Part shown: positions 1-64,000 of the stretch, piece by piece
Numbering within the stretch: position 1 is the first letter of the stretch
How the letters are laid out: the number at the start of each line of letters is the position of its first letter
Assembly: GCA_963704905.1 (NCBI GenBank)
Contig: CAVPHZ010000001.1
Coordinates: forward strand, 451,438 to 515,437
Origin: Candidatus Chisholmbacteria bacterium
GTDB lineage: Bacteria > Patescibacteriota > Microgenomatia > UBA1400 > Chisholmbacteraceae
Reading direction: 5' to 3'
Length of the DNA stretch: 64,000 bases
Notes under the pieces: generated by a model
Database searches by the model: none
What the model was told of the DNA's origin: nothing
The model's input: the letters and a program-made list of their open reading frames with translations, nothing else
Program-made: the position numbers and the translations under genes

Positions 1-207
1 ATGCGTTGTGTTGCTGACTACGTCTTGATAAAAGAGAATTCCTATTGGGAATTTACCTTTCATTTATATTGCCTCTGATACTAACTATATCACTAGTCGA
101 GTACTGGTGGGAATTTATTTCCCGTGGATCGAGACGAGGGGATTTACATACCCCAAGCGTATGTGCTTGGAAAGTGGGTACGGAGCCCGTTTCTCGTATT
201 CATTCAT

Positions 208-2610
208 TTATTCGTTTTCAGGTTTTAGGGATGAAACCTTTTGAAGTGTTGTGGTATTTATTGTTGTTGTGGGGTAATTTATTTTTCCTGAAGGTTCACC
301 ATTTTCATTCACATCTTGAGGCCATGGGCAGTCCAAGCAGAAATCTTTTACCAAAGCATCGGAAATGACAGTATGTTCGCGGAGTTCGATATTTTCAAAA
401 TCTCCTTCTTCTGGAGGAAGGTTTGTGTCCTTTTTAATCCAAATCCCTCGACGGCTAAAATCAATTTGGTTCAGGTCAAATTTTTTATTGAAAAACTCAT
501 GGCGAGTTGGACAGGGGTTGTCCGGATTTGGAACAAGTCCAGATAGGCTGCAAACATCTCTTCCGACTATTCCGACTGGTCTGTCTGGCCATTCTGCTTC
601 TTTACCTTCTAGTGTTTTGTCCATGAGTGCATTCCAAATTGGTGCTGCTCCGGTAACTCCAGAAACAAGGTAGGGATGCATTGGTGTGTTGTCATTGTTT
701 CCAACCCAGGTTGCTACCAGGAAGTTTGGTGTGAAACCGATTGTCCAATTATCTCTCAGGTCATTCGTGGTGCCGGTTTTTACTGAGACAACTTGGTTTG
801 GAATCACAAGTTGTGAGGAGGAACCAAAGGCTGCGGCCCGTGCATTGTTATCTAATAGTATGTGAGAAATAAGATATGCAGTTTCTTGAGAAAGGACGCG
901 TTTTGGATCTGTTTCATTTCCTTCATACTTCTCATTATCTAGATTATTCATTTTATCTACAATGTTACTCATTTCAGTTGTGTTGTACTGCTCAAGAATA
1001 TTACCTTGTTGGTCCTCGACTTTTAAGATGGGATTGAGATCAACCCGAATGCCTTTGTTTGCAAATACTCCAAATGCTGTTGCCATGTCAACCATTCTAA
1101 TTTCTCCTCCTCCGAGAGTGAGTGATAGGCCATATTGGCTGGAGTCGTTCCAGCCCTTTATACCCATGGCACTTGCTGTTGCGATCATGCTCTCAATGGA
1201 GTTTATTGCTAGAGTTTTCACTGCTGGGATGTTATAGGAGTTGGCAAGCGCGAAGCGAGCTTGCGTGACTCCGTGAAAGGCGTTGTCATAGTTTCTTGGA
1301 CAGTACAATGGTTGACCGGCGACGAAGAAGCAGGTTGGAATGTCAAGGAGCACTGAGGCTGGATTGAGCTTTCCTAGCTCAAATGCTGTGGCGTAATTTA
1401 TTGGTTTAATGGAGCTGCCTGGTTGTCGGGGGCGGATGGTGACATTGACGTTACCATCATGCTCGGTGTCAAAATAATCACGAGAGCCTATCATTGCAAG
1501 GATCTCTCCGGTTTTTGGGCGAGTGATGAGAGCGGCGCCGTTACCAACTCGCATTTCTTCTAAATCAGCTATCTCTGCTGATACTGTTGCTTGTGCATAC
1601 TCTTGGAGTTGGAGATCTAAGGTTGTGGTTACTTTCAGCCCTCCACGCTCAACCATGCGCTCTCCGAATTTTTCCACAAGCAGTTCTTTTACCCAAAGAA
1701 CGAAGTGCGGAGCCTTTATATCCACTAGGGGAGGAGCGAAGTTTAGTACCTCATTTGAGGCATTATTTTTATCTTCCTCGGTGATATACCCGTCTTCGAC
1801 CATGCGGTCGAGGACAAATTCCTGTCTTTGTTTGGCGATTTCTGGGTTTGCTCCAAGAGGGGAATATCGAGTTGGAGCGGCGGGAAGTCCGGCAAGGAGC
1901 GCGGCCTCAGCAAGTGAAAGATCACTAGCTTTCTTGGCGAAATAGTTTTGAGCAGCGGATTCAATACCCCAAGCTGTTCCTCCATATGGAACGTGATTGA
2001 GATACATTTCTAAGATTTGCCCTTTTGTGTAGATAAGTTCAGTGAGTATGGAAAGGATGGCTTCTCTGGCTTTTCTGCGGACAGTACGTTCTGGTGTAAG
2101 CAGTGCTGTTTTAACGAGTTGCTGAGTGATGGTTGAGCCGCCTTGGAGTTTTTTACGAAACAGCGTATTGTAAACGGCCCTCAACAAACCTTCTGAGGCA
2201 AATCCATGATGTTTGTAGAAATTCTTATCTTCCGCAGCAATGTGGGCTTGACTTACATAGTCAGGGAGCTCTTCAAGTGATACTGGTGATCGGTTTCGCT
2301 CTGCGTAAATTTCAAACAGCAACGTTTCGTTGCGGTCATAGATTCGTGATGATGAGGCGTAGGCATCAGCTTGGAGAAGCTTGGTTGGGGAGGGAAGATC
2401 TCTGAAGGCGAAGAAATAGGAAAATACGGTGAAGGCTACAAGTACGAGCACTACATACCAATATTCTCTCACTTTCCCTGCAGATGTTAACAATAACCCT
2501 TTCTTTTTGAGGAGTGTCTTTAACGATGTTCTCAATTTCTTCTTTTTCTTCTTCCTGGTTTTTTTGGTGTTTTTGAAGAGTGTATTTTTTATCTTTTTCT
2601 CTTTTTTCAT
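208..2610 (-). CDS. Class A penicillin-binding protein (bifunctional transglycosylase/transpeptidase, PBP1A-type) with a lysine-rich N-terminus and one TM helix
   Basis: GT51 motif RKKLQGGSTITQQLVKT; transpeptidase SxxK (GSSIKP), SxN and KTGTT motifs; 800 aa; its start overlaps the stop of the upstream kinase gene. Confidence 0.85.
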   Translation of the reverse strand: MKKEKKIKNTLFKNTKKTRKKKKKKLRTSLKTLLKKKGLLLTSAGKVREYWYVVLVLVAFTVFSYFFAFRDLPSPTKLLQADAYASSSRIYDRNETLLFEIYAERNRSPVSLEELPDYVSQAHIAAEDKNFYKHHGFASEGLLRAVYNTLFRKKLQGGSTITQQLVKTALLTPERTVRRKAREAILSILTELIYTKGQILEMYLNHVPYGGTAWGIESAAQNYFAKKASDLSLAEAALLAGLPAAPTRYSPLGANPEIAKQRQEFVLDRMVEDGYITEEDKNNASNEVLNFAPPLVDIKAPHFVLWVKELLVEKFGERMVERGGLKVTTTLDLQLQEYAQATVSAEIADLEEMRVGNGAALITRPKTGEILAMIGSRDYFDTEHDGNVNVTIRPRQPGSSIKPINYATAFELGKLNPASVLLDIPTCFFVAGQPLYCPRNYDNAFHGVTQARFALANSYNIPAVKTLAINSIESMIATASAMGIKGWNDSSQYGLSLTLGGGEIRMVDMATAFGVFANKGIRVDLNPILKVEDQQGNILEQYNTTEMSNIVDKMNNLDNEKYEGNETDPKRVLSQETAYLISHILLDNNARAAAFGSSSQLVIPNQVVSVKTGTTNDLRDNWTIGFTPNFLVATWVGNNDNTPMHPYLVSGVTGAAPIWNALMDKTLEGKEAEWPDRPVGIVGRDVCSLSGLVPNPDNPCPTRHEFFNKKFDLNQIDFSRRGIWIKKDTNLPPEEGDFENIELREHTVISDALVKDFCLDCPWPQDVNENGEPSGKINYPTTTINTTTLQKVSSLKPENE

Positions 2611-3335
2611 TTGAAGTTACTGTGAAGCGCTGATTGTTTAGTAGTTGATACTTTTCCTTTGAATCCCAATGCATTTAGCGCCAATTTAAGAGTTTGTTCC
2701 TTGCTGTATTTGTAGGTGTCTATTGTTAAGTCGTAGAGCTCTGGATACCAGTACCAGACTGGTTTTGATGGGGAGAGTACTTTTTTTTCAATGACCCACT
2801 TTTGCCATTCCTGTTTGTACATTCTTCTCCACTTAGTTGTATTTTTTTCTTCTCTCTCAAAGATATGTTTTTTGGCCTCTCCGATTGTTAGATTATCACG
2901 GTTGACAATTCGATCGACTCTTACCGCATTGTTGTCACAGGTTGTTAAAATCTTCAAGGTGCCTCTTACGCTTTGGGCTACAAAACCAGACAACCAAGAA
3001 TCAAGTATATTTTCTCTTTTTGTTTTGAGTGTCTTACGCATTCCGTAGTCAACTTGTTTATCAAAATCATCACTATAGATAGTAGCGAGATGATGTACTT
3101 TACTATTATTATCGAATAACCCTTGTTTGATTGCGTAGGCTCTCATGAAGTCTCCTCCAGAAAAGTATTTCCATCCGAGTATTTTGGCCATCATTTTACC
3201 TAAAGTTGAAGATCCGGATCCTGGGAGTCCTGAAATAGTGATGTTTTTGTAGTTGAGTTGCTGGTTTTTTTTCATCTGGCTTGAGTTGCAAGCAGTGGAA
3301 TTTGTTTCACACGTTATTAATTTTACTATGCTCAA
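2607..3335 (-). CDS. Cytidylate-kinase-like P-loop nucleotide kinase family protein
   Basis: Walker A GLPGSGSSTLGK near N-terminus; overall resemblance to the cytidylate kinase-like (AAA kinase) family; 4-nt overlap with the PBP gene suggests an operon. Confidence 0.5.
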   Translation of the reverse strand: MSIVKLITCETNSTACNSSQMKKNQQLNYKNITISGLPGSGSSTLGKMMAKILGWKYFSGGDFMRAYAIKQGLFDNNSKVHHLATIYSDDFDKQVDYGMRKTLKTKRENILDSWLSGFVAQSVRGTLKILTTCDNNAVRVDRIVNRDNLTIGEAKKHIFEREEKNTTKWRRMYKQEWQKWVIEKKVLSPSKPVWYWYPELYDLTIDTYKYSKEQTLKLALNALGFKGKVSTTKQSALHSNFK

Positions 3336-3433
3336 ACGGTTTTTTTTATACTTTTGATTGTATTATGATACACCACGGTAGCAATGTTTCAGTGCTTCAC
3401 GTTAGTTTTTGATACGATAGAATGAGTTTTTAG

Positions 3434-4153
3434 TTGACTGCAATTACTATGCTTCGAAGAATAGTTGAGTTTACCAAACGAATCCATCCAGACAATGCTC
3501 GAATAGAGCTCATCCGAAGGACACTGGTTGTTTATGCAACTTTGTTTATTCTTTGGGGTCTGTATCGTCTTCTTTTGCGCTTACCTCTATTTATAGAGGA
3601 GATGATTATTAAGCCATTTATTTTTCTTCCACCTGCATTGTCTGTTATTGAAGGGGAAGATCGACGGCCAGGGAAACTTTTACGGGCTTTTGGATTTCAT
3701 AAATCAGGGATAGTTCTTTCCATCTATCTTGGTTTAACCCTAGGGGTTTCGTATTTTCTTGCAGTAGGTTTGGGGCGCTTGGTGTTTTCAGGGAGAGAGG
3801 TGTTCGGAATATTGCATATCTCTGGATATCAATTGATAACCGTCATTGTCATTTCAATAGCGACAGCTGTATGGGAGCAAATGATCTTTTCTGGGTTTTT
3901 TCTCTTGCGATTCCAGCGTGTACTTAATGATGAGTGGAGGAGTGTGACACTCACGGCTGTGTTGTTTACGCTTTTGCATCTCCCAATCTTAGTTCTTGAT
4001 GGGTCATTTCGACCACTGTTTGTAGTTATACAATTGGTGTTGATTTTTCTGGTTGGTTTTGGAAATGCTGTTCTGATGCTTCGAACTAAAAATGTCATTG
4101 CTCCGATCCTTTCGCATGCGTTTTGGGCAGTGGCGCTTCAGTTAGTCGTATAG
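3434..4153 (+). CDS. Polytopic membrane protein, CPBP (CAAX protease/Abi) family-like
   Basis: Multiple TM helices; motifs WEQMIFSGFF (EExxxR-like), FTLLH (FxxxH), LSHAFW (H-containing third motif). Confidence 0.4.
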   Translation: MTAITMLRRIVEFTKRIHPDNARIELIRRTLVVYATLFILWGLYRLLLRLPLFIEEMIIKPFIFLPPALSVIEGEDRRPGKLLRAFGFHKSGIVLSIYLGLTLGVSYFLAVGLGRLVFSGREVFGILHISGYQLITVIVISIATAVWEQMIFSGFFLLRFQRVLNDEWRSVTLTAVLFTLLHLPILVLDGSFRPLFVVIQLVLIFLVGFGNAVLMLRTKNVIAPILSHAFWAVALQLVV

Positions 4154-4212
4154 ATATTACCTCTGGTGAGTTTTGATATTTGCCCTAGTCGTGGTACAAT
4201 CCGCTCTAGCTT

Positions 4213-5460
4213 ATGGCTTCTTCTCGTCTTTCGAAAAACATTGCTCAACAAGTGAAAGCAAATTTTTCTGATCAAATCAGTTTTGCTTCTGCTCTGATTC
4301 GAGAAAAAAGTGAAAATCCTTTTACACCTGATGAGTCTCGTCCTAATGAGGCAATCGAGAAGAATGTGGCTGAGCTTATTTATGGTCAGCTTCAATCTTT
4401 TGGATTACAGCCCAAACGCATTGGAGCGACAAAAAATCGTCCGAATGTGGTTTGTTATTGGGGTCCACGGAGATTCCGTAAAAGTTTGATTCTCAATGGC
4501 AATATGGATACCACACCAGCGGGTGAAGATTACACACTCGAGCCTTTTTCGGGAGCAGTTCGAGATGGAAAGCTTTTTGGTGTTGGTGCTGCAGATATGA
4601 AAGGGACACTTTCTGCATATGTTTATGCGGTCAAGGCACTCCTTGATGTTGGCGTTAAACTTGATGGACGGCTGATTCTAGAATTTACTGTGGATGAGGA
4701 GCCTGGGGGTTGCAGTGAGCTTGGTACATCTTATTTGCTCAAACAAGGGATTCGAGCACGAGCGGCTATTATCGGAAAACCTGGGACGAAGAAAATTTCA
4801 ATTGGCAATAGAGGTGGATATCGGTTTAAGCTGACAACTTTTGGTGAGGCAGTGCACACCGGGAGGCGTGCTTGGGAGCGAAAGGAAGCAGGACGTAACG
4901 CGATTATGGATATGGCGAAGGCAGCTGTTTCGTTGGAAGATTTGGAGATTCCCTTTAAACCAGCTCGAGCTTTCTCTGGACGAACACCTGTATTTACTTT
5001 TCCGACAAAAATTTCAGGTGGCGTTTCGGTCAACACTGTTCCAGATAAGAGTGTGGCATATGGGGATGTTCGACTTATGCCAGGAAACAGTGATCGGCAA
5101 GTTAAGATTTGGATTCGAGAGAGGCTCGCTTCAATTCCAGGACTTCGATATGAGCTTGAAGACCTTCTCTTCGTGCCGTCGACGGAGATTGATCGCAAGG
5201 AAGAAGTCGTTGAGATTTTAGCGATTCAGGCTAAAGAAGTGTTGGGTTTTTCACCAAAAGTTGAAGGATCAGGGCCGTGGGGTGATGCGTGGATGCTGGT
5301 CACGCACGACATACCCACAGTGAGTGGCTTCGGACCAGATGGGGAAGGACATCATGGTGTGAATGAATGGGTTGATCTTGAGAGTTTACAGCAGGTGACT
5401 GAAATATATGCCCAGACTATTGTTGAATTTCTCGGACTTCGAAGTAAAGATGAATCCTAA
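4213..5460 (+). CDS. M20 family metallopeptidase (ArgE/DapE-like deacylase)
   Basis: LNGNMDTTP...GAADMKG metal-binding block typical of M20/ArgE/DapE; 415 aa. Confidence 0.7.
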   Translation: MASSRLSKNIAQQVKANFSDQISFASALIREKSENPFTPDESRPNEAIEKNVAELIYGQLQSFGLQPKRIGATKNRPNVVCYWGPRRFRKSLILNGNMDTTPAGEDYTLEPFSGAVRDGKLFGVGAADMKGTLSAYVYAVKALLDVGVKLDGRLILEFTVDEEPGGCSELGTSYLLKQGIRARAAIIGKPGTKKISIGNRGGYRFKLTTFGEAVHTGRRAWERKEAGRNAIMDMAKAAVSLEDLEIPFKPARAFSGRTPVFTFPTKISGGVSVNTVPDKSVAYGDVRLMPGNSDRQVKIWIRERLASIPGLRYELEDLLFVPSTEIDRKEEVVEILAIQAKEVLGFSPKVEGSGPWGDAWMLVTHDIPTVSGFGPDGEGHHGVNEWVDLESLQQVTEIYAQTIVEFLGLRSKDES

Positions 5461-5491
5461 TTCTCTTGTTATAGTGTAATATGATCGAACT

Positions 5492-6160
5492 ATGAAGAAT
5501 CGTACATTACATCTTATTTTTTTAAGTTTTGGTTTATCTGTTCTCACTTTTTCAGTATGGCGTTCAAATGCGACGTTTGTTTCTCTGGCTCTTGAATCTA
5601 AAAGCGAGGTGGCAGTTGAAAGCACTGCCTCCCCTATCACGATTGATGTTTCAGAGAGTGATTACTCATTGTTATATCCAGGACTGTTGCCGGATCATCC
5701 ACTCTATTTTATAAAAATGATTCGAGATCGTGTTCAGCTTTGGTTCACGAGAAATCCTCTTGCCAAAGCTCAGCTTATGCTTACTTATTCCGATAAGCGA
5801 TATGCAGCAGCGCTTGCGCTTGCCGAGAAAGGTAAATCAGGACTTGCTATTAGCACGGTGACAAAAGCAGCTCATTACACTGACCGATCATTGAATGAGG
5901 CAAAACGAGCGGAGGAGCAAGGTCAGGACGTTACACAGTATTATGAAAAATGTTTATCTGCTGTCATGAAGCACCAGGCTGTCTTAGCTGGTATTGTTTC
6001 TCGGGTGGCGAAAGACGCTCAAGGAGGTTTGAGCGATGCGATTCAACTCAACTCTCAAGATCAAGAGAAGGTTCTCGATCTTCTCGGCGGGAGTATGCAG
6101 GATCATGAGTCGACCTCAAGCGGAAACCCTTCCGAGTTAGAGGGTATGGATGAGCAGTGA
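5492..6160 (+). CDS. Secreted DUF5667-like protein
   Basis: N-terminal signal/TM; block YPGLLPDHPLYFIKMIRDRVQLWFTRNPLAKAQL...AAALALAEKGK matches the DUF5667 signature (LPGSPLYxLK...AELxLxFAEERLAEA) recalled from Patescibacteria proteins. Confidence 0.5.
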   Translation: MKNRTLHLIFLSFGLSVLTFSVWRSNATFVSLALESKSEVAVESTASPITIDVSESDYSLLYPGLLPDHPLYFIKMIRDRVQLWFTRNPLAKAQLMLTYSDKRYAAALALAEKGKSGLAISTVTKAAHYTDRSLNEAKRAEEQGQDVTQYYEKCLSAVMKHQAVLAGIVSRVAKDAQGGLSDAIQLNSQDQEKVLDLLGGSMQDHESTSSGNPSELEGMDEQ

Positions 6161-6240
6161 TTGTAGACATGTTTGTTCTTCCTTGATGCTTCTTCATTTC
6201 ATTGATACTTGTGGTATTGTAGAAACAATAACTTTTTTAC

Positions 6241-6413
6241 AGCGGAATCTTGTGTAAATCGAGAACTGTGCCGCAACTGTGACCAAGTCACATTTTGTCA
6301 TGTGACGCGGGAGTCAGGAACGCTAGTGAGAAAGTAAGATTTCCCGCGCAGGAAGAAACGTAGATGAACCTGAATTTATTTATAAATGCAACCTTCCTGT
6401 AGGAAGGTTTTTT
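6241..6413 (+). promoter_or_regulatory. Candidate cobalamin (B12) riboswitch leader with a terminator/RBS-sequestering hairpin
   Basis: Segments GCCGCAACTGTGA (resembles the conserved CCGCCACTGTAA block) and GAGTCAGGAACGC (B12-box-like, first 9 of 16 consensus positions match); GCGCGGG...CCCGCGC long-range pairing; ends in ACCTTCC-tgta-GGAAGGT + T6 hairpin that contains the GGAAGG RBS and abuts the ATG at 6414; downstream genes are a DUF4430 protein and an S-component-like membrane protein. Confidence 0.4.
6391..6413 (+). terminator. Intrinsic terminator/RBS-sequestering hairpin (expression platform of the leader)
   Basis: ACCTTCC tgta GGAAGGT followed by TTTTTT immediately before ATG 6414. 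Confidence 0.5.
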
Positions 6414-6845
6414 ATGAAGAAAAATGTTTTACTGACTTTTATTGCTTTTCTTGGATTGGCTGTTGGTTTCGTTTATTTTTACTTTACCTCTTTTCAATCT
6501 CCAACCGGTTTGGTTCCATTGAATGAAGTTACTGAAGTCGGTAATGATACGTATCTCTTGCGAGTTGATAAGGGAGATGCTCATCCAGTTACTCATGCCA
6601 GTACATATGCTGAAGGTCAGACAGCATTTGGTGTGCTGCAAGACTATGCAACACAGGAAGATATCAATCTTGTGGCAGAGCATTATGATTTTGGAGTTTT
6701 TGTAAAAGCCATTGATGGGCTTGAAGGTAATGAAGAGCGAGCGTGGATTTATTTTGTGAATGGTGAATCAGGCAGTATCGCGGCCGATCAATATCTATTA
6801 CAATCTGGAGATGTCGTGGAGTGGAGGTATGTCGAACCGAACTAA
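6414..6845 (+). CDS. DUF4430 domain protein (transcobalamin beta-domain-like, putative B12-binding) with N-terminal membrane anchor
   Basis: C-terminal block FGVFVKAIDGLEGNEERAWIYFVNGESGSIAADQYLLQSGDVVEWRY fits the DUF4430 pattern (f..I.G....yW.Y.VNG....ga..y.l..GD.i.W.y); N-terminal hydrophobic helix. Confidence 0.55.
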   Translation: MKKNVLLTFIAFLGLAVGFVYFYFTSFQSPTGLVPLNEVTEVGNDTYLLRVDKGDAHPVTHASTYAEGQTAFGVLQDYATQEDINLVAEHYDFGVFVKAIDGLEGNEERAWIYFVNGESGSIAADQYLLQSGDVVEWRYVEPN

Positions 6846-7437
6846 TACTTTTCGATGGATCTTATTTTTAAGTCTGGCATTCATTGCTTTTCTTGAGCGG
6901 GTGGTGTTTGACTTTGGACCAAATATTGAGTTAGTGACATTGAGCATGCTTCTTGCTAGCGCATATTTGGGATCATCATTTTCTATACTACTTGTGTTGA
7001 TCGTGTTATTTCTCTCTGATATTGTTCTGGGAACAACGAGTATTTTCCTGTTTACTTGGACTGGATTTCTCATACCTGCTTTTGTTTCCTCGCGTCTTTT
7101 TTCAAATATGCAACGAAGAAGGTTGCAGGGCGGATTTCCAGTGCTTTTCGGTTCGGTTCTCGGATTTAGTTCCAACTTATTTTTCTTTACTTGGACAAAT
7201 TTTGGAGTATGGCTGTTAGATGTTTGGGGGATGTATCCTCGAGATCTTTCAGGACTTCTTCTATCGTATATTCATGGATTGCCATTTTTGAAACTTCAGC
7301 TACTAAGCACATTGGTGTTTGTTCCGATTGGGTTTGCTGCTGTAGAAGTGGTACGAGCTCTCGCTCTTCAGCTGAAGGGGGATCGTGCTCTATTACGTGA
7401 ATTACTGCGACGCGCAGGGCTCTTTTCTTCATCGTAA
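6829..7437 (+). CDS. Small polytopic membrane protein, ECF S-component/BtuM-like (putative cobalamin uptake)
   Basis: About 6 TM helices over ~200 aa; ATG at 6829 preceded by GGAGG; 17-nt overlap with the DUF4430 gene; the track ORF 6760 start is probably too early. Confidence 0.35.
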   Translation: MSNRTNTFRWILFLSLAFIAFLERVVFDFGPNIELVTLSMLLASAYLGSSFSILLVLIVLFLSDIVLGTTSIFLFTWTGFLIPAFVSSRLFSNMQRRRLQGGFPVLFGSVLGFSSNLFFFTWTNFGVWLLDVWGMYPRDLSGLLLSYIHGLPFLKLQLLSTLVFVPIGFAAVEVVRALALQLKGDRALLRELLRRAGLFSSS

Positions 7438-7742
7438 ATCATTTCGATTTATCGGACCACTATTTATACCCTTACGGGTATTATTCGATAGGAAAATACT
7501 ATTTTTACTTTGGAGAAGTTTCTATTCTCTTTTTTTCTTCTCCGCTTATTTAAGATGTGTGAACATAAATGTTATGGCTGTTATAGCAAGACTATTAGTA
7601 TTAATTGAGTACAGAATATAATTTCGTTTTCTGAGCATGTTGTTTATTGTTCCTTTCTAGGTAGAAGTAAGGTATTCAATATATTCCTTTCTAACATCTC
7701 ACATCTGGATGATGTATATTGATGCTATTATTACTAGTTGAC

Positions 7743-7790
7743 AGTCTAGGACTAGTGGACTTACGCTCATATTGACACTACGGGTAGTGT
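7743..7790. promoter_or_regulatory. Candidate tandem NrdR boxes upstream of nrdR
   Basis: 16-bp palindrome ACACTACGGGTAGTGT (7775-7790) matches the NrdR-box outer consensus acaCwA....TwGtgt; weaker box AGTCTAGGACTAGTGG (7743-7758); centre-to-centre spacing 32 bp; located ~40-80 bp upstream of the nrdR ATG. Confidence 0.4.
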
Positions 7791-7825
7791 TTTTTTAATC
7801 GTAAAAATAAATACAACCATTTGAC

Positions 7826-8275
7826 ATGAAGTGCCCGTACTGCGGAAGCACAGAGAGCAGTGTACTTGAGAGTCGGCTCAATGAAGATGAGAATTCTATT
7901 CGACGTAGAAGAGAGTGTGGATCATGCGAAAAGCGATTCACTACTTATGAGCGAGTTGAAGGAATCGATTTAACAGTGGTAAAGAAAGATGGAGCACGTG
8001 AGTCTTTTGATAGAGAAAAAATAAAGAAAGGACTCATGAAAGCCACATGGAAACGGCCGGTGACGATAGAAGATATCGAGCGATTGATTGATAATGTCGA
8101 GCAGAAGCTTCGACGAAGGAGAAGCAATGAAATTAAAAGTTGGGAGATTGGCAATATGGTAATGACCAGATTAAAAAGAATTGACCCAGTTGGCTATTTA
8201 CTGTTTGCGAGTGTGTATCGTGATTTTCAGGACATTGATGATTTTATTAGGGAGTTAAAGAAGCTGGAGGATTAG
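7826..8275 (+). CDS. nrdR: Transcriptional repressor NrdR (Zn-ribbon + ATP-cone)
   Basis: MKCPYCGSTESSVLESRLNEDENSIRRRRECGSCEKRFTTYERVE is the canonical NrdR N-terminus; ATP-cone follows; 149 aa. Confidence 0.9.
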   Translation: MKCPYCGSTESSVLESRLNEDENSIRRRRECGSCEKRFTTYERVEGIDLTVVKKDGARESFDREKIKKGLMKATWKRPVTIEDIERLIDNVEQKLRRRRSNEIKSWEIGNMVMTRLKRIDPVGYLLFASVYRDFQDIDDFIRELKKLED

Positions 8276-8391
8276 ACGACTGCGGTGGCGGATCTTTGAT
8301 TGGTTTTATCAATTTAGGAGCCTGCCCTATTCGCCACCAATTCATATAGTAATTAATATGTTTCGATTTGTACTCTAGAGTAAATAACTTT

Positions 8392-10713
8392 ATGTCAGAG
8401 CTAAAACTTTTGCCCAGGACTATTCAGCGCACAGGTGTACCTCTCCGCAGGAAAACTAATGGATTTGCACCGAATGGTTTTCATCCCCAGCAGCTTAATT
8501 GGGTCATTCCCAATGGGGAAGTAAAACATATAAACGGTTTCGTTACCGAACCACATCCAGTTGTTGGTTGGGAGCAGAAGCGAATGAAAAAACGGATGCG
8601 GTTTGCATCTAGGTCTCTATCCACTGGATTGGGGCGTGCGGTTGCGAAGCGAACCATCCTGCGTGGTGAGGAAACATGGGAGGATGTTGCGGAACGGGTT
8701 GCAATTGGAAATACTTCGCTTCTTCCATCACATATGAGAACGCATGGAAAGGAAGAGTATGAGCTTCTAAAAAAACATGTTGCCAATGCGTCCTTGTTGA
8801 TGAGCGGTCGACATTTGCAACATGGAGATGCAACACAAGCAACTCGGAATATGGAGGTGTTTACCAACTGCTCGACAGCTTCAGTGACGTTTATTCTCTT
8901 CTATTTACTCTTAAACGGTTCTGGTGTTGGACGAAGCTATGATGATGATATGTGTGTAGTTGATTGGGACTATATGCCGATTGTACGGTGTGTGTTGAAT
9001 GATAAGCACCCCGATTTTGTTTGGGGTGAGAATGAATCGGTGCGCGAGGCCAGGCATAAATATAACAAGGTGTATTGGTTCGAAGTACCTGACTCGCGAG
9101 AGGGATGGGCACAAGCGATTGAGAAAATAGAGGTGATGGCGTTTGAGCGAAAGTATAAGGATGAGGTGTTGGTTTTAGATTTTTCTAAGGTTCGTGAGAA
9201 GGGTCAGCCCATCCGAGGGATGCAGAACCGGCCGGCATCGGGACCAAAACCTCTGATGCATGCAATAGATAAACTTTCAACGATAAAAAATGCCGGCATG
9301 AAACCGTGGAAGCAGGCGATATTTGCAGATCATTACCTGGCTGAATGTGTATTGGTGGGTGGTGCTCGACGAGCGGCGCGGATTGCTACGAAGACGTGGA
9401 ACGATTCTGATATTTTTGAGTTTATTAATATCAAAAAGGGTGGGTTTTTGTGGAGCGCGAACAACAGCGTGGCTGTGGATGATAAATTCTGGCAATTTAA
9501 AACCAAACATGCGAAAAAGGTGTTTGATGCGGTGATGCACGCCAGCTATCATCATGATACGGGTGAGCCAGGGTTTGTGAATCAACATCGGTTTGTCCAA
9601 AACGATGATAAGTACGATGGGTATTTGGATGGGAAGTTTGCTGTTAGTAACAAATACAAGCCAGGGAAGCAAACACAGAAGATGCTTTCATCAATTGCTA
9701 AAACAGCTTCTTCAAAGCTCTACACCCAAATTCCAAACCCCTGCGGAGAGATAACGCTAAATATGCTTGGCGGATATTGTGTGATTGGTGATGTTGTACC
9801 TTACTTTGCTCCGGACGTCGATGCAGCAGAAGAAGCATATAGAGTGATGACACGGGCACTCATGCGGGTGAATACTATGGATTCGCTTTATAACCGAGAA
9901 GTACAGCGGACGAACAGGATAGGGGTGGGAATGACCGGGATTCATGAGTTTGCCTGGAATTCATTTGGGTATGGTTTCTACGATCTTATTGATGAGGAAA
10001 AGAGTAAAGACTTTTGGAATACACTCTCACGATTCAAGCGAGCGGTGAATGATGAAGCTGAGAAGTATAGCAAGTTTTTAGGGCTTTCAGCACCTCATAC
10101 CAATACGACGATAAAACCGGCTGGAACGACATCAAAACTTTTTGGTCTGAGTGAAGGCGCTCATCTCCCTGCGATGCGTGAGTACATTCGCTGGGTGCAG
10201 TTTCGTAATGACGATCCCCTAGTAAAGCGTTATGAAAAAATGGGTTATCCCGTGAAGCGGTTGAAGACCTATGAAGGTACAACGGTAATTGGATTTCCAA
10301 CTCAACCGGAGACTTGCAGACTTAAGATGGGGAATAAGCTCGTAACTGCCGCAGAAGCAACACCGGAAGAGCAGTTTAAGTGGCTGATGCTTCTTGAAAA
10401 ATATTGGATTGTGGGAGTGGATGAAGAGGGTGTTCCACTTCCAGACACTGGGAATCAAGTATCATACACACTCAAATACAAGAAAGAAAATATCAGTTTC
10501 AGAAAATATAAAAACTTGATGCGGAAGTATCAATCACAAGTGAAATGCGTGAGTGTGATGCCACAGCAAGATGTCACGGCATATGAGTATCAGCCGGAGG
10601 AGGCGGTGACGATTGCTGATTTCATGAAGGTATTGAGCGAAGTCACTGGTGAGATGGATGAGGATATCGATTTGGAAGCGTTGCAATGTGACGCAGGTGC
10701 GTGTCCAATATGA
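8392..10713 (+). CDS. rtpR: Monomeric adenosylcobalamin-dependent ribonucleoside-triphosphate reductase (class II RNR, Lactobacillus leichmannii RTPR type)
   Basis: Blocks RTILRGEETWEDVAERVAIGN, PASGPKPLMHAID, FLWSANNSVAVDDKF, DTGEPGFVN, NPCGEITL (N-x-C-x-E thiyl radical loop) and the C-terminal CDAGACPI redox tail all align with recalled L. leichmannii RTPR; no ATP-cone; track ORF starts at TTG 8368, the ATG at 8392 (MSELK...) is the likelier start. Confidence 0.85.
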   Translation: MSELKLLPRTIQRTGVPLRRKTNGFAPNGFHPQQLNWVIPNGEVKHINGFVTEPHPVVGWEQKRMKKRMRFASRSLSTGLGRAVAKRTILRGEETWEDVAERVAIGNTSLLPSHMRTHGKEEYELLKKHVANASLLMSGRHLQHGDATQATRNMEVFTNCSTASVTFILFYLLLNGSGVGRSYDDDMCVVDWDYMPIVRCVLNDKHPDFVWGENESVREARHKYNKVYWFEVPDSREGWAQAIEKIEVMAFERKYKDEVLVLDFSKVREKGQPIRGMQNRPASGPKPLMHAIDKLSTIKNAGMKPWKQAIFADHYLAECVLVGGARRAARIATKTWNDSDIFEFINIKKGGFLWSANNSVAVDDKFWQFKTKHAKKVFDAVMHASYHHDTGEPGFVNQHRFVQNDDKYDGYLDGKFAVSNKYKPGKQTQKMLSSIAKTASSKLYTQIPNPCGEITLNMLGGYCVIGDVVPYFAPDVDAAEEAYRVMTRALMRVNTMDSLYNREVQRTNRIGVGMTGIHEFAWNSFGYGFYDLIDEEKSKDFWNTLSRFKRAVNDEAEKYSKFLGLSAPHTNTTIKPAGTTSKLFGLSEGAHLPAMREYIRWVQFRNDDPLVKRYEKMGYPVKRLKTYEGTTVIGFPTQPETCRLKMGNKLVTAAEATPEEQFKWLMLLEKYWIVGVDEEGVPLPDTGNQVSYTLKYKKENISFRKYKNLMRKYQSQVKCVSVMPQQDVTAYEYQPEEAVTIADFMKVLSEVTGEMDEDIDLEALQCDAGACPI

Positions 10714-10745
10714 TGGAAGGTAATTTAAGAGTTAGCGATCGAAGG

Positions 10746-10768
10746 CTCCGCTTGAGCGGAGTTTTTTA
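10746..10768 (+). terminator. Rho-independent terminator after the RTPR gene
   Basis: CTCCGC ttga GCGGAG followed by TTTTTTAT. Confidence 0.6.
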
Positions 10769-10799
10769 TTTGTTGTGATAAACGCGATACAATCCAGAT

Positions 10800-11222
10800 A
10801 TGAAATTTCGGTTGACGGTGAATGCAGCGATTTTCAATAAAGACGGGGAAGTGCTTCTTTGCAAAATGCCTAAGAATCAAGGTGTTTATCCTGGACAATG
10901 GGCGCTGCCGGGCGGTGGGATGGAAGAGGATGAGCAGATGCTTGATGCCTTGAAGCGGGAGATTAAGGAGGAAGTTGGTTTGGATGTTACTGATATTGTT
11001 CCCATACATTTTCAAGATGATGAGCGGATAAAATTATTGCGAAATGGCGGAGAAGAAGCAGTGTATATGATCCATCTTGTTTTTCAAGCAAAGGCGGATT
11101 CGAATAGCGTCACAATAAATGATGAGTTTGAGGATTATGCATGGGTTGGAAAAAGAGATTTAACAAAGTACGATTTAAATAGAGCAACAATAAATACATT
11201 TACACAATTAGGATGGATATGA
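10800..11222 (+). CDS. NUDIX hydrolase
   Basis: Nudix box GGGMEEDEQMLDALKREIKEEVGL (GX5EX7REUXEEXGU). Confidence 0.75.
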   Translation: MKFRLTVNAAIFNKDGEVLLCKMPKNQGVYPGQWALPGGGMEEDEQMLDALKREIKEEVGLDVTDIVPIHFQDDERIKLLRNGGEEAVYMIHLVFQAKADSNSVTINDEFEDYAWVGKRDLTKYDLNRATINTFTQLGWI

Positions 11223-11617
11223 AACGGATAAAAGTTGGTGTTTTGTTACTATTGCTGCTTCTTGTTCTCCTTTGGTTATTTTTCTACTTCCGCGAAATTT
11301 TACACAAAGAGATGTTGTCATTTGAAGAGCATCCACTCAATTTCTGCAGTGTTCATGAGGATTGTTTTATTTACTCGTACTCAAATTGTGGTTGCACTGC
11401 TCGCCATGCTATTAATATCCAATACGAGAATGATAAAGATGTGCTTGAGAAATATTACCCAATTACACCTAAGGAAGAATGTACTGCTGTTTGTGGAACT
11501 AGTGCTCCAGGTACATATCAAGCCTTTTGTAGAGATGGTTTATGCGGTTTGCGATTTTCGTCATCTCTTGAAAAAAAATCTCGCCTAGATAAATTTTTAG
11601 ATATTCTTTATTACTAA
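11213..11617 (+). CDS. Hypothetical membrane-anchored cysteine-rich small protein
   Basis: N-terminal poly-Leu TM; 10 Cys in ~100 aa of extracytoplasmic region; no recognisable family. Confidence 0.3.
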   Translation: MDMKRIKVGVLLLLLLLVLLWLFFYFREILHKEMLSFEEHPLNFCSVHEDCFIYSYSNCGCTARHAINIQYENDKDVLEKYYPITPKEECTAVCGTSAPGTYQAFCRDGLCGLRFSSSLEKKSRLDKFLDILYY

Positions 11618-11628
11618 ACTGGCTCAGC

Positions 11629-12075
11629 ATGAGAATTCAGCTCAAACACGGAGAGAAATGTGATCATTGTGGGTTACGGTATGTCCGTGATGTGGCTGCG
11701 GATGCGATTGCAGTTGCTGATGGAAAGATTGCTTTAATTAAGCGTAGTAAGGAGCCCAGTAAAGGTATGTGGGCATTGCCTGGTGGAATGTTAGATTGGG
11801 ATGAGAGCGCGGAGGAGGCGGTGGTAAGGGAGTTTGAAGAAGAGACTAGTCTCAAAGGTAAGTTGGGACGTTTTGTTGGTGTCTACTCTGATCCGAATAG
11901 AGATTCATTTCAACGGGTGGCGGTTGTGTATGAGGTTGTGGTTGTGGGTGGGAAGCTCAATGCTAGTGATGATGCAGCAGATGCCAAGTGGTTTCCGCTT
12001 GATGATTTACCGGAGTTAGCTGTGGATCATGGGAAGATGGTGGAGGATTACAAGCGAATAGTAGAGAGTGAATGA
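11629..12075 (+). CDS. NUDIX hydrolase with N-terminal Zn-ribbon-like CxxC
   Basis: Nudix box GGMLDWDESAEEAVVREFEEETSL; N-terminal CDHCG. Confidence 0.75.
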   Translation: MRIQLKHGEKCDHCGLRYVRDVAADAIAVADGKIALIKRSKEPSKGMWALPGGMLDWDESAEEAVVREFEEETSLKGKLGRFVGVYSDPNRDSFQRVAVVYEVVVVGGKLNASDDAADAKWFPLDDLPELAVDHGKMVEDYKRIVESE

Positions 12076-12401
12076 TGAAATTTGAAGAGATTGTAAAGAA
12101 AACTAAAGAGTTAGATAGCATGTTTAAACAACGGTTTGATACGCGAGATCGGGCGTTGGATTTGGTTGAAGAGGTGGGAGAACTGGCTCAGGCGATGCAG
12201 ATATTTGAAAAGCGGAAGCTAACGAATGATCCAAGCAAGAGAAGAAGCAAAAAAGATCTAGCTGACGCCCTTGCTGATATTTTGTATGATGTCATTCTGC
12301 TTGCAGGGCAATATGAGATCAATCTCGAAAAAGAGTATATTGAGATGCTTGAGCGATTGAAAGAAAGAGTTGGTAGAGGAGAATTTGATGGCAATGAATG
12401 A
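12072..12401 (+). CDS. MazG-like nucleotide pyrophosphohydrolase domain protein
   Basis: LDLVEEVGELAQAM ... LADALADILYDVILLA matches the MazG/NTP-PPase EExGE and second helix; overlaps the upstream NUDIX gene by 4 nt. Confidence 0.6.
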   Translation: MMKFEEIVKKTKELDSMFKQRFDTRDRALDLVEEVGELAQAMQIFEKRKLTNDPSKRRSKKDLADALADILYDVILLAGQYEINLEKEYIEMLERLKERVGRGEFDGNE

Positions 12402-12455
12402 CACCAAGATAACTGTTGATGACAATCAAGAAGGTTAATTTTTTAAAAACTCAAT

Positions 12456-14738
12456 TTGTTTATGGATCGTTCAAAAACCTCTCTGATTAAGAAAATTCAA
12501 AAACGGAATGGACGAGTTGTTGATTTTGATGAGTTAAAAATTACCAATGCGATAACGCTTGCTGGTGAGCGGACCGGAGAGATTGGATCATTGGAGGCGA
12601 AACGATTGACTGGGATTGTTGTCCATCTTCTCGGTAAGGCGAATGGTGATCATATTCCTACAGTTGAGTATGTTCAAGATACGGTTGAGCAAGTGCTGAT
12701 GGCAGCGTCACATTTTCAGACTGCAAAAGCGTACATTATTTTTCGAAAAGATCAGGCTCAGCTTCGTGCAGCGCGCCACGTCATTGGAGTGGAAGATGAT
12801 TTGGGAATGACTGTCAATGCCCTTAAAGCAATGGCTAGGCGGTATTTGACACAAGATGCGAAGGGTAACGTGATTGAAACGCCAAGGCAGGCAGTTGAAC
12901 GGGTTGCACGAACGGTTGCCTCTGCAGAACACACCAAGAAAAAAACCTGGGAAAAGAAGTTTGCGGAGATGATTGGCAGTTTTCGATTTGTACCGGCCGG
13001 GTGTTATTTTCGTGGTGCAGGGAGAAAACGCGGTTTACTGGCGAATTGCTTTGTGTTACCTGTCGAAGATGATATGACGAAGATTTTCGACTCGGTGAAA
13101 TGGACGGCACTTATTCATCAAGCTGGTGGCGGAACCGGATATAACTTTTCAAAGTTGCGACCGAAAGGCGATGTGGTTAGTGGAGGTGGCTTTGCTTCTG
13201 GACCAGTATCTTTCATGAAAGCGTTTGATGCGGCAACGGAAATTGTCATGCTGGGAGGCCGTCACCGTGGGGCGAATATGGGAATTCTCAATGCTGATCA
13301 TCCTGATATTTATGATTTCATTACCTGTAAGACTCAAGAGGGGCAGATTAGTAATTTCAATATTTCAATTGGAGCGAGTGATGCGTTTATGGAAGCAGTT
13401 TCAAAAGATAAAGCCTGGAAGCTTTTGAATCCCCGAACTGGTGAGGTGGTCCGTACTGTGGGAGCCAAAAGCATCTTTGATCAAGCTGTAGCGCTCGCAT
13501 GGAAGACGGGAGATCCCGGGATGATTTATCTTGATACGATTAATAAAAATAATGCACTGTATGATGCCTTGGGCCCGATTGATGCAACCAACCCTTGCGG
13601 TGAGCAGCCTCTCCATCCATTTGACGTTTGTAATTTGGGATCGATTAATCTTGCTAGCATGGTTTTGGGAGGGATGGGAAATGGTGTGGTCCGAAGGAGT
13701 GTCGATTGGAAGGGGCTTGAAGAAACTACAAGACTTGCAGTTCGGTTTTTGGATGATGGGATCGATGCAAGTGATTATCCCATTGCTCAAATTGATCAGA
13801 TGGCAAAACGGATTCGTCGAATCGGTATGGGAGTAATGGGTTGGGCGGATATGTTGCTACAGCTACGGATTCGATATGACTCTAATGAAGCTGTGAAGCT
13901 GGCAGAAAAGGTGATGCACTTCATTCAACAGGTGAGTTGGGAAGAAAGCGCAAAGCTGGCTCGCGAGAAGGGTGCATTCCCGCTATGGAAAGAGAGTCAG
14001 TATGCAAAACGACATCCAGTTTTAAGCAAGCGTGGTGCGAAGCGGGGAGTAAAAGTACGTAATGTTGCCATTACCACAATTGCTCCAACAGGAACTATCA
14101 GTATGCTTGCAGATTGTAGCTCGGGTATTGAGCCAGTGTTTGCACTGGCGTATGTTAAAAATGTGATAGACCAACACGGATTGACGTATACGAATAAGTA
14201 TTTTGTACATGAGCTACGATCTACTCTGGGAGATAGTCGAACTGCTCGAGTGGACGATGTCTTACATGATGTATCCAAAACTGGGAGTGTTTCGCATGTA
14301 ACCGGCGTACAAAAATGGATCAAGAGTGTATTTCGGACAGCCCACGATATTTCTCCAGCATGGCATGTGAAGATGCAAGCGGCTTTTCAGAAACATACTG
14401 ACAATGCGGTAAGCAAAACCATCAATTTTGCAGAGTCGGCGACTATTGAAGATATTGAAAAAGCATATTTAACTGCGTGGGAGATGGGTTGCAAAGGCAT
14501 TACTATTTATCGTGATAAGAGCAAGAGCGTTCAGATATTGCAAACTGATACTACTGAGACGACCAAAGAGACTCCAATACAGAGCAAAATTTCAATTACC
14601 CCACTGGCTCTTCAGGCAGAGGTTTCTGGAAATGAGGGACAACAAGAAGATATGTGTCCCGAGTGCGGTGGATTTATGTATTTTGCGGAAGGGTGTAGCA
14701 CTTGTCAGCAGTGCGGGTATAGCAAGTGTGAAGTGTAG
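12456..14738 (+). CDS. nrdJ: Adenosylcobalamin-dependent ribonucleotide reductase, class II NrdJ type, with N-terminal ATP-cone and C-terminal Zn-ribbon
   Basis: ATP-cone KIQKRNGRVVDFDELKITNAI; active-site loop NPCGEQPLHPFDVCNLGSINL; C-terminal CPECGG...CSTCQQCG; 760 aa. Confidence 0.85.
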   Translation: MFMDRSKTSLIKKIQKRNGRVVDFDELKITNAITLAGERTGEIGSLEAKRLTGIVVHLLGKANGDHIPTVEYVQDTVEQVLMAASHFQTAKAYIIFRKDQAQLRAARHVIGVEDDLGMTVNALKAMARRYLTQDAKGNVIETPRQAVERVARTVASAEHTKKKTWEKKFAEMIGSFRFVPAGCYFRGAGRKRGLLANCFVLPVEDDMTKIFDSVKWTALIHQAGGGTGYNFSKLRPKGDVVSGGGFASGPVSFMKAFDAATEIVMLGGRHRGANMGILNADHPDIYDFITCKTQEGQISNFNISIGASDAFMEAVSKDKAWKLLNPRTGEVVRTVGAKSIFDQAVALAWKTGDPGMIYLDTINKNNALYDALGPIDATNPCGEQPLHPFDVCNLGSINLASMVLGGMGNGVVRRSVDWKGLEETTRLAVRFLDDGIDASDYPIAQIDQMAKRIRRIGMGVMGWADMLLQLRIRYDSNEAVKLAEKVMHFIQQVSWEESAKLAREKGAFPLWKESQYAKRHPVLSKRGAKRGVKVRNVAITTIAPTGTISMLADCSSGIEPVFALAYVKNVIDQHGLTYTNKYFVHELRSTLGDSRTARVDDVLHDVSKTGSVSHVTGVQKWIKSVFRTAHDISPAWHVKMQAAFQKHTDNAVSKTINFAESATIEDIEKAYLTAWEMGCKGITIYRDKSKSVQILQTDTTETTKETPIQSKISITPLALQAEVSGNEGQQEDMCPECGGFMYFAEGCSTCQQCGYSKCEV

Positions 14739-15959
14739 TTAGGTATACAGCTGCATTAGTTCTTCGAGCACTTCATGTTTATTTCTTGGTGCGAGGATAT
14801 AGTCTTGAAGTTGCGGATCTTCTTTTACTGCTTGCATTGATTTGAATGCTACCTCTCTAGCGAAAAAGGCTAACATCTCTTCGATTTCAATGACTTCTAC
14901 ACTTATTGGTAAAAAATGTTGTTTTTCTGCTGCTTGCGGGAGTGAGTTTGTGTAGATGAGAGCTTTAATTGTTCCAACATCTCCTATGGCAGCGAGGTTC
15001 TTCATATATTCTCCGCTTAAGACTCCATGTGAGAGCACTACTATAGTTTCCGGCGATCCATAGCTATGGAGACCTTTTCCTGTCGTTAGCATTGATTGAA
15101 AACTTGCTCCGACATCATCATATACTATGGTTCTTTTTCCTTGAGGGTTTCCAAGAACAATATCCTGGGATGTAACTTTTCCGGCTTCCGGTCTATCCTT
15201 TTTTAAGACCGTTAACCCAATATTTAAGTTAGTTCTATAGTTGAGAATGTTTACGAGGTTATGGCAGGCTTGTGCAGCACCAATATCGAGTGCAACGATA
15301 TCTGTATTCCCATCTACCCAACCATACTTGATTAACCAATCTGCAGCAATCGGTGCTGTTGAGAGGCACAGTGTCTCCATGTTTTCTTCAAAGAAATCAA
15401 CGGCTTCTTTGCTGTGAGGGTGAGTAAAGATTACTTCGGAATATCCAACCGATGCCATAGTATAGGCTGCAATTTGCGCTGTCACAGCCTCTCTGGCTTC
15501 TTGTTGCCAATATTTTCTCATTCTTTTGGGGCTGTTTACATCTTCGCGAAGTTCAGCGTAGGGAAGTACAGCGATTAATCTATCTGTGAGTGTTTGCTCA
15601 TTACTGTGTCGGCTTTGAGTAAATGCGTTACCGACTTCGAATATGCTCCACATTGCCTCTGGAAATGGGGGGGCTAACCACATTGGAGCAATGACACAAT
15701 CTGAGCGAAAATTTGAATCCCGTTCGAGAGCAGCATAGAGGGGAGAATTGTCAGAAAATCTGTCAGTATGGCCAATTGGAAGTCTTCTTCCCGGTATTGT
15801 TTGATTGTTTTCGTCTGTTGCTGCAAGATTGACAATTCTCCTGTAGAAATCGTGGTGATATTTGGAGAAGTATGGATGATAAGCAACGGAAATTCTTTGT
15901 CCTTCGGGAGGATGTTGATGCTCTAAGCTTAAGTTTCTTGATCGTTCTGGGTTGGTCAT
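14739..15959 (-). CDS. Ribose-phosphate pyrophosphokinase (PRPP synthetase) family protein with divergent N-terminal ~130 aa
   Basis: Blocks VLPYAELREDVNSPKR (cf. VIPYFGYARQDRK), VIFTHPHSKEAVDFF (cf. VLTMDLHAGQIQGFF), KRTIVYDDVGASFQSML...VVLSHGVLSG (cf. ILVDDMIDTAGTL...YATHPVLSG), LIYTNSLP (cf. VVTDTIP). Confidence 0.55.
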   Translation of the reverse strand: MTNPERSRNLSLEHQHPPEGQRISVAYHPYFSKYHHDFYRRIVNLAATDENNQTIPGRRLPIGHTDRFSDNSPLYAALERDSNFRSDCVIAPMWLAPPFPEAMWSIFEVGNAFTQSRHSNEQTLTDRLIAVLPYAELREDVNSPKRMRKYWQQEAREAVTAQIAAYTMASVGYSEVIFTHPHSKEAVDFFEENMETLCLSTAPIAADWLIKYGWVDGNTDIVALDIGAAQACHNLVNILNYRTNLNIGLTVLKKDRPEAGKVTSQDIVLGNPQGKRTIVYDDVGASFQSMLTTGKGLHSYGSPETIVVLSHGVLSGEYMKNLAAIGDVGTIKALIYTNSLPQAAEKQHFLPISVEVIEIEEMLAFFAREVAFKSMQAVKEDPQLQDYILAPRNKHEVLEELMQLYT

Positions 15960-16069
15960 TCTGCAGGGCAGTTTTGTTTCTTGTAACTCTTTTAGTTGTC
16001 GACGTCAAGGTGTAATGATGGTAGATTTTTCAAGTTCTTCACTCAGTTTGATTCCTGATCTGTTAGCAT

Positions 16070-16700
16070 GTGACTATGAAACTTGTTTTAGCTTCGGGAT
16101 CGGAACGTAGGCGACACCTTCTTTCATGGCTTAAGATTCCTTTTGAGGTGGTTGTTTCTGACTTTGACGAATCTTCTGTTACGAGGATAAAATCCATCAA
16201 CATTGGTGGAGCGATTAGCAATCGAGAAGGCAAAGGTGGTTGCACGACAATTTCGGAAACATGATGCACTTATCATTGGGTCGGATACGATTGTTCATGT
16301 CGATGGAGAGATTGTTGGGAAGCCAAGGGATAAAAAGGATGCGGTGCGCATTTTGAAAAAACTATCTGGTAAAACGCATAAGGTGTATACAGGTGTTTCG
16401 GTTATCAACGCTCGGACCGGAAAGATAGTTTCAGGAGTTGATCGAACTTCAGTGACGTTTCGAAAACTTACTCGTAAACAAATTCGTGAGTATGTTGCAA
16501 CCGGGGAACCTTTAGATAAGGGTGGGGCGTATGCGATTCAGATGGGGGCGGCTGATTTTGTTGAAAAGGTCGATGGCAGTTACACTAATGTGGTTGGTTT
16601 ACCACTATTAGTATTACAACGATTGTTAGAGCAGCAAGGATTCATTATTAGAGATGATGTTTCTCGAATTATTTTTTCGCATACCGATTATTATAGCTAA
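16070..16700 (+). pseudogene. maf: Maf-like nucleoside-triphosphate pyrophosphatase, split across two frames by a frameshift near 16185-16200
   Basis: Frame A (16070-16264) gives MKLVLASGSERRRHLLSWLKIPFEVVVSDFDE (Maf N-terminus); frame B (TTG 16203-16700) gives LAIEKAKVVARQF...IGSDTIVHVDGEIVGKPRDKKDA...LSGKTHKVYTGV (rest of Maf); TAA at 16188 in frame B. Maf identity is confident; pseudogene status versus an assembly error is not. Confidence 0.5.
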
Positions 16701-16764
16701 CACCTTCGTCTTGTTGATTTTGCTATACTCAAAATACTATTAATTACGCACGAAAGAGTTTGAT

Positions 16765-17457
16765 ATGGCAAATCAAAAGAAACGTGATCCACTTTCTAAA
16801 CTTTCTTTTACTACGTTCTTTTTGATAGTTATCAGCCTTGCATTAGCAAATTGGCTACTTGATAGTCCGTTTAATTTTTCTATTTTTGCTACGAGGATTG
16901 GGAAGTTTTCAAAAGAATTAACTCCTTATACTTTTGAGTTACATCCTGGTTGGAATTTTATAGCTCTTCCAGTTCATGCGCGTCAGACTGCGAGGAAAGC
17001 CTGCCGCGAGATTTCTGGAAGCGTTTATATAGCCAAATGGACTGATCAAGATTGGGAGTACTATGATTGCTCTGAAAGACGGGCACGGAATAATTATTCA
17101 CTTGACCCTCATCGCGGATATTTTATTCAAGTTGAAGGTCCAGCAACTTGGATAGTAGAAGGCATTGAGACAGAGCCTGTTTATGCGTTGGTGGAGGGTT
17201 GGAACTCCTGGGGAGTGCCGATGGCCGGTGAGATTGAGATCAAAGCACAAAGCCTCTGTGGTCCGTTCACTGGTGGGGAGTTTGCTGTTACGGAAGTTGA
17301 ACGATGGCTCAATGGTGGTTGGGATGCGCATATTTGCACCCTATCGAATTTGAATAACTATGTTCTTGAAAAAGGAGCAGGGTATTTTATTAGAGCGGTT
17401 CTGGTTGGGGGCTCAAACACTCAACAGACTCCGGTTCCTGCCCTGAAGACTCAGTAA
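16765..17457 (+). CDS. Hypothetical membrane-anchored secreted protein
   Basis: N-terminal TM; no recognised motif. Confidence 0.3.
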   Translation: MANQKKRDPLSKLSFTTFFLIVISLALANWLLDSPFNFSIFATRIGKFSKELTPYTFELHPGWNFIALPVHARQTARKACREISGSVYIAKWTDQDWEYYDCSERRARNNYSLDPHRGYFIQVEGPATWIVEGIETEPVYALVEGWNSWGVPMAGEIEIKAQSLCGPFTGGEFAVTEVERWLNGGWDAHICTLSNLNNYVLEKGAGYFIRAVLVGGSNTQQTPVPALKTQ

Positions 17458-17498
17458 GCAGTTCTTCTATTTGTCCAGCTTTTCTTCGAGCGTTTTTC

Positions 17499-18062
17499 TT
17501 GATGTGTTACACTTGCGGCATGAAGAGATTTAGAAAGCATGTGACGACAAAAACAGGAAAAAAAATCATTTTGCGTGGACCGCGGAAGAGTGATGTTGAT
17601 GGGCTTCTTTACTACATTAACGCTTTAGTTGATGAGGATACATTTATCTCGGTAGTAGAGAAAGTAACAAGAGAACAAGAGGAAAAGTATGTTAATAAAC
17701 TTCTGAAATCTGCTAAGGAAAACAATATTGTTTGTGTACTTGCAGAATATCAGGGAACAATTATTTCCAATAGCAGTATCGAGCGAGTTGGCGGACGACA
17801 AGCTCATGTCGGAGTGTTTGGGATTGCGATTTCTAAAGGATTTCGAAATGAGGGGTTAGGCTCTATTGTTATCGAGGAGCTGATAAAACTTGCAAAAGAA
17901 CAAATGAAGCTGAAGATTGTTTATCTTCCGATGTTTGCTCATAATGAGCGAGCACGGTATGTGTATGAGAAGATGGGTTTTGCTGAATGCGGACGTATCC
18001 CTAAGGCAGTTTTACATCAGAATCAATATGTTGATTATGTCTATATGTACAGGGAGTTATAA
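17499..18062 (+). CDS. GNAT family N-acetyltransferase
   Basis: RNEGLGSIVIEELIKLAKE acetyl-CoA binding motif (R/Q-x-x-G-x-G/A). Confidence 0.7.
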   Translation: MMCYTCGMKRFRKHVTTKTGKKIILRGPRKSDVDGLLYYINALVDEDTFISVVEKVTREQEEKYVNKLLKSAKENNIVCVLAEYQGTIISNSSIERVGGRQAHVGVFGIAISKGFRNEGLGSIVIEELIKLAKEQMKLKIVYLPMFAHNERARYVYEKMGFAECGRIPKAVLHQNQYVDYVYMYREL

Positions 18063-18074
18063 GATAAGCAAAAA

Positions 18075-18569
18075 ATGGTTGAAGTAAACCTAACCGTTAC
18101 TACTCTGCTTTTTGATTTTTCGAATGTGCTGATCTTTGCAAAAGATCAAGGGTATACTGGGCTTCTGAATCCTTTACATCAACGTTTGTCTAAAGATACT
18201 GATTATGATTTTTTTGAAAGTTTTGAATTAAATGAGCGGATTTTAGACTTTTTAGCCCAACGGCAGGATCGATACGGTCTTTATATTTTTACCGCTGGCT
18301 CCCTTCATCAGCAAGTTGAAGTGAAGGCGCGAATCGATTTTATCTTTCGTCGGATTTTTACCACATATGAGTTACAGCTGCGGAAAGAAAACCCTGAGGC
18401 GTATCGCAAAATAGCCCAGATGATTCAACGTCAGCCGAGTGAGATGCTATTTATAGATGATAGTTTTGGGAATATTGAGGCTGCGAAGCAAGCTGGAATG
18501 AATACCATTCTCTTTGAGAGTACTGATCAGTTATTTGAAAAGCTTAGTGAGTTTATTACTATCGCGTAG
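18075..18569 (+). CDS. HAD superfamily hydrolase (small)
   Basis: C-terminal MLFIDDSFGNIEAAKQAGMNTILF matches HAD motifs III/IV. Confidence 0.5.
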   Translation: MVEVNLTVTTLLFDFSNVLIFAKDQGYTGLLNPLHQRLSKDTDYDFFESFELNERILDFLAQRQDRYGLYIFTAGSLHQQVEVKARIDFIFRRIFTTYELQLRKENPEAYRKIAQMIQRQPSEMLFIDDSFGNIEAAKQAGMNTILFESTDQLFEKLSEFITIA

Positions 18570-18575
18570 GTACTT

Positions 18576-19037
18576 ATGACTGTTCGGTTAGCAACGCTCG
18601 ACGATTTTGATGAGATACTACGACTCAGTCAATTGTTGTTTGAATATGAGCGGCAATATGGAGAGACTTATAACTTGGAGTGGACGTATTCAAAACGCGG
18701 CAAAGCGTATTTTAAAAAGAGACTTACCCATAAGCGAGGGCTAGCGCTGGTGTGTGAAGTTAACCAACGCGTTGTCGGATATTTGGCTGGTTGGATTGAT
18801 ACCTATTCATATCGTTCGATTAATCCCATTATTGAGATTGAGAATATGTTTGTTGAAAAAAAGCATCGACGAAAAGGTGTTGGGAGCAGACTTGTCCATG
18901 AGCTTCAAGTGCAAGCTAAGAAGAAAGGCGTGAAGCGGTTGAAGGTTGAGGCGTTGTATCCTAATGAATCTGCATCTTCCTTTTATCGTTCTCTTGGATT
19001 TGAGGGTTTTAACTTGGTATTTGAAGCCGATTTATAA
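18576..19037 (+). CDS. GNAT family N-acetyltransferase
   Basis: HRRKGVGSRLVHELQVQAKKKG motif. Confidence 0.7.
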   Translation: MTVRLATLDDFDEILRLSQLLFEYERQYGETYNLEWTYSKRGKAYFKKRLTHKRGLALVCEVNQRVVGYLAGWIDTYSYRSINPIIEIENMFVEKKHRRKGVGSRLVHELQVQAKKKGVKRLKVEALYPNESASSFYRSLGFEGFNLVFEADL

Positions 19038-19051
19038 TACTCATTCTAAGA

Positions 19052-19738
19052 ATGAAGAAGTACGCATTTTTTGACATTGCCAAGACCTTATACGACGGGT
19101 ATTCCAATTCAGGGTTTTATCTTTTTCTGGCAAAGAAAAAATTGGTGGATGAGTTTGTTGCTAAGGAAGACAAAGAGATTGATAGACTTTATTCTTCTGG
19201 AGCGATTGATTATCGTGAGGCAAGTAGGCGGGTTGTTCATCTCTTAGGCAAGGCTCTGAAAGGGAAGACGAGAACTAAGGTACGGGAGTGGCAGCAACGT
19301 TTTATGGTGGAGGATAATCGGCTTTTTTCTTGGGTTGCTCCTCTGGTTACGTATCTTCGTGAACAGGGTTTTACGATCTATATTATCTCAGCGGATGGTA
19401 CTCCAGTTGTTGAGGCAATTGGAGATTATTTAGGTGTTGATATGGCGTATGCATCTGAGCTTGAGCGAAAAAATGGAGCCTATACCGGTCGAGTTCTGCG
19501 GATGCTAAATTTTGAAGAAAAAGCACACCTTGTTCATCGCATTCTTGGCCATCTGGGGAAAAGTTTAAAGATTGGATTTGGTGATAGCGAAGGTGATGTT
19601 GACATGCTTTCGCATATGGACCATGCGTTTTTGTACCAGCCCAAGGAAAAGAAATTGATTGAGCATGCGAAAAGTGAGGGGTGGTATGTTGTTGATGAAA
19701 ATAATATTTTACTCACTGTAAAGCAAGTCCTGACATGA
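19052..19738 (+). CDS. HAD-IB subfamily phosphatase (PSP-like)
   Basis: GFGDSEGDVDMLSHMDHAF (HAD motif IV GDSxxD); cap-domain-sized insert. Confidence 0.6.
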   Translation: MKKYAFFDIAKTLYDGYSNSGFYLFLAKKKLVDEFVAKEDKEIDRLYSSGAIDYREASRRVVHLLGKALKGKTRTKVREWQQRFMVEDNRLFSWVAPLVTYLREQGFTIYIISADGTPVVEAIGDYLGVDMAYASELERKNGAYTGRVLRMLNFEEKAHLVHRILGHLGKSLKIGFGDSEGDVDMLSHMDHAFLYQPKEKKLIEHAKSEGWYVVDENNILLTVKQVLT

Positions 19739-20481
19739 TTGTTCTTTCAACGCTCCATGATCCTGAAGGACGGTTTGTACCACTTATTCAATCGAGTGAA
19801 GATTTTTTTCAAGAACATACACCTGATTTGATTGTTGCGCATACGACATCTACTTCAGCAAAAACTCTTTCTCATTTAAAGCACTTGGGCGTTGATATTT
19901 TCCCATCCGGGTTGTTCGGGGAAGCAAGGATTGCGAGCTTACAGAGAGGTCTAAAGACGAGAGAGAAAACCTTTTTGACCTGTGATTTTGACAAGATTTT
20001 GCATTGGATCCGCGTTGATCCGGGTGAGTGGGTAAAACTCCTGAAGACAATACCAAGAAAGGATTATGTGGCGTACGGGCGTAGCGAGACAACTTGGAAG
20101 ACGTATCCAATCAGTTGGTACTATCCCGAAACAGCTATTAATCACTTAGTCTCAAAAGCTGTTGGGTTTAAGGTCGATGTGCTGACATCGGTGGCGCTGT
20201 TTAAGCGAACAGCTGCTGAGGTTATTGCAAGAAAAGCCAAGGAGAAGAGCTGGGGATCAGTGGTTGAGTGGTTTCTGTTACCGTTCAAGGAGGGATTGCC
20301 GGTTGGATATACGGATGCAAATGGGTTGAGTTGGGAGGATCCTGATCGGTTTGGTGAGGAGATTAAAGCAGCTAGGGGTTTGAAAACGTGGATGAGTAAA
20401 AACTATGACACTGTTGAAGAGTGGAAAAAGCGCTTAACATCAGCGATGATGCAGGTTGAGGTAATTCAGAGAATGAGTTAA
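19735..20481 (+). CDS. Hypothetical protein translationally coupled to the HAD-IB phosphatase
   Basis: ATGA overlap with the upstream gene; no recognised motif. Confidence 0.3.
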   Translation: MIVLSTLHDPEGRFVPLIQSSEDFFQEHTPDLIVAHTTSTSAKTLSHLKHLGVDIFPSGLFGEARIASLQRGLKTREKTFLTCDFDKILHWIRVDPGEWVKLLKTIPRKDYVAYGRSETTWKTYPISWYYPETAINHLVSKAVGFKVDVLTSVALFKRTAAEVIARKAKEKSWGSVVEWFLLPFKEGLPVGYTDANGLSWEDPDRFGEEIKAARGLKTWMSKNYDTVEEWKKRLTSAMMQVEVIQRMS

Positions 20482-20500
20482 AAATCCTGAGTGAATCATT

Positions 20501-20728
20501 ATGGCTTCTGTTTTTATTCCACCAAAAACTATTCATAAGATGACCAAACTAGGAATTTCAGAGAGTCAAGTGATGGATGTTTTTAATTCAGGAGAGCATG
20601 GGAAGTTTCCATCAGGAAAGTTTAATGCAACAAAGAAATATTCCGGATCTGAAATAGGTATTTGTTATTTTCGAGATGAAACTGGACGGTATGTATTGTA
20701 TGGACCTTGGACTAGAAAGAGAAGGTAG
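20501..20728 (+). CDS. Hypothetical small protein
   Basis: 75-aa ORF immediately after the preceding gene; no motif. Confidence 0.25.
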   Translation: MASVFIPPKTIHKMTKLGISESQVMDVFNSGEHGKFPSGKFNATKKYSGSEIGICYFRDETGRYVLYGPWTRKRR

Positions 20729-20865
20729 TGTATTTTAAAAAGAATGAAGACATACAATCCTCCTAAAGGAATGGAAGAGGTGGGTGGCTACTGTTGTGGC
20801 GCAAGTTTAGTTTATTTGATGATGGTAGGAAATATCTCTATAAAAAGTAACTTTCGAGCATTACC

Positions 20866-21801
20866 ATGAAAATGATTGATCCTCATGTAGATGTTGCAGA
20901 TTTTTACCGATTGAATAATTGGGATTCAACAGATTTTTATCGAGAAGAAAGTGATGCATGGGCAACGTTGTCGAAGATGAAAGCGGCTGGAATTGATGTA
21001 GTAGGGTTGACTTTGTATTTTGATGAGAGTTTTTTAGATACCTCTTATTATGACGGTGTGAAATCATTTTATGATTTCTACCAAAGATTGTTTTCTAGCG
21101 GGAATGGATTGTATTCCATAACTAGTGGAAGAGAATTTCGGGAAAAACCTGCAGATTTAGTCGGTTATTTTTTTTCTATTGAAGGTTTTGAGTGCTTTAG
21201 AAGCCCAGCTGATTTTGAGGAGTTTTATGATTTAGGAGTTCGTAGTTTTGGCTTTACTTGGTCGCACGACAATTTGTATGCGTGCGGACGCCATACCAAG
21301 AGAGATACAGGATTAACAAGCGATGGATACACGGTAATTGAGCGAATGCGTAAGCGAGAAAAGTTGATTGTGGATATTGCCCACTTAAGTGAGAAATCGA
21401 TAGCTGATTTAGAAAAAAAGTGGTCGGGCATGATAGTTACTACCCATGGGAATGTTCGTTCAATTCATGAATCTGTCCATAATCTTACTGATAATGAAAT
21501 CAGTATTATTGTTGAGCGTGATGGTGTGGTGAGCTTATTCCCATTGACAGAAGATACTGGTCCGAACAATACGCTTGATGATTTGTATCGTCATGTGGAT
21601 TATATTGCCTCAAAGTGGGGAATTAAGTATGTAGGCTATTGTTCTGACATCTATCCACTGGACGAATATCCTTTTTTACAGAATGCTCAAGATATTCTGA
21701 TTAACAGGGATTGGTATAGATATTTGTTAACTAGAATGAAGTCTAGCGAGGTAGAGCAGATCATGTGGGGAAATTGGGCTCGAATACTGAGTACGTTATA
21801 A
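20866..21801 (+). CDS. Membrane dipeptidase (peptidase M19)-like amidohydrolase
   Basis: LIVDIAHLSEKSIADL ... VTTHGNVRSIHESVHNLTDNEISIIVERDGVVSL resembles M19 blocks (DlSHvse..., SHSN, RNvpD, GGvvgv). Confidence 0.4.
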   Translation: MKMIDPHVDVADFYRLNNWDSTDFYREESDAWATLSKMKAAGIDVVGLTLYFDESFLDTSYYDGVKSFYDFYQRLFSSGNGLYSITSGREFREKPADLVGYFFSIEGFECFRSPADFEEFYDLGVRSFGFTWSHDNLYACGRHTKRDTGLTSDGYTVIERMRKREKLIVDIAHLSEKSIADLEKKWSGMIVTTHGNVRSIHESVHNLTDNEISIIVERDGVVSLFPLTEDTGPNNTLDDLYRHVDYIASKWGIKYVGYCSDIYPLDEYPFLQNAQDILINRDWYRYLLTRMKSSEVEQIMWGNWARILSTL

Positions 21802-21880
21802 GGCGTATTGATTGTTCAGAGCAGAGTTAATTGATGAGGATTTGAGGATTTGATTGAGTTTTGTATACAATAGATAGTGC

Positions 21881-23707
21881 ATGGTTGATCTGCCCAAGGA
21901 AAATCCATCGTCTCCGTCTGTTGAATTACCACCTGTTGGTGGTGCACCTCCTGATAATCAGGGTCATCAAACTCCTAACATATCAACGCCAACACCTACT
22001 ATTACCTCGACATCACCAGCGACACCGCAAGTTTCTCAACCCTCTCTGACGCAACCGCTGGTTACCCAAGCTCCTCCACCCCCGCCAACACCGGATATGC
22101 CTCAAATTTCTACCGTTTCCGAGGAAATTTCATCAGAAGATGGCGGGAAGAAAAAGCCATGGAAGATCATTTTAATTTTATTCTTGGTGCTGTCCATCCT
22201 TGGTGGTTCACTCCTCACTGGTGCAGGTGTGATGGTAGCGTATGGAAAAATTTCACTTGAGAATGAAGAGCTGAGAAATACCATTGTAAACCTGGTATTC
22301 AGCCTTCCGTTTATTCCTAAGACTCCTGAGTATATTATCGGAAAGTCGGTCATTGCTCACAAAGATGTGTCGAGCGCAACGGTTGAGGCGTCATTGGCGT
22401 CAAGCTCGAAGTCGGTGGCTGACTTGTTTGGGAATCAAAACTTTGATCTGGCCATCAGCGGGCCGGTTGATTTTACTGACGAAAAACAACCAAAAGCCTC
22501 GATTCGGGTGCAGCTGACGAATGAATTTGACGCAGAATTTCGAGTACTGGATGAGGATCTCTATTTTAAGATTGATAAAATTCCGACGGTGGTAACCAGC
22601 ATGTTTACTGCGATGTTGGAAGGAGGGCCGGAGTTTCAAGGATTTGACTCCCTTTTGGGTGTTTGGGTTCATCATTCAATGGAAACTCTTGATACTGAAG
22701 CGAGAAAAACGCTTGAAGAAAATACAGCGGATGAAGATGCATTTGACGAGGCGTATCAAGAATTTGTCGACCGCGTGTTTCGGGCAAAAATTTTACCGAT
22801 TGTTGAAATGACATCGGCTGACGTTGATGGCCATATGACGCATGAATTGTACGTTGATCTTTCTGACCAACTCATAGATGAAGTGTTTGAAGAGATCGAG
22901 GATATCGCTCAGCAGCAGCGAGGGGCAATGCTCGATATTGAAGAAAAAGGGCCACGGCCCTCAGAATTTATAAAGAAACTTCAAATCACGCTTTGGATAG
23001 ATAAAGATTCCTATTATCTTCGCAAAGCTACTGTTGCTACACAATTTGATAACAGTGCATTTCAAGAGAGTCTGCAGGGAAGATCTTCCATGTATGGATC
23101 ATTAGTACCTTCTTTAAACGAGAAAGTGGATATGGTGTTTTCACTGAAGCTTTCTGATATTGGATTACCAGTGTTGGTTGAAGCACCAACAGATGCAATG
23201 TCGCTGGAAGAGTTTATGACAGAGGCGATGCGGTCGTTGGGGTTGGGGTCAATGATGCAGCAATCGATGGGTATGGCACTGTTTTCTAGTGCCAGATTTA
23301 GCGTAGAGCAAGTTTCGAGTGCGGCTTCCTTTTCCTACATCGATAACCAGAGGTATCCAGCGTCTGAGCAAGCCTTACTCGCGTCAGAGTATATTGATTC
23401 TAATTCTACGATTTTCAGCGAAAGTGAAATAAAGTACAAAGTTACAGGTGATGGGCAAGTGGCTGTAATTTATTCTCTTGTGCCTGATTTTAACAGTCCG
23501 GAAGAACCATACTACGGGATCGTGCTTCAGCCACAAGGTACCAACCGAAGTAAAAATTACAGTGGTGATGAGCTGGCTGAGATTCTTACTGAGCATGGAT
23601 TGGGAGTGAATCCGAAATTGCTTGCACCGGTTACGCTGCCTGTTTCACAACCACCAACTTCCGAGCTTGAACCATTTTCGGCATCTTCACAATTTGGGAT
23701 GTTTTAG
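21881..23707 (+). CDS. Pro/Thr-rich membrane-anchored surface protein, hypothetical
   Basis: Low-complexity PTPT/PPPP N-terminus, single TM (LILFLVLSILGGSLLTGAGVMVAY), large C-terminal extracytoplasmic region. Confidence 0.4.
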   Translation: MVDLPKENPSSPSVELPPVGGAPPDNQGHQTPNISTPTPTITSTSPATPQVSQPSLTQPLVTQAPPPPPTPDMPQISTVSEEISSEDGGKKKPWKIILILFLVLSILGGSLLTGAGVMVAYGKISLENEELRNTIVNLVFSLPFIPKTPEYIIGKSVIAHKDVSSATVEASLASSSKSVADLFGNQNFDLAISGPVDFTDEKQPKASIRVQLTNEFDAEFRVLDEDLYFKIDKIPTVVTSMFTAMLEGGPEFQGFDSLLGVWVHHSMETLDTEARKTLEENTADEDAFDEAYQEFVDRVFRAKILPIVEMTSADVDGHMTHELYVDLSDQLIDEVFEEIEDIAQQQRGAMLDIEEKGPRPSEFIKKLQITLWIDKDSYYLRKATVATQFDNSAFQESLQGRSSMYGSLVPSLNEKVDMVFSLKLSDIGLPVLVEAPTDAMSLEEFMTEAMRSLGLGSMMQQSMGMALFSSARFSVEQVSSAASFSYIDNQRYPASEQALLASEYIDSNSTIFSESEIKYKVTGDGQVAVIYSLVPDFNSPEEPYYGIVLQPQGTNRSKNYSGDELAEILTEHGLGVNPKLLAPVTLPVSQPPTSELEPFSASSQFGMF

Positions 23708-23737
23708 CCTCTCATTTTTCCACCATGAAACCCTTAG

Positions 23738-23872
23738 TATAGTTTGCTACACTAACTTGTATGAGTGAGGCGTATACGGAAAAAGATTTTCAAGATCATT
23801 TGGATCAAGAGCATAAAATCACACCTTTTTCAGAGAATCTGAAGAGATCGTTTATGGTGGAAATAATGCATA
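23738..23872 (+). repeat. Duplicated copy (~88% nt identity) of the promoter/5' end of the VIT-family gene at 29078-29210; encodes a truncated 56-aa VIT N-terminus remnant
   Basis: Compare 23744-23868 TTGCTACACTAACTTGTATGAGTGAGGCGTATACGGAAAAAGATTTTCAAGATCATTTGGATCAAGAGCATAAAATCACACCTTTTTCAGAGAATCT with 29081-29185 TTGTTACACTATCTTGAATATGGAATACAGCGAAAAAGATTTTCAGGATCATTTGGATCAAGAGCATAAAATCACACCTTTTTCAGAGTATCT; peptide MSEAYTEKDFQDHLDQEHKITPFSE vs MNMEYSEKDFQDHLDQEHKITPFSE. Confidence 0.6.
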
Positions 23873-23879
23873 TCGATTA

Positions 23880-25268
23880 CTATGACAACAATTTCATTCC
23901 ATTGTTTACGTACTTCTTTAATTGTTTGTAATCAACTAAGTATTTCAATATTTTCTTCGGGCGTAGATAAAATTGTTGATGCGCGTATTTTACCGAGTTA
24001 TTCAGCTTTTCTTCTGGTATTTGTTTGTGTTTTAGAATTGTCATTCGGCTGGGATCAAATACTCTTAACACTGCTTTATGATTAGCTTGTGTTTTCATAG
24101 TTTCATTGTATAAATCGGTACCGTAATCGGGAGTTAATATTGTAAAAGATGCGAAGTCTGGATTAAGTTTCAAAGCAAATTTTATTGTGTTTTGCAGCAT
24201 TGCTTCTGATTCATTTGGGAAACCGAGGATGAAATAACCAAGAGATCTAATTCCCACCTTTCGGCACAAAGCTACAGCATTGAGGATATTTGGAAGCTGT
24301 TTACTTGGAGCAAACTTGTTTAGGGTTTGTTGATTTCCAGACTCGACTCCAATCTGGAGCGTATGACATCCGGCGCGTTTCATTTTCTTTAGTTTTTCTT
24401 CGGTAAGATGAAAACTATGGACATTTGCACTCCAAGAAAAGTTGTAGTTATAGTCGATGAGAAGATCTAAGACGCTGTTGAGGTGTGTTGGATTTGCGTT
24501 GAAGGTAGAGTCTTGAAAGAATATTTCTTTGATGCCGGCTTGATGAATGGCATCGAATTCTTTTTTTAAGTCGTTTCTGTTTCTCGGATAGTAGTTTAGG
24601 ATACTGGCGACGCAAAATTTACAGGTAAAGGGACATCCAAAAGCCGTCAGAACAGTAACCATCGGTTGCTTCCGGGCAACCGGCGTTGAGTATTTGTTTA
24701 ATTTAAATAACTTGTACTGCGGATGTTTGTGAAGAGTTATCTCTGATCCTGGTTTGAGATAGTTAATTCTCCCAAGTTGAATAGATCCATCAGCCTTTCT
24801 TACTGTGAAACTTGGGCTCCACTTGTCATTTGTCATCATCAAGTCTTTTATGCCTGCGTCAAAGAAATTATGGATTATTCCATCGACGAACTTGTACTTG
24901 GTTAGGAACATTTCTGGTTCAATTGTTGGTGTATTTCCTAACACATATAGTTTGGATTTACTGTTTACTACAGCTTGTTGAAGTCCTCTCATGTCTTGAG
25001 GGAAGCTTGCTGTACCGGTCAAACAGACTATACGATCAGGGTTGAAGGAGTTGATGAATTCTTTCACGTTTTTCCAAGTTTGTTTTTCTGCTACCGCGTC
25101 AATAACTTCAAGCTGAATATTTGAGTAGTTTAAATTTCCGGATAGATATAGCAAATCGACAGGAGGCCACAGGTAATCCGTTTTTGAAGTGAAGCAGCAG
25201 TAATTATCGCGAATGATTGTCGCGTGAAATGGTGGATTGAGTAGGAGTACTTTCCGCTTTTGTTTCAT
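23880..25268 (-). CDS. B12-binding-domain radical SAM enzyme (class B, HpnJ/BchE-like)
   Basis: N-terminal Rossmann-like B12-binding region; radical SAM CxxxCxxC as GCPFTCKFC; 462 aa. Confidence 0.8.
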   Translation of the reverse strand: MKQKRKVLLLNPPFHATIIRDNYCCFTSKTDYLWPPVDLLYLSGNLNYSNIQLEVIDAVAEKQTWKNVKEFINSFNPDRIVCLTGTASFPQDMRGLQQAVVNSKSKLYVLGNTPTIEPEMFLTKYKFVDGIIHNFFDAGIKDLMMTNDKWSPSFTVRKADGSIQLGRINYLKPGSEITLHKHPQYKLFKLNKYSTPVARKQPMVTVLTAFGCPFTCKFCVASILNYYPRNRNDLKKEFDAIHQAGIKEIFFQDSTFNANPTHLNSVLDLLIDYNYNFSWSANVHSFHLTEEKLKKMKRAGCHTLQIGVESGNQQTLNKFAPSKQLPNILNAVALCRKVGIRSLGYFILGFPNESEAMLQNTIKFALKLNPDFASFTILTPDYGTDLYNETMKTQANHKAVLRVFDPSRMTILKHKQIPEEKLNNSVKYAHQQFYLRPKKILKYLVDYKQLKKYVNNGMKLLS

Positions 25269-25469
25269 GGAGAAAAGATTATCTTTTAGAATCGGCTGCT
25301 AATTGTGTGCTCTTTCGTTATCGGATAGTCTGGGCTTACATTTTTCTTTATATATTTATAATATAAAAATGCTAGTGGGTGTGCGAATATTTATTTTTAC
25401 CGGTTACTAATCAGTCTACTGCTTTATAACACCCGAAACAGTAGAAGATATCTTCTTTTGGATTAAGGT

Positions 25470-26559
25470 ATGAGATTCGTGAATTTTAGACGACTATTTA
25501 TATTAACTGTAATTTTAACCTTTGGTTTTTTTTTGAGATATAGAGCAGCTCTTTTACAAGATATATGGATTGATGAAGCGACAATTTTCGATGTAAGTCG
25601 TCTGCCAGTGTTGACTCTTCTTCGAAGAGATCATTGGGATACTGCTCATCCCCAACTTTATTATCTTTTTCTCCATTTCTGGATGAAATTGGGAACTACA
25701 CCTCTATTTCTTCGGTTCCCAACGCTGATTACATCAATGACCGCTGGAGTTGTGATATACCGTATCGGAAAACTAGTGCGGAACTCCCGATTTGGCCTAC
25801 TCAGTGTGTATCTTTATTCTATTCATCCATTTTTCGTCAATTTAGGTTTTCAACAGAAGATGTATGGATTTGTAATATTTTTTACTCTTCTTTCGTTTTA
25901 CTCACTTCTCCAGATGTTTAAGAACGAGAAAGAAAATGTGGATGTGGAGCACTATTGTTTTCCATGCTTTGGCGTTTTACTCAGACTATTCCTTTATTTG
26001 GTATTACCTTATCGTTGTGTTGATATCGAGCTTTTTGTTTTTCCAAAAACATTCTAATGAAATAGAGGTACAAAGAATTCTTGTGATTAATCTACTAACG
26101 GCAGTAATCATCGCCATCCATATTCCTAACTTTGTAAGAGGTTTAACTGGTGCACTTGGGTTGGCCAAATATATTGGTGATGTTCATATCTATTGGATAG
26201 CTGATGCACTCAAACAATTTGTATTCTTTTCGACAGATATAAATGACATTTTTGTACTTCTGGTACTTTTTATTAGTGTTCTATCCTTATGGTCGCTTGT
26301 AAAAACTGAGAAGCTAGTGTATCGACGTTTTTTCTTCAAAACTGTTTTTGGATTGCTATTGTTTCCCGTTCTTCTCTCTTTTTTAGCCTCATATATCTCA
26401 CCAATATTTAAAACACGAAATTTGTGGGTGGGAGCACTCTTTCCGATTATTGGCATTACAGCTTTTAGCGAAGTATTTGCACGGAAGTACATAGTTACAA
26501 ATCTTGCAATCTTCTTTTTTATTCTTATTGCTCATATCTGCTTCATATCAAAGAACTAA
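25470..26559 (+). pseudogene. GT-C family membrane glycosyltransferase (GT39/GT83, PMT_2/ArnT-like), apparently split between frames at ~25930-26050
   Basis: N-terminus MRFVNFRRLFILTVILTFGFFLRYRAALLQDIWIDEATIFD is typical of the ArnT/PMT_2 family; 11+ TM helices spread over ORFs 25470-26057 (frame 0) and 25936-26559 (frame 1); combined length with the next ORF (~474 aa) is that of an intact family member. Confidence 0.45.
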
Positions 26560-26893
26560 TTATGAGGGTAATGCTGATTGGAGTGGTTTACGCGATGACA
26601 TTGCAATGGGGGGAGACAAACCACTTATCATTTATGCTGGTGATCGAGCTTGGGAACTTAATTCTCTTTTTCTCTACTATTTTCCTGGATATGATGGCCA
26701 TGTGCCCGTTAGTCAATATAACTTCGTTCATATCCCGAGTAGAGAATTCATTCACAATAATCTGTTATATGATGTTGATGTTCGATCTTCAATAACGATA
26801 TTTTATGATGTGGTGGGTGTAGATCTTCTGGGAGAAATTCAAGGAACATTACGGTGTGGAATCCGAAAATGTCACGATCCGATAGAAATCTAA
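26504..26893 (+). CDS. Hypothetical soluble domain, possibly the frameshifted C-terminal extracytoplasmic domain of the preceding GT-C gene
   Basis: Third frame, overlapping the end of ORF 25936-26559 at a T6 run (CTTCTTTTTTATTC); no independent motif. Confidence 0.25.
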   Translation: MQSSFLFLLLISASYQRTNYEGNADWSGLRDDIAMGGDKPLIIYAGDRAWELNSLFLYYFPGYDGHVPVSQYNFVHIPSREFIHNNLLYDVDVRSSITIFYDVVGVDLLGEIQGTLRCGIRKCHDPIEI

Positions 26894-26933
26894 ATATTTT
26901 AATATAGGATAATCTGGAAATATATTAACCAAT

Positions 26934-27614
26934 ATGGATAACAATAAATACTTAGAAGTGTTATCAGAGCTTCAGAGTTGGATGCGCAGAGAATCGAAGT
27001 TTACTCAGCTCCATCACAAGCTTCGAATAAGGTCGTATCCGTTTCGTTCTCTACTGAACTATCTACCTACGACAGGAAACATTGCAGATATTGGTTGCGG
27101 ATACGGTACCCTAACATTTCTGCTTGCCCGATTGTATCCTGATATTTTTGTGTATGCTTTTGATCCTTCAATGAGGAAGGCAGACGTAGCACGTCGGCTG
27201 CTTGGAAAACTTTCGAATATTTACTTTAGCTCTTACAAGAAAGAATTTTTAGGCTTACCTCAATTGCTTGACGCGGTCGTGATTGTAGATGTGTTATACC
27301 TTCTTTCCTCAAAAGAACGTAAGGATTTAATTAAAAACATGGCTAACTTGCTAAAGAAGGGAGGAAGGATTTACGTCGGGTTTGTTCCACGGCAGTTTCA
27401 TTTCAGATATTTTCTTGCCTTTGTACAAGAGTGGTTTATGGTACGGATTTTTCATTTAACGCATAGCTCGGGTACCATTCTTTCTTTTCAGTCGGTACAG
27501 GAGTTGAAAGACCTGTTTAAGGTCTGTGGCATTCGTTTCTTATCATTGCATTACTTACCAACTTCATTTCCTTTTTACCATCAGCATTACCTAGCAATTG
27601 GAGAGAAATCGTGA
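26934..27614 (+). CDS. Class I SAM-dependent methyltransferase
   Basis: Motif I DIGCGYGTLTFLLA; post-I acidic loop; 226 aa. Confidence 0.7.
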   Translation: MDNNKYLEVLSELQSWMRRESKFTQLHHKLRIRSYPFRSLLNYLPTTGNIADIGCGYGTLTFLLARLYPDIFVYAFDPSMRKADVARRLLGKLSNIYFSSYKKEFLGLPQLLDAVVIVDVLYLLSSKERKDLIKNMANLLKKGGRIYVGFVPRQFHFRYFLAFVQEWFMVRIFHLTHSSGTILSFQSVQELKDLFKVCGIRFLSLHYLPTSFPFYHQHYLAIGEKS

Positions 27615-29014
27615 AAAATCTTTCAATTCTTTTTCCAGTTTATAACGAAGAGGAGGTGTTGTGCCGATCAGTGAATCGGTTGCTTAGGTATCTTAAGAGA
27701 AATAAAAGTAAAGATATTGAGATTATATTGGTCGATAATGGCAGTCATGATCGCACGCCTGAAATTCTAGAGAGATTAGAGAGTCAGTCGCCTTGGATTA
27801 GGGTGTTGTGGTTGCCGCTTCCAAGTTTTGGTGAGGCAGTCCGAATCGGGATTGAGTCAGCTGAGCGGGATTTTATTTTGTTATTAAATGTAGATTGGTG
27901 GGAAGTGAAATTTATTGAGGAGGCGTATGCTGTACGAGATACAGCTGATCTTATAGTTGCTAGCAAAGTGTTAGATCCAACTCTTGATGAGCGGCCGATT
28001 GTACGACAATATTCCACAAGACTTCTCATGTTGGTAATAAGGTTTCTCTTTCGATATCGTGGAACTGATACCCATGGCATAAAATTGGTGAATAGAAAAA
28101 AAATACTTCCGCTTCTAAAAGTGTGTCAGGCTTCTGAACTCCTTGAAACTGAGTTGTTGATACGTGCACAGAACGTCGGATTAAAAATTAAAGAGTTATC
28201 CTGTGCAATTAAAGAGTTAAGACCTCCACGAAAACCTGTGATTTTTCGGTTGAAACAAATTCTTCGAGAATTGATCTCACTTCGGATAATGTTGAAAAAT
28301 AAGTCTTCACTTAGGGAGCCTACAGCTTATCACGTCGATGATTTTGGATATAGCCAAGCGTCTTATTGGAAGACACTCAAATTGCAGAGAACAGGATTAT
28401 TAACAGGTGTGTCTTTAATGGTTACAATGCCTAAATTAGGTGAAACCATTGAACAGCAGAAATACATAAGAGCGCCAATTTTTTTGCATGTAGATCTTGT
28501 GGAAGGAAAGCCAGTCAGTAATTTATCTGCAATTCGTACTCTTGTTGATCAGCAGGGGAATTTTTATCCCTTATTTCATTTTGTGATGAGATTACTGTTA
28601 AAAATAGTAGATCCCAAGGAAGTTGAGAATGAGGTTCAAGCACAGCTTTCACTAGCACGATCAAATGGTTTGGAGATTGTTGGAATTGATACTCATCGCC
28701 ATACTCATATGTTTTCTCCAGTTGCTGAGGTAGTTGAAAAAGTGCGTTTGCAGGAAAAATTGATAAGTCATGGTCGGTACGGTTCATTTGTTACTCTGAG
28801 TTTGTTAGGCTTCTCAAAGAGGTGTCTAGTCCTACTTGCTTCTTTTTATTCTCGACTGATTTATTATTTTGATCTTTCTCTTCCCATGAGTTGGCAGGGA
28901 ACCATTGACAGGTCAGTAGTATTCTTGAGCTGGGAGAAGACCAGCTTTGAAAAGCTTTCACAGGTAGAAAATAAACTAGTAGTTGTCCATCCAGGGTTAG
29001 GATTCGACAAATGA
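27611..29014 (+). CDS. Fusion protein: N-terminal GT2 (polyprenol-phosphate sugar transferase-like) + C-terminal YdjC/ChbG-family carbohydrate deacetylase
   Basis: GT2: LSILFPVYNEEEVL ... ILVDNGSHDRT; C-terminal YHVDDFGYSQAS (cf. YdjC hADDFGls) and GIDTHRHTHMF (cf. DgHqHvH); ATGA-type overlap with the MTase gene. Confidence 0.6.
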   Translation: MKNLSILFPVYNEEEVLCRSVNRLLRYLKRNKSKDIEIILVDNGSHDRTPEILERLESQSPWIRVLWLPLPSFGEAVRIGIESAERDFILLLNVDWWEVKFIEEAYAVRDTADLIVASKVLDPTLDERPIVRQYSTRLLMLVIRFLFRYRGTDTHGIKLVNRKKILPLLKVCQASELLETELLIRAQNVGLKIKELSCAIKELRPPRKPVIFRLKQILRELISLRIMLKNKSSLREPTAYHVDDFGYSQASYWKTLKLQRTGLLTGVSLMVTMPKLGETIEQQKYIRAPIFLHVDLVEGKPVSNLSAIRTLVDQQGNFYPLFHFVMRLLLKIVDPKEVENEVQAQLSLARSNGLEIVGIDTHRHTHMFSPVAEVVEKVRLQEKLISHGRYGSFVTLSLLGFSKRCLVLLASFYSRLIYYFDLSLPMSWQGTIDRSVVFLSWEKTSFEKLSQVENKLVVVHPGLGFDK

Positions 29015-29098
29015 GTGACATTGACGGTGAATATAATGAGTTTTGGGATGATTTAGGATTGCTGTCTGCGAAATGAAGGCAGATTTTGTTACACTATC

Positions 29099-29848
29099 TT
29101 GAATATGGAATACAGCGAAAAAGATTTTCAGGATCATTTGGATCAAGAGCATAAAATCACACCTTTTTCAGAGTATCTAAAGGAAATTGTGTATGGCGGA
29201 AATGATGGGATTGTGACGACCTTTGCAGTGGTGGCTGGGTTTGCAGGAGCTTCAGCAGGTGAACATCTTTCTGGTGTGGGTATTGCCGCTGTGTTGCTGT
29301 TTGGTTTGGCGAATTTGTTTGCGGACGGGACGAGTATGGGATTAGGGAATTTTTTATCCGTTCGCAGTAATCAGGACGTATTCCGCTCTCATAAAGAAAA
29401 GGAACTCAAAGAAATCCGCGAGAATCCTAAGATGGAGGAGCAGGAAACCATTCATCTGCTTAAAAAGCGCGGGTACAGTGAAGATGATGCTAAGGAAATG
29501 GCTAATCTCTATGCAAAGAATGAGAAGTATTGGCTCGAGTTTATGATGAAGCAAGAGTTAGAGATGGCTGATCCGGAGGGAGAGAATCCACTGTCGACAG
29601 CATTGGCGACATTTGCTTCATTTATTGCTTTTGGGTTTATTCCGCTGGCGCCATATTTTATTTTGCAGAAGGTTGACCATACATTTTATTACTCTATCCT
29701 GTTTACGTTTGTGGCTCTGGTTCTTCTCGGGTTGCTGCGGTGGAAAGTGACAAAGGAAAAAATAATCCGATCGGTAGGGGAAGTGGTATTCATTGGGGGC
29801 GTTTCAGCCTTTGTTGCGTTTTTCGTCGGGACGTTTTTTAGAGGGTAA
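29099..29848 (+). CDS. VIT1/CCC1 family Fe/Mn transporter
   Basis: EIVYGGNDGIVTTFAVVAGFAGA signature; central cytoplasmic acidic metal-binding region; C-terminal TM bundle. Confidence 0.75.
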   Translation: MNMEYSEKDFQDHLDQEHKITPFSEYLKEIVYGGNDGIVTTFAVVAGFAGASAGEHLSGVGIAAVLLFGLANLFADGTSMGLGNFLSVRSNQDVFRSHKEKELKEIRENPKMEEQETIHLLKKRGYSEDDAKEMANLYAKNEKYWLEFMMKQELEMADPEGENPLSTALATFASFIAFGFIPLAPYFILQKVDHTFYYSILFTFVALVLLGLLRWKVTKEKIIRSVGEVVFIGGVSAFVAFFVGTFFRG

Positions 29849-29866
29849 TGTATTATTTGTAGATTA

Positions 29867-30685
29867 CTACTTGAATTTGGTTCCTCCGAATTTATCAAAC
29901 ACTTCAGCCTGGTTCCAGATAAACTTAAAAAGTTGCGACATGAGGTGAGCATAATCGACGCTAGCAATTTCTACACCCATGATGTCGTTTTCTCTATATC
30001 CATGGATGTGAACCATGTTGCTCAATATATAAATGTCTTGAGTGATCTCGAATTTATTTTTCGGTATAACGCGTCCTCTGAAGTGATGTCTGACATAAGT
30101 TAAATTGTCAGACCAGGATGGATTTCCATCGTTTGGTATAGGTTCTGCATCTTCTTTGTTAGCAATTTCAAAGATGTGAATATTTTTTTTCACTACTTCT
30201 TCTCTTATTGCTTCAGCAAACTCTCTCCCTAGATTTTTTATCCATAAGCTTCCAGCATCAAAGATAAAAATGTCTTCATTCTGGCGCTCGCATCGTTTCC
30301 ACTCCATTTGTTTTAGACCACGAACCTCTTTATAAAACCTAACAGACGTGTCTCTGATATTACTTGACATTAATGGTTGGAGAGATTGTTGAAGATCGTT
30401 TAATGAGTTGCGAAGTTGTTTGGCTTTTTTTTCTTTTTCCAAAACAAGAGATTCGAATTGTTTAGGATCTGCAGCATTATAGTGAGTAGTTTTGTCACCA
30501 ATTTGAACCTCCGCCAAGCCTCTTTTAGTTAAGGACTCAAGGATTCTATAAACTGTGGTGCGTTTGATAGAGGAGTGACGAGAGAGCTCAAGTGCTGTAA
30601 TCCAGTCGTGTTTAATCAGTAACAGATAAACTTCTTGTTCTTTTTCATTTAAACCAAATAGTTTGAGTGATTGATGTAGATCCAT
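29867..30685 (-). CDS. TrmB-family sugar-responsive transcriptional regulator
   Basis: N-terminal wHTH LNEKEQEVYLLLIKHDWITALELSRHSSIKRTTVYRILESLTKRGLAEV; C-terminal TrmB-type effector domain; divergent from the dehydrogenase gene. Confidence 0.6.
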   Translation of the reverse strand: MDLHQSLKLFGLNEKEQEVYLLLIKHDWITALELSRHSSIKRTTVYRILESLTKRGLAEVQIGDKTTHYNAADPKQFESLVLEKEKKAKQLRNSLNDLQQSLQPLMSSNIRDTSVRFYKEVRGLKQMEWKRCERQNEDIFIFDAGSLWIKNLGREFAEAIREEVVKKNIHIFEIANKEDAEPIPNDGNPSWSDNLTYVRHHFRGRVIPKNKFEITQDIYILSNMVHIHGYRENDIMGVEIASVDYAHLMSQLFKFIWNQAEVFDKFGGTKFK

Positions 30686-30783
30686 ATTACTCTCTGTCTA
30701 CTATTATGGACAACAGTTTGTGCTTTGTCAATGCCTAGTGTAGAATTCATCGAATTAATTAGTGTTATCAATAATGGACACTT

Positions 30784-31728
30784 ATGAAGATTTTTGTACT
30801 AAGTCCAAAGTCAGAGTTCACACAGAGCCAGCTGAGAAGATTGAGTGGTCTTGGTGAGGTTATTTATACCAAGAATCGAGATGAGTATCCTTTGAATAAG
30901 TTAATCAACTTTGCGAGGGATTCGGATATATTGGCGTTTGATCCTGATAATATTGGTGGTTTTGAAAAATCACCAAAGAGACTTGTGAAGCTCATAGATT
31001 CTATGCCAAATATTAAAGGTCTGGCATTAAGCACAACCTCATTTGGCTATGTAGATTTAGACTACTGCAGGCGAAGAAAGATTAGTGTTTCGAATGTACC
31101 TTACTATTCTACTGAGTCTGTGGCTGAGCATGTCGTAGCTTTTATGCTTGGGGCTGCAAAAAGAATCTTTCTAACAGATAGGAGAACGCAGAGAGGTACA
31201 TATCTTTTGATGGAAGGATTTGAGCTTAAGGGTAAAACTTTGGGTGTCATTGGCTTAGGTCATATTGGCGAGCGATTAGCCGAGTTGGGACTGGCTCTGG
31301 GGATGAAGGTTATTGCTTGGAATAGGACTCCTAAGAAGGTAAAAGGAGTCAAGATGGTGTCTTTAGATAAGGTATTGTCTGGTTCCGACGCGATTTCAAT
31401 TAATTTAGCCGAGAATGAGGATACAAAAAGAATTATTTCGAAGCAGAGAATTGCGAAGTTGAAAAAAGGAGTAGTTGTTGTCAATACTGCCGACCGGTCG
31501 CTAGTGGATGAAGAAGCCATGGCGAAAGCTTTAAAGTCAAGGAAAGTTGATACATATGTATTGGAGGCTGAGGATTTGACTTCTCCTCCCCTAGGAGGGG
31601 TTGAAAATGCAGTCCTTTTTAAAGGGTTTGGTTGGTATACAAAAGAAGCATTGGAAAAAAATAAAGAGATTTGGATTGAGAATATTGAGGCGATAGTGGA
31701 AGGGAAGTTGAAGAATTCGGTTAATTGA
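30784..31728 (+). CDS. D-isomer-specific 2-hydroxyacid dehydrogenase (NAD-binding)
   Basis: GKTLGVIGLGHIGERLAELGLALGMKVIAWNR (GxGxxG Rossmann), catalytic domain architecture. Confidence 0.75.
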   Translation: MKIFVLSPKSEFTQSQLRRLSGLGEVIYTKNRDEYPLNKLINFARDSDILAFDPDNIGGFEKSPKRLVKLIDSMPNIKGLALSTTSFGYVDLDYCRRRKISVSNVPYYSTESVAEHVVAFMLGAAKRIFLTDRRTQRGTYLLMEGFELKGKTLGVIGLGHIGERLAELGLALGMKVIAWNRTPKKVKGVKMVSLDKVLSGSDAISINLAENEDTKRIISKQRIAKLKKGVVVVNTADRSLVDEEAMAKALKSRKVDTYVLEAEDLTSPPLGGVENAVLFKGFGWYTKEALEKNKEIWIENIEAIVEGKLKNSVN

Positions 31729-31737
31729 TTGGAGATG

Positions 31738-32922
31738 TTAGGCTAGGTTGTACTTTTTAGCAAAGTCATCTAGTCTATCAAATGTTTTGTGGATTATGGT
31801 TGGATCGGCGGCAAATGACATGCGAATGTGTCCCTCGCCGCTTGGGCCCATTGTGCTTCCTGGGATGGTGATGACCTTGGCTTCATCGACAAGTTTTTTA
31901 GCAAATTCAAATGAGTTGATGTTAAAGTATAAATATTTGGGGAAGGTGTAATATGCCCCATCTGGTTTGTGATACGAGAAGAGTTGAGGTAGGTTGTCTA
32001 ACCTCTCACAGATTGCTTCTCGGCTTTTCGTGAATTTTTTCTTAAAGTATTTCATCGCTTGTATTCCGCGTTTATCAGAAAGAGCTATGGTTGCGGCGAC
32101 GATTGAAGTTGTTGCTGGCCCGATGCTGAAGTACACATGGATATCGTTTATTTTTGAGATAATTTGTTTGTTGGCATAAGCATAGCCTATTCTCCAGCCG
32201 GTCATTGCGAACTCTTTACTGAAACTCTTGCATAGCACCACATTATTTCGAAGCTCTGGAATTTTCATTGGGCTGAAAAGTTTTTTCTCATAGGTTAGGA
32301 ATTCGTAGGCCTCATCGAGGATGAGAATGAGGTTTCTCTCTAATACTATTTGTGATATCGTGCGTGCTTCGTTTTCTGATAAGACAGAACCAGTCGGATT
32401 GTTGGGATTGGTGAGGAGAATTGCTCTTGTGTTTTTTGTGATTGAACTTTTCAGTTTTTCTAAGTCAATGGTCCACCCTTTTTCCTCTTTATATGGGACG
32501 AATATTGGTGTTGCTTGGGCAATGTGAATTTGTGAGAGATGGAGCGGGTAGCTCGGGTCGAAGTAGATTATTTCATCTTCCTTTTGCAGGAGCGCCATCA
32601 TGGAAGAGAACAGCGCACCAATTCCACCGGTCGTGATATAGATCTCTTCCATATCTGGATTAAAGCCATAGAGATGCTTCATTTGATTTATGATTTGTTC
32701 TTTCAGATCGTTGTCAATTTTTGCACTAGAGTACATGCCCAATTCATTGTCTGTTTTTGATCGCTCGTAGAGCTCGTCGTAAATGAATGGAGGTGTAGGG
32801 AATAGCGGGGTTCCTTGGCCGAGGGAAGCGACGTCATCGTATTTTGAGGCATAGCGCATCATGAATCCGATACCGGAGTTGGGGACGTTGGTGGCGCGTT
32901 TGCTGAATGGATAGGTGGTCAT
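31738..32922 (-). CDS. PLP-dependent aminotransferase class I/II
   Basis: CKSFSKEFAMTGWRIGYAY with SFSK lysine motif; 394 aa. Confidence 0.75.
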   Translation of the reverse strand: MTTYPFSKRATNVPNSGIGFMMRYASKYDDVASLGQGTPLFPTPPFIYDELYERSKTDNELGMYSSAKIDNDLKEQIINQMKHLYGFNPDMEEIYITTGGIGALFSSMMALLQKEDEIIYFDPSYPLHLSQIHIAQATPIFVPYKEEKGWTIDLEKLKSSITKNTRAILLTNPNNPTGSVLSENEARTISQIVLERNLILILDEAYEFLTYEKKLFSPMKIPELRNNVVLCKSFSKEFAMTGWRIGYAYANKQIISKINDIHVYFSIGPATTSIVAATIALSDKRGIQAMKYFKKKFTKSREAICERLDNLPQLFSYHKPDGAYYTFPKYLYFNINSFEFAKKLVDEAKVITIPGSTMGPSGEGHIRMSFAADPTIIHKTFDRLDDFAKKYNLA

Positions 32923-33037
32923 TTTTCTTGCGATATTGTATCAGTTTAGTTAGATAACAGTTTGTTAATATATTAGCTAGAAATTAGTCTGACATAGATT
33001 TCCAGGGGTGGCAATTTTTTTATGATAAACTAGAAAC

Positions 33038-33490
33038 ATGAAGAAGCTTGTAACTGATGTCATGATTGAACTTCATGTCCCAAGCTTTGAAGTGGTGAAG
33101 AAGTTTTATGGTGACCTGGGATTTGAGAGGGTTTGGGAAAAGAAGCCGATAGAGAGGAAGGGATACATGGTGATGCGGAGAGGAGGCTCTATTTTGAACT
33201 TCTACTGTGGAAATGAACATGTATACGAGCAAGATTACTTCAAGAATTTTCCAAGAGACAGTAAACGAGGTTACGCGGTTGAGGTGATAATACCAGTTGA
33301 TAATTTGAAATCACTTTACGAAGAGGTTTTAAAGAAATATAAAGAGAAAATTACTAGACCTTATAACTCGAAGTTTGAAAAGCCTGATTTTCGTATGGAA
33401 GACCCGTTTGGTTTCTATCTTCGGTTTGTTGAGCGGTATGACTGGGTAAACAACAGAGATGAATTTGGAGAAGTAAGAAATGAATCATAA
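33038..33490 (+). CDS. VOC (glyoxalase/bleomycin-resistance fold)-like small protein
   Basis: Size and beta-alpha-beta-beta-beta-like pattern at the N-terminus; weak. Confidence 0.3.
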   Translation: MKKLVTDVMIELHVPSFEVVKKFYGDLGFERVWEKKPIERKGYMVMRRGGSILNFYCGNEHVYEQDYFKNFPRDSKRGYAVEVIIPVDNLKSLYEEVLKKYKEKITRPYNSKFEKPDFRMEDPFGFYLRFVERYDWVNNRDEFGEVRNES

Positions 33491-34460
33491 AAATCGAGTA
33501 GGGCTGGGGACATTTCCGTTATCGGGAGTGTTTCGTGAGATTGGCAAGGATGAGGCGAAGCTGGTGGTTCGCCGATTTTTAGAATTGGGTGGGTATTATA
33601 TTGATACTGCTCCGCTTTATGGATTTGGTGAAGTGGAAGAGTTGTTGGGTGAGGTATTTACTGACTTTTCCCGCGATGATTATTTTTTGATGACCAAGTG
33701 CGGGATCGTTGGAATTGAAGAAAAAGAGAAAAGAAAAAGCAGCAAATACGATGATGTCATCCTCGAGTGTTATAAATCGTTGAAGCGACTGGGTGCTGAT
33801 TATTTTGATCTCTATTTTGTGCACTCACCTGACCCTGAAACGCCGTATGACGAGACAATCACGGCACTTAAAGAGCTCAAAGATGAAGGGAAAATTAAAC
33901 ATATTGGTGTTTCAAATGTCTCTTTGGAAGAGTTGGAGAGATACAACACAACGGAATTGGTTGAGTATGTGCAGAATCGATTTAGTTTAATCAATCGAAG
34001 TATTAATTCTGCGATGCAAATATATTTTATGAAGCACAACATTCAACTCGTTCCATATAATGTGTTGGAGCTTGGACAGTTAACTGAGGATATTCTCCAT
34101 GATCCTTCATTACGAGAAGGTGATTTGAGAAAAGAACTTCCTGAGTGGGAGAAGCACCGATTGGATGTGATTGTGGAATGGGCGGAACAAGAACTTAAGC
34201 CAGTTGCTAATGAATTGGGAATCGACCTTGAACTCCTTGCGATTGCTTGGACGCTTCATCAACCGCAGGTTTGCTGTCCAATTGTCGGGATGACTACAGT
34301 AGATCAGGTTGAGGAGAATTTACGAGCAGGAGATATTAAACTTAGTGATCGGCAATTAGCTGCAGTTGATCGGGCGTTTGAGAATTTGCGGAAGAATACA
34401 ATAGCACTGCAAAATCTGGATGTGCATGAGTTTCGTGGTTTGAATGAGAAGTATAGTTAA
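33480..34460 (+). CDS. Aldo/keto reductase
   Basis: GTFPLSG ... YIDTAPLYGFGEVEELLGE ... HSPDPETP blocks. Confidence 0.75.
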   Translation: MNHKNRVGLGTFPLSGVFREIGKDEAKLVVRRFLELGGYYIDTAPLYGFGEVEELLGEVFTDFSRDDYFLMTKCGIVGIEEKEKRKSSKYDDVILECYKSLKRLGADYFDLYFVHSPDPETPYDETITALKELKDEGKIKHIGVSNVSLEELERYNTTELVEYVQNRFSLINRSINSAMQIYFMKHNIQLVPYNVLELGQLTEDILHDPSLREGDLRKELPEWEKHRLDVIVEWAEQELKPVANELGIDLELLAIAWTLHQPQVCCPIVGMTTVDQVEENLRAGDIKLSDRQLAAVDRAFENLRKNTIALQNLDVHEFRGLNEKYS

Positions 34461-34519
34461 CTAAGCGGAACTTTAAGATATTGATATAATCTCAGCACAT
34501 TATTCTCAGAAAGGAATTT

Positions 34520-35893
34520 ATGGCAAAACTTGTGTCTACAAATCCTGCGAGAAATTATAAGAAGGTAGGAGAGGTTGATGTTTCTACGTCGCTTGAGATA
34601 AAGGAAAAGGTTGAATTGGCAAATGAGGTGAAGAAAGAGTGGAAAGAGTTGGGTGTGAGCAAGAGAACAGAGTTGTTGAGACCCCTGCTTAAAGATCTTA
34701 AGGAAAGAAAAGAAGAGATTGCTCTATTGACTACAAGAGAAATTGGGAAGCCGATAAAGGAGGCTCGAGGCGATATTGATTGGGATGTCGATTATCTGAA
34801 AGAATTTTTAAAAGATGGAAAGAACTATTTGAGTGACGAGGTCACCTATAAAGGGGATGGTGAGGTGCATCGGTTGGTGTTTGAGCCGATTGGTTCGGCA
34901 GCAGTTATAGTACCTTGGAATTTTCCCTTTGCTAACTTTCTGTGGGGTGTGATTCCTAACTTGATTGCGGGTAATACCGTTGTATTCAAACACTCGGAAG
35001 AATGTCCATTAGTTGGAAGGCTTTGCGAGAAGATGATCGAAGAGCTTAATTTACCTGAGGGTGTGTTTAATGAAGTCTATGGCGGGGGGGCGGTTGGAGA
35101 GATGCTAGCCCGGCAAGATGTTGATCTGATTTGGTTTACCGGGAGCTCGGCAGTTGGGAAAAGGCTCTATCAAATTGCAGGAGAGAAGCAGATCAAAGCA
35201 GTTCTGGAGATGGGAGGCTCAAATCCAGCTGTAATTTTTGATGATGTAAGTATTGATAGTTTGGTTGACCGACTTTATGAAGGTCGTTTTCTAAATAATG
35301 GACAAGTATGTGATGCTATAAAGCGTATTATTGTTCAGAAATCTGTTGCTCAGCAACTGGTAGAAAAACTGAAGAAGAAAGTCTCATTAGCCGTTGTGGG
35401 TGATCCTGAGGAAGAAAAGACTGATATTGGTAGTTTGGTGGCAAAAAGACAGCTTGAGCTGTTGAAGGCTCAAGTTGCTGATGCAGCTGCGAAAGGCGCA
35501 AAGATAGAGATTGGAGGAGAGGAGTCAGCTGGAATGGCGGGCGCTTATTATCTGCCAACTATTGTTACTCATGTTGATCGGAGCATGAAGATATGGAATG
35601 AGGAAGTTTTCGGTCCTGTTTTGCCAGTGGTTGAATTTTCGACAGAAGATGAAGCAGTTGAGTTGGCGAACGATACGATCTACGGTTTAGGTGCAATGGT
35701 CTTTTCAAAAGATAAAAAACGTGCCAAGCGTGTAGCTTCTCAAATTGATGCGGGATGCATTGATATCAATGATGGAAATCATTGGAAGGCTTGCAATCCG
35801 TTTGGGGGATATAAGGCAAGTGGAATGGGGAGAGAACATGGGAGGGTCGGTTTCCGAGAACTTTGTCAAATTAAAGTGATTGCGGAAGGGTAG
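34520..35893 (+). CDS. NAD(P)-dependent aldehyde dehydrogenase
   Basis: FTGSSAVGKRL ... EMGGSNPAVIFDD ... catalytic Cys in GQVCDAIKR. Confidence 0.8.
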   Translation: MAKLVSTNPARNYKKVGEVDVSTSLEIKEKVELANEVKKEWKELGVSKRTELLRPLLKDLKERKEEIALLTTREIGKPIKEARGDIDWDVDYLKEFLKDGKNYLSDEVTYKGDGEVHRLVFEPIGSAAVIVPWNFPFANFLWGVIPNLIAGNTVVFKHSEECPLVGRLCEKMIEELNLPEGVFNEVYGGGAVGEMLARQDVDLIWFTGSSAVGKRLYQIAGEKQIKAVLEMGGSNPAVIFDDVSIDSLVDRLYEGRFLNNGQVCDAIKRIIVQKSVAQQLVEKLKKKVSLAVVGDPEEEKTDIGSLVAKRQLELLKAQVADAAAKGAKIEIGGEESAGMAGAYYLPTIVTHVDRSMKIWNEEVFGPVLPVVEFSTEDEAVELANDTIYGLGAMVFSKDKKRAKRVASQIDAGCIDINDGNHWKACNPFGGYKASGMGREHGRVGFRELCQIKVIAEG

Positions 35894-35895
35894 AT

Positions 35896-36600
35896 ATGAA
35901 ACTGAAAGGTAAAAAGATTCTTATTACAGGTGCCTCGAGTGGTTTGGGGTTCTCTCTAGCTAAGCTATTGGTTAGCAAGGGTTGCAAGGTATATGGAATT
36001 GGTAGAAGTGAGAGTGGTGTAAAACAGGCTAAGAAAGCGCTTAATAAAAAAAGTTTTATCTGTGAGGTTTGTGATGTCACCGATGCTAAGCAAGTGGAGC
36101 AGTTAGTTGGGAAGGTTGGAGTTGTTGACGTTTTGATAAATAACGCAGGTGTGTGGCTTGAAGGCCTATTGCAGGACAATCCTGCTGAGGATATTTCAAG
36201 GACAATTGACGTCAATCTTAAGGGTGTTATTTATATGACTAAACAAATGTTGCCTTTGATGGTAAGGAGAAATAACGGAATCATTGTTAATGTTTCATCT
36301 ACAAGTGGAACGAGCCCAAAAATTAGTCAGTCAGTATATGTTGCAAGTAAATGGGGTGTGACTGGGTTTACAAAATCGCTCCAAATGGATTTGAAGGATA
36401 CAAATATTAAAGTGGTTGGATTTTATCCAGGTGGGATGAGAACCAAGATGTTTGCTAAAGCAGGTAATCCGAAAGAAAACCAGGATTGGATGGATACAGA
36501 TACGGTTGCAGAAATTGTTGTTTCTATTTTAGAGCAGGATGATTCAATGGTCTCTGATCATGTGGTGTTGAATAAGCGTCTTACAAAAACTTCAAACTAA
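35896..36600 (+). CDS. Short-chain dehydrogenase/reductase (SDR)
   Basis: TGASSGLGFSLA (TGxxxGxG) and YVASKWG (YxxxK). Confidence 0.8.
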   Translation: MKLKGKKILITGASSGLGFSLAKLLVSKGCKVYGIGRSESGVKQAKKALNKKSFICEVCDVTDAKQVEQLVGKVGVVDVLINNAGVWLEGLLQDNPAEDISRTIDVNLKGVIYMTKQMLPLMVRRNNGIIVNVSSTSGTSPKISQSVYVASKWGVTGFTKSLQMDLKDTNIKVVGFYPGGMRTKMFAKAGNPKENQDWMDTDTVAEIVVSILEQDDSMVSDHVVLNKRLTKTSN

Positions 36601-36602
36601 AA

Positions 36603-36956
36603 ATGAAACCGCAGAAGTTATCTAAAAAGCAGATTGAATTGGTTGATTTGGGTTCGAAAAAAATTCAGAAGTACCCATTAGATACGAAACTAATGAGTGT
36701 TGCTTATATGGTGGTGGATGGACGACATCCAAAGGGAAAGAAGAAGTTTCTGTTGGAGCATGATTGTGCGTTTGTTGTCTACCTCATTAAAGGTAAGGGA
36801 AAAGTTTATGCTGGAGATGAAGTATTTGATGTTCGGGTTGGAGATGTGGTTTTTGTTCCAACAGAGCATAGGTTTGCGGTTGAGGGGAAGATGGAGTATG
36901 TGACGGTAGATACTCCAGCTTTTTATTTAGAGCAATCAGAGGAAGTTACAGTCTAA
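36603..36956 (+). CDS. Cupin-domain small protein
   Basis: Small barrel-sized protein with GDEVFDVRVGDVVFVP strand pattern; weak. Confidence 0.35.
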   Translation: MKPQKLSKKQIELVDLGSKKIQKYPLDTKLMSVAYMVVDGRHPKGKKKFLLEHDCAFVVYLIKGKGKVYAGDEVFDVRVGDVVFVPTEHRFAVEGKMEYVTVDTPAFYLEQSEEVTV

Positions 36957-37297
36957 TGAAACTTCGAAATGTCATTTTCTATGTAAAAGATCTTGAAAAA
37001 TCTAAGGATTTTTATCACAAACTCGGATTTGAGATGACTCAGGATTTTGGTAGCTTTATCTCGTACAAAACAGATGATGATGAAATCTATTTTTCCTTAA
37101 ACTCAACTCTTACTGAAGATAGAGTACCAGGAAGGCAAGTCTGTGTTTTTTGGACGGAAGATATTGAGGCTGGATTTGAGAAAATGAAAGAATTAGGTGT
37201 TGAGTTTGTTGAAGAGTTGTACGAAGCACCGTTTGGACGAACATTTTCAATTCGAGATATTGATGGGAATAAAATTGAGTATGTGGAGAAGAAATGA
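36956..37297 (+). CDS. VOC family (glyoxalase-like) protein
   Basis: LRNVIFYVKDLEKSKDFYHKLGFEM N-terminal VOC block; 113 aa. Confidence 0.55.
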   Translation: MKLRNVIFYVKDLEKSKDFYHKLGFEMTQDFGSFISYKTDDDEIYFSLNSTLTEDRVPGRQVCVFWTEDIEAGFEKMKELGVEFVEELYEAPFGRTFSIRDIDGNKIEYVEKK

Positions 37298-37782
37298 GAC
37301 TGACATCGAAACAAATTGAAACTTTGAAAAAGTTGATGGTTAATTCTGCAAAAAAAGGGAATTTGGCCAATTCCGGGATTGTTTTGGAAAAAGGGAAAAT
37401 GATTGCTTCAGCAGAGAGCTGGGTCGTGACTAACAATGATCAAACATCACATTCTGAAAGAATGCTAGTAGAGGAAGTTTGTAAGCGTAAGAAGAATTGT
37501 CTCACTCCCAAGTTAGATATGGTATCTGTAGTTGAGCCTTGTTTAATGTGCTTGAGTGCATGTTCTCAAGCTCTTTACGATCGAATCGGTTTTATTATTC
37601 CTGCTGGGAAATACGTAAAGAAGATTCCTTGGATCACTGATACCAACAGCATTGATAAAGAGAAAATTGCTTCACAGTTTTCTCATCAAGTTGAATATCT
37701 TCATCTATCTGAATATGAAGAAGAGTTTAGTAAAATATTTGAAAAAGAGATGGCTATTTTGTATAAGATCGAACTACCATGA
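37294..37782 (+). CDS. CDA-fold nucleoside/nucleotide deaminase-like protein
   Basis: HSERMLVEE (H-x-E) and EPCLMCLSAC (PCxxC) zinc-binding motifs. Confidence 0.5.
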   Translation: MRLTSKQIETLKKLMVNSAKKGNLANSGIVLEKGKMIASAESWVVTNNDQTSHSERMLVEEVCKRKKNCLTPKLDMVSVVEPCLMCLSACSQALYDRIGFIIPAGKYVKKIPWITDTNSIDKEKIASQFSHQVEYLHLSEYEEEFSKIFEKEMAILYKIELP

Positions 37783-38210
37783 CGAAGAAAGAACAGAAGA
37801 GGAAAGTATTGGAATTTATTAAGAGGAAGCAGGTTGGTGCTCTTGCCACTACAACCTCTGATGAAAAGCCTGAGGTTGCGGTAATGATTATTTCCCAAAA
37901 GGATAACCTCAAACTAATTTTTCAGACACCAAATACATATCGAAAGTACGAGAATTTAAAGGAGAATCCAAATGTCGCCATAGCGTTTGGATTTGATCTT
38001 GATGAGTTTACAACGGTTCAGTACGAGGGAGTTGCGAGGGAAGCTACTGAGAAAGAAATCGATGAGTGTAGAAAGATTCATATAGAAAAGAATCCAAAAT
38101 CTACTGACTATGCCTACTTACCTGATAATAAATACTTTATCGTAGAACCAAAGTGGATTCGATACTGGGATTTCAAGACTGATGTTAAGTTTGAATTAGA
38201 TTTCAAGTGA
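37779..38210 (+). CDS. Pyridoxamine 5'-phosphate oxidase-like FMN-binding split-barrel protein
   Basis: LEFIKRKQVGALATTTSDEKPEVAVM N-terminal signature. Confidence 0.5.
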   Translation: MTKKEQKRKVLEFIKRKQVGALATTTSDEKPEVAVMIISQKDNLKLIFQTPNTYRKYENLKENPNVAIAFGFDLDEFTTVQYEGVAREATEKEIDECRKIHIEKNPKSTDYAYLPDNKYFIVEPKWIRYWDFKTDVKFELDFK

Positions 38211-38275
38211 GTTTTGTGAGGTGTTTGAGGGAGAGATGAGGCGTCATTTGAAGTAGTTATAATATTGGAGAAGGA

Positions 38276-38659
38276 GTGCTAAATATGGGAAGTTTTATTG
38301 AACTTAATGATACGCTTCAAATAACTAAAGAGCAGGGATTTCCTGAGGAACTTGATTATGAGAAACATGTGAAGAAGCCATTTACAGCTAAGAATTTTGA
38401 GGGGAAGGAATTTTCATTTTCTGATAAGAAGGATATTCGTGTTTATCAGCAACCGCCGGTGAGGAATCTTTTGGTGGAGAATGTTGATGGCGAATGGATT
38501 TATTGGGGACTGATTATGATTACGGAGATTAAACATGATTATGTAAAGAAGATGACGTCTGGTAAATTTGAGATTGTTCAGCTATATACTCCAGATGAAA
38601 TGATAAAAATGAAAGCATTGATCGAGATAAAATACTCAGCCATGAAGGAAGTAAAATGA
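38276..38659 (+). CDS. Hypothetical protein
   Basis: 127-aa ORF in operon context; no motif. Confidence 0.25.
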   Translation: MLNMGSFIELNDTLQITKEQGFPEELDYEKHVKKPFTAKNFEGKEFSFSDKKDIRVYQQPPVRNLLVENVDGEWIYWGLIMITEIKHDYVKKMTSGKFEIVQLYTPDEMIKMKALIEIKYSAMKEVK

Positions 38660-39204
38660 AAAATGCATTGATACTTCATGGGACAAATGCTACTTCGGAG
38701 GATAACTGGTTTCCATGGTTGCAACAGCAGCTTGAGGAGCGAGGTTGGAAGGTTTGGGTCCCAGATCTCCCAAATGCTGATAAACCAAGCATGAAACGGT
38801 ATAACAAGTTTATACTTTCAAATGAGGGGTGGGTTTTTGATCAGAACTCTGTAATCATCGGACATTCGTCTGGAGCGGTTGAGATACTAGGTTTGTTACA
38901 AGCATTGCCAAAAGAGACTGTTATTGATACGTGTATCTTTGTAGGTGTTTTTAAAGGTGATTTGGGTTGGGAACCACTTCAAGAGCTTTGGGATGTTGAT
39001 GTTCGATATGAAGAAATTCGACGGAAGGCGAAGCAATTTGTTTTTTTGCATTCGAATGATGATCCTTATTGTCCTTTGGATCATGCAAAGGATCTTTCTA
39101 ACAAGCTCGGCGGAGAGCTAATTATTAAAGAAGGGGCACAGCACTTCAGTATTGATCCCGGAGGACCACAGTTTAAGAGGCTCCCTAGTGTTTTGAGATT
39201 TTAG
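38656..39204 (+). CDS. RBBP9/YdeN-like alpha/beta serine hydrolase
   Basis: ALILHGTNATSEDNWFPWL ... VIIGHSSGA (GxSxG) ... HSNDD. Confidence 0.6.
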   Translation: MKNALILHGTNATSEDNWFPWLQQQLEERGWKVWVPDLPNADKPSMKRYNKFILSNEGWVFDQNSVIIGHSSGAVEILGLLQALPKETVIDTCIFVGVFKGDLGWEPLQELWDVDVRYEEIRRKAKQFVFLHSNDDPYCPLDHAKDLSNKLGGELIIKEGAQHFSIDPGGPQFKRLPSVLRF

Positions 39205-39295
39205 GAGAGAAATAAGTGTTTTGTTTATTTTCAGCTTGATTCGCTACTAGTGGAGGTACTATCATTGATAGTGTACATAGCTTAAAAAGAGAGGA

Positions 39296-39742
39296 GTGAC
39301 TATGGAAGATGTGACCATTCGAGAGGCAGAGGATCGTGATTATGATCAATTGATGAAGTTGTATAACTTTTTTGTTGACGATGATCGATATGACAGTAAG
39401 CAAGAGGATTCATTTTCTGAGGTATTACAGACTGGTGCGAATTATGTTTATGTAGCTGAGGACGAAGAGAAGAAGCAACTTGTCGGATTTGCGGCTTTTT
39501 CCGTGAGGAGAGTCATTCGCTATCCAAAACCTATTGCTGAACTTGATGAATTGTTTATTGCTCCAGCTTACAGAAGAAAGCAATTGGGCAAGAAACTAGT
39601 TGATACCTGTTTGAAAAAAGCGGCTGAAATTGGATGCTACCGTATGTTCATAGAGACGCATTATCAGCACGACATTGCACATAAACTCTATGAAAAAATG
39701 GAGTTTACCAACTACGGATATCATTTTATTAAGGATTTGTAG
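39296..39742 (+). CDS. GNAT family N-acetyltransferase
   Basis: RRKQLGKKLVDTCLKKAAEIG motif. Confidence 0.65.
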   Translation: MTMEDVTIREAEDRDYDQLMKLYNFFVDDDRYDSKQEDSFSEVLQTGANYVYVAEDEEKKQLVGFAAFSVRRVIRYPKPIAELDELFIAPAYRRKQLGKKLVDTCLKKAAEIGCYRMFIETHYQHDIAHKLYEKMEFTNYGYHFIKDL

Positions 39743-39790
39743 ATTAACATCCGCTTCTCGTTTACGACCTCTTCTGTTATAATATAGGTT

Positions 39791-40372
39791 ATGGTTGAAA
39801 TTCCTATCGATTCCACAACAAGAAGACTTTCAAGTTTGGATCGGGAACATGATGTTGGTCAGTTTGCTCGAGAACATCCTCAGCGAGTTGAAGCTGGCGT
39901 TCAGGCTTTTGGAGTACTTATTGATACCTTCAATAATATTTCTGTTGATGACCCTGTAATGGAGATTATGCCGAAGGCGGCTGGTTTGAAAAAACTTCTT
40001 GGAGGATTGAAACTACCCACGATAGAAGAGATGCGCAGTTCACGAGAGTGGACGGTACGCTTTAAGCATGGGCTTGAAGAGGCAAGCGAAGCGATGCTCA
40101 AGGGTCAAAAAGATAAAGGGAGAAAGGATCCACTTTTCAGCAATGAGGAAAAGATAGGATCTGCTTCAATGGATACGCGAAGCGAAGCACTTCTGGTAGG
40201 TGTCATTGGACATCTTATTGAACGTACGATATTTCAGGGCGTCGACATCGAAGGGCATGAGTGGAAAAAGGACGAGATCCTTCATCCACTGGACGATGGT
40301 GCGTTCTTTTACAAGAAGCCAAAGGAGTGGAAAATCCTTTATTCAGGTTCTTTACCTCACCCCCAAAAATGA
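39791..40372 (+). CDS. Hypothetical protein
   Basis: ORF with ATGA overlap to the next gene; no motif. Confidence 0.3.
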   Translation: MVEIPIDSTTRRLSSLDREHDVGQFAREHPQRVEAGVQAFGVLIDTFNNISVDDPVMEIMPKAAGLKKLLGGLKLPTIEEMRSSREWTVRFKHGLEEASEAMLKGQKDKGRKDPLFSNEEKIGSASMDTRSEALLVGVIGHLIERTIFQGVDIEGHEWKKDEILHPLDDGAFFYKKPKEWKILYSGSLPHPQK

Positions 40373-41091
40373 ATGAAACTGGAGGATTGGGATGGCTTTC
40401 TGATGAGCGCCGAGAGAAGTTTTTCTCAGCGTATCGGGAGCGGCATTTTCCAATTTTAGATTTTGCACGGAGATATCTTTCAGATAGAGAAAACGTTGGG
40501 AACATGCTTGATGAACTGGAGGATAGCCCAGATATCTTCTCAGGTTTGATAGTAGAGATGGACGGAGCGGTGGAGGGGTTACAATTACTTCTTCAAGGGG
40601 AAGAATTGTCGGCCGAGGACCGGGAATTACTGCCAAATGTTGCTCTGCTTCGGGAACAATTGGATGGGAAAAGACTCAGGACGATATCGGACATGGAGAA
40701 AGATCCTGATTTTTTGGGCATTCTCCGAACACATCGGACGTTCCGGGAGGCGAGGAAACGGATGAGACGGGGGGAGGAGGCGCGAAAAGGAATGGATGTC
40801 GAGGGAAAACAACAATGGCAGTTTCATCAGGATGTTTCAGATCCTGAGGAGCTTGCGGCAGATCTCCTTTTAGAGATGTATGGTGTCTATTCGGAGAAGG
40901 CAATTCCTGATATCGCAAAAGCAGAGTTGGGAGGATTCGGTGTTGTTCTGGCGCTTGAGGAAATCTTATCGAAACAAGCTTTGGAAGGAAAACCTACAAA
41001 GTTGTTTAATGCATTTAAGTTGTGGGTTGAGGAAGGTGAAGGTTTTTCAAAAACATTGGAAGAGCGCGTGAAGGTATATCTAGCAAGATAA
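40369..41091 (+). CDS. Hypothetical protein (acidic, helical)
   Basis: ATG at 40369 overlaps the upstream stop; the track ORF start at 40261 is probably too early. Confidence 0.3.
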   Translation: MNETGGLGWLSDERREKFFSAYRERHFPILDFARRYLSDRENVGNMLDELEDSPDIFSGLIVEMDGAVEGLQLLLQGEELSAEDRELLPNVALLREQLDGKRLRTISDMEKDPDFLGILRTHRTFREARKRMRRGEEARKGMDVEGKQQWQFHQDVSDPEELAADLLLEMYGVYSEKAIPDIAKAELGGFGVVLALEEILSKQALEGKPTKLFNAFKLWVEEGEGFSKTLEERVKVYLAR

Positions 41092-41119
41092 TAGTCGTAT
41101 TTTCAGTTTTGATATCATA

Positions 41120-41145
41120 AGAGCCTGTCTGGGGCTCTTTTTTTG
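41120..41145 (+). terminator. Rho-independent terminator
   Basis: AGAGCC tgtctg GGGCTCT followed by TTTTTTT; a TATATAAT -10 box follows. Confidence 0.55.
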
Positions 41146-41164
41146 TATATAATCGAGACTGGTT

Positions 41165-41944
41165 ATGGATTTGTTCATTCCGAATAACAGTGGAAAAAAG
41201 ATTGCGGCGAGTTTGCATCAGCCGAAAGGTGAAGATGTGCATAGCTTGGCTGTGCTATTGCCCGGATTTTTAGACAGTAAAGATTATGCCCATTTAGTGA
41301 GATTGGGTGAGGATTTAGCAGGAGTTGGATTTACTGCAATTCGGTTTGATCCAACCGGGACTTGGATGAGTGAAGGGAAGATTGAGGAATATTCTCCACG
41401 GCAATATCTCCGAGATTTAAAGACAATTCTTTTATATATGAAGGAGAAGGGGGAGTATGTTCAGATTCTGCTGGTTGGACATAGTTTAGGCGGAATGATC
41501 GCCCTGTTGCATGCTGCTAAAGAAAATGATGTGGATGCTGTTGTTGCAGTGATGTTTCCATCATCACTCACTCGTCCAAAACAGAAACAGGAGTGGCTTG
41601 CTGGATGGGAGCGTGATGGCTCGATTACTTCGAGAAGAGATGATCCAAGTAATTTAACTAATCAACGAGAATATACCGTGTCACATTCATTTGCTGGTGA
41701 ATCAACAGACCTTGATGTATTGAAGGTGATTGATCAATTACGCATGCCATTACTTTTCTTAGCTGCTGAGAAGGATGACGGACTGCTAGTAGAGGAAATT
41801 AAAGAAGTTTACGACAAGGCAAATGAGCCGAAGAAGTTTTTGGAAATAAAGAACGTAAACCATCAATATTGGAATAGTAAAGCGCAGGTAAAGAAAGTGA
41901 ATAAGAAGGTAATTCAGTTTTTGGAAGAGTATAGTCTTGTGTGA
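41165..41944 (+). CDS. Alpha/beta hydrolase
   Basis: LLVGHSLGGMIAL nucleophile elbow; 259 aa. Confidence 0.65.
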   Translation: MDLFIPNNSGKKIAASLHQPKGEDVHSLAVLLPGFLDSKDYAHLVRLGEDLAGVGFTAIRFDPTGTWMSEGKIEEYSPRQYLRDLKTILLYMKEKGEYVQILLVGHSLGGMIALLHAAKENDVDAVVAVMFPSSLTRPKQKQEWLAGWERDGSITSRRDDPSNLTNQREYTVSHSFAGESTDLDVLKVIDQLRMPLLFLAAEKDDGLLVEEIKEVYDKANEPKKFLEIKNVNHQYWNSKAQVKKVNKKVIQFLEEYSLV

Positions 41945-42134
41945 TACTTTCTTTGCGTCTCCAAAGAAAGTATCCAAAGAAAGGAGACCCTAGCGGCAGT
42001 TCTTTCAGGAGAACAATTTACTCAAGCTATACGATCAAACTCCTCGCCGTAAAGGCTCGTCGGACAGTCGATCGTTTCTAGATGAATTTGTTCATTGTTC
42101 TTTTGAATAGCTCCTGCCGAAAGGGATATGTCAG

Positions 42135-43001
42135 ATGAAAGGAATGCAGTGGACAGTTGGGGATGTGACCATTTCACAGATTGTTGAGATTGAGGCTGGG
42201 GAAGTTATTCAGAAAGTCATTCGTGGTGCTTCTACGGAAAATATTTTAAAGATTGATTGGTTGTATCCGCATTTTACTGATGAAGAAGGTAACCTTAAAG
42301 CATTGGTTCAAGGTTTTCTGGTTCAGTCAGCTGGAAAGAATATTCTTATTGATACTTGTAATGGGAATCAAAAAACTAGAGTTGATGTACCTGAGTGGGG
42401 AGGTTTGCAGACGGATTTTCTTGAGAGACTCTCTGCGTTTGGTTTGAGTGAGGATCATATTGATATCGTGGCGTGCACCCATTTGCATTTTGATCATGTT
42501 GGGTGGAATACACGACCCGAAAATAGTGAATGGGTGCCCACGTTTCCAAAGGCGCAGTATTACTTTTCCAAGGAAGAGTATACATATTGGAAATCAAAAC
42601 CAAATATAGAAATTGTCGATGATAAGGCAGCGTTTGATGATTCTGTTGCTCCTATCATGAAAGCTGGTTTGGCAGAGCTTGTTAGTACTGATCATGTTAT
42701 TGATGATAATCTTCAATTCATTCCGACACCTGGTCATACGCCAGCACATGTTGCTGTTGTTATCGAATCAAAAGGAGAGAAAGCTATTATTTCAGGGGAT
42801 TTTCTTCATCATCCTTGTCAAATTGCTCATCCTGAGTGGGCAACTCATGCGGATACGTTTCCAGACAAGGCTGTTGAGACAAGAAAGAGGATATTAAAGG
42901 AGATTGCAGATACCGAAACTAAACTTTTTGGTTCACACTTTGCAAATCCAGTGGTTGGGAGAGTGGTTCGTAAGGAGAGAGGATTAGAATTTCGTGTCTG
43001 A
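42135..43001 (+). CDS. Metallo-beta-lactamase-fold hydrolase (N-acyl homoserine lactonase-like)
   Basis: CTHLHFDHVGW (HxHxDH) plus downstream His/Asp ligands. Confidence 0.65.
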   Translation: MKGMQWTVGDVTISQIVEIEAGEVIQKVIRGASTENILKIDWLYPHFTDEEGNLKALVQGFLVQSAGKNILIDTCNGNQKTRVDVPEWGGLQTDFLERLSAFGLSEDHIDIVACTHLHFDHVGWNTRPENSEWVPTFPKAQYYFSKEEYTYWKSKPNIEIVDDKAAFDDSVAPIMKAGLAELVSTDHVIDDNLQFIPTPGHTPAHVAVVIESKGEKAIISGDFLHHPCQIAHPEWATHADTFPDKAVETRKRILKEIADTETKLFGSHFANPVVGRVVRKERGLEFRV

Positions 43002-43074
43002 GGAATATGCTTTTTTCCTCTGGATGCGATAATAATGCAACAAATATGCAACAAATAATTACACTTACGGAGCA

Positions 43075-43590
43075 TTGAGTATGAAGAGAAAACGGAAAGG
43101 AATGGTTTATGTTTTTACTGGGGATGGAAAGGGGAAGACAAGCGCTGCGATTGGAGTTGGGGTGCGTGCGGCTTTGATCGGAAAGAAAGTCGCAATGGTT
43201 TGTTGGTATAAGAGCAAAGATTGGGATGTAAGTGAGTATTTGTTACCTGAGAAACTTCGCAATTTTACGATTTACAATCTTGGTAAGGGATTTTTTATTA
43301 AGGACGCCCAATATCGACTTGGTGATTCGGAGATTAAGATCACACCACTCACAGGTGGCGGAAACGTTGTTGACCGTGCGAGCAAAGATCAGCATGTTCT
43401 TGCAGCTCAGGAAGCACTGAAAAAAGCTGAAAAACTCATAAAGAAAGTCGATGTGCTTATATTGGATGAGGTGAATACTGCCTGTTTTGACCGATTGGTT
43501 TCTGTTGGTGAAGTTCTGGATCTACTCAAGCAACGTGGTTCGACGCATGTGATTTTGACCGGGAGAAATGCACCGAGAGATGATCTTTAG
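43075..43590 (+). CDS. cobO: ATP:cob(I)alamin adenosyltransferase, CobA/CobO/BtuR family
   Basis: P-loop GMVYVFTGDGKGKTSAAIG ... LILDEVN; 171 aa. Confidence 0.7.
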   Translation: MSMKRKRKGMVYVFTGDGKGKTSAAIGVGVRAALIGKKVAMVCWYKSKDWDVSEYLLPEKLRNFTIYNLGKGFFIKDAQYRLGDSEIKITPLTGGGNVVDRASKDQHVLAAQEALKKAEKLIKKVDVLILDEVNTACFDRLVSVGEVLDLLKQRGSTHVILTGRNAPRDDL

Positions 43591-43834
43591 CAATTCTGCT
43601 GATCTTAGTGACGGAGATGAAGAAAGTGAAACATCCATATGATAAAGGGGTGAAGGCGGTTCGGGGATTGGATTTTTAGTTCAGGCTATTTCTATATTTT
43701 TCTCCAGTGTTCATTCGACCATTTGTCTGTGTTATCATGAATAGGTATGGATACATCTGGTGGAGGAGATCCACAAACATCACAACCTAATGATTCGGCT
43801 CAGGGTGAGCACTTTGATTGACTCAGGATAGGGA

Positions 43835-44689
43835 ATGTTTCAGCACAGCCATCTGCGCAACATCTCAGCTTGTTCAAGCCACTCCCGCGCCAGCACAAAT
43901 GCCGCAACCACAAGTTTCTCCACCACTGTCACAACGCAAGTACCCCAGTGCAAGGATCTCTTCGATCAATCTCAGGGCAAGCAAGCTGATCCACCTCAGC
44001 CATCGCAGCCTTTCGTCGCTTCAACTCCTCATCCTCAGGGTAAACCATTCGCAGAATCAGCTCCTGAGGGTAAACAACCTCAGGATGTACAAGTTCAGGC
44101 ACAACCAACAGCTCAAGTACAAGAACCAGCATCACCTGCAATGCCATCAACTACTCCTGCTCAGCCGACCGTTCCTCCAGCTCCGCCTGAACCTCAAGTT
44201 ACATCTCCACCTCAATCTGAGCCTACTACTCAGCCAGTTGCACAACCTCCACCTCAACTTGAACCTGAAATAGGAAGACCTGCTGGAGCGAAGGAAGGGG
44301 AGTTTTTGAGCGGCGGAGATGTGACGCCGGTCGAGCATGTGCCAGTGGTTGAACTGCGAGAACCTGGTGAATTACCAACCGAAGTTGAGGGGTGGATTGA
44401 GCGGGCTGAGCATGATGATGTTGAGGAGATGAAGCCGATTAAAGTTGACGGACAAACAGTAGTTTCATCAGCTACTCCGCAAAATGTTAAGGTTACTTTA
44501 CCTCTGGAGAAGTCCGAGATCAAACAAGGTTTGCAATATAAGGTGGCAGACAGTGTTCGTTGGCTGGCGCAATGGTGTATTCGGCTGGTGGATAAATACA
44601 AAGGGCAAGTCGGATACAAACAACCACAACCTAAAGATATGCCGACTCCCGCAGTTAATCACGAGGAACGTAGTACTCAGCAACAATAA
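43835..44689 (+). CDS. Pro/Gln-rich low-complexity protein, hypothetical; the true start is uncertain (a short ORF at 43749 in another frame has a similar composition)
   Basis: PQPSQP/QVQAQP/PPAPPEP tracts followed by an ordered C-terminal ~130 aa; immediately upstream of the VirD4-like ATPase gene. Confidence 0.4.
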   Translation: MFQHSHLRNISACSSHSRASTNAATTSFSTTVTTQVPQCKDLFDQSQGKQADPPQPSQPFVASTPHPQGKPFAESAPEGKQPQDVQVQAQPTAQVQEPASPAMPSTTPAQPTVPPAPPEPQVTSPPQSEPTTQPVAQPPPQLEPEIGRPAGAKEGEFLSGGDVTPVEHVPVVELREPGELPTEVEGWIERAEHDDVEEMKPIKVDGQTVVSSATPQNVKVTLPLEKSEIKQGLQYKVADSVRWLAQWCIRLVDKYKGQVGYKQPQPKDMPTPAVNHEERSTQQQ

Positions 44690-44701
44690 ACTTATCTTAA
44701 T

Positions 44702-47032
44702 ATGGATTTTCAATCTGATCCTACTGGAACAATATTTTACTTTGTCAGCCTCATGGTTCTTGCGGGAGTTGGGATTCTTGGGTTGGTGTTTCTCGGTTAT
44801 CTATTTATTCAATGGTTCCGATACCGAAAGCGGGAAGAGTATTCGCTCGGTTCAGTTGTCTTGCAAGTTGCGGTTCCCCGTGATAATGAACTGAAGATTG
44901 ACGTTGCGGAGCAGATGTTTGCTAGTTTGTTCTCAGTAAAGAAGTCAGGTATATTTTCGAGACTTTGGGCGGAGGATCATTTTAGTTTTGAGATTGTCGC
45001 GCGAAAGGAAGATATTCGGTTCATGGTTGTATGCCCAAATCACCTGCGAGATATGGTTGAGAAGCAAATCCACGGGGCTTATCCGGGTGCCGAGATCAAA
45101 GAAATAGATGAGTACAATATATTCTCTGATAATGGTAAAGTAGCTTATACACAGCTTAAATTACGTACGTCTTCTTTTTACCCATTAAAGGTTTACAAGG
45201 ATTTACCTACTGATCCACTAAGTTCGCTTACTTCAGCGTTAGGAAAGATGGGAGATGGAGAAGGAGCGGTGGTGCAATTTCTGGTAAGCCCAGCTACAAA
45301 GGGTTGGCAACAGGCTGGTTCATCGTATGTAAGTAAGATCAGAGCACAAGAAGCTGATCCGGAAAAAGCAAAGTATCAAGTTGATGCGAAAACCTTCGAA
45401 GCGGTTGAAAATAAAATCTCAAAATCTGGATTTGAGACGACGATTCGAGCGGTCGTATCTTCGACGACCAAGCAAAGTGCTGACGCACATCTGCGAAATA
45501 TTGCAGGTACGTTTGCCCAGTTTTCATCTGAACTCAATGGTTTGGTTCCACTCAAACGCATCTGGTTTAAACGGTTTTTTATGATCAATTTCATTTATCG
45601 ATATCAACCACTGTTCGGGCGCAACACTATTCTTTCTAGTGAAGAGCTTGCAACGATCATGCACTTTCCTAATAAACAAGTTGAGACACCTCACATCTTT
45701 TTCCTGCGGGCTAAACGAGCGCCGGCACCAGCTGAGATTCCATCTCAAGGTTTGTTCCTAGGGAAAAGCACCTATCGTGGAATTGTGCGTGATGCTCACA
45801 TTTCTGAGAAAGATAGGCAACGACACATGTATATTATTGGGAAAACAGGGACGGGAAAATCGGTGTTTCTTAAGGACATGATTTTGCAAGACATACGTGC
45901 AGGAAGGGGCGTGTGTTTTATTGATCCTCATGATACGGTCGAGCAAATCATGGAGCTTATTCCTCCCGAACGGGCGGAGGATGTGATTTACTTTAATCCT
46001 TCAGACACCGAGCGGCCAATGGGATTAAATATGCTTGAGGCTAGAACGGAGGAGCAGAAGCACTTTGTGGTGAGTTCGATTATTGGGCTCATGTATAAGC
46101 TGTATGATCCGCACAAGACAGGAATTATCGGACCGCGATTCGAGCATGCGATTCGGAACGCGATGCTTACCGTGATGAGTGAACCCGGAAGTACGTTTAT
46201 TGAAGTGGTTCGGGTGCTCACGGACTCAAAATATGTTCAAGAGCTTTTGCCTAAGGTAAAGGATCCGATTGTTCGGCGATATTGGACGGATCAGATTGCC
46301 CAGACGAGCGATTTTCATAAATCTGAAGTGTTGGATTACATTGTTTCAAAGTTTGGGAGATTTGTGACGGATAAAATGATGCGCAACATCATTGGACAAA
46401 GTAAGAGTGCGTTTAATTTCCGTCAAGTGATGGATGAGGGAAAGATTCTACTGATCAACCTTGCAAAGGGGAGGATTGGTGAAGAGAATAGCAATTTCTT
46501 GGGACTTATTCTGGTTCCGAAGATCTTGGTTGCAGCGATGAGTCGACAAGATATTCCTGAGGAAAAGCGACGAGACTTTTATTTGTATGTTGATGAGTTT
46601 CAGAATTTTGCTACACCTGACTTTGCGACGATTTTATCTGAGGCTCGAAAGTATCGCTTAAACCTTACTGTAGCAAATCAGTTTGTCGGGCAAGTAGAAG
46701 AGGAAGTGAAGCAGGCGGTGTTTGGAAATGTTGGCACACTTATTTCATTTCGTGTTGGAGTTTCTGATGCAAATTTCCTGCAACATGAGTTCGCTCCGAC
46801 ATTTACTGAAGCTGATTTGGTAAACGTTGAGCGATTCAATGTGTATATTAAAACGATTGTGGATAACGAGCCGATGAATCCCTTCTCGATGGATTTGACG
46901 AAAGATATGTCGGAGGAAGAGAAGCTTCGTAACCAGAAAGTTGGGGAGATGATTCGGCAGCTGTCTCGATTGAAATATGGGTCAGATCGAGCTGAAATGG
47001 AGGCAGATATCAATCAACGGGCGAGATTGTAG
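44702..47032 (+). CDS. VirD4/TraG/TrwB-like (FtsK-HerA superfamily) membrane-anchored ATPase (T4SS DNA-binding domain family)
   Basis: N-terminal TM; Walker A IIGKTGTGKSV; Walker B LYVDEFQNF; 776 aa. Confidence 0.5.
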   Translation: MDFQSDPTGTIFYFVSLMVLAGVGILGLVFLGYLFIQWFRYRKREEYSLGSVVLQVAVPRDNELKIDVAEQMFASLFSVKKSGIFSRLWAEDHFSFEIVARKEDIRFMVVCPNHLRDMVEKQIHGAYPGAEIKEIDEYNIFSDNGKVAYTQLKLRTSSFYPLKVYKDLPTDPLSSLTSALGKMGDGEGAVVQFLVSPATKGWQQAGSSYVSKIRAQEADPEKAKYQVDAKTFEAVENKISKSGFETTIRAVVSSTTKQSADAHLRNIAGTFAQFSSELNGLVPLKRIWFKRFFMINFIYRYQPLFGRNTILSSEELATIMHFPNKQVETPHIFFLRAKRAPAPAEIPSQGLFLGKSTYRGIVRDAHISEKDRQRHMYIIGKTGTGKSVFLKDMILQDIRAGRGVCFIDPHDTVEQIMELIPPERAEDVIYFNPSDTERPMGLNMLEARTEEQKHFVVSSIIGLMYKLYDPHKTGIIGPRFEHAIRNAMLTVMSEPGSTFIEVVRVLTDSKYVQELLPKVKDPIVRRYWTDQIAQTSDFHKSEVLDYIVSKFGRFVTDKMMRNIIGQSKSAFNFRQVMDEGKILLINLAKGRIGEENSNFLGLILVPKILVAAMSRQDIPEEKRRDFYLYVDEFQNFATPDFATILSEARKYRLNLTVANQFVGQVEEEVKQAVFGNVGTLISFRVGVSDANFLQHEFAPTFTEADLVNVERFNVYIKTIVDNEPMNPFSMDLTKDMSEEEKLRNQKVGEMIRQLSRLKYGSDRAEMEADINQRARL

Positions 47033-47090
47033 CTTTGATGTGCAACAGCGTCATCAGCCAGACTATCGTGGTATAATTTCCTCTGGTTAT

Positions 47091-47162
47091 GCGCCCGTAG
47101 CTCAGGGGTAGAGCACCATGCTTATAACATGGGGGTCGATGGTTCGAAACCATCCGGGCGCA
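47091..47162 (+). tRNA. tRNA-Ile (anticodon UAU)
   Basis: Manual cloverleaf: acceptor GCGCCCG/CGGGCGC, D-stem GCTC/GAGC, anticodon stem CCATG/CATGG with loop CTTATAA, T-arm GATGG TTCGAAA CCATC; GGTATAAT -10 box just upstream. Confidence 0.6.
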
Positions 47163-47188
47163 CTGTAAATTTCTTAAGAAATTTACAG
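47163..47188. other. Perfect 26-bp palindrome CTGTAAATTTCTTAAGAAATTTACAG immediately 3' of the tRNA; candidate dif-like/recombination site or tRNA terminator hairpin
   Basis: 10-bp arms around a 6-bp CTTAAG centre; the Xer-type recombinase gene lies 340 bp away. Confidence 0.35.
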
Positions 47189-47277
47189 TATAAACACCCG
47201 GCTTTGCTCGGTGCGAGCACTTCATACTTTTAAGGTTATTTTTAGAGCTCTTTTCGTTCTCCGCAATCTGTGTTATA

Positions 47278-47523
47278 GTGATCAACATCATGTCCAAGCG
47301 TCGATTTGATAAATTCAATTTTAAAGAAGATGATCAAGAATTTCTGCCTGTTGATGCAGCTGATCAAGCATTTTGGGATGAGTTTTGGACACAAGAATTT
47401 TCCAGGAATGAAGAGACTCCTTTGGTGACAATCACCATTAAGAATGAAGAGACTGGGGAAGAGAAAGTGCTTGAGAATGTGAGACTTCGGTTTAAAAGTT
47501 TAGAACGGTTGAAAGATAACTAA
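47278..47523 (+). CDS. Hypothetical small acidic protein
   Basis: 81-aa ORF between the tRNA and the recombinase; no motif. Confidence 0.3.
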   Translation: MINIMSKRRFDKFNFKEDDQEFLPVDAADQAFWDEFWTQEFSRNEETPLVTITIKNEETGEEKVLENVRLRFKSLERLKDN

Positions 47524-47526
47524 ACT

Positions 47527-48405
47527 CTAGAGTTCTTCGAGTTTGACATCTTCTTTTTCCATTTTTTCGTTGATGATTTTGAGGTATTTTTCGGTGGTGC
47601 TGAGGCGTTTGTGTCCAGCGAGTTTGCTGATGTAGACGAGGGGAGTACCTGCCATGAGTTGTTGAGTGATAAACGTGTGTCTAAGATCATTTACCTTGGC
47701 ATTGACAATACCAGCAATCTTGAAGTAACGATCGATTGCGGCTCTGATATTTCGAACTAAGAACGGCCGGCCAGTTTTGGTGAGGAAGAGAGTTCTCTCT
47801 CTACTTTTTGGTCGTTCGGTAATGTATTCTTCCAACGCTTCTTTGGCAGCTTTGGTGAGTGGAACATTTCTTTCGTCGTGTGATTCGTAGGCCTGAATTG
47901 TGAGTTGATTATTGTTGAGGTTGAGATCGTCAAGTTTCAGATTTGCGAGTTCTCCAATACGAATACCTGTTTGTAGGAGAAGCTCCACTACACCTGAGAT
48001 GCGCGTGTCAGAGCGACAAGCATCGCGAAGTGCTCGATATTCCATTTTTGATAATACTCTTGGAGGTTTAACCTCATAGCGTGGGTGGGAAACGTTTGAT
48101 GCAGGATTTGTCTCAATGTATTGCTTGGATCTTAGAAATCGGAAAAAGGACTTGATGGAGTTAATTTTTCGGCTGATGGACTTGGCGGTGTAATTCTGTT
48201 TTTTGAGCTGTTCGGTGAACGCCTTGATGTGTTGAGGAGTGATTTCTTTTACCGATGTAACACTAACTTTCTCGAGGAATTCTCCGAGCTGCTCGATGTC
48301 TTTCCCATATGCTAGAATTGTCGCGGTAGCGCGATTATTCGCGCGTAGGTCTTGGATAAATTCTTCCCGCGCATCTGAAAGTGGGAGGTTGTCTGAGTTG
48401 TTCAT
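47527..48405 (-). CDS. Tyrosine site-specific recombinase, XerC/XerD family
   Basis: N-terminal core-binding (SAM-like) domain; C-terminal LRHTFITQQL and LAGHKRLSTTEKYLKI (cf. XerD LRHSFATHLL, LGHSDLSTTQIYTHV); 292 aa. Confidence 0.8.
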   Translation of the reverse strand: MNNSDNLPLSDAREEFIQDLRANNRATATILAYGKDIEQLGEFLEKVSVTSVKEITPQHIKAFTEQLKKQNYTAKSISRKINSIKSFFRFLRSKQYIETNPASNVSHPRYEVKPPRVLSKMEYRALRDACRSDTRISGVVELLLQTGIRIGELANLKLDDLNLNNNQLTIQAYESHDERNVPLTKAAKEALEEYITERPKSRERTLFLTKTGRPFLVRNIRAAIDRYFKIAGIVNAKVNDLRHTFITQQLMAGTPLVYISKLAGHKRLSTTEKYLKIINEKMEKEDVKLEEL

Positions 48406-48460
48406 AATACTTGATAGTATCCTGTAATATTATACCTTATAATACCAGCGTCGGGGATGT

Positions 48461-48826
48461 ATGTCAATGCGTCGGCAAGCAATTAGTGTTATTGGGATTT
48501 TGATTGGAATTGTGCTGATTGTATCTCTTTCACGAGATGTTCAACGGCTTCTTTCAACCCGAGATCGAATGGTGAAGGAATATTCTGATGTGCTGCAGCT
48601 TGAACAGGAGCAGCAGGATTTGGCAATAGAACTTAACTATGTGGTGAGTGATGAATTTGTTGAGCAAGAGGCACGAGATAAGCTACTTTTAGCCAAGCCT
48701 GGTGAGGTAGTAATAATACTTCCTCCGTATGAAGAAAGTACCGCTACAAGTGATCTGGTATTTGAGCCGTTGGAGCGGAATCAAGACCGATCGAATTGGC
48801 GGAAGTGGGTAGAGTTGTTTTTTTAA
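48461..48826 (+). CDS. FtsB/DivIC-like septum formation initiator family protein
   Basis: N-terminal TM, coiled-coil, then DEFVEQEARDKLLLAKPGEVVI resembling the FtsB/DivIC C-terminal block. Confidence 0.5.
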   Translation: MSMRRQAISVIGILIGIVLIVSLSRDVQRLLSTRDRMVKEYSDVLQLEQEQQDLAIELNYVVSDEFVEQEARDKLLLAKPGEVVIILPPYEESTATSDLVFEPLERNQDRSNWRKWVELFF

Positions 48827-48993
48827 TTCGTTTACCATTCGCGTACATTGATCTTTCCAGAGGTGTTTGGTACAATACTACCTCTGTGCGCGGAGTAGTG
48901 CCCTACAAAGTTTTCACTTTTCTGGGCGAGCTGATATAGCAACTCAGAATAATACCGAAGAAGATAGTATAAGTAGGTTAGATTCACCATACG

Positions 48994-49063
48994 CGCGGGG
49001 TAGTGTACGGTAGCACGTGAGGCTCATAATCTCGCAGACCAGGTTCAACTCCTGGCCCCGCAA
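48994..49063 (+). tRNA. Initiator tRNA-fMet (anticodon CAU)
   Basis: 5' CGCGGGG ... CCCCGCA A 3' with C1xA72 mismatch as in bacterial initiator tRNA; anticodon loop CTCATAA; T-arm CCAGG TTCAACT CCTGG. Confidence 0.6.
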
Positions 49064-49159
49064 CATAAAGTTAGGCCACCATCTGGTGGCCTTTTACTCA
49101 CTGAAAGTCTGCTTTAGTTTGTTCTCTGGGCTTTTTGTTTGATAGAATATCTGAAGTTC

Positions 49160-49232
49160 GCCAGCGTAGCTCAGTGGTTAGAGCGGTGTCTTCATAAGGC
49201 ATAGGTCGGTGGTTCGAATCCACCCGCTGGCA
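49160..49232 (+). tRNA. tRNA with CAU anticodon (elongator Met, or Ile2 if lysidinylated)
   Basis: Acceptor GCCAGCG/CGCTGGC; D-arm GCTC AGTGGTTA GAGC; anticodon loop TTCATAA; T-arm GGTGG TTCGAAT CCACC. Confidence 0.7.
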
Positions 49233-49281
49233 CATTTACTAAGATTGGGAGTCTCCAATTTGTGAAATATTAATAAGGAAC

Positions 49282-50274
49282 ATGATGAGTAAACAACGAG
49301 TGTTATCCGGTATTCGAGCGACAGGACGGTTGCATTTGGGGAATTATCTTGGTGCGGTGAAGGGAATGCTAGCACTTCAAGATGATCCGAAGTACGAGAC
49401 GCTGTATATGATAGCGGATCTTCATACTATGACGACACCGTATGATAAAGAGTCGCTCTCAGAAACTACTCGTGACGTTTTTCTCGATTATCTTGCATGC
49501 GGACTGGATCCCGAAAAGAGCATTGTGTTCGTACAGTCGGATCTGGCTAATCTCCATGCGCAGTTTATGCTTTACCTTTCCACTGTAGTTTCAGTGGCTC
49601 GGATGCAACATCTGCCTACCTTCAAGGAAAAGGTCAAGCAGTATCCCAGCCATGTAACGATGGCACTTTTAAACTATCCGATTCTTATGGCGGCTGATAT
49701 TTTGATTTATAAAGCGAGCAAAGTACCAGTGGGTATTGATCAGGAACCTCACTTGGAAGTTACGCGTGAGATCGCGCGAAAGATGAATACTGTCTATGCG
49801 ACTGCACTTCCAGAGCCGAGTCGGTTTGCAACTGACGGAGGGTATGTTCCCAGTCTTCTCGGGGAAGGGAAGATGAGCAAATCGGTGGAAGGAAGCTACA
49901 TTAATCTTACTGATGATTTAAATGCTATTCGTAGTCGATTGGCTGCAGCTCCAACTGATAGTGGTCAGGGGTCTGTAATACCAACCAGTGGTGGAGTGGT
50001 GAATCTTCTGATCTTGGTTGAGTTATTTCAAGGAAAGAAGCGGAGGCTTGCGTATGAACAGCAGTATGCTGAACGCGGAATTCGGTATCAAGATTTAAAA
50101 GAAGCGCTGGCAGAAGCTATTTATCGAGAACTTAAACCGATTCAAGAACGTCGAAAGAAGTTGGAAGCTGATCCTAAATATATCAATCAGGTTGTTTCTT
50201 CAGGAGCAAAGAAGGCAAAGGCCATTGCTCGAAAAACTACGGATGAGGTGAAGATAAAGATGGGGCTTGCCTAA
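49282..50274 (+). CDS. trpS: Tryptophan--tRNA ligase
   Basis: HLGNYLG (HIGH-type) and KMSKS motifs; 330 aa. Confidence 0.9.
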   Translation: MMSKQRVLSGIRATGRLHLGNYLGAVKGMLALQDDPKYETLYMIADLHTMTTPYDKESLSETTRDVFLDYLACGLDPEKSIVFVQSDLANLHAQFMLYLSTVVSVARMQHLPTFKEKVKQYPSHVTMALLNYPILMAADILIYKASKVPVGIDQEPHLEVTREIARKMNTVYATALPEPSRFATDGGYVPSLLGEGKMSKSVEGSYINLTDDLNAIRSRLAAAPTDSGQGSVIPTSGGVVNLLILVELFQGKKRRLAYEQQYAERGIRYQDLKEALAEAIYRELKPIQERRKKLEADPKYINQVVSSGAKKAKAIARKTTDEVKIKMGLA

Positions 50275-50318
50275 TGTTTCTCTTCGCGTTCTGATCTGGT
50301 TGTGGTATACTTCCTTCC

Positions 50319-50651
50319 GTGAAACCGACGATTCCGTTTTCCGATTTTTCAAAACTTGAACTTTTAGTTGGGACTATTAAAGGTGCACAGTCGATGGAGG
50401 GGACAGAGAAGTTGTTACTGATTGACGTTACTATCGGGGAGAAGAAGACGAGAAAGTTGGTTGCTGGTATTGCACAAACTCACGATATTGACCAGCTGAT
50501 AGGCAAGCAGATTGTGGTGATCTCGAATTTAGAGCAGAAAGAAATTCGCGGGCATCGCTCGGAAGGCATGTTACTTGCGGCTGATATCAATGGCACTCCA
50601 GTTCTTCTGACTCCAGAGAAAGAAGTTCCCGATGGGTCCAATGTGAGATAA
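50319..50651 (+). CDS. tRNA-binding (CsaA/Trbp111/EMAP-like OB-fold) domain protein
   Basis: LLVGTIKGAQSMEGTEKLLLIDVTIGEKKTRKLVAGIAQ matches the MetRS C-terminal/CsaA tRNA-binding domain. Confidence 0.6.
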   Translation: MKPTIPFSDFSKLELLVGTIKGAQSMEGTEKLLLIDVTIGEKKTRKLVAGIAQTHDIDQLIGKQIVVISNLEQKEIRGHRSEGMLLAADINGTPVLLTPEKEVPDGSNVR

Positions 50652-50661
50652 CATATTATTT

Positions 50662-52569
50662 ATGGAAGGTAAACAACAACGAAAGCAGAGTCGCCTACCA
50701 AAGCGCGTGAAGAAATTTGAATTAAAGATGAATCTTAATCCAAAGAGATTGTTGTTGTGGTTCATTATCTTTCTTTTGTTTGCGCCATTTATTCTCTCAT
50801 TACTGGCTACAGGATCACTCGAAGAGGATGTCCCATTGTCACAAGTTGTAACCGATATCGATGCTGGTCGGATCACCAAGGTTGAGATTGATAGCGAGCA
50901 ACTCTTTTTAACCTACACGGATGGTGAAGAGCGCATTTCCCGAAAAGAGGGGAATGAGACTCTGATCGAAATATTGAATGCATCTGGTGTTGATCCACAG
51001 TCTGTGGAAATTACCGTTCGGGATCAGAGCATAACTCGTTTATGGTGGGATATTGCAGGTACGGTGTTGCCATTGGTACTGATGGCATTCTTTTTCCTGT
51101 TTCTGATCCGCCAAGCTCGAGGCGCTCAGGATAGTTTATTCTCCTTTGGCAGGAGTAAAGCGAAGCTATTTAGTAAAGGCAAACAGAGTGTAAAGTTCTC
51201 TGATGTTGGGGGTGTCGGAGAGGCGAAAAAGGAACTTGAAGAGATTGTTGATTTTTTAAAGAACCCGAAAAAGTATAGTCGATTGGGCGCGCGCACCCCA
51301 AAAGGTGTATTGCTGGTTGGTCCGAGCGGAACTGGAAAAACACTTCTTGCACGAGCAATTGCCGGTGAAGCTGGTGTGACGTTCTTTTCGATGGCAGGGT
51401 CAGAGTTTATGGAGATGTTAGTTGGGGTTGGTGCTTCGAGAGTTCGAGATCTTTTTGATACTGCAAAACGGAATGCTCCTTCGATTATTTTCATTGATGA
51501 AATTGATGCGATAGGACGTATGCGGGGAATGGGTGTGGCTGGCGGGCATGATGAGCGGGAACAGACCCTAAACCAAATATTAGTTGAGATGGATGGATTT
51601 ACTCAAAACGATAATGTGGTGGTATTGGCTGCAACAAATCGCGGCGATCTTCTTGACTCGGCCCTTCTTCGCCCCGGGCGGTTTGACCGTCGGATAACGC
51701 TTGTCTTACCAGATCTTGAGGAACGAGAGAGCATTCTCAAAATACACTCGAAAGGTAAGCCATTTATTAAAGGAGTGAATTGGGAGAAAGTGGCGAAGCG
51801 GACAGTTGGTTTTTCTGGAGCAGATCTTGAAAACATGCTTAATGAGGCGGCAATTCTCGCAGCTCGAGATGAGAAAAAAGCAATCGATCTTATTGATATT
51901 GAGGAAGCAGCGACGAAGGTAAAACTCGGTCCTGAAAAACGACGACTGCAAAGCAACTATGAGCGAAAGATGACTGCGTATCATGAAGCTGGTCATGCTG
52001 TGGTTGGGCACTTGCTTGCACACACCGATCCGGTACATCGAGTTAGTATCGTGTCTCGCGGATTGGCACTAGGATTTACTCTTATGTCTCCTGACAAAGA
52101 TAAGTACACACAGACGAAGAGTGAGTTACTCGATACGATGGCGGCACTTCTCGGTGGTCGAGCTGCAGAGGAGTTGATTTTTAAGGAGTTTACTGGGGGG
52201 GCAGCCAGCGATATTGACAAAGTCACGCGCATAGCACGGCGGATGGTCATTGATTATGGAATGAGTGATTTGGGTCCAGTTAATTTAGGACCACAATGGG
52301 ATACCACTGAATGGGGTCGTTCGGTTTTTGAGCCGAGTAAGCTGGGAAATGAGATGCAAGCAAAAGTTGATATGGAGATTAAACGGTTTGTTGATGATGC
52401 ATACGGCGTTGCACTTACAATGCTTACTAAACACAAAGATCAGTTGGATGCAGTTGCTAACAAATTAGTTGAAGTGGAATCGATTGATAGGGAAGATTTT
52501 GAGAAACTCATGGGTCAGCAGAAAGTACGGCCTGATCTGGATGGAGAAGAGAAGCCAGTGGAATTGTAG
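50662..52569 (+). CDS. ftsH: ATP-dependent zinc metalloprotease FtsH
   Basis: Two N-terminal TMs; AAA module [20 protein letters not shown], second region of homology; HEAGHAVVG zinc motif. Confidence 0.9.
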
Positions 52570-52712
52570 ATGTTACTTCTGGGCTTTCTCAAAGAAGTAA
52601 CTAAGAAAGAGCAACCTTTGACATTCGATCACGATTTCGCTTCGCTCATTTTTTATCATAGTTACCTTCTTGCTTGTCCAAGAAAGCAACCAAAGAGAGA
52701 CCCCCTTGCTTT

Positions 52713-52743
52713 GCTGGTACAGCTACCAGCACTTTTCTTTTCG
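52713..52743 (+). terminator. Rho-independent terminator downstream of ftsH
   Basis: GCTGGTA cagc TACCAGC followed by ACTTTTCTTTTC. Confidence 0.5.
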
Positions 52744-52900
52744 GGAAGTCCTTTCGAAATTCTTTACTCCTTCGGCAATCTCAGGATAAAGGTCAGTTTC
52801 GGCTTTCCTCTCAAGAAAAGTAGGTGCACGGTTACCAGCTTTGCAAAAGTTATCATCACTCATTTCAGTCTTATCCTCTGGTCTGTGATAGAATTTCGGC

Positions 52901-53839
52901 ATGGTTAATGAACGAAAACTGAAAAACCGATTGGTGCTCATTGATGGGCATTCTGTGCTGTATCGCGCGTATCATGCCTATCCGGCTTTGACAACAAAGA
53001 CCGGAGAGCTGATTCATGCTGTGTATGGGTTTACCAGTATTCTTCTGGGTGTGATTCATGATCTTAAACCAACGCATCTTGCAGTGACGTTTGACCGAGG
53101 AGAACCTACATTCCGGCATGAGGAATTTGATGGATACAAAGCCAGTCGACCAGAAGCTCCGGAAGAGTTGATTACACAACAAGGTCGCTTGGCTGAGGTA
53201 ATCGACGTGCTTAACATTCCAGTCTTTTCCGTTTCAGGGTTTGAAGCGGACGATGTTATTGGGACTCTTTCAAAACAAGCTGCTAACAAGAAAGACGTTG
53301 AAGTCGTGATTGTGACTGGAGATCAGGACGCTTTTCAACTTGTTGATGACGAGCGAGTGTTTGTCTATACCCCACCAAGAGGCAAGAAGCCTGCGATACT
53401 TTGGGGAGCTCGTGAAGTGAGTGAGAAGTACAGTCTTAAACCTGAGCAACTTATTGACTACAAAGCATTAGCTGGTGATTCTTCTGATGAGATTCCAGGA
53501 GTTAAAGGTATCGGACCAAAAACTGCTACTTTGTTGCTAAAAAAGTATACAACCCTAAATGATGTCTATGACAATATTGACCGCATTAAAGGAGAGGCTT
53601 CGCCTTCCGTGTATCAAAAGCTTGTTGACGGGAAAGAGTTGGCCTATCAATCGAGAAAATTGGCTGAAATTGTGGTAACTGTTCCCATCAAACTTAAAAT
53701 GAAGGCGTGTGTTATCTATGATTATGAGAAGCAGAAAGCAATTGAGAAATTTCAGGAGCTCGAGTTTACTTCGTTGATTCAGAAACTTCCGAAAGACAAG
53801 TTTGAGCAGATGATCCAGGAAGAACTATTCAGTGAATAG
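52901..53839 (+). CDS. 5'-3' exonuclease (stand-alone Pol I N-terminal/FEN-like domain)
   Basis: LVLIDGHSVLYRAYHA, TGDQDAFQL, H3TH GVKGIGPKTA; preceded by extended -10 TGTGATAGAAT. Confidence 0.85.
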   Translation: MVNERKLKNRLVLIDGHSVLYRAYHAYPALTTKTGELIHAVYGFTSILLGVIHDLKPTHLAVTFDRGEPTFRHEEFDGYKASRPEAPEELITQQGRLAEVIDVLNIPVFSVSGFEADDVIGTLSKQAANKKDVEVVIVTGDQDAFQLVDDERVFVYTPPRGKKPAILWGAREVSEKYSLKPEQLIDYKALAGDSSDEIPGVKGIGPKTATLLLKKYTTLNDVYDNIDRIKGEASPSVYQKLVDGKELAYQSRKLAEIVVTVPIKLKMKACVIYDYEKQKAIEKFQELEFTSLIQKLPKDKFEQMIQEELFSE

Positions 53840-53847
53840 GGTACAGT

Positions 53848-55083
53848 ATGTCGCGTAGTGATATGAACATTGCGTTAGTGCATGACTATCTTCATGAATT
53901 TGGTGGAGCGGAGCGGGTGCTTCTCGCTCTTTCAGAAATATGGCCGAGGGCGCCGATTTATACTGCTTTTGCCACGAGAGGGTCATCAGCATGGGAGCGG
54001 TTTAAGGATAAAGATATCCGAACTTCTTGGTTTCAATACCTTCCATATGCATCGAAGCTCTCGAGTCCACTCCGATTTCTAGCTCCAGTGGTTTGGAATA
54101 GCATTGATTTTTCTGAGTTTGACGTGGTGATTACAAGTGCAAACTGGTTCATCACTAAAGGTATTCGGAAAGGTTCCCGTTTGACAGACTCAGGGCAGGC
54201 GAAGACTATAGAGATTTGTTATTGCCATACCCCACCGCGATATTTATATGGATACCCTACGTCGATCGTGTGGCGAAAGTATTGGCCAGTGAGAATGTAT
54301 GGTCAACTTGTGAGCCATTTTTTACGACAGTATGATTATCAGGCAGCTCAGCGAGTAGACTACTTTGTTGCGAATTCGAAGAATGTTGCGAAGAGAATAG
54401 AGAAGTTTTATAGACGTGAGTCAACAGTGATATACCCGCCGGTGGATGTGGATGCTCTCCCGCAACATTCTGGTTCCTCGCATTTCACCAGAAATGTGCG
54501 GGATGACAAAGCCGGATCAAACAGCGTACCGGTTTTGTCAAGGAGGGGACTACGAGATGATTATTATCTTATCGTATCGAGGATTGTGGGGGGGAAAGGT
54601 TTGGAATTGGCGGTTCGGGCAGCGAATCAGCTTAGCATTCCACTTAAAATTGTTGGGAAGGCTGCTGGGTGGGGATCAGCAGGAAATCGTTTACACGAGC
54701 TTGCAGGAGATACCGTCGAGTTTGTTGGTGAAGTGACTGATGATGAACTTTACCGCCTTTATACTTATGCAAGAGCGTTTTTAGCAATTGCAGAGGATGA
54801 GGATTTTGGAATAACTCCAGTGGAAGCTATGGCACATGGTACTCCGGTAATTGCATACAAAGGTGGAGGTTATCTGGAGAGTGTAGTTGCTGGGAAAACG
54901 GGAGTGTTTTTTGAGCAGTATACTGTTGAGGGTTTGATGCAGGCCATACGTAGGTTTGAAAAAGAGGAATCAGGTTTTCAGACTACTATTATCCGAAAGT
55001 ATGCACAACGTTTTTCTAAGAAACGATTCCAGAGAGAGATGAAAGCCTTTGTTGAGGAATCGGTGAAAACGATACATAATTGA
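53848..55083 (+). CDS. Glycosyltransferase family 4 (GT-B, retaining)
   Basis: EDFGITPVEAMAHGTPVIAYKGGG (E-x7-E region); 411 aa. Confidence 0.75.
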   Translation: MSRSDMNIALVHDYLHEFGGAERVLLALSEIWPRAPIYTAFATRGSSAWERFKDKDIRTSWFQYLPYASKLSSPLRFLAPVVWNSIDFSEFDVVITSANWFITKGIRKGSRLTDSGQAKTIEICYCHTPPRYLYGYPTSIVWRKYWPVRMYGQLVSHFLRQYDYQAAQRVDYFVANSKNVAKRIEKFYRRESTVIYPPVDVDALPQHSGSSHFTRNVRDDKAGSNSVPVLSRRGLRDDYYLIVSRIVGGKGLELAVRAANQLSIPLKIVGKAAGWGSAGNRLHELAGDTVEFVGEVTDDELYRLYTYARAFLAIAEDEDFGITPVEAMAHGTPVIAYKGGGYLESVVAGKTGVFFEQYTVEGLMQAIRRFEKEESGFQTTIIRKYAQRFSKKRFQREMKAFVEESVKTIHN

Positions 55084-55128
55084 CACCATTTTAATTATTA
55101 TCCGCTTTTTAAGGTATACTTAGGTTGT

Positions 55129-55569
55129 ATGCACGTTAAACAACATGTCGCTGTTAATACTATTGTTGGTTCGATTGCACTCAAGATTGTAGATTTGCCT
55201 TTGATTTTTTCTACCCTCTCTCCAGCGGTTATCTCCGGAGTCTTAATTGACGCAGATCATTTGTTGTACGAGATATGGAAGCAGAGGACATTGTCAGCAC
55301 GAAAATTGCTTCGTGGTGTTCTTAAGGACTATCATGAGCATCATTATCGTTTCTATCTTTTTCATACCATCGAGTTTGCAATTATCTTCACCCTGGTTGT
55401 CTATCGCTCTCCGTCGCTTACCTGGCCATGGGCGTTTGGATACTGGGTGCATCTGACTTCAGATGTTTATTACAACTACAAGTTGCGCAGGAATATTCAT
55501 TGGATGTCAAATTGGCTTGGAACACTTCAGGGTTGGAGAGCTATAAAGGCGCGGAGATCACAGAAATAA
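55129..55569 (+). CDS. Hypothetical membrane protein
   Basis: 3-4 TM helices; His-rich segments; no assigned family. Confidence 0.3.
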   Translation: MHVKQHVAVNTIVGSIALKIVDLPLIFSTLSPAVISGVLIDADHLLYEIWKQRTLSARKLLRGVLKDYHEHHYRFYLFHTIEFAIIFTLVVYRSPSLTWPWAFGYWVHLTSDVYYNYKLRRNIHWMSNWLGTLQGWRAIKARRSQK

Positions 55570-55584
55570 TTTACTGGGGTTTCT

Positions 55585-56433
55585 ATGCCGGAACTTCCTG
55601 AGGTTGAACTTCTTCGAATAGGACTTCATACGTACATTCATGGTTTGACGATTCATGCTGTTGAAGTCCGGCAGCCTACGGTATTTTCTGGTCATACGAC
55701 AAGTGTTGTAGGTGGTACAGTTCAAGTAATTCGACGCTACGGTAAGATGCTTTCAATTGATCTTTCAAATGGTAATAGTTTGGCAATTCATGTCAAGATG
55801 ACTGGGCGATTGATCTATCGAGGGAGGAAACAGCCGAAGAAGCTTGATGTTGATCCAGATTTGAGTGATCTACCAGGTAAGCATACCCATGTGATTTTTA
55901 GGTTCACAAATGGTGATGTACTTTATTTTAACGATGTTCGACGTTTTGGGTGGGTAAAAGTTGTTCCGTCGAAGTTGGTTGAGTCTTTGGCATTCGTTGC
56001 CAAGCTTGGACCGGAACCATTTCGTGATCTGAACTTATCAAGGTTTACTGTGATTCTTTCAGCTTCTAAGCGCTCAATAAAGACACTATTGATGGATCAA
56101 AGTCGTATTTCCGGTGTGGGAAACATTTATGCTAATGAGGCGCTTCATTGTGCAAAGATTTTGCCAGAGCGAACATCGAGTACGATCACATCAGGAGAAG
56201 CAAAGAAACTTTTTACTTGCATTGAACGTGTTCTTGAGGATGGGTTGAAACATGGAGGTTCGAGCACAGATTCGTTTCGAGACGTACTCGGACGTAGAGG
56301 CAGTTTTCAAACTCGTTACATGGTGTATGATCGGGAGGATCAGAAATGTCGGCGGCGAGGTTGTTCTGGAAGAATTAAGAAAGTTAAACTTTCAGGACGA
56401 GGGACTTATTTTTGTATAGTTTGTCAGCATTGA
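55585..56433 (+). CDS. mutM: Formamidopyrimidine-DNA glycosylase
   Basis: N-terminal MPELPEVE with catalytic Pro2/Glu3; H2TH; C-terminal zinc finger CRRRGCSG...CIVCQ. Confidence 0.85.
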   Translation: MPELPEVELLRIGLHTYIHGLTIHAVEVRQPTVFSGHTTSVVGGTVQVIRRYGKMLSIDLSNGNSLAIHVKMTGRLIYRGRKQPKKLDVDPDLSDLPGKHTHVIFRFTNGDVLYFNDVRRFGWVKVVPSKLVESLAFVAKLGPEPFRDLNLSRFTVILSASKRSIKTLLMDQSRISGVGNIYANEALHCAKILPERTSSTITSGEAKKLFTCIERVLEDGLKHGGSSTDSFRDVLGRRGSFQTRYMVYDREDQKCRRRGCSGRIKKVKLSGRGTYFCIVCQH

Positions 56434-56445
56434 TCGATCTCATAC

Positions 56446-57579
56446 ATGCAATTAACATCTCTTTCACTTCAGTATTATCGAAATTATCACCAGCGTTCTT
56501 TTTCTTTCTTTCATGAAACCACGATGATTGTAGGTGGAAATGGGGTTGGGAAAACAAATATTTTAGAAGCAAGTTATCTGCTGGCTACAGGAAAGAGCTT
56601 TCGGGCGCATCGAATTGAAGAGATGATCATGTTTGAAAAGGAGCTGGGGAGAGTAAAAGGGGTCATTGTGAGTGATGTACCGAAACGGTTTGAATCCACT
56701 CAGGAAACCAGTTCTGCACGAGATGACATAGTTGATTTAAAACGTGTATCAACTGCGTCAAAAGCGGGGGAAAAAGAGTTAGAGGTGATGTTGACTAGAG
56801 GAGAGATTCAAGGAAAGCGGGTTGCAAAGCGACGTTTTCAGGTTGATGGTGTGTTTAAGCGGTCAACAGATTTTGTTGGAAATCTGGTAGTTGTTCTCTT
56901 TCGTCCTGAAGATTTGCAGCTCATATTAGGTAGTCCACAGCTCAGGAGAGGTTTTGTTGATGACGTCCTTTCGCAAGTTGATCGTGAGTATCGAAGGAGT
57001 CTGATTTCTTATGAGAAAGCACTCTATCGAAGAAATAGACTTCTTGATAGTATACGAGATCAGGGTGCTTCTCGGACTCAATTAACATTTTGGGATCAGC
57101 TCCTTATTAAGCATGGGCAAGTGTTGACGGAGAAGCGTGCTGATTTTCTTTCTTTTGTAGATGCGTATGAGGCTGAGATTGATTCATTTCAACTTGTGTA
57201 CCTTTCTTCACCAATTACTCAAAGTCGATTACAACAGTATGCTGAAAAAGAACTTGCAGCAGGTTACACGCTTATTGGTCCTCATAAAGATGATTTTGTT
57301 CTTTCGTTTGAAACTGGGAAGGCACTGGCTGAATTTGGATCGAGAGGAGAGCAGCGATTGGCGGTGTTGTGGATGAAGCTAGCAGAGCTGTCATTCGTGT
57401 CTAAACAGATTAGCGAAAAACCATTGTTGCTGCTCGATGATATTTTTTCGGAACTAGATCAAGAACATCGTGAGATGGTACTTCGGGTAATTCCGCATCA
57501 ACAAACTTTGATTTCAACTACAGATCCCGACTTCGTAAAAAATGGAAAGGGTATTGATATCTTGTCTTTAGAAAAATAA
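56446..57579 (+). CDS. recF: DNA replication and repair protein RecF
   Basis: Walker A GGNGVGKTNILEA; signature/Walker B region LLLDDIFSELD; 377 aa. Confidence 0.85.
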   Translation: MQLTSLSLQYYRNYHQRSFSFFHETTMIVGGNGVGKTNILEASYLLATGKSFRAHRIEEMIMFEKELGRVKGVIVSDVPKRFESTQETSSARDDIVDLKRVSTASKAGEKELEVMLTRGEIQGKRVAKRRFQVDGVFKRSTDFVGNLVVVLFRPEDLQLILGSPQLRRGFVDDVLSQVDREYRRSLISYEKALYRRNRLLDSIRDQGASRTQLTFWDQLLIKHGQVLTEKRADFLSFVDAYEAEIDSFQLVYLSSPITQSRLQQYAEKELAAGYTLIGPHKDDFVLSFETGKALAEFGSRGEQRLAVLWMKLAELSFVSKQISEKPLLLLDDIFSELDQEHREMVLRVIPHQQTLISTTDPDFVKNGKGIDILSLEK

Positions 57580-57627
57580 GTACTAAGTTTAAACACTCAA
57601 GTATAATCGGAATAGCTAACTACTGTT

Positions 57628-58461
57628 ATGAAAACTAGACAATTTCTAGAAGCTGAACTGCACACTCTTTATCGACCTGCGCGTGATTCCCACAAAGGTC
57701 AAAATGGACGGTTGTTAGTTATAGGTGGGAGTGAGTTGTTTCATGCATCGATTTTTTGGACTGCGGATGTAGCTAGCCGAATAGTTGATCTGGTCCATTT
57801 TTCTTCACCGGCAATGGAGAACAATGAATTAGTGGCAAAGAGAGCAAAGGAAAAGTTTTGGAATGGGATTGTAGTGCCGTGGGCTAAAGTTGATGAATAT
57901 ATTGAGGAAGATGATTGTGTAGTGATTGGCCCAGGTATGCCGAGAAAAGAAGGGCTGGAGAAAGGAGAGCAGCCAACTGGGAAGATTGTTAACGCTCTTT
58001 TTCGAAAATATCCGAAGAAGCGATGGGTGGTGGATGGTGGAGCTCTACAAGAGATGGATGTAAATCTTTTAACTCAAGAGATGATCATCACCCCGCATAC
58101 CAAGGAATTTGAACGATTGTTTCAACTTAAACCTACAACAGAGAATGCCGTTGCAATGAGTAAGAAGCATGGATGTATCATTGTACTGAAAGGTGTCGAG
58201 GACGTGGTGTGTAATAGTCAGAAATTCGTAATGGTGCAGGGTGGAAATGAAGGAATGACTAAAGGTGGAACGGGTGATGTATTAGCTGGTTTAGTAGGAG
58301 CTCTTTATTGTAAGAATGATGCGTTTCTGGCAGCTAGTGTTGGGAGCTATCTTAACAAGAAAGCGGGAGATAGACTTTATGAGCGAGTTGGTCCGTATTT
58401 TAATGCTAGCGATTTAGTTCATGAAATACCGATAGTTATGAATGAACTTGTTACTCACTAA
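57628..58461 (+). CDS. nnrD: NAD(P)H-hydrate dehydratase (YjeF C-terminal domain, carbohydrate-kinase fold)
   Basis: GGTGDVLAGLVGAL motif; 277 aa. Confidence 0.7.
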   Translation: MKTRQFLEAELHTLYRPARDSHKGQNGRLLVIGGSELFHASIFWTADVASRIVDLVHFSSPAMENNELVAKRAKEKFWNGIVVPWAKVDEYIEEDDCVVIGPGMPRKEGLEKGEQPTGKIVNALFRKYPKKRWVVDGGALQEMDVNLLTQEMIITPHTKEFERLFQLKPTTENAVAMSKKHGCIIVLKGVEDVVCNSQKFVMVQGGNEGMTKGGTGDVLAGLVGALYCKNDAFLAASVGSYLNKKAGDRLYERVGPYFNASDLVHEIPIVMNELVTH

Positions 58462-59036
58462 TGCCTCGAACGTTTATTGCAATTGATCTCAGTGAGGCTT
58501 GCAGGAAAGAGCTTCGACGATTTGTTTCAGCGCTGTCATCAAAGCGTTGGCCAGTTCGATGGGAAGTGTTTTCAAAGCTTCATCTTACACTGTTTTTTCT
58601 AGGGTCTATTCAACAAAGCCAGGTGAAATCTGTCTCCGGTGTTTTAGCAGAGATCACTACGGATATTAAGCCATTTACGATTAGAGTAGGAAAGCTGGGA
58701 GTTTTTCCAGACTTCATTCAGCCGAGAGCTGTTTGGCTAGGCATAAAAGGGGATCAACCAAGGTTGGTGAGTTTACAAAAACTTATTTCCCAACAGCTCG
58801 TTTCTCTCGGTTTTGAAAAAGAGACTCGGATTTGGATACCTCACCTGACAATTGGAAGAGTTCGAAATGATAGCACTTTTCGATCCCGAAAGGAACTTGG
58901 GAGACAGCTAGGGAAGCTAGAAATTGATTCGTTTATTGCTGAAACTTATGTTGATAAGGTTGTTCTCTATCAAAGTACATTAAAGCCGACTGGATCGGAG
59001 TACACGAAACTTTTTGAAGCTAGTCTTTCTTTGTAA
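58461..59036 (+). CDS. thpR: RNA 2',3'-cyclic phosphodiesterase (2H phosphoesterase LigT/ThpR)
   Basis: Two H-x-T/S-x motifs: HLTLFFLG and HLTIGR; 191 aa; ATGA overlap with the preceding gene. Confidence 0.7.
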   Translation: MPRTFIAIDLSEACRKELRRFVSALSSKRWPVRWEVFSKLHLTLFFLGSIQQSQVKSVSGVLAEITTDIKPFTIRVGKLGVFPDFIQPRAVWLGIKGDQPRLVSLQKLISQQLVSLGFEKETRIWIPHLTIGRVRNDSTFRSRKELGRQLGKLEIDSFIAETYVDKVVLYQSTLKPTGSEYTKLFEASLSL

Positions 59037-59334
59037 TATCTTCTGACTCACTGTATTTTAAGCGTTTCTCTAATGTCTGTTGAAGTTTGGTTAATTGAAG
59101 CGTCGAGACAACAGCTAATGTAGTAACGATGACGGCGTACACTAAAAGTGATATGACTTTTGACCCTTCAGGTAGATATGGCTTGACATAGATTTCAATT
59201 GTTTCCTTTACAACTTCATTCCAGGCTAGTGCTGCAACAAGACCAAAACCAGAGGTTACGAGTGAAAGCATTTGTTTTACGATCGCAATCGGTAGATCCT
59301 TGGTGTTTTCCGGGATATCAATTTTTTTTGCCAT
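59020..59334 (-). CDS. Hypothetical small membrane protein
   Basis: Two predicted TM helices; 104 aa. Confidence 0.3.
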   Translation of the reverse strand: MAKKIDIPENTKDLPIAIVKQMLSLVTSGFGLVAALAWNEVVKETIEIYVKPYLPEGSKVISLLVYAVIVTTLAVVSTLQLTKLQQTLEKRLKYSESEDITKKD

Positions 59335-59405
59335 TTACCGATTCTCCTATTAGTTGTAGATTGTCTAGCTACTTGTTCATTGTCGCATAATATGCAACAA
59401 TATTA

Positions 59406-60503
59406 TTGATGTATTCTCCAAAGTATACCATTACAACGAAACTACTCTCTAATATTGGAAAGGTCGAAGCATCCAAAGAGGTTATTGAACATGCGGCACT
59501 TGTACCAGCATGGGAAGCGAGGTTTCGTGCCGATGCACTTGTAAGAACCGTTCATCATGGCACTCATATCGAAGGAAATCCGTTGACCCGTGATGAAGCA
59601 CAACGGTTGGTTGAGGCATATTCACCTGTTGATGAGCCGTGGATGGTTGCTTCGAAAGCAGAGGTTGTTGGTCGGGATCGGGACATTCAAGAAGTAATTA
59701 ACTATCGGAGTGTCGTTTCCTATCTTGATGAAGCTCGGAAAACCGTTGAAAAGAAAGGATATAGTGAAGATATTCTCAAGACAATTCATGCGCTTACCGT
59801 AGATCGTATCTTACCAGTGGAAGCAAGTGGTGTGTATCGAACTACACAGGTGGTGATTAAAGATTCGGCAACTGGGAGCATTACATTTCGTCCACCTCCT
59901 GCGGTTGAAGTACCCTATCAAATCGAAGAGTTGTTTTCTTGGTTGAAAGAACAACAGAATGAGGAACATCATTCTGTTATTCGAGCCGGTATTGTTCACT
60001 ACGGATTAGTTCGTATTCACCCTTTTACAGATGGAAATGGACGAGTGGCTCGTGCTATGGCACTATTGGTGCTGGTCTGTGAAGGATATGATATTAAACG
60101 TTTTTTTTCACTTGAAGAGTATTTTGATAAGCAGAGTGAAGCATATTACACGGCACTTCAGAATGTGAAGGAAAACGGATATGATCTTACACCATGGCTT
60201 GAGTATTTTACGTTTGGGCTGGCGACGGAGTTAAATATCGTAAAAAACCAGGTTCATAAGTTATCAAGAGATTTGAAGCTAAAAGGAGAACTTGGTGGGA
60301 AACAAATAGCTCTTTCTGAACGTCAAATTGCTTTGCTTGAGGCGATGCAGGCAAACGAGGGAAGATTGGCGGTACGAGAGGCTCGCAAGATTTTACCGAG
60401 GGTATCACGAGATACGATCATTCGTGATTTCAATGATCTTATTCGGAAGAAAGTTGCTAAACGACGAGGCGTTACTAAGGGTTCATTTTATATTTTAGCT
60501 TAA
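59406..60503 (+). CDS. Fic/DOC family protein (putative AMPylase) with C-terminal wHTH
   Basis: Canonical Fic motif HPFTDGNGRVARAM; N-terminal HGTHIEGNPLT inhibitory-helix-like segment. Confidence 0.8.
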   Translation: MMYSPKYTITTKLLSNIGKVEASKEVIEHAALVPAWEARFRADALVRTVHHGTHIEGNPLTRDEAQRLVEAYSPVDEPWMVASKAEVVGRDRDIQEVINYRSVVSYLDEARKTVEKKGYSEDILKTIHALTVDRILPVEASGVYRTTQVVIKDSATGSITFRPPPAVEVPYQIEELFSWLKEQQNEEHHSVIRAGIVHYGLVRIHPFTDGNGRVARAMALLVLVCEGYDIKRFFSLEEYFDKQSEAYYTALQNVKENGYDLTPWLEYFTFGLATELNIVKNQVHKLSRDLKLKGELGGKQIALSERQIALLEAMQANEGRLAVREARKILPRVSRDTIIRDFNDLIRKKVAKRRGVTKGSFYILA

Positions 60504-60522
60504 CAAATTTGTTACGACGAGC

Positions 60523-60726
60523 TTGTCAAACATGTTGTATACGGATCCTGAAATCATTGCGATTATGGTTCTTTTACCAGGCATATTTGGTTTGGCTCTG
60601 ATTGCACAAGGCATTAATGACTTGAAAGAACGAAATCGCGGTTGGTTTCCATTACTTACCGGGCTTATTTTTCTTATCGCAATTATCTTCATTTATCTTT
60701 ATTTCAATGTAATTCAAGAGGTGTAA
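60523..60726 (+). CDS. Hypothetical small membrane protein
   Basis: Two hydrophobic helices; 67 aa. Confidence 0.25.
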   Translation: MSNMLYTDPEIIAIMVLLPGIFGLALIAQGINDLKERNRGWFPLLTGLIFLIAIIFIYLYFNVIQEV

Positions 60727-60731
60727 ACCAC

Positions 60732-62450
60732 GTGAAGTTTGCAACATTTTCTTCCTATCTTTCTCGGCTTGAAATGACTGCTTCCCGTTTAGATATGACT
60801 GAGATATTAGCTGAGCTCTTGAATTATTCATCTGAGTTAGACATTCACTATGTCGTTAATCTTCTTCTCGGACGTTTAGCGCCGCAATATGAAGGGATAA
60901 TTTTCAATGTTGCCGAAAAGATGATGCTTCAGGTGATTGCTGAGGCGTACGGTCTACCTTTAACTGAAGTTCAATCTCAATATAAACAGGTTGGTGATCT
61001 TGGTGAGGTGGCGCATATCCTGGCTGGTGAGCAAACTCAGTCAACTAAACAAAAACAACTGACTGTTGTTCAAGTCTTTAATCAATTAAAGGAGGTTGCA
61101 CTTGATGATGGGGAAGGGAGTCAAGAGCGTAAAGTATCGAGTCTAGCACGTCTTCTTTCAAGTCTGGATCCGATGAGCTCGAGATATGTTGTGAGAATAC
61201 CTCTTGGAAAACTACGGCTCGGATTTTCGGATAAGACAGTTCTAGACGGGCTGAGTTGGATGGAGAGAGGGGATAAAAGTGGAAAGAAGTTATTGGACCG
61301 TGTCTATGAAGTTCATCCGGATGTTGGTGAGTTAGCCAAGCAAGTTAAAATCTATGGTATTGAGAAAGCGACGCAACGTCCGACCCCTATCGTTGGGGTT
61401 CCAGTTTTACCGATGTTGGCGCAACGTTTGAAAAGTCCGAAAGAGATGATTGAAAAGATGGGAGAAGTTGTTGTGGAACCGAAGCTTGATGGACTTCGGA
61501 TTTTAATTCACTATGTGCGTGGCCAAAAAGGATTTGTAAAGGCGTTCACTCGGAATTTAAATGAGACAAGCTGGATGTTCCCTGAGCTGGCCTCAATAGG
61601 TGATGAGCTAAAAGCAAATAAGGTTATTATTGATTGCGAAGCGGTCGGTGTTGATGAGAAGCGTAAGACTTTAGCGAATTTTCAACAAACAATGACGCGC
61701 AGAAGAAAGCATCAGATTGCTAAGGCAGCTACCGCTATTCCGATTCAATTTTTCGCTTTTGACCTTATCTATAAAGATGGAAAGAGTTATATGAATGAGT
61801 CGTATATCAATCGGCGACGTGTTCTGGAAAATACTATTCATCCTAAACAGGTGATGCGGATTGTGGATGCCACCATTACTGCTCAATCAGGAAGAATTCG
61901 CGAATTGAACAAGGAAAAACAAGAAGAGGGTTTGGAGGGAATTATTGTTAAACAGACTGGTAGTACGTATGTTTCTGGGAGAACTGGTTGGCGATGGGTT
62001 AAGATGAAAGAATCTGAGACATCGGTTGCAAAACTAGCTGATACTTTGGACTGTGTGGTCATGGGTTATACTCAAGGAAAAGGTAAACGGACGCAGTTTG
62101 GTATTGGACAGTTCTTAGCTGGTGTTGTAGATCATAATCGCATTGTAACCGTGACAAAAGTTGGAACAGGTTTAACTGACGATCAACTTGCGGATATGAA
62201 AAAGCGACTAAAAAAACTTGAGGTTACTCAAAAACCTCAAGAATATGAGGTTGTTAAAGGCTTAATTCCAGATTTTTGGGTCACTCCTGATTTAGTTGTT
62301 GAGCTTGCGGCAGATGAAGTGACAAAGAGCCCGAAACATACAAGTGGATATGCACTTCGGTTTCCTCGGCTTGTGAAATTTCGAGATGACAAGTTATTTT
62401 CACAAGCAACAACACTGCAAGAGTTGAAGCAGCTTTTTACTTTACAGTAA
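60732..62450 (+). CDS. ATP-dependent DNA ligase
   Basis: N-terminal DNA-binding domain (KFATFSSYLSRLEMTASRLDMTEILAELL); adenylation motif I VEPKLDGLRIL (KxDG); OB domain; the GTG at 60732 just after the upstream stop is the likely start. Confidence 0.8.
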   Translation: MKFATFSSYLSRLEMTASRLDMTEILAELLNYSSELDIHYVVNLLLGRLAPQYEGIIFNVAEKMMLQVIAEAYGLPLTEVQSQYKQVGDLGEVAHILAGEQTQSTKQKQLTVVQVFNQLKEVALDDGEGSQERKVSSLARLLSSLDPMSSRYVVRIPLGKLRLGFSDKTVLDGLSWMERGDKSGKKLLDRVYEVHPDVGELAKQVKIYGIEKATQRPTPIVGVPVLPMLAQRLKSPKEMIEKMGEVVVEPKLDGLRILIHYVRGQKGFVKAFTRNLNETSWMFPELASIGDELKANKVIIDCEAVGVDEKRKTLANFQQTMTRRRKHQIAKAATAIPIQFFAFDLIYKDGKSYMNESYINRRRVLENTIHPKQVMRIVDATITAQSGRIRELNKEKQEEGLEGIIVKQTGSTYVSGRTGWRWVKMKESETSVAKLADTLDCVVMGYTQGKGKRTQFGIGQFLAGVVDHNRIVTVTKVGTGLTDDQLADMKKRLKKLEVTQKPQEYEVVKGLIPDFWVTPDLVVELAADEVTKSPKHTSGYALRFPRLVKFRDDKLFSQATTLQELKQLFTLQ

Positions 62451-62520
62451 TATTTATTTTTTTAGGAATTCGAATATTTAGCACTCTTTAGTAGTCATTC
62501 AACATATTTGGAGTGTTACA

Positions 62521-64000
62521 ATGAGCCGTATGTCAGTGTCGGCTGGTCGGAATCAAGTTACAAAGGAAGAAATTGGATCACAAGATTCTCATTCCTCGTA
62601 TTTGCATCAAGGGCTTGAGGAATATGAAATTGGAAAGCGTCAACGTACGTTTGGATTAAATACGATTCAGCAAACCAGGGAGATTCAGGTACTGTCTATC
62701 GTTCTTGAGCAATTCAAATCACCGCTTATCTATATTCTTGTCATTGCAGCAGGGGTCACCATGCTTTTGCAAGATTATGTTGATACGGCGATCATCGGAT
62801 TGGCTGTCGTAGTAAATACCATCCTCGGTTTTTATCAGGAATATAAGGCTCAAAAAGCATTGGCTGCTTTGCGAAGTTTACTTAGTCCAAAGGCGACGGT
62901 AATGCGAAATGGCAGCCGACAGGTAGTTGATGCCTCAGACATTGTTCCGGGGGATGTTTGTTATGTTGGACTGGGCGAACATATTCCTGCTGATAGTATG
63001 GTTGTTTTTAGTGAGGATTTTTCGGTCAATGAGGCAATTTTAACTGGAGAGTCAGTTCCAGTTCGTAAGAAAGCGTTTCGTGAGAGGGAGGTTGTTTTTT
63101 CTGACCTTGACCAGTTGACCGAGAAATGGGATACGATTGACCGGTCAGTAAAAGTTTTTGCAGGAACCACGGTGAGTTCTGGAGAGGCTACTGTAATTAT
63201 AACTATCACTGGTCTGCGTACTGAAGTTGGCAAAATTGCGAAAAGTCTTCAAGAGACGGTTGAAGGCCCTACGCCTCTACAAAAGAGGATCTCAAAACTC
63301 TCTAACCAATTGGCGATTATCGTCGGAATTGCGGCTACCGTAATATTCATAACCGGGTTAGTTTTTAATACAGGTGATGCAGCGATTCGTGACCGTTTTG
63401 AGGAAATGTTTACCACATCTGTTGCCGTGGCTGTTTCGGCTATTCCTGAGGGTCTTGCCGTTTCGCTCACTGCTATTCTTGCTCTTGGTATGCAGCGGAT
63501 CCTACGAAGAAAGGCGCTGGTTCGAAAGTTAGTAGCAGCAGAGACCCTTGGAAGTGTTACCACTATCTGCGCGGATAAAACTGGAACACTGACAGAGGGT
63601 GTGATGAGAGTGACTGAAGCGGATTTTGTTGATGAGAGCGAGGGCGTTAAGGCTGCTGTGCTAACCAATGACCGGCGTGATTCGCTGGAAATAGCAATGT
63701 GGAATTGGGTTGTCGATGTTCAGAAACATGATGCTCAGCGAGAGGTGGATGCCAACAATCGCATTGATTCGATTCCCTTTTCACCCCAACATAAATACTC
63801 AGCAAAACTTTATGAGGATGGCGCGTACATGATTGGAGCACCTGAATTGGTGTTATCGTTCTGTTCCACTTCCGGATCGTCAAAGCAACGATGGATCAAG
63901 AAATTTGACGAATACGGATTGAAAGGGATGCGTCTTGTTGGTTTTGCTCGGAGGAAACGGAAACGCGGAGAACGGCGATTATCCCGAAAGAGTGTCCAAG
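62521..64000 (+). CDS. P-type cation-transporting ATPase (P2/P3-like), 5' partial; it continues beyond the window end
   Basis: TGES actuator motif (ILTGESVPV), phosphorylation motif ICADKTGTLTEG in frame from ATG 62521; not in the ORF track because there is no stop within the window. Confidence 0.8.
   Translation, partial: MSRMSVSAGRNQVTKEEIGSQDSHSSYLHQGLEEYEIGKRQRTFGLNTIQQTREIQVLSIVLEQFKSPLIYILVIAAGVTMLLQDYVDTAIIGLAVVVNTILGFYQEYKAQKALAALRSLLSPKATVMRNGSRQVVDASDIVPGDVCYVGLGEHIPADSMVVFSEDFSVNEAILTGESVPVRKKAFREREVVFSDLDQLTEKWDTIDRSVKVFAGTTVSSGEATVIITITGLRTEVGKIAKSLQETVEGPTPLQKRISKLSNQLAIIVGIAATVIFITGLVFNTGDAAIRDRFEEMFTTSVAVAVSAIPEGLAVSLTAILALGMQRILRRKALVRKLVAAETLGSVTTICADKTGTLTEGVMRVTEADFVDESEGVKAAVLTNDRRDSLEIAMWNWVVDVQKHDAQREVDANNRIDSIPFSPQHKYSAKLYEDGAYMIGAPELVLSFCSTSGSSKQRWIKKFDEYGLKGMRLVGFARRKRKRGERRLSRKSVQ

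Follow-up and report, generated by a model that had tools for sequence, protein, structure and literature searches.

A leader RNA of the cobalamin riboswitch family and a probable cobalamin-uptake cassette of DUF4430 and DUF6580 proteins

Introduction

The closest precedent for the locus described here is the nrdJ-cbrS-cbrT-pduO cluster of the Lactobacillales. In L. delbrueckii this cluster encodes the experimentally validated ECF-CbrT, which uses a shared ECF module and also carries cobinamide (Santos et al. 2018, PMC5997447). From the annotation of L. rhamnosus we infer that CbrS is a DUF4430 protein. A second point of comparison is BtuM (PDB 8c7p), a solitary S-component-like B12 transporter of ~190 aa with six helices and the S-component fold. 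Moreover, the Pfam family DUF4430 is the same domain family as the beta domain of the eukaryotic carriers transcobalamin, intrinsic factor and haptocorrin (5no0, 5np4, 4kki). At the RNA level, the comparison is with the cobalamin riboswitch (RF00174, clan CL00101).

CPR/Patescibacteria are not known to synthesise vitamins, and we know of no description of their B12 uptake route. The literature searched contained nothing linking Patescibacteria with cobalamin riboswitches and made no mention of DUF6580. Here we analyse a 64-kb stretch of DNA (64,000 nucleotides, hereafter the window), following up an earlier note on the same sequence. We consider it likely that positions 6231-6413 are a B12 riboswitch which, once the cofactor suffices, shuts down a B12-uptake cassette of two genes. 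The DUF4430 and DUF6580 proteins are the probable cobalamin-uptake cassette under this ordinary riboswitch, and the locus is a concrete candidate for a B12 uptake system of CPR bacteria, many copies of which are under riboswitch (putatively direct B12) control.

Results and Discussion

Comparison with the closest described systems

The locus shares its arrangement with the Lactobacillales cluster. A small extracytoplasmic DUF4430 gene lies directly 5′ of the gene for a ~200-aa membrane protein, here putatively of S-component type, the pair adjoins an AdoCbl-dependent ribonucleotide reductase, a corrinoid adenosyltransferase is encoded in the genome, and the host lacks an outer membrane and is auxotrophic for B12. 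The genes concerned are:

6414-6845, forward strand: DUF4430 protein, 143 aa (PF14478, AF2 model, Foldseek)
6829-7437, forward strand: DUF6580 membrane protein of 202 aa, with a 17-nt overlap with the DUF4430 gene (PF20221, AF2 model, Foldseek)
7826-8275, forward strand: NrdR repressor gene (TIGR00244, 194.7 bits)
8368-10713, forward strand: class II (adenosylcobalamin-dependent) RTPR-like ribonucleotide reductase (TIGR02505, 228 bits, below the equivalog cutoff; PF21995, B12-dependent RNR insertion domain)
43075-43590, forward strand: ATP:corrinoid adenosyltransferase BtuR/CobA (PF02572, 112 bits)

The gene order in the window is therefore DUF4430, DUF6580, NrdR and RTPR, and the RTPR-like reductase is the likely consumer of imported B12. 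However, there are clear differences from the Lactobacillales. The adenosyltransferase is of the BtuR/CobA type and 36 kb away, whereas theirs is of the PduO type and adjacent; the DUF4430 protein is anchored by a transmembrane helix, in contrast to the lipobox of CbrS; and the membrane protein belongs to DUF6580, with no detectable sequence similarity to CbrT. Moreover, no ECF module was found near the pair: there is no ABC-ATPase signature in the window, and in three related contigs the pair has no CbiQ/EcfT or ABC_tran gene within 8 kb.

A compact cobalamin riboswitch aptamer

The leader upstream of the DUF4430 gene contains the following elements:

6231-6335, forward strand: compact cobalamin riboswitch aptamer without P2 (RF00174, model R1, MFE fold, covariation)
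6231-6244 with 6321-6335, forward strand: aptamer P1, present in the MFE fold
6248-6252 with 6260-6264, forward strand: aptamer P4
6267-6268 with 6274-6275, forward strand: aptamer P5, with loop L5 GCCG at 6270-6273
6277-6279 with 6315-6317, forward strand: base of aptamer P6
6287-6293 with 6300-6306, forward strand: aptamer P6 hairpin
6311-6323, forward strand: B12 box
6340-6355, forward strand: P13 hairpin, stem UUUCC/GGAAG, loop L13 CGCGCA (6345-6350)

The Rfam covariance model RF00174 matches window positions 6192-6341 above its gathering score (37.5 versus 31.5 bits; E=6e-6 over the whole 64-kb window and E=4e-8 in a local search), whilst a covariance model made from relatives (R1) matches 6228-6354 with 61.6 bits (E 6e-11). 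The conserved core and B12 box that the earlier note had reported were borne out, at 6271-6282 (CCGCAACTGTGA) and 6311-6323 (GAGTCAGGAACGC). The core blocks checked (the GGAA junction, L4, GCCGCAACUGU and the B12 box AGYCMGGA) are all present, at 6244-6247, 6252-6260 (GUGUAAAUC), 6270-6280 and 6311-6321 (GAGUCAGGAAC) respectively, and are invariant or nearly so across alignments of relatives. The RNA thus has in common with the cobalamin riboswitch its GGAA junction, T-loop-like L4, GCCGCAACUGU, B12 box and four-way-junction helices, as well as a P13 with L5-L13 complementarity and its placement in the 5′ leader of a gene from the B12 regulon.

The architecture is a reduced one. In contrast to the RF00174 consensus, the RNA has no P2, P1 is stacked directly on P3, and a simple P6 hairpin takes the place of the large P7-P11 extension; relatives and the MFE fold agree in lacking two features of the class-I consensus, the P2 helix and the large P6 extension, and in having a single P6 hairpin. 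Both P2 and the P6 extension vary within the clan, and therefore the missing elements do not exclude membership of RF00174. The Rfam alignment reaches back to 6192 because it forces the P2 that this RNA lacks. Its P1/P2 at 6192-6230 is full of non-canonical pairs and was dropped, as the MFE fold and the relatives put P1 at 6231-6244/6321-6335. The aptamer therefore begins at 6231, ten bases upstream of the leader start given in the earlier note.

Covariation backs P1, P3, P4, P6 and P13. Among 16 relatives, 87.9% of cells in the aptamer helices are paired and double changes occur in 18 of 26 pairs, as scored on the same 16 sequences from which the structure was derived. None of 500 shuffles reached this level, and slid controls were 31-46% paired. 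A chance resemblance, with the operon constitutive or otherwise regulated, might be argued from an Rfam score just 6 bits over the gathering score and from the many non-canonical pairs in the Rfam P1/P2 alignment. Against this stand the complete set of conserved core blocks, homologous leaders in at least 30 genomes that covary in every helix, and several relatives that on their own pass the gathering score for RF00174 or RF01689, and we regard chance as scarcely credible. Judged from its sequence, the leader RNA is a genuine cobalamin riboswitch, and an ordinary one. A metagenome scan with the 15-mer core CTGTGCCGCAACTGT placed DUF4430 or DUF6580 next to only ~12 of 121 core matches; this core is common to many unrelated cobalamin riboswitches, so the scan was useful only for extra examples.

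Downstream of the aptamer, the P13 hairpin is kept in 29 relatives and its stem covaries at all 5 pairs (CC/GG, UU/AA, UC/GA). The 3′ arm of P13 is an SD-like AGGAAG. Loop L13 is a near-invariant CGAGCA in the 29 relatives and CGCGCA in the window RNA, whose CG.GC (6345, 6346, 6348 and 6349) is able to pair with the GCCG of L5 (6270-6273). The four L5-L13 pairs are 99% paired among relatives, two of the four show AU and CG replacements, and compensatory variants occur as ACCG/CGAGU (relative L013) and CUCG/CGAAG (relative L016). On this complementarity L5 and L13 can form a kissing loop; the alignment of P13 and the loops was assembled by hand, and a tertiary contact is not provable from sequence.

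The earlier note had also described a long-range pairing of GCGCGGG with CCCGCGC. Long-range complementarity does exist here, but the upstream arm reads ACGCGGG and the true pairing is a 7-bp helix between CGCGGGA (6306-6312) and TCCCGCG (6342-6348). We rejected this helix as a conserved element: it is not kept in relatives, since its 3′ arm is P13/L13 (CCCGCGC being the P13 5′ arm plus loop), and forcing it costs ~7 kcal/mol relative to the aptamer fold. At most, it may assist the ligand-free state.

Expression platform

Between the aptamer and the DUF4430 start codon, and just upstream of the aptamer, lie four further elements:

6390-6413, forward strand: intrinsic terminator and SD sequestor, AACCTTCC-TGTA-GGAAGGTT followed by a T-run (terminator scan, inverted repeat I1)
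6349-6355, forward strand: antiterminator 5′ strand CAGGAAG, pairing with 6393-6399 (perfect 7-nt inverted repeat I7)
6364-6402, forward strand: upstream ORF (uORF) of 12 codons, MNLNLFINATFL and stop (read from sequence)
6212-6220, forward strand: possible extended -10 promoter element TGGTATTGT (read from sequence)

The hairpin that the earlier note had taken for both a terminator and a sequestor of the ribosome binding site is found at 6390-6409. It runs into T6 (6408-6413), which directly abuts the ATG at 6414, and its 3′ arm is the Shine-Dalgarno sequence GGAAGG (6402-6407). The hairpin energy is -10 kcal/mol, and ~20 related leaders have the same hairpin and U-run immediately 5′ of the AUG.

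That note had raised the question of an antiterminator but had missed both the P13 hairpin at 6340-6355 and the antiterminator pairing 6349-6355/6393-6399. The pairing is a perfect 7-nt complement. Its 5′ strand shares bases with L13 and with the 3′ arm of P13, and its partner, CTTCCTG, lies in the 5′ half of the terminator. In a nascent transcript ending at 6400, with the 3′ half of the terminator still to be transcribed, the antiterminator is favoured over the P13 conformer by 6.5 kcal/mol. The MFE structure of the leader 6231-6413 also contains the antiterminator, at -51.1 versus -50.3 kcal/mol for the terminator form; the two are near-isoenergetic in the full leader, and the direction of switching therefore rests on analogy with characterised cobalamin riboswitches, whose off-switch logic via terminator and SD sequestration is expected here too. 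The P13-then-terminator design recurs in related leaders, and complementarity between P13 and the terminator exceeds that of shuffles in about half of them.

We propose that the aptamer (6231-6335) binds a cobalamin, which would pre-organise L5 (GCCG, 6270-6273) to kiss L13 (6345-6349) and lock bases 6340-6355 into P13. With P13 locked, the hairpin 6390-6409 and its U-run would form, such that transcription would end just before the ATG, the binding site GGAAGG would be buried and the genes would be off. Without B12, 6349-6355 (CAGGAAG) would pair with 6393-6399 (CTTCCTG), leaving no terminator and a free SD.

A simpler arrangement would have the hairpin 6390-6409 act only as SD sequestor or only as terminator, and translation of the uORF might relay the signal by melting it. 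Many relatives do have the SD inside P13, with the DUF4430 start ~5-9 nt past the hairpin, and would be regulated purely at translation. Moreover, the uORF starts 7 nt past the SD-like AGGAAG of P13, its ATG lies about where those relatives begin the DUF4430 gene, and its TAG stop falls in the terminator loop. We nevertheless think a single level of control quite unlikely, given that the hairpin, an 8-bp stem with GC pairs that leads into T6, conforms to an intrinsic terminator and that the uORF lacks conservation among other terminator-type leaders. As a conserved relay the uORF was dropped, and for this lack of conservation it is probably a relic or incidental. Dual control by terminator and SD sequestration remains our preferred reading. 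The riboswitch cleanly illustrates how, on orthologous operons, a minimal P2-less aptamer is combined with either of two interchangeable expression platforms, one with the SD in P13 and the other with a terminator under the control of P13.

Read as an extended -10, TGGTATTGT would possibly put the transcription start 2-4 nt before P1. A promoter consensus scan proposes another pair (TTGATA at 6202 and AACAAT at 6229), and promoter-like sites in the region are no more numerous than in shuffles.

The DUF4430 and DUF6580 proteins

The product of 6414-6845 matches PF14478 over residues 68-140 with 55.2 bits (gathering score 23.8), in agreement with the DUF4430 assignment of the earlier note. In its predicted structure (AF2, pLDDT 86.6), helix 3-25 forms an N-terminal membrane anchor, which a linker joins to a transcobalamin-beta-domain-like fold (46-140). 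The comparison with transcobalamin and intrinsic factor envisaged in that note was positive: the top 19 PDB matches of the model in Foldseek are all transcobalamin, intrinsic factor, haptocorrin or 3u7z, with probability 1.00, E about 3e-6 to 7e-5 and TM 0.77-0.78 to the isolated beta domain (0.78 for 5no0). Residues 46-140 superpose on the beta domain of the eukaryotic carriers with ~2 Angstrom rmsd over ~98 residues. Unlike those carriers, the protein has no alpha domain; its one beta domain sits on a membrane anchor and shares 15-20% identity with theirs. On the strength of the modelled fold, the DUF4430 protein is a putative extracytoplasmic cobalamin binder, similar to CbrS. Bacteroides BtuH was considered as another DUF4430 protein and dropped, since no mention of DUF or of transcobalamin is made in the paper on BtuH. 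A search of NCBIfam gave no match for either the DUF4430 or the DUF6580 protein.

The overlapping ~200-aa protein of the earlier note is the ORF 6829-7437, whose 202-aa product has an exact counterpart among database proteins. It matches PF20221 with 84.5 bits (gathering score 27), and the same Pfam domain is found in 202 homologues; the DUF6580 family comprises 3,655 representatives of 50%-identity clusters. The AF2 model (pLDDT 90.2) has RibU, ThiT, FolT and BtuM as its best PDB folds (TM 0.44-0.64, with weak E of 0.6-5), the highest TM-scores being to BtuM with cyanocobalamin (0.59/0.64). The earlier label of S-component/BtuM-like may hold for the predicted fold but not for the sequence family, which is neither BtuM nor CbrT but DUF6580. 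Sequence membership of either was dropped since no PDB chain was matched, at E<=10, by phmmer with the single sequence or by a 28-sequence profile searched against all PDB chains, a set assumed to include the chains of the ECF-CbrT structure; entries for BtuM are present in the PDB library used by Foldseek. No fusions of DUF4430 with DUF6580 were found among longer family members, whose N-terminal extensions contain no Pfam domain. Based on the possibly ECF S-component-like fold of the model, we regard the DUF6580 protein as a putative cobalamin translocator.

BtuM reportedly has a conserved cobalt-ligating cysteine. The DUF6580 alignment, in contrast, has neither a Cys nor a His to ligate cobalt or act in decyanation among its 25 invariant and 17 nearly invariant columns; the invariant residues include E23, R24, N32, E34, D64, W77, N124, W128 and Y136. 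DUF6580 differs further from BtuM in being nearly always partnered with a DUF4430 binder. Like BtuM, it possibly works without an ECF module. The alternative is that DUF6580 is an ordinary group-II ECF S-component under the same riboswitch and with the same substrate, docking, as CbrT does, on a shared EcfAA'T module encoded elsewhere. An AxxxA motif would be expected in helix 1 of an S-component, of which only A20 is conserved in DUF6580, and the ECF genes sought in the window and in the three related contigs were absent, an argument that is weak because shared modules are normally unlinked. In favour of an ordinary S-component are the structural matches to RibU, ThiT and FolT and the reliance of the closest precedent, CbrS-CbrT, on a shared ECF module (PMC5997447); on balance, we consider this arrangement possible but rather unlikely.

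More tentatively, we suggest that DUF4430 and DUF6580 form a previously unrecognised self-contained importer, in which a membrane-tethered binder of transcobalamin type would hand B12 to a solitary permease resembling S-components, without an ECF ATPase module. Such an importer may be the main B12 route of Patescibacteria/CPR, some DPANN archaea and Actinobacteria, and its regulon may hold further unannotated proteins, for example the zinc-ribbon protein behind a second riboswitch in relatives. In the broader reading that we consider likely, with or without an ECF module, the membrane-anchored, outward-facing DUF4430 protein (transcobalamin-beta-domain fold, CbrS-like) would capture cobalamin at the cell surface and the translationally coupled six-helix DUF6580 protein (putatively of ECF-S-component-like fold) would bring it into the cell. 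BtuR/CobA (43075-43590) would then adenosylate the vitamin, which the neighbouring AdoCbl-dependent ribonucleotide reductase would use. If true, this would provide a function for a large DUF family (DUF6580) and a defined partner for the bacterial transcobalamin-like domain (CbrS/DUF4430), and a self-contained importer would explain how reduced auxotrophic cells supply their B12-dependent ribonucleotide reductases.

Gene neighbourhood and distribution

The pairing of the two genes is widespread. DUF4430 lies directly 5′ of DUF6580 in 70/80 species genomes, and a class II RNR adjoins the pair in at least 25 of the 80. A riboswitch is directly upstream of DUF4430 in 30/80 loci, 10 of which pass the Rfam gathering score, whilst more than half of the DUF4430-DUF6580 loci have no detectable riboswitch. 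The aptamers carried by relatives' versions of the operon are RF00174-like or RF01689 (AdoCbl-II)-like. The cassette ranges over Woese-, Gottesman-, Ames-, Dojka- and Kerfeldbacteria, some Actinobacteria and one DPANN archaeon. The links of the pair to B12-dependent RNRs and cobalamin riboswitches in many genomes support the B12-scavenging operon proposed in the earlier note, with binding and transport themselves as inferred steps. As class II RNR genes adjoin the cassette in many of the genomes analysed, these cells would need scavenged B12 to synthesise DNA.

These links would also suit a cassette serving another B12-related molecule or task, such as uptake of cobinamide or another corrinoid precursor, uptake of the lower ligand, or keeping B12 sequestered or stored outside the cell. 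Riboswitch control shows only membership of the B12 regulon, relatives have more unannotated riboswitch-controlled proteins adjoining the pair, and cobinamide is also carried by ECF-CbrT (PMC5997447). However, the genes of the window include an adenosyltransferase and AdoCbl-dependent RNR(s), and none that is recognisable as serving corrinoid remodelling. Moreover, solved structures show the transcobalamin beta domain in contact with complete cobalamin (5np4, one of the Foldseek matches), and a six-helix polytopic membrane partner speaks for translocation. Another substrate or task is therefore very unlikely in our view, and uptake of cobalamin is the reading that we retain. Lastly, the unannotated riboswitch-controlled proteins that adjoin the pair in relatives include a zinc-ribbon protein behind a second riboswitch.

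A cobalamin riboswitch precedes the cassette

The whole-window Rfam scan at gathering thresholds returned four matches, namely three tRNAs and the Cobalamin family RF00174 at 6192-6341 on the plus strand (37.5 bits, gathering score 31.5, E 6e-6), next to the cassette of a DUF4430 gene (6414-6845) and a DUF6580 gene (6829-7437). A local RF00174 search gave E 4e-8, and R1, a covariance model that we built from relatives' leaders, scored 6228-6354 at 61.6 bits (E 6e-11). These matches bear out the cobalamin riboswitch proposed in the earlier note, whose two leader blocks are both present (CCGCAACTGTGA at 6271-6282, GAGTCAGGAACGC at 6311-6323). The Rfam alignment of P1/P2 at 6192-6230 was rejected for its poor quality and abundance of non-canonical pairs. 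The following elements (all plus strand) were placed by the MFE fold and the relatives' alignment, which put P1 elsewhere.

6231-6244 with 6321-6335: P1, without P2, the GGAA junction directly after
6248-6252 with 6260-6264: P4
6267-6268 with 6274-6275: P5, loop L5 being UGCCG
6277-6279 with 6315-6317: P6 base
6287-6293 with 6300-6306: P6 hairpin
6311-6323: B12 box

Across 16 aligned leaders of orthologous operons this structure was 87.9% paired, against 31-46% in slid controls, a contrast somewhat inflated because the structure was taken from the same 16 sequences. Both-side changes occurred in 18 of the 26 pairs, which none of 500 shuffles reached, with classic compensatory sets at pair 54-97 (UA 10, CG 3, GC 3) and in P4. 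The RNA is almost certainly a cobalamin riboswitch, and as such a bona fide, ordinary member of the known class.

Expression platform

All relatives have a short hairpin directly 3′ of P1, with a covarying stem (CC/GG, UU/AA, UC/GA and others) and an almost invariant loop (CGAGCA in relatives; CGCGCA at 6345-6350 in the window). This hairpin is P13 of cobalamin riboswitches, and bases CG.GC of its loop, L13, complement GCCG of L5. The four pairs of this kissing loop are 99% paired in 29 sequences, with compensatory variants in two relatives' loci: L013 (ACCG with CGAGU) and the second copy in L016 (CUCG with CGAAG). P13 and kissing loop together reached a covariation score of 0.324 versus 0.192 in shuffles, 0 of 500 attaining the former.

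Two platform designs are found on orthologous operons. In design (a) the Shine-Dalgarno (SD) sequence is the P13 3′ arm, AGGA, with the AUG 5-9 nt further on; in design (b) a GC-rich hairpin comes after P13, and a U-run then abuts the AUG. The window leader is of design (b), since the terminal hairpin noticed earlier, AACCTTCC-TGTA-GGAAGGTT at 6390-6409, continues into a stretch of six T's that abuts the ATG at 6414. The 5′ half of this terminator, CTTCCTG (6393-6399), is perfectly complementary to CAGGAAG (6349-6355, the last L13 base plus the P13 3′ arm), an alternative anti-terminator pairing such as the earlier note envisaged. Of 21 related leaders of type (b), about half showed more complementarity between P13 and terminator than shuffles did (at most 4 of 200).

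Constrained folding of the leader (6231-6413) gave -51.1 kcal/mol for the antiterminator form, which is the MFE, and -50.3 kcal/mol for the terminator form; for a nascent transcript ending at 6400 the values were -45.4 kcal/mol (antiterminator) and -38.9 kcal/mol (P13 conformer). Therefore, the default state is predicted to be read-through, with the SD GGAAGG (6402-6407) free. The L5-L13 contact, stabilised by ligand, would lock P13 and free 6393-6399, whereupon the terminator/sequestor could form. By analogy with characterised cobalamin riboswitches, we infer that B12 turns expression off.

The long-range pairing suggested earlier is indeed a 7-bp perfect inverted repeat, its actual partners being CGCGGGA (6306-6312) and TCCCGCG (6342-6348) rather than GCGCGGG/CCCGCGC. 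It was rejected as a conserved element: relatives do not share it, and a fold made to contain it loses ~7 kcal/mol. Being contiguous with the antiterminator strand, it could at most aid the ligand-free state. The B12-box core CAGGAA (6315-6320) also complements TTCCTG (6394-6399) in the terminator 5′ half and is almost a copy of the P13 3′ arm. Were the aptamer unfolded, this core could therefore serve as another antiterminator strand. A 12-codon uORF (6364-6402, MNLNLFINATFL) starts 7 nt past the SD-like AGGAAG of P13, about where relatives with the SD in P13 begin the DUF4430 gene, and stops at a TAG inside the terminator loop. Other leaders of the terminator type do not conserve it, and it is probably a relic; its translation could be coupled to hairpin melting.

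The encoded proteins

ORF 6414-6845 (143 aa) matches PF14478 at 55.2 bits (cutoff 23.8), which confirms the DUF4430 assignment. In its AF2 model (pLDDT 86.6), residues 3-25 form an N-terminal helix, a linker of low confidence follows, and residues 46-140 make up a beta-rich domain. As stated in the earlier note, it resembles the beta domain of cobalamin carriers: the 19 best PDB matches were transcobalamin, intrinsic factor, haptocorrin and the bacterial DUF4430 structure 3u7z (E 3e-6 to 7e-5, rmsd ~2 Å), the human beta domain on its own giving TM 0.78. Given the lipobox-like signals (LTGC, LAGC) of Dojkabacteria and Actinobacteria orthologues and the signal-anchor of others, the domain would be expected outside the cell.

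The overlapping ORF of ~200 aa is present also, encoding 202 aa if started at 6829 (6829-7437). Its product has an identical counterpart in the database and matches PF20221 at 84.5 bits; NCBI names one homologue "DUF6580 family putative transport protein", and no mention of DUF6580 was found in the literature searched. The confident AF2 model (pLDDT 90.2) had as best PDB matches only ECF S-components (RibU, ThiT, FolT) and BtuM with cyanocobalamin, with top TM-scores of 0.59/0.64 but Foldseek E of only 0.6-5. Neither the single sequence nor a 28-sequence profile found a PDB chain at E≤10. The S-component/BtuM-like character would apply to the predicted fold and not to the sequence; DUF6580 belongs to neither the CbrT nor the BtuM family. 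Eleven residues are invariant (E23, R24, N32, E34, T37, D64, W77, T123, N124, W128 and Y136), with no Cys or His among them. On balance, we favour DUF6580 as the translocator.

Distribution and putative function

Scanning one genome per GTDB species gave 286 loci encoding DUF6580 relatives, of which the best 80 were analysed. These are mostly from Patescibacteria (Woese-, Gottesman-, Ames-, Dojka-, Kerfeld- and Doudnabacteria), with four Cellulosimicrobium/Oerskovia-type Actinobacteria and one Iainarchaeum. Of these best 80, 70 have a DUF4430 gene immediately before DUF6580, usually overlapping it; 9 of the 10 loci without this arrangement have a class II RNR gene upstream, and many pairs are also flanked by RNR genes. 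RF00174 or RF01689 lies directly upstream of DUF4430 in 10 of the 80 loci at Rfam gathering scores, and R1 places a riboswitch there in 30. At L039 a match (2288-2386, minus strand, 52.9 bits) just upstream of DUF4430 is on the opposite strand, so that its target would be a gene transcribed divergently, not the cassette.

The window itself also encodes the following:

7826-8275: NrdR
8368-10713: RTPR-like class II RNR
12456-14738: second RNR, with ATP-cone
43075-43590: BtuR/CobA-type ATP:corrinoid adenosyltransferase (PF02572, 112 bits), 36 kb from the cassette

Judged by gene content, cassette, BtuR/CobA and RNRs would form a coherent salvage route of uptake, adenosylation and use. The closest system is the Lactobacillales cluster nrdJ-cbrS-cbrT-pduO, which includes CbrT, the S-component of a B12 transporter characterised by experiment, ECF-CbrT (PMC5997447). 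CbrS is very probably the DUF4430 protein of that cluster; the window's cassette shares the architecture but draws its membrane component from another sequence family. The cassette may act like CbrS-CbrT or BtuM. On three annotated contigs no ECF module gene was seen closer than 8 kb to the pair, and the 64-kb window contains no ABC ATPase signature; ECF-independent action is conceivable, if somewhat doubtful. A role in B12 uptake is likely. In this cassette CPR bacteria would have a new family of cobalamin uptake proteins, for which it is a well-supported candidate.

Neighbouring genes and further riboswitches

The interval separating the RNR genes (10800-12401) is occupied by a MazG-like gene, two NUDIX genes and an ORF without Pfam match; together with the RNR genes these form a nucleotide-metabolism island behind NrdR. 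Two palindromes, ACATCTGGATGATGT (7701-7715) and ACACTACGGGTAGTGT (7775-7790), in the 388 nt separating DUF6580 from nrdR resemble NrdR boxes; their ~74 bp spacing is wider than usual.

Immediately upstream of the riboswitch is a DUF5667 gene (5492-6160), as also upstream of DUF4430 in L001 (1485-2249) and L044 (1363-1908). A single ORF in L042 (2231-2971) matches both DUF5667 and DUF4430, the former apparently N-terminal, and the two may thus be linked in function. Six relatives carry group I introns (RF00028, 55-119 bits) downstream of the cassette (L011 4467-4773; L004 ~5376-5644; L005 4142-4328; L013 4711-4954; L018 4203-4495; L008 5039-5231, minus strand). The L011 intron has one half of a tRNA-Asn(GUU)-like gene on each side and L004 shows the 3′ half; the same tRNA-Asn, intact, occupies the equivalent place in L003 and L016.

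Ten related genomes carry a second cobalamin riboswitch directly after the DUF6580 gene:

L001 3623-3776
L005 3073-3163
L013 3588-3716 (ORF 3718-4542)
L016 3468-3563
L017 3633-3771
L023 3554-3717
L027 3629-3733
L037 3556-3691
L042 3453-3546
L066 3539-3634

In at least 6 of the 10 it precedes, and would control, an unannotated 270-340 aa protein with a C-terminal CxxC...CxxC zinc-ribbon; two such proteins matched no Pfam family above threshold, and no homologue was found in the window. In five Gottesmanbacteria-type loci a riboswitch lies ~2.3 kb upstream of DUF4430, before a 700-800 aa protein without Pfam match:

L026 129-223 (ORF 264-2513)
L030 1-86
L040 161-285 (ORF 364-2505)
L041 228-394
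L054 1-99

The N-terminal region of this protein has a W-x-S-P-like motif that it seemingly shares with the zinc-ribbon proteins, and the protein may be another member of the CPR B12 regulon.

Follow-up and report, generated by a model that had tools for sequence, protein, structure and literature searches.

The question raised by this locus is why a Patescibacteria genome of about 0.77 Mb encodes two class II ribonucleotide reductases in one gene cluster, and whether the small hydrolases encoded between them belong to the same system. In the window, i.e. the whole 64-kb stretch of DNA analysed, seven open reading frames were confirmed on the plus strand at the positions assigned to them in the initial annotation, in the order nrdR, RTPR-type reductase, hairpin, NudI-type NUDIX hydrolase (NUDIX1), Cys-rich membrane protein, second NUDIX hydrolase (NUDIX2), MazG-like protein and NrdJ-type reductase, with a spacing of 1.74 kb between the two reductase genes. 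All genes had been described as co-directional with overlaps of 4–10 nt; the common direction was upheld, but only the junctions NUDIX1/Cys-rich protein (4 or 10 nt) and NUDIX2/MazG (4 nt) overlap, the remaining genes being separated by 11 to 116 nt. These are genuine genes, conserved among relatives, and the way they are arranged is a lineage-level variation on known systems, neither foreign nor new. The locus is larger than positions 7743–14738, a riboswitch and a putative B12-uptake pair being located just upstream, and genes for Maf, a dCMP deaminase and CobA downstream.

The first reductase (8392–10713, 773 amino acids, or 781 if translation starts at the in-frame TTG at 8368) is a monomeric-type AdoCbl-dependent ribonucleoside-triphosphate reductase (NrdJm, RTPR-like). 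Its sole PDB match is the RTPR from L. leichmannii (1L1L; E 2.6e-35). The finger loop N449-P-C451-G-E453 aligns with N406/C408/E410 of 1L1L, C463 with C419, and the tail CDAGACPI with CEGGACPI, so that every catalytic residue (Cys, Asn, Glu), the two redox Cys positions and the C-x4-C-P-I tail are present and the protein looks intact. As in the L. leichmannii enzyme, an insertion domain (PF21995) replaces the dimer interface, the S-G-R phosphate loop is kept, and no ATP-cone was found by domain profile search. The differences are a loop reading M-S-G-R instead of P-S-G-R, an additional low-complexity N-terminal extension of about 50 amino acids with NG-x repeats, and a score of 228.5 against the TIGR02505 equivalog, for which the cutoff is 340, indicating that the Patescibacteria clade diverges from characterised RTPRs.

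The second reductase (12462–14738) is a dimeric-type class II enzyme, NrdJ (TIGR02504, 693.5 bits against a cutoff of 399.95), with an N-terminal ATP-cone of intact motif, lgN and lgC domains and a C-terminal six-Cys zinc domain. The barrel is homologous to that of T. maritima NrdJ (1XJE; E 7e-110), with NPCGE and both redox cysteines conserved. The C-terminal motif CPEC-x9-CSTCQQC-x4-C has the spacing C-x2-C-x9-C-x2-C-x2-C-x4-C, nearly that of the S. nassauensis enzyme (C-x2-C-x9-C-x2-C-x2-C-x5-C; PMC5704485), although the region joining barrel and Cys array is far shorter than the 150–220-amino-acid domain found there. Unlike the T. maritima and S. nassauensis enzymes, the window NrdJ carries an N-terminal ATP-cone, and its apical loop is P-A-G-C rather than the P-N-S-P of these NDP reducers. 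The proposal of two class II architectures in one locus was thus borne out: they belong to different subclasses and both look catalytically intact. NrdJ is a paralog conserved within a Microgenomates locus of shared synteny, at which other lineages have three NrdJ-type genes in a row.

The gene nrdR (7826–8275) encodes the repressor with Zn-ribbon and ATP-cone (TIGR00244, 194.7 bits against a cutoff of 124.65; PF22811, PF03477). Upstream of it, on the same strand, are two palindromic boxes fitting ACACwAtATaTwGTGT, as in known NrdR regulons: the weaker box 1, AGTCTAGGACTAGTGG (7743–7758), and, 32 bp downstream, box 2, ACACTACGGGTAGTGT (7775–7790), the top-scoring site of the window with 15.7 bits. 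The matrix used was derived from Patescibacteria loci other than the window, i.e. trained independently of it, and gives the tandem 19.3 bits, the best pair in the 64 kb, the runner-up reaching 10.0. The two best boxes are 31–33 bp apart in 46 of the 56 related loci, and the related locus L064 has AGGCTAGGAGTAGTGG at the positions matching box 1, which itself begins exactly at 7743, the start coordinate of the initial annotation. Since nrdR here heads the operon that it would regulate, it is predicted to be autoregulated, a difference from known NrdR regulons, as is a second reductase without boxes of its own. The matrix scan of the window found boxes solely upstream of nrdR, none preceding NrdJ or the other distal genes. 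Furthermore, a terminator had been proposed at 10746–10768 between RTPR and the NUDIX genes, and a plus-strand terminator-like element is indeed present at 10741–10772, consisting of a hairpin (10741–10766; 11-bp stem, 5 GC pairs) and a T-run. An orthologous hairpin occurs in L064, L003 and L004 have hairpins of a different kind, and a search of L062 and L063 gave none, so that operon structure may differ among relatives. Because the boxes are confined to nrdR and the conserved terminator lies between RTPR and the five distal genes, NrdR control of these genes is unproven, and the term NrdR-controlled island is not supported for the whole cluster.

Between the reductases, NUDIX1 (10800–11222) is a NudI-type Nudix nucleoside triphosphatase, scoring above the equivalog cutoff (NF012016, 156.6 bits against 95) and matching the NudI structures 6DT3, 3OGA and 3N77 at E about 1e-37; its orthologs follow RTPR in L001, L003, L004, L063 and L064. 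NudI has been associated with substrates other than nucleotides as well. NUDIX2 (11629–12075; PF00293, 85.8 bits) has as its closest structural relative by sequence 2YYH, an '8-oxo-dGTPase domain' (1e-15), followed by the Nudix domains of NadM-type ADP-ribose pyrophosphatases (about 1e-12), so that its likeness to these and to MutT-type enzymes is about equal; orthologs are present in L001, L003, L062 and L064. The Zn ribbon ascribed to it reduces to one CxxC (C11, C14) and not four ligands. The small all-alpha NTP pyrophosphohydrolase of MazG type (12072–12401) was assigned by PF03819 (26 bits against 22) and PF01503 (24.7 bits), with 2Q73 matching at 2.4e-5 and YpjD and DCTPP1 weakly; orthologs occur in L003 and L063, and MazG-type genes in the equivalent place in L065–L067. 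Compared with the MazG/DCTPP1 family it is a minimal single domain of 109 amino acids. A Maf-type nucleotide pyrophosphatase (16070–16700, plus strand) is recognised by PF02545 (164 bits over 16203–16700, profile positions 44–186); an A-run near 16189–16192 interrupts its frame, the N-terminus lying in another one. In L003 and L064–L068 a Maf gene comes after the reductase cluster. By sequence the putative window enzymes belong with the house-cleaning NTP pyrophosphatases (E. coli NudI, the MazG/DCTPP1 family, Maf), the MazG and Maf assignments being by Pfam, and differ from them in being clustered with reductases.

Further elements on the plus strand lie to either side of this cluster. The upstream element is a cobalamin riboswitch aptamer (6192–6341; RF00174, 37.5 bits against a gathering score of 31.5) with a terminator-like expression platform at 6390–6409, formed by the hairpin AACCTTCCTGTAGGAAGGTT and a T-run. 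Directly behind it is the gene for a DUF4430 protein whose N-terminus forms a hydrophobic anchor (6414–6845; PF14478, 55.2 bits), a putative extracytoplasmic B12 binder; B12 binders of the transcobalamin family have DUF4430 as their C-terminal domain (PMC4350170). It is followed by a DUF6580 membrane protein (6829–7437; PF20221, 84 bits), for which a search of the PDB found no relative and which may be a B12 transporter component. The pair, also found upstream of nrdR in L002, L004 and L068, is a putative B12-uptake system. Downstream, the ATP:corrinoid adenosyltransferase CobA/BtuR, which makes AdoCbl, was located at 43075–43676 by tblastn and manual frame reading (PF02572, 112 bits), with two frame changes near the 3' end in the assembly; CobA adjoins Maf in L066–L068. 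A dCMP/cytidine deaminase-family protein (37294–37782; PF00383, 35.2 bits), 69% identical to its L064 counterpart, is a possible dCMP-to-dUMP outlet.

The order nrdR-RTPR-(variable NUDIX/MazG)-NrdJ is seen again on L062, L063 and L064, three contigs independent of one another. L003 has nrdR-RTPR-NUDIX-NUDIX-MazG-MazG-Maf...CobA without NrdJ. The syntenic loci L065–L068 contain nrdR, two further paralogs of NrdJ type, MazG, the NrdJ ortholog, Maf and CobA. Of 50 species-representative loci that extend far enough past RTPR, only 3 have NUDIX, MazG or Maf genes there, so that the link of pyrophosphatases to RTPR is lineage-specific. Since pyrophosphatase genes are in synteny with the reductases in related genomes, the earlier idea of a combined locus for dNTP supply and processing is reasonable. 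We consider it fairly probable that this is a conserved deoxynucleotide-supply locus of Microgenomates-type Patescibacteria (CPR) built of two units, combining NrdJm with an NrdJ accompanied by pyrophosphatases. The promoter with its two NrdR boxes would drive nrdR and NrdJm, the AdoCbl-dependent housekeeping reductase. Given the conserved hairpin after RTPR, the distal unit, comprising the NudI-type pyrimidine (d)NTP pyrophosphatase, the membrane protein, the second Nudix enzyme, the small MazG and NrdJ, would be expressed by read-through or from a promoter of its own. The pyrophosphatases may act on the triphosphate products, clearing dUTP and non-canonical dNTPs; alternatively or additionally they may turn dCTP and dUTP into monophosphates for thymidylate synthesis, a route that the deaminase-family gene could serve. 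B12 would be supplied through the riboswitch-controlled upstream pair and CobA.

A different origin and division of labour had been suggested, in which an RTPR uncommon outside phages and lactobacilli, and derived from these, reduces NTPs and complements a native NDP-reducing NrdJ, both nucleotide pools being used and the NUDIX/MazG trio serving sanitation purely. The two reductases do fall into different class II subclasses, and 69% of the 1108 genomes reported to have several nrdJ genes pair enzymes of predicted NDP type with ones of predicted NTP type, while 113 of these organisms have NTP-type enzymes only (Schell et al. 2021, PMC8365446). Patescibacteria are not mentioned in that study, and the window differs from its multi-nrdJ genomes in that both genes lie in one locus downstream of nrdR, pair an NrdJm with an NrdJd-like enzyme in a reduced genome, and have relatives with tandem arrays of three NrdJ-type paralogs. 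The apical-loop rule of PMC8365446, which was derived from experiments, classes the M-S-G-R of RTPR as NTP type, and NrdJ belongs to a P-A-G-R clade; among NrdJ and its 120 closest homologs, P-A-G-C occurs 47 and P-A-G-R 49 times and the NDP motif P-N-S-P not once. Both reductases thus probably belong to triphosphate-type lineages, which argues against an NTP-versus-NDP division. The tested NTP motif has an Arg that is missing from P-A-G-C, and NTP specificity is a prediction for this variant. The search for phage relatives of RTPR did retrieve 29 viral contigs, but these copies are more distant (51–62% identity) and without nrdR. Among more than 3,500 homologs the best 120 are 70–81% identical (100% being its own database entry), and those with a named source are almost all from Patescibacteria; identity is 66–81% over 60 Patescibacteria loci, and nrdR adjoins RTPR in 55 of 58 assessable species-representative loci, a pairing that distinguishes it from the L. 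leichmannii enzyme. Its GC content equals that of NrdJ and lies inside the window range. The nrdR-RTPR pair is the standard reductase cassette of Patescibacteria, the variable, accessory element is NrdJ rather than RTPR, and RTPR is neither rare nor foreign there; the suggested scheme as a whole is very unlikely. In the two-unit locus the reductases are probably alike in NDP/NTP preference, oxygen requirement and cofactor; both being of triphosphate type by loop and having all catalytic residues, their most likely differences are in allosteric on/off control (an ATP-cone in NrdJ alone), transcriptional control and electron donor. The last would be a flexible CxxxxC tail of the thioredoxin-coupled kind in RTPR and a Cys-rich zinc domain in NrdJ: NrdJm uses thioredoxin, whereas the six-Cys domain mediates electron transfer and that of S. 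nassauensis is not reduced by thioredoxins or glutaredoxin (PMC5704485).

That NrdJ is a redundant paralog without a distinct role, left from an ancestral multi-NrdJ array being lost lineage by lineage, would agree with the missing NrdR box, with L001 and L003, where RTPR and pyrophosphatases have no NrdJ within reach, and with the birth-and-death dynamics implied by three paralogs elsewhere. We regard it as unlikely, as NrdJ retains its catalytic residues, ATP-cone motif and six-Cys domain, its 63–75% identity to orthologs on several contigs argues for purifying selection, and so small a genome rarely keeps dead weight. Similarly doubtful is that NUDIX and MazG are mere products of tight packing, for example with prenyl diphosphates as substrates of NudI and ADP-ribose or NAD derivatives as those of NUDIX2. 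The best NCBIfam matches of NUDIX2 are indeed the NadM-type Nudix domains, the intervening cassette varies among relatives and an evidently unrelated orphan gene sits within it; however, four different families of nucleotide pyrophosphatases (NudI-type, second Nudix, two MazG types and Maf) recur beside reductases in L001, L003, L004 and L062–L068, and such repeated co-location of one functional class makes packing alone unlikely.

The orphan encodes a membrane-anchored Cys-rich protein (11219–11617) without Pfam or NCBIfam match. Against 5.8 billion proteins it retrieved itself alone; an exhaustive search gave four remote relatives at E<1e-10 and two more at E<1e-3, one of them in a genomic context unrelated to RNR genes. 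Being an orphan absent from all related loci searched, with a relative in unrelated context and a low GC content (0.353, -1.8 SD), it was rejected as part of the system and is a lineage-specific insertion outside it.

Each of the genes attributed to the locus by the initial annotation, which had proposed an NrdR-controlled island for dNTP supply and sanitation at 7743–14738, was recovered on the forward strand by ORF scanning and profile searches. These are nrdR (7826–8275; TIGR00244, 194.7 bits against a cutoff of 124.65), an RTPR-like monomeric-type class II reductase of 773 residues (8392–10713; the database copy of the protein begins at the ATG at 8392), the Nudix hydrolase NUDIX1 (10800–11222), a membrane-anchored Cys-rich protein of 132 residues (11219–11617), a second Nudix hydrolase, NUDIX2 (11629–12075), a MazG-type protein of 109 residues (12072–12401; PF03819) and the dimeric-type reductase NrdJ (12462–14738), which combines an ATP-cone with all-alpha and barrel domains and scores 693.5 bits with TIGR02504 (cutoff 399.95). 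The overlaps of 4–10 nt described between these genes exist at two junctions (4 or 10 nt at one, 4 nt at the other), whereas elsewhere 11 to 116 nt separate neighbouring genes. The locus had been correctly observed and well read, but its interpretation proved only half right. The best description of it is that known parts take a lineage-specific form here, i.e. the NrdR regulon, an NrdJm, an NrdJ of the type with a Cys-rich domain and Nudix/MazG/Maf pyrophosphatases, in an arrangement embedded in a conserved Microgenomates nucleotide locus.

The two reductases have different class II architectures and are both intact, each retaining its finger loop and redox cysteines. Among all PDB sequences, the window's RTPR matches only that of L. 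leichmannii (1L1L; E 2.6e-35). Its finger loop N449-P-C451-G-E453, which contains the N-x-C-x-E motif, aligns to N406/C408/E410 of 1L1L, and its redox pair C463 and C160 to C419 and C119, the latter cysteine of each protein lying 20 residues past its S-G-R loop. The tail ...QCDAGACPI aligns to ...CEGGACPI of the L. leichmannii enzyme, where it carries the flexible redox pair C731/C736. The RNR-II insertion domain PF21995, of the type that mimics the dimer interface, is present (44.4 bits against a cutoff of 27), and profile searches detected neither an ATP-cone (no PF03477 match) nor a Cys-rich domain, the C-terminus being a simple tail. Although the match to TIGR02505 runs from end to end (residues 101–781 against model positions 30–723 of 724), it scores 228.5 bits, under the equivalog cutoff of 340.05, which assigns the protein to a divergent Patescibacteria subclade. 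NrdJ is closest to the T. maritima enzyme (E 7e-110), to whose C134/C322/C333 its NPCGE motif and the cysteines of 'ANCF' and 'VCNLGS' align. Its ATP-cone has an intact K-R-N-G-x4-F-D-x2-K-I motif, and its C-terminus bears a predicted zinc/redox array of six cysteines, C-x2-C-x9-C-x2-C-x2-C-x4-C, spaced nearly as in the zinc/redox array C920/923/933/936/939/945 of S. nassauensis NrdJ (PMC5704485). The two reductases of the window share only about 23–25% identity over less than half their length. In the subclade of this RTPR, the N-terminal region is 35–100 residues longer than in the 716–726-residue majority of Patescibacteria RTPRs; in the window, residues 1–70 (8392–8600) form a variable, low-complexity stretch of the kind rich in NG-H, NG-F and NG-K repeats in this subclade. 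A regulatory domain was considered for this extension and rejected on account of the NG-x repeats, the variable length and the poor conservation.

The RTPR had been regarded as of a type uncommon outside lactobacilli and phages and perhaps horizontally acquired. It proved to have more than 3,500 homologues, the top 120 being 70–81% identical to it (its own database entry, 100%); those of the 120 that are named by source are nearly all Patescibacteria, Pacebacteria or Microgenomates, and one bears an archaeal label (Pacearchaeota). When one genome per species was scanned, giving 61 loci, nrdR was found directly upstream of RTPR in 55 of the 58 that had upstream sequence. The window's gene is carried on a contig of 772,908 bp, and its GC content (0.453) equals that of NrdJ and lies inside the window's spread; both are at +1.2 SD, and composition gives no sign of horizontal transfer of either. 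A phage origin was rejected, since relatives of RTPR in 29 IMG/VR viral contigs are only 51–62% identical and none of these contigs has nrdR, Nudix, MazG or NrdJ genes within 5 kb of them. The viral relatives of NrdJ are more distant still (32–41% identical). The abundance of homologues, the adjacency to nrdR and the tandem NrdR boxes described below make the RTPR the ordinary nrdR-linked housekeeping reductase of the Patescibacteria radiation and not a rarity; its annotation as a foreign, phage-like gene would be a tempting error, which is corrected here. Many third-party-annotated assemblies with a Patescibacteria-type nrdR-RTPR locus (L004–L061 among the related loci) are titled 'uncultured Pseudomonadales', which looks like a taxonomic mislabel.

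NrdJ, on the other hand, is the variable element of the locus, yet it is native as well. No NrdJ-type gene occurs within 10 kb of RTPR in any of the 61 species-representative loci, and the closest homologues of NrdJ, 55–75% identical, belong to Microgenomates, Beckwithbacteria and Woesebacteria. The layout of the window recurs on three independent contigs, as nrdR-RTPR-Nudix-MazG-like-NrdJ (L062), as nrdR-RTPR-unknown-Nudix-MazG-MazG-like-NrdJ (L063) and as nrdR-RTPR-Nudix-Nudix-NrdJ-...-Maf with the same upstream genes as in the window (L064). A single-cell genome (L003) has nrdR-RTPR-Nudix-Nudix-MazG-MazG-like-Maf ... CobA without NrdJ. Furthermore, four more distant loci (L065–L068) keep the flanking synteny, with cytidylate kinase, Rce1-like, M20 peptidase and DUF5667 genes upstream, as matched by the upstream genes of the window, and Maf and CobA downstream. 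Their core consists of nrdR, two other NrdJ-type paralogues (A and B), MazG genes (absent in L068) and then the orthologue of the window's NrdJ, so that three class II reductases stand in a row behind nrdR (e.g. 4075–12268 of L065). N-x-C-x-E is kept in five of the six A and B paralogues free of inteins and in all orthologues of the window's NrdJ, and the six-Cys tail is kept in all NrdJ-type paralogues of these loci; the B copy of L068 is interrupted by an intein, and the motif scan did not resolve its catalytic motif. The co-occurrence of several NrdJ enzymes has already been documented in general (PMC8365446), and a search of the accessible literature returned nothing specific on class II reductase arrays or NrdJ co-occurrence in Patescibacteria. 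Two features are mildly new, namely that genomes this small carry tandem multi-paralogue arrays and that the loop of NrdJ, P-A-G-C, is non-canonical.

The apical phosphate loop decides between diphosphate and triphosphate substrates, as was shown by loop grafting, P-N-S-P marking diphosphate reducers and P-[A/S]-G-R triphosphate reducers (PMC8365446). The RTPR loop, M-S-G-R, is of the triphosphate type x-[S/A]-G-R, and among 120 homologues 103 have MSGR and 17 LSGR. The loop of NrdJ, F-V-P-A-G-C-Y-F-R-G-A-G, can be aligned gap-free with F-I-P-N-S-P-T-L-F-N-A-G of T. maritima NrdJ, and its P-A-G-C likewise with P-S-T-P in B. subtilis NrdE. Compared with the triphosphate motif, the glycine is kept and the arginine is replaced by cysteine. 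Of the 120 closest homologues of NrdJ, 49 have P-A-G-R, 47 P-A-G-C, 10 P-G-G-x and 7 P-A-G-G, and none has P-N-S-P; the space-making glycine is invariant in this lineage and the arginine varies. Under the loop rule, this distribution suggests that NrdJ belongs to a triphosphate-type lineage, and the reduction of NDPs that had been proposed for the dimeric enzyme finds no counterpart in its P-A-G-C loop or in any of those homologues. Among the array paralogues, the loop occurs as P-A-G-C, P-A-G-G, P-G-G-T and P-N-G-R, the first paralogue of L065–L068 having either P-N-G-R or P-N-S-P.

NrdR boxes were scored in the window with a matrix trained on the other related loci. Box 1 (7743–7758, forward strand) coincides with the start coordinate given for the island, and box 2, ACACTACGGGTAGTGT (7775–7790, forward strand), 32 bp from it, is the best site of the window (15.7 bits). 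The pair is by far the top tandem (19.3 bits, the next reaching 10.0), and the two best matches upstream of nrdR are 31–33 bp apart in 46 of 56 loci. With an NrdR protein above the TIGR00244 cutoff and tandem boxes about three helical turns apart upstream, the locus has the marks of an NrdR-regulated operon. The island-wide control that had been proposed is nevertheless upheld only for its upstream end, because the matrix scan found no boxes before RTPR, NUDIX1, NrdJ or the DUF4430 gene, the best scores upstream of the distal genes (NUDIX1 to NrdJ) being −1.8 bits (10714–10799) and −6.7 bits (12402–12461), and because a strong terminator-like hairpin with an 11-bp stem followed by a T-run lies just past the RTPR stop codon (10741–10766). 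The sequence of this terminator is conserved in L064, other hairpins occur at L003 and L004, and none was found after RTPR in L062 or L063. With boxes only before nrdR-RTPR and a terminator behind them, the distal genes probably have another expression level or a promoter of their own, although some read-through is conceivable. That the stretch from nrdR to RTPR (8276–8391) holds a further riboswitch or leader was considered and rejected, given a fold z-score of −0.94 and no Rfam match at E up to 1. Elsewhere in the window, a lone strong NrdR-box-like site, ATACAATAGATAGTGC (21865–21880; 14.5 bits, the second best), has no tandem partner and directly abuts the start of a 608-residue ORF without a Pfam match (21881–23707).

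Three properties would separate the two reductases if the likeness to characterized enzymes holds. As only NrdJ has an ATP-cone, an off-switch by dATP would be possible in that enzyme alone. The electron donors may also differ, RTPR having a flexible Cys tail and NrdJ a six-Cys domain. The flexible tail of the L. leichmannii enzyme works with thioredoxin. None of the thioredoxins and glutaredoxins tried could reduce the six-Cys domain of the S. nassauensis NrdJd (PMC5704485). Finally, the placing of NrdR boxes before nrdR-RTPR only, with the terminator after RTPR, would set the two apart in transcription.

As regards the intervening genes, NUDIX1 is of the NudI type (NF012016, 156.6 bits against a cutoff of 95; three NudI structures at about 1e-37) with a readable Nudix box, G-x5-E-x7-REIKEEVGL; the preferred substrates of E. 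coli NudI are pyrimidine deoxynucleoside triphosphates. An 8-oxo-dGTPase domain matches NUDIX2 at 1e-15, ADP-ribose pyrophosphatase domains do so nearly as closely, and the Zn ribbon ascribed to NUDIX2 cannot be accepted since it has a single CxxC. The MazG-like protein (PF03819, 26.0 bits against 22) is a minimal all-alpha NTP pyrophosphatase, weakly similar to YpjD and DCTPP1, whose subfamily is not assignable because NCBIfam gave no match. Four kinds of nucleotide pyrophosphatase, including Maf, recur beside the reductases in this lineage; with only 3 of the 50 species-representative loci having enough downstream sequence showing it, the association is lineage-specific. Since both reductases are predicted to yield dNTPs directly, conversion of dUTP and dCTP to dUMP and dCMP for thymidylate synthesis is as plausible a role for these enzymes as pure sanitation. 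The window also has a gene of the dCMP deaminase family (37294–37782). The Cys-rich protein is no part of the system, and its standing as a conserved operon component was rejected: it is absent from every related locus and has no close homologue among 5.8 billion proteins, and an exhaustive search of 1.8 billion representatives gave a very small family of four remote members (E<1e-10), one of them in an unrelated genomic context. Six cysteines are invariant in the family. The gene has a GC content of 0.353, lower than any other in the region, and is compositionally atypical.

Directly upstream of nrdR, a cobalamin riboswitch (6192–6341; RF00174, 37.5 bits against a gathering threshold of 31.5) with a terminator hairpin as its expression platform (6390–6409) precedes genes for a DUF4430 protein and a DUF6580 membrane protein, the whole occupying 6192–7437. 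Transcobalamin-family binders have a C-terminal domain of the DUF4430 type (PMC4350170). The pair is likewise found upstream of nrdR in L002, L004 and L068, and PDB searches gave no useful relatives of either protein. It is a candidate B12-uptake system, and its position behind the riboswitch and beside the reductases suggests that the locus couples putative B12 acquisition to two B12-dependent enzymes. The CobA/BtuR adenosyltransferase gene lies at 43075–43676 and is followed by the same 776-residue DUF87-type gene as in relatives. Its last 24 residues, which are highly conserved, can be read only with two frame changes, near 43575 and 43605; should these disruptions be real, the gene could not serve the cell for adenosylating imported corrinoids.

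Ribonucleotide reduction is the sole route to DNA precursors. Patescibacteria are regarded as symbionts of minimal metabolism, and the reductases that they retain therefore tell something of what the cells can make themselves. This lineage is wholly dependent on B12-type reductases, whose genes adjoin a riboswitch-controlled putative B12-uptake pair and, ancestrally, also the adenosyltransferase gene; such dependence points to a concrete vitamin dependency on host or community. Why several NrdJ enzymes are kept was asked by Schell et al. 2021 (PMC8365446), and genomes this small with two reductases, as here, or three, as in relatives, bear on that question, the answer here apparently not being NDP against NTP. 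It is a rather unlikely but broader reading that the Microgenomates-type arrays of two or three class II paralogues at one syntenic locus, in genomes of about 0.8 Mb, represent a real and undescribed division of labour. The paralogues, with their unusual loop variants, would then be specialized for substrate, phosphorylation level or electron donor, their triphosphate products would be led into dTTP synthesis by the NudI, MazG and Maf enzymes interleaved with them, and P-A-G-C could stand for a class of specificity beyond those of the two known motifs.

Downstream of NrdJ, on the reverse strand, a gene for a 406-residue protein (14739–15959) is convergent with it, the two stop codons abutting. 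The C-terminal half of this protein is similar to ribose-phosphate diphosphokinase, at 77 bits and thus under the cutoff, and the first 150 residues are unrelated; lacking a counterpart in the related loci, this PRPP-synthetase-like gene was rejected as a member of the system and treated as a neighbour only. The Maf gene (16070–16700) is split over two frames, an intact protein being obtained when one A is restored in the A-run at 16189–16192, and the split points to an indel of the assembly or else to a recently formed pseudogene. In L066–L068 Maf adjoins CobA, and the two are separated by about 26 kb in the window (16700–43075), which indicates an insertion of that size in the window's lineage. 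The accessory genes of this block include those for GNATs, HAD hydrolases, a radical SAM protein, a glycosyltransferase, an aldo-keto reductase, an aldehyde dehydrogenase, a glyoxalase and a deaminase. Further downstream, at 47091–47163, lies a gene for tRNA-Ile with anticodon TAT, an uncommon bacterial way of reading AUA, with two CAT-anticodon tRNA genes nearby at 48994 and 49160.

Follow-up and report, generated by a model that had tools for sequence, protein, structure and literature searches.

In a 64,000-nucleotide stretch of Candidatus Chisholmbacteria DNA (the whole of which is called the window below), a 5.2-kb cassette of glycan-modification genes separates a conserved hypothetical gene, here geneA, from an intact VIT1/CCC1-family Fe/Mn transporter gene (VIT). 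The source names of homologues suggest a Microgenomates/Roizmanbacteria-like host, an uncultivated, ultra-small bacterium of the CPR. Comparison with relatives supports a native locus in which geneA was directly followed by VIT, the cassette having been inserted between them later. The cassette is bracketed by a direct repeat of the VIT 5' region, whose copies are about 125-165 nt long and diverged from each other. The best reading of this arrangement, to which we give about an even chance, is one homologous and one illegitimate exchange with DNA of a diverged relative.

In a strict local alignment, positions 23743-23869 match 29085-29208 in direct orientation, which is almost exactly where the earlier note had placed a repeat flanking the cassette. 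Each copy reaches from some 18-20 nt before the VIT start codon to codon 36. The best ungapped stretch between them is 83 nt with 87% identity, blastn aligns 98 nt at 88.8% (E = 6e-29 within the window), and a run of 42 nt is identical (23794-23835 and 29132-29173), a length of exact match for which none is expected by chance (100 shuffles). The right copy lies on the forward strand and, as the note had also stated, is the promoter and start of an intact gene: VIT (29105-29848, forward strand) encodes 247 aa and matches Pfam PF01988 with E = 1.9e-62, scoring 211 bits over residues 27-245 against a gathering score of 28.1, as a full-length member of the family. It aligns over its full length with 120 homologues listed, and among the matches listed the closest non-self sequences are 74-76% identical. 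In the left copy, also on the forward strand with its ATG at 23761, 6 nt are inserted in frame behind the start codon, and the loss of 1 nt at about 23844 then disrupts the reading frame; this copy is a non-functional, truncated VIT remnant. The N-terminal VIT stretch under the repeat varies among homologues, and a second copy of it occurs in none of the 23 relatives' loci tested, so that the similarity is not the generic short motif that the note had named as an objection to its own reading.

The repeated unit probably starts earlier than the strict alignment, at the last five codons of geneA. The 3' tip of geneA, TTTGGGATGtTTTAG (23693-23707), matches TTTGGGATGaTTTAG (29042-29056, forward strand) at 14 of 15 positions, the encoded peptides being FGMI-stop and FGMF-stop, and this match is collinear with the rest of the repeat (shuffle p = 0.003). 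The segment at 29042-29056 is probably a vestige of the geneA 3' tip and the start of the right repeated unit, while the intergenic part between the geneA tip and the VIT repeat can barely be aligned across copies. At the other end, the similarity to VIT breaks off sharply after 23869, 10 nt short of the stop codon (23880) of the minus-strand radical-SAM (rSAM) gene, the first gene of the cassette, in agreement with the note, which had the similarity end at the 3' end of that gene. The rSAM C-terminus aligns to homologues as far as 23886, and the unassigned 10 nt at 23870-23879 would represent an illegitimate junction.

The left flank, geneA (21881-23707, forward strand), encodes a conserved hypothetical protein of 608 aa without a match to any Pfam or NCBIfam family. 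Its homologues adjoin VIT in two relatives, L023 (52-57% identity) and L001 (48%), and in the latter VIT lies upstream of geneA. Between Maf and CobA the locus of L023 and the window are collinear, and in L023 geneA (4199-6034) is followed by VIT (6070-6813) at a distance of 35 nt without the cassette, which is the arrangement that the note had proposed to look for in related genomes. On the right, a TrmB-family regulator gene (29867-30685, reverse strand, PF01978) is convergent with VIT and belongs to a conserved flank, the order VIT, TrmB (reverse), 2-hydroxyacid dehydrogenase and aminotransferase (reverse) being the same in the relative L024. No cassette gene was found by tblastn in 25 VIT loci from relatives. 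The cassette is also deviant in composition: no other 5.2-kb segment has a GC content as low as its 37.5% (mean 41.7%, sd 1.8), a shift for which the note had suggested a check, its tetranucleotide distance falls in the top 0.4%, and in composition it is the most deviant 5.2 kb in the window. The membrane-protein content could partly account for the low GC. Taken together, the cassette-free locus of L023, the lack of cassette genes in the 25 VIT loci and the deviant composition support insertion at the geneA/VIT junction, in keeping with the note. The polarity of the event hinges on a single relative that shares this gene order, L023, from which a cassette flanked by repeats might in theory have been lost via recombination between the repeats.

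How the two copies differ is informative about their history. The divergence of about 12% given in the note holds as an average but not as a uniform value, since the identity along the repeat is very uneven: a core of 57 nt is 98% identical, and the arms are about 74% identical and synonymously saturated. The left core (23779-23835, forward strand), which includes the identical run of 42 nt, consists of 19 codons, EKDFQDHLDQEHKITPFSE, with one synonymous mismatch at 23793, and the right core lies at 29117-29173. Mismatches number 1 in 57 positions of the core versus 12 in 42 of the arms, a contrast with a Fisher p of 1e-4 when all sites are counted and of 0.003 for synonymous sites. Over 33 aligned codons, among which the alignment of codons 2-6 is ambiguous, there are 8.5 synonymous and 4.5 nonsynonymous differences, with dN/dS about 0.07. 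For the arms, pS is 0.9 and pN is 0.13; the right arm has 5 synonymous differences over 6.7 sites and 2 nonsynonymous ones over 23.3. The synonymous excess is significant against neutrality (P = 5e-4) and also against a half-neutral model with one neutral and one constrained branch (P = 0.011). Because the differences are mainly synonymous, the arms are saturated and the core has a single mismatch, the pattern suggests that both copies accumulated their differences while they belonged to working genes under purifying selection, and that they came to lie together recently.

Consequently, the old event with a decayed remnant that the note had proposed is disfavoured, and its other proposal, recombination from a diverged relative, fits better than decay in place. 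An insertion in situ that duplicated a long target, the left copy then decaying slowly and neutrally, would have the simplest topology, with a direct target duplication around the insert, and would agree with the left copy being frameshifted and truncated. However, neutral decay to synonymous saturation predicts pN of about 0.4-0.5 together with stop codons, whereas the observed pN is 0.09-0.13 and the substitutions are overwhelmingly synonymous; the extreme heterogeneity between core and arms would be unexpected as well, and we consider this history very improbable.

Old paralogues would show the same divergence pattern as donor and recipient alleles. It is conceivable that a segment from the geneA 3' tip to VIT was duplicated in this lineage to give geneA, VITa, a geneA tip and VITb, that both transporters stayed functional until synonymous saturation, with occasional gene conversion producing the core, and that an acquired cassette later replaced VITa from codon 37 onwards. 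Such tandem paralogues could account for the low dN/dS, the in-frame indel, the geneA-tip vestige 5' of the right copy and the conversion tract, and the cassette would be foreign all the same. Nevertheless, the 25 loci from relatives show neither a pair of VIT genes within about 10 kb nor a duplicate of the VIT 5' end. Each carries one VIT, contrary to the ancient tandem duplication shared with relatives that the note had mentioned as a counter-explanation. Two separate events and the long upkeep of redundant transporters in a streamlined genome would also be needed, and the two ends of the cassette would have to lie, by coincidence, no more than 10 nt and 27 nt from what is left of the duplication, so that we regard this course of events as rather unlikely.

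The core deserves separate attention. Over the 35 nt that follow it, the resident VIT shares 74% identity with the remnant, which is no closer to it than are the VIT genes of L024 (89%), L001 (80%) and L023 (74%). In the core itself the remnant is 98% identical to the resident gene, versus 61-70% for the VIT genes of these three relatives. The core sequence varies freely among relatives, which makes a constraint at the nucleotide level unlikely, and RNA folding revealed no unusual stability. We infer that the core is a crossover or gene-conversion tract, as the distribution of mismatches would indicate.

A near-identical core with diverged arms is also the classic picture of an attachment site. 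The 57 nt could accordingly be the att site (attL/attR) of a small genomic islet integrated by a site-specific recombinase that is encoded elsewhere or has since been lost, the element having carried a substitute VIT promoter and 5' end that would have kept its target gene functional in full length. As in genomic islands bounded by attL and attR, the insert is compositionally deviant, its flanking direct repeats have an identical core in common, and an intact target gene is restored. Unlike in such islands, there is no integrase beside the element, no tRNA target and no mobility gene, and both repeat arms resemble the target gene; the element-side arm of the left copy looks like VIT coding sequence too, for which a site-specific element would have no use. 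When every ORF of the cassette and several neighbouring ones were scanned against Pfam and NCBIfam, neither a recombinase nor an integrase, excisionase or transposase was found, in line with the note, which had seen no transposase or integrase inside. Nor is there a recombinase among the ORFs inspected at 16.7-36 kb, part of which were Pfam-scanned, and direct or inverted terminal repeats of at least 7 nt were not found at the cassette ends. Furthermore, the core has no match in viral contigs, and the VIT 5' end is not a recurrent target, there being no nearby second copy in the relatives' VIT genes tested. We find integration of this kind hard to credit. A transposon or insertion sequence was rejected as well: there is no transposase, there are no terminal inverted repeats, and the repeats do not match a short target-site duplication of 2-15 bp.

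The sequence comes from a metagenome assembly, and several genes in the window look frameshifted, so a contig made chimeric across the 42-nt shared run, from two strains or species, was also considered. Two contigs of a separate Logan assembly (run ERR12037370) both stop inside the repeat, but such ends are expected of a k = 31 graph at a 42-nt repeat, and the proteins encoded on these contigs are exactly those of geneA and rSAM, the adjoining 85 and 74 nt extending into the remnant. Moreover, a chimeric join at the core would run on into the full VIT rather than stop 34 nt later beside the rSAM stop codon, and on either flank the gene order is matched by single contigs from relatives. An artefact is scarcely believable on these grounds.

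Between the repeats lie four genes, for a B12-type rSAM enzyme, a GT-C glycosyltransferase, a SAM methyltransferase and a GT2-YdjC fusion, which bears out the description of the interval in the note as a glycosylation/modification cassette. The B12-binding-type rSAM enzyme (23880-25268, reverse strand, 462 aa; PF04055, E = 3.9e-22) has best non-self homologues at 53-54% identity, and its closest curated family is HpnJ, with an NCBIfam score of 154 bits versus a cut-off of 577.6. A divergent intergenic region follows (25269-25469), with promoter-like sites on both strands (25335-25362 on the forward strand, 10 of 12 matches; 25387-25360 on the reverse strand, 9 of 12), by which the cassette may bring its own expression signals. 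The GT-C-type (PMT_2/ArnT-like) membrane glycosyltransferase gene (25470-26893, forward strand; PF13231, E = 5e-10) is split over three frames, 25470-26057, 25936-26559 and 26504-26893. Homologues of 475-516 aa (in L025, L027 and L028) align through the frame change at about 25943-25957, and the frame breaks reflect either a pseudogene or indel errors of the assembly. Next come the genes for a class I SAM-dependent methyltransferase (26934-27614, forward strand, 226 aa; PF13649, E = 2.2e-12) and for the fusion of a GT2 glycosyltransferase and a YdjC-family carbohydrate deacetylase (27611-29014, forward strand, 467 aa; PF00535, E = 3e-17; PF04794, E = 4.3e-27). The best non-self homologue of the fusion is 45% identical, and the best NCBIfam match of its YdjC half is HpnK, at 59 bits versus a cut-off of 232.6. 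Although HpnJ and HpnK are the best-matching families, both scores lie under the NCBIfam cut-offs, and the two proteins fall outside these equivalogs.

Domains and conserved neighbourhood point to a role in building a modified amino-sugar on a lipid carrier and transferring it. The GT2 domain would add the sugar, which the YdjC domain would de-N-acetylate, the HpnJ-like rSAM enzyme and the methyltransferase would modify it, and the GT-C protein would pass it to an envelope acceptor. ArnC, ArnD and ArnT form a lipid-linked amino-sugar pathway, and the added GT-C transferase of the cassette recalls ArnT. The hopanoid side-chain genes hpnI (GT2), hpnK (YdjC deacetylase) and hpnJ (B12-type rSAM) link the same three enzyme classes (PMC13459092); in contrast, the cassette proteins score far below the cut-offs of those families, the GT-C and methyltransferase genes are not members of the hpn set, and no hopanoid core gene was seen in the window.

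For the joint homologous and illegitimate exchange that we prefer, the repeats would be homeologous copies of one junction, comprising the geneA tip, the intergenic region and the first 36 VIT codons. The donor would be a related but clearly diverged organism that held the cassette beside its own geneA/VIT junction, which moves part of the problem one step back. Its DNA could have been taken up by natural transformation, plausible in CPR bacteria, and have become integrated by a RecA-type homologous exchange on one side, within the geneA/VIT region, and by an illegitimate joint on the other. That joint would lie either at 23870-23879, where VIT codon 36 meets the 3' end of the rSAM gene, or near 29015-29041. 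Such an event would be a case of homology-facilitated illegitimate recombination (HFIR), for which the Campbell-type insertion of a circularised fragment is an equivalent description. The 57-nt core would be the heteroduplex or gene-conversion tract of the exchange, or of a later conversion between the repeats; simple linear HFIR alone does not suffice for an identical core, and a conversion step must be added. The nearest comparison sequences have at most 76% VIT amino-acid identity and do not fix the parental sequences or the direction of transfer.

HFIR is on record for bacteria with natural competence (PMC3240628) and has been put forward as the origin of orphan gene fragments (PMC5361080). 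In B. subtilis, a divergence of up to about 23% is tolerated in transformation (PMC6382021), natural competence is described for Saccharibacteria (PMC10187176), and many Patescibacteria have kept homologous-recombination and comEC genes (PMC12455944). In the known cases of HFIR (Acinetobacter, Streptococcus pneumoniae and Pseudomonas stutzeri; PMC3240628, PMC5361080), as would also hold here, a foreign insert without a recombinase has one homologous anchor and one non-homologous joint, and a partial duplicate of the anchor gene can remain by the insert. However, the event is here deduced from its scar, the anchor is diverged (arms at about 74-88% identity), and the host is an uncultivated CPR bacterium. 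Orphan fragments in T6SS effector-immunity, Rhs and CDI loci (PMC5361080) are similar in that an acquired module lies beside the end of a conserved gene, with a displaced partial copy that is homologous to the resident gene yet diverged. Those loci keep a constant 5' region and have 3' orphans in arrays, whereas here a single 5' fragment, from a housekeeping transporter gene, is orphaned, and the cargo is a glycan-modification module instead of a toxin or immunity gene.

In L025 the rSAM gene is likewise followed by a methyltransferase gene, and the same gene set is found, differently arranged, elsewhere in CPR glycan loci, which indicates that the cassette is a transferable functional module. 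With the preferred reading, the locus would be an ordinary but well-documented scar of horizontal transfer, left by an event of a kind already known.

The cassette inserted between geneA (21881-23707, +; a 608-aa hypothetical protein) and the VIT transporter gene is bracketed by a direct repeat, as the earlier note had claimed: MAFFT and strict local alignment both pair 23743-23869 with 29085-29208. A repeat search returned an ungapped pair of 83 nt with 87% identity, while blastn inside the window gave 88.8% identity over 98 nt (E = 6e-29). The 42-mer at 23794-23835 recurs exactly at 29132-29173 and has no third site even at three mismatches; shuffles give an expectation of zero such matches. 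The right copy is the start of an intact 247-aa VIT1/CCC1 gene (29105-29848, +; PF01988, 211 bits), and comparison with homologues shows it to be full length. In the left copy, an ATG remains at 23761, followed by 6 extra nt, and 1 nt is missing near 23844, beyond which this copy is out of frame. Its similarity to VIT is gone at 23869, 10 nt short of the stop codon that ends the convergent radical-SAM gene (rSAM, 23880-25268, -), which agrees with the end point previously proposed at the rSAM 3' end. A permissive alignment that extended the similarity into that end (23874-23897) was rejected, since the rSAM C-terminus matches its own homologues to 23886. The N-terminal peptide encoded by the repeat varies among VIT homologues, so the repeat is not a generic motif. 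A promoter scan detected no sigma-70 consensus site in either copy, and the upstream part would be a promoter by position only.

The last 15 nt of geneA (...FGMF*) are repeated at 29042-29056 (FGMI*) in 14 of 15 positions, beginning 27 nt past the last cassette gene's stop codon. The local score of this match has a shuffle p of 0.003 and was equalled in none of 65 real-sequence controls. Because the match is collinear with the main repeat, the repeated unit probably begins in the geneA tip and comprises that tip, the intergenic region and the first 36 VIT codons; the intergenic portion is barely alignable between the copies.

The 33 alignable codons hold 8.5 synonymous and 4.5 non-synonymous differences (dN/dS ~0.07), a synonymous excess that departs both from neutrality (P = 5e-4) and from a model with one copy neutral and the other constrained (P = 0.011). 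In the 57-nt core (EKDFQDHLDQEHKITPFSE, 23779-23835, corresponding to 29117-29173), there is one change in 19 codons, and it is synonymous (pS 0.11, pN 0), compared with pS 0.9 and pN 0.13 for the 14 codons of both arms; in the right arm alone, 10 codons show 5 synonymous and 2 non-synonymous changes (pS 0.75, pN 0.09). Core and arms differ with Fisher p = 1e-4 over all sites and 0.003 over synonymous sites. Over the 35 nt past the core, the left copy is 74% identical to the resident VIT gene and is no nearer to it than the VIT genes of three relatives, L024 (sharing the right flank; 89%), L001 (the closest long contig; 80%) and L023 (the same gene order without the cassette; 74%); within the core, the left copy reaches 98% versus 61-70% for these relatives. 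Across the junction the three are too diverged to polarise either repeat copy as native. The core varies freely among relatives, it has no Rfam match, and its RNA folding is unremarkable (z-scores of -0.9 and +2.0), which makes nucleotide-level constraint an unlikely cause of its identity; the idea of a regulatory RNA was rejected on the same grounds.

Taken together, the codon pattern and the contrast between core and arms suggest that the copies diverged mostly inside functional VIT genes, the left one having become a pseudogene only recently, and that the two core copies share recent ancestry, through either a crossover heteroduplex or a gene-conversion patch. The earlier note had called the left copy a decayed 5' remnant; decay in place is contradicted by the codon pattern. 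The same pattern speaks against in-situ duplication of the target followed by decay, a history that we consider quite unlikely.

By the source names of its homologues, the organism falls within the Microgenomates/Roizmanbacteria part of the CPR; its contig measures 772,908 bp. The insertion itself is borne out by an empty site in a related genome. L023 (Logan SRR13394437; VIT 68% identical) is collinear with the window through Maf, GNAT, HAD, a 248-aa protein, geneA, VIT, an aldo-keto reductase, short-chain dehydrogenases and CobA, with 35 nt from the end of geneA to VIT and nothing between. The right flank, VIT, TrmB (-), a 2-hydroxyacid dehydrogenase and an aminotransferase (-), is shared by L024. 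Cassette genes occur in none of the relatives' VIT loci (0/25), and a second VIT 5' copy in none of the 23 loci tested; relatives holding both copies, which the earlier note had named as the case against insertion, were therefore not seen. The shift in GC content that it had asked about is present, the cassette having 37.5% GC, the lowest of all 5.2-kb windows (41.7 ± 1.8%), and a tetranucleotide distance in the top 0.4%. An inserted, acquired module is the parsimonious reading. Alternatively, L023, which is a single same-order relative, could have lost the cassette via recombination between the repeats. Among the nearest VIT relatives (P0002/L001 and P0003/L031), the order differs or the contig is too short to display the site. 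In L001 (VIT 74% identical), the two genes are adjacent with VIT upstream of geneA (10001-12706), opposite to the order in the window and L023, so the pair appears to have been rearranged more than once in the group. An HMM of three geneA homologues, run on every ORF of 100 aa or more from these loci, found geneA only in L023 and L001; a geneA probe gave 94 pattern matches in genome contigs, with no relative among them. Exact-protein look-ups for strain variants without the cassette returned only short Logan contigs (ERR12037370), and no record for VIT.

The cassette consists of four genes: the rSAM gene, encoding a B12-binding-type enzyme (best NCBIfam match HpnJ, 154 bits, far under the cut-off); a GT-C/PMT_2 membrane glycosyltransferase gene (25470-26893), split over three frames; a class I SAM methyltransferase gene; and a GT2-YdjC fusion, whose YdjC half best matches HpnK. 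The cassette proteins do not reach the score cut-offs for HpnJ or HpnK membership, and they show at most 45-54% identity to any database entry. Both outermost genes are complete against homologues, their 3' ends face outward, and promoter-like sites lie on either strand of the 201-nt intergenic region between the divergent genes. These features make the cassette compact and self-contained. No recombinase was found in the interval, in line with the reported lack of a transposase or integrase, and its ends have no direct or inverted repeats of at least 7 nt. Site-specific integration at the 57-nt core as an att site would fit the core-and-arm picture, but the cassette encodes no recombinase, the relatives' loci tested show no repeated use of the site, and viral contigs gave no match, so that it is rather improbable. 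A phage origin was rejected, as viral contigs contained neither a core match nor a close rSAM relative.

It should be noted that Maf (16070-16700), CobA (43075-43679) and the GT-C gene are all frameshifted relative to homologues in L001, L023 and two CPR glycan loci, L025 and L027; for GT-C, whose frameshifts lie at about 25943-25957 and about 26500-26560, homologues align across the frame change at the first of these. Several frameshifts per 64 kb suggest either assembly indel errors or unusually frequent pseudogenes. Since Maf and CobA are also affected, indel errors remain a live alternative to GT-C pseudogenisation, and any pseudogene call in the window is touched by this frequency, including the 1-nt deletion in the left VIT copy. 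That the whole arrangement is an assembly chimera is very improbable: a chimera could not leave a copy cut short at the rSAM stop codon, each flank is collinear with an individual contig from a relative, and two contigs of the separate Logan assembly carry exactly geneA and rSAM, with flanks of 85 and 74 nt that stop within the repeat, the behaviour expected of a k = 31 graph. Deduced from lengths alone, the rSAM contig ends at 23806, the expected k = 31 break at the 42-nt run. The geneA contig, by the same deduction, stops at 23792, immediately in front of the sole mismatch within the core (23793); this end could reflect an A/G polymorphism, that is, ongoing conversion between the repeats.

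Of the interpretation in the earlier note, insertion stands, decay in place does not, and recombination with diverged DNA is favoured. The best-supported history, to which we give about even credence, is that a related organism supplied the cassette joined to its own, diverged geneA/VIT junction. The cassette would have integrated by one homologous exchange and one illegitimate joint, that is, homology-facilitated illegitimate recombination (HFIR), or, with equivalent topology, by Campbell insertion of a fragment that had circularised. The illegitimate joint would lie at either 23870-23879 or ~29015-29041, and the native copy could be the left or the right one. HFIR has been described for bacteria with natural competence (PMC3240628), and it is a proposed origin of orphan fragments at T6SS and Rhs loci (PMC5361080). 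One report describes competence in Saccharibacteria (PMC10187176); many Patescibacteria have comEC and genes for recombination (PMC12455944). A lineage-specific tandem pair of VIT paralogues, half-replaced later by the cassette, would explain both codon pattern and core just as well; it requires more events and is without precedent among the relatives, and we regard it as a minor possibility.

The interval from Maf to CobA is 27 kb in the window versus 13.6 kb in L023 and ~10 kb in L001 (collinear spans 16076-43679, 1147-15404 and 5297-16188, respectively). Besides the cassette, window-specific blocks lie at 19052-19738, 20501-21801 (including an M19 dipeptidase), 29867-33490 and 34520-35893; since the window has several further inserts when compared with L023, the cassette lies within a zone of local plasticity. 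The geneA product begins (21881-22240) with a ~90-aa low-complexity stretch rich in Pro, Thr, Ser and Gln, followed by a hydrophobic segment; it matches no Pfam or NCBIfam family and is probably a lineage-restricted, surface-anchored protein. The window also has a cobalamin riboswitch (6192-6341; 37.5 bits, over the Rfam gathering threshold) and a CobA/CobO-type adenosyltransferase gene (~43.1 kb), and it encodes a radical SAM enzyme with a B12 domain; in combination these hint that a CPR genome depends on B12 or salvages it.

The cargo may be more interesting biology than the scar. GT2, YdjC (fused or separate), an HpnJ-like rSAM and a 475-552-aa membrane protein, which is GT-C-like, also occur together, in differing order, in the CPR glycan loci L025/L026, L027 and L030, among which only L025 has the methyltransferase; L028/L029 combine only the GT2-YdjC fusion and the membrane protein. 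The set spans 23880-29014 in the window, 7114-12238 in L025 (with L026), 141-4549 in L027 and 7526-11970 in L030, all of them Microgenomates glycan loci. GT2, YdjC and rSAM plus a GT-C transferase recall the logic of ArnC/ArnD/ArnT. These enzymes would likely make a lipid-linked amino-sugar that is deacetylated, modified further and then passed to an acceptor in the envelope. The GT2, the YdjC deacetylase and the HpnJ-like rSAM also parallel hopanoid HpnI, HpnK and HpnJ, by which GlcNAc is attached and deacetylated and its ring is thought to be contracted to a cyclitol (PMC13459092). No hopanoid genes were seen in the window, and no paper linking HpnJ to Patescibacteria was found in the library searched. 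The set, recurring in Microgenomates, hints that organisms lacking hopanoids may make a modified amino-sugar or cyclitol on a lipid carrier, and this HpnIJK-like module of CPR bacteria is a side lead that deserves its own study.

The repeat-flanked cassette may even be a recombinase-free, self-perpetuating mobile unit, although we think this unlikely. RecA looping-out at the 57-nt core would free a 5.3-kb circle, with the four glycan genes and one copy of the geneA tip and VIT 5' end, and would restore a clean geneA-VIT junction. A related CPR cell could take up the circle, and Campbell-type re-insertion at its conserved VIT 5' end would remake mosaic repeats with diverged arms and an identical core. 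If so, surface-glycan modules would shuttle between competent ultra-small bacteria on a fragment of a housekeeping gene.

The insertion is a fresh example of an already known kind of event. It also cautions that partial gene duplicates are not automatically decayed target duplications, and the codon-position pattern separates homeologous acquisition from in-situ decay. The locus is a concrete place to seek excision, empty-site and donor alleles in metagenomic reads. It offers a clean, datable footprint of an uncultivated CPR bacterium gaining an envelope-glycan module without mobile-element machinery, apparently through recombination with diverged DNA, in agreement with recent evidence of natural competence in CPR organisms.
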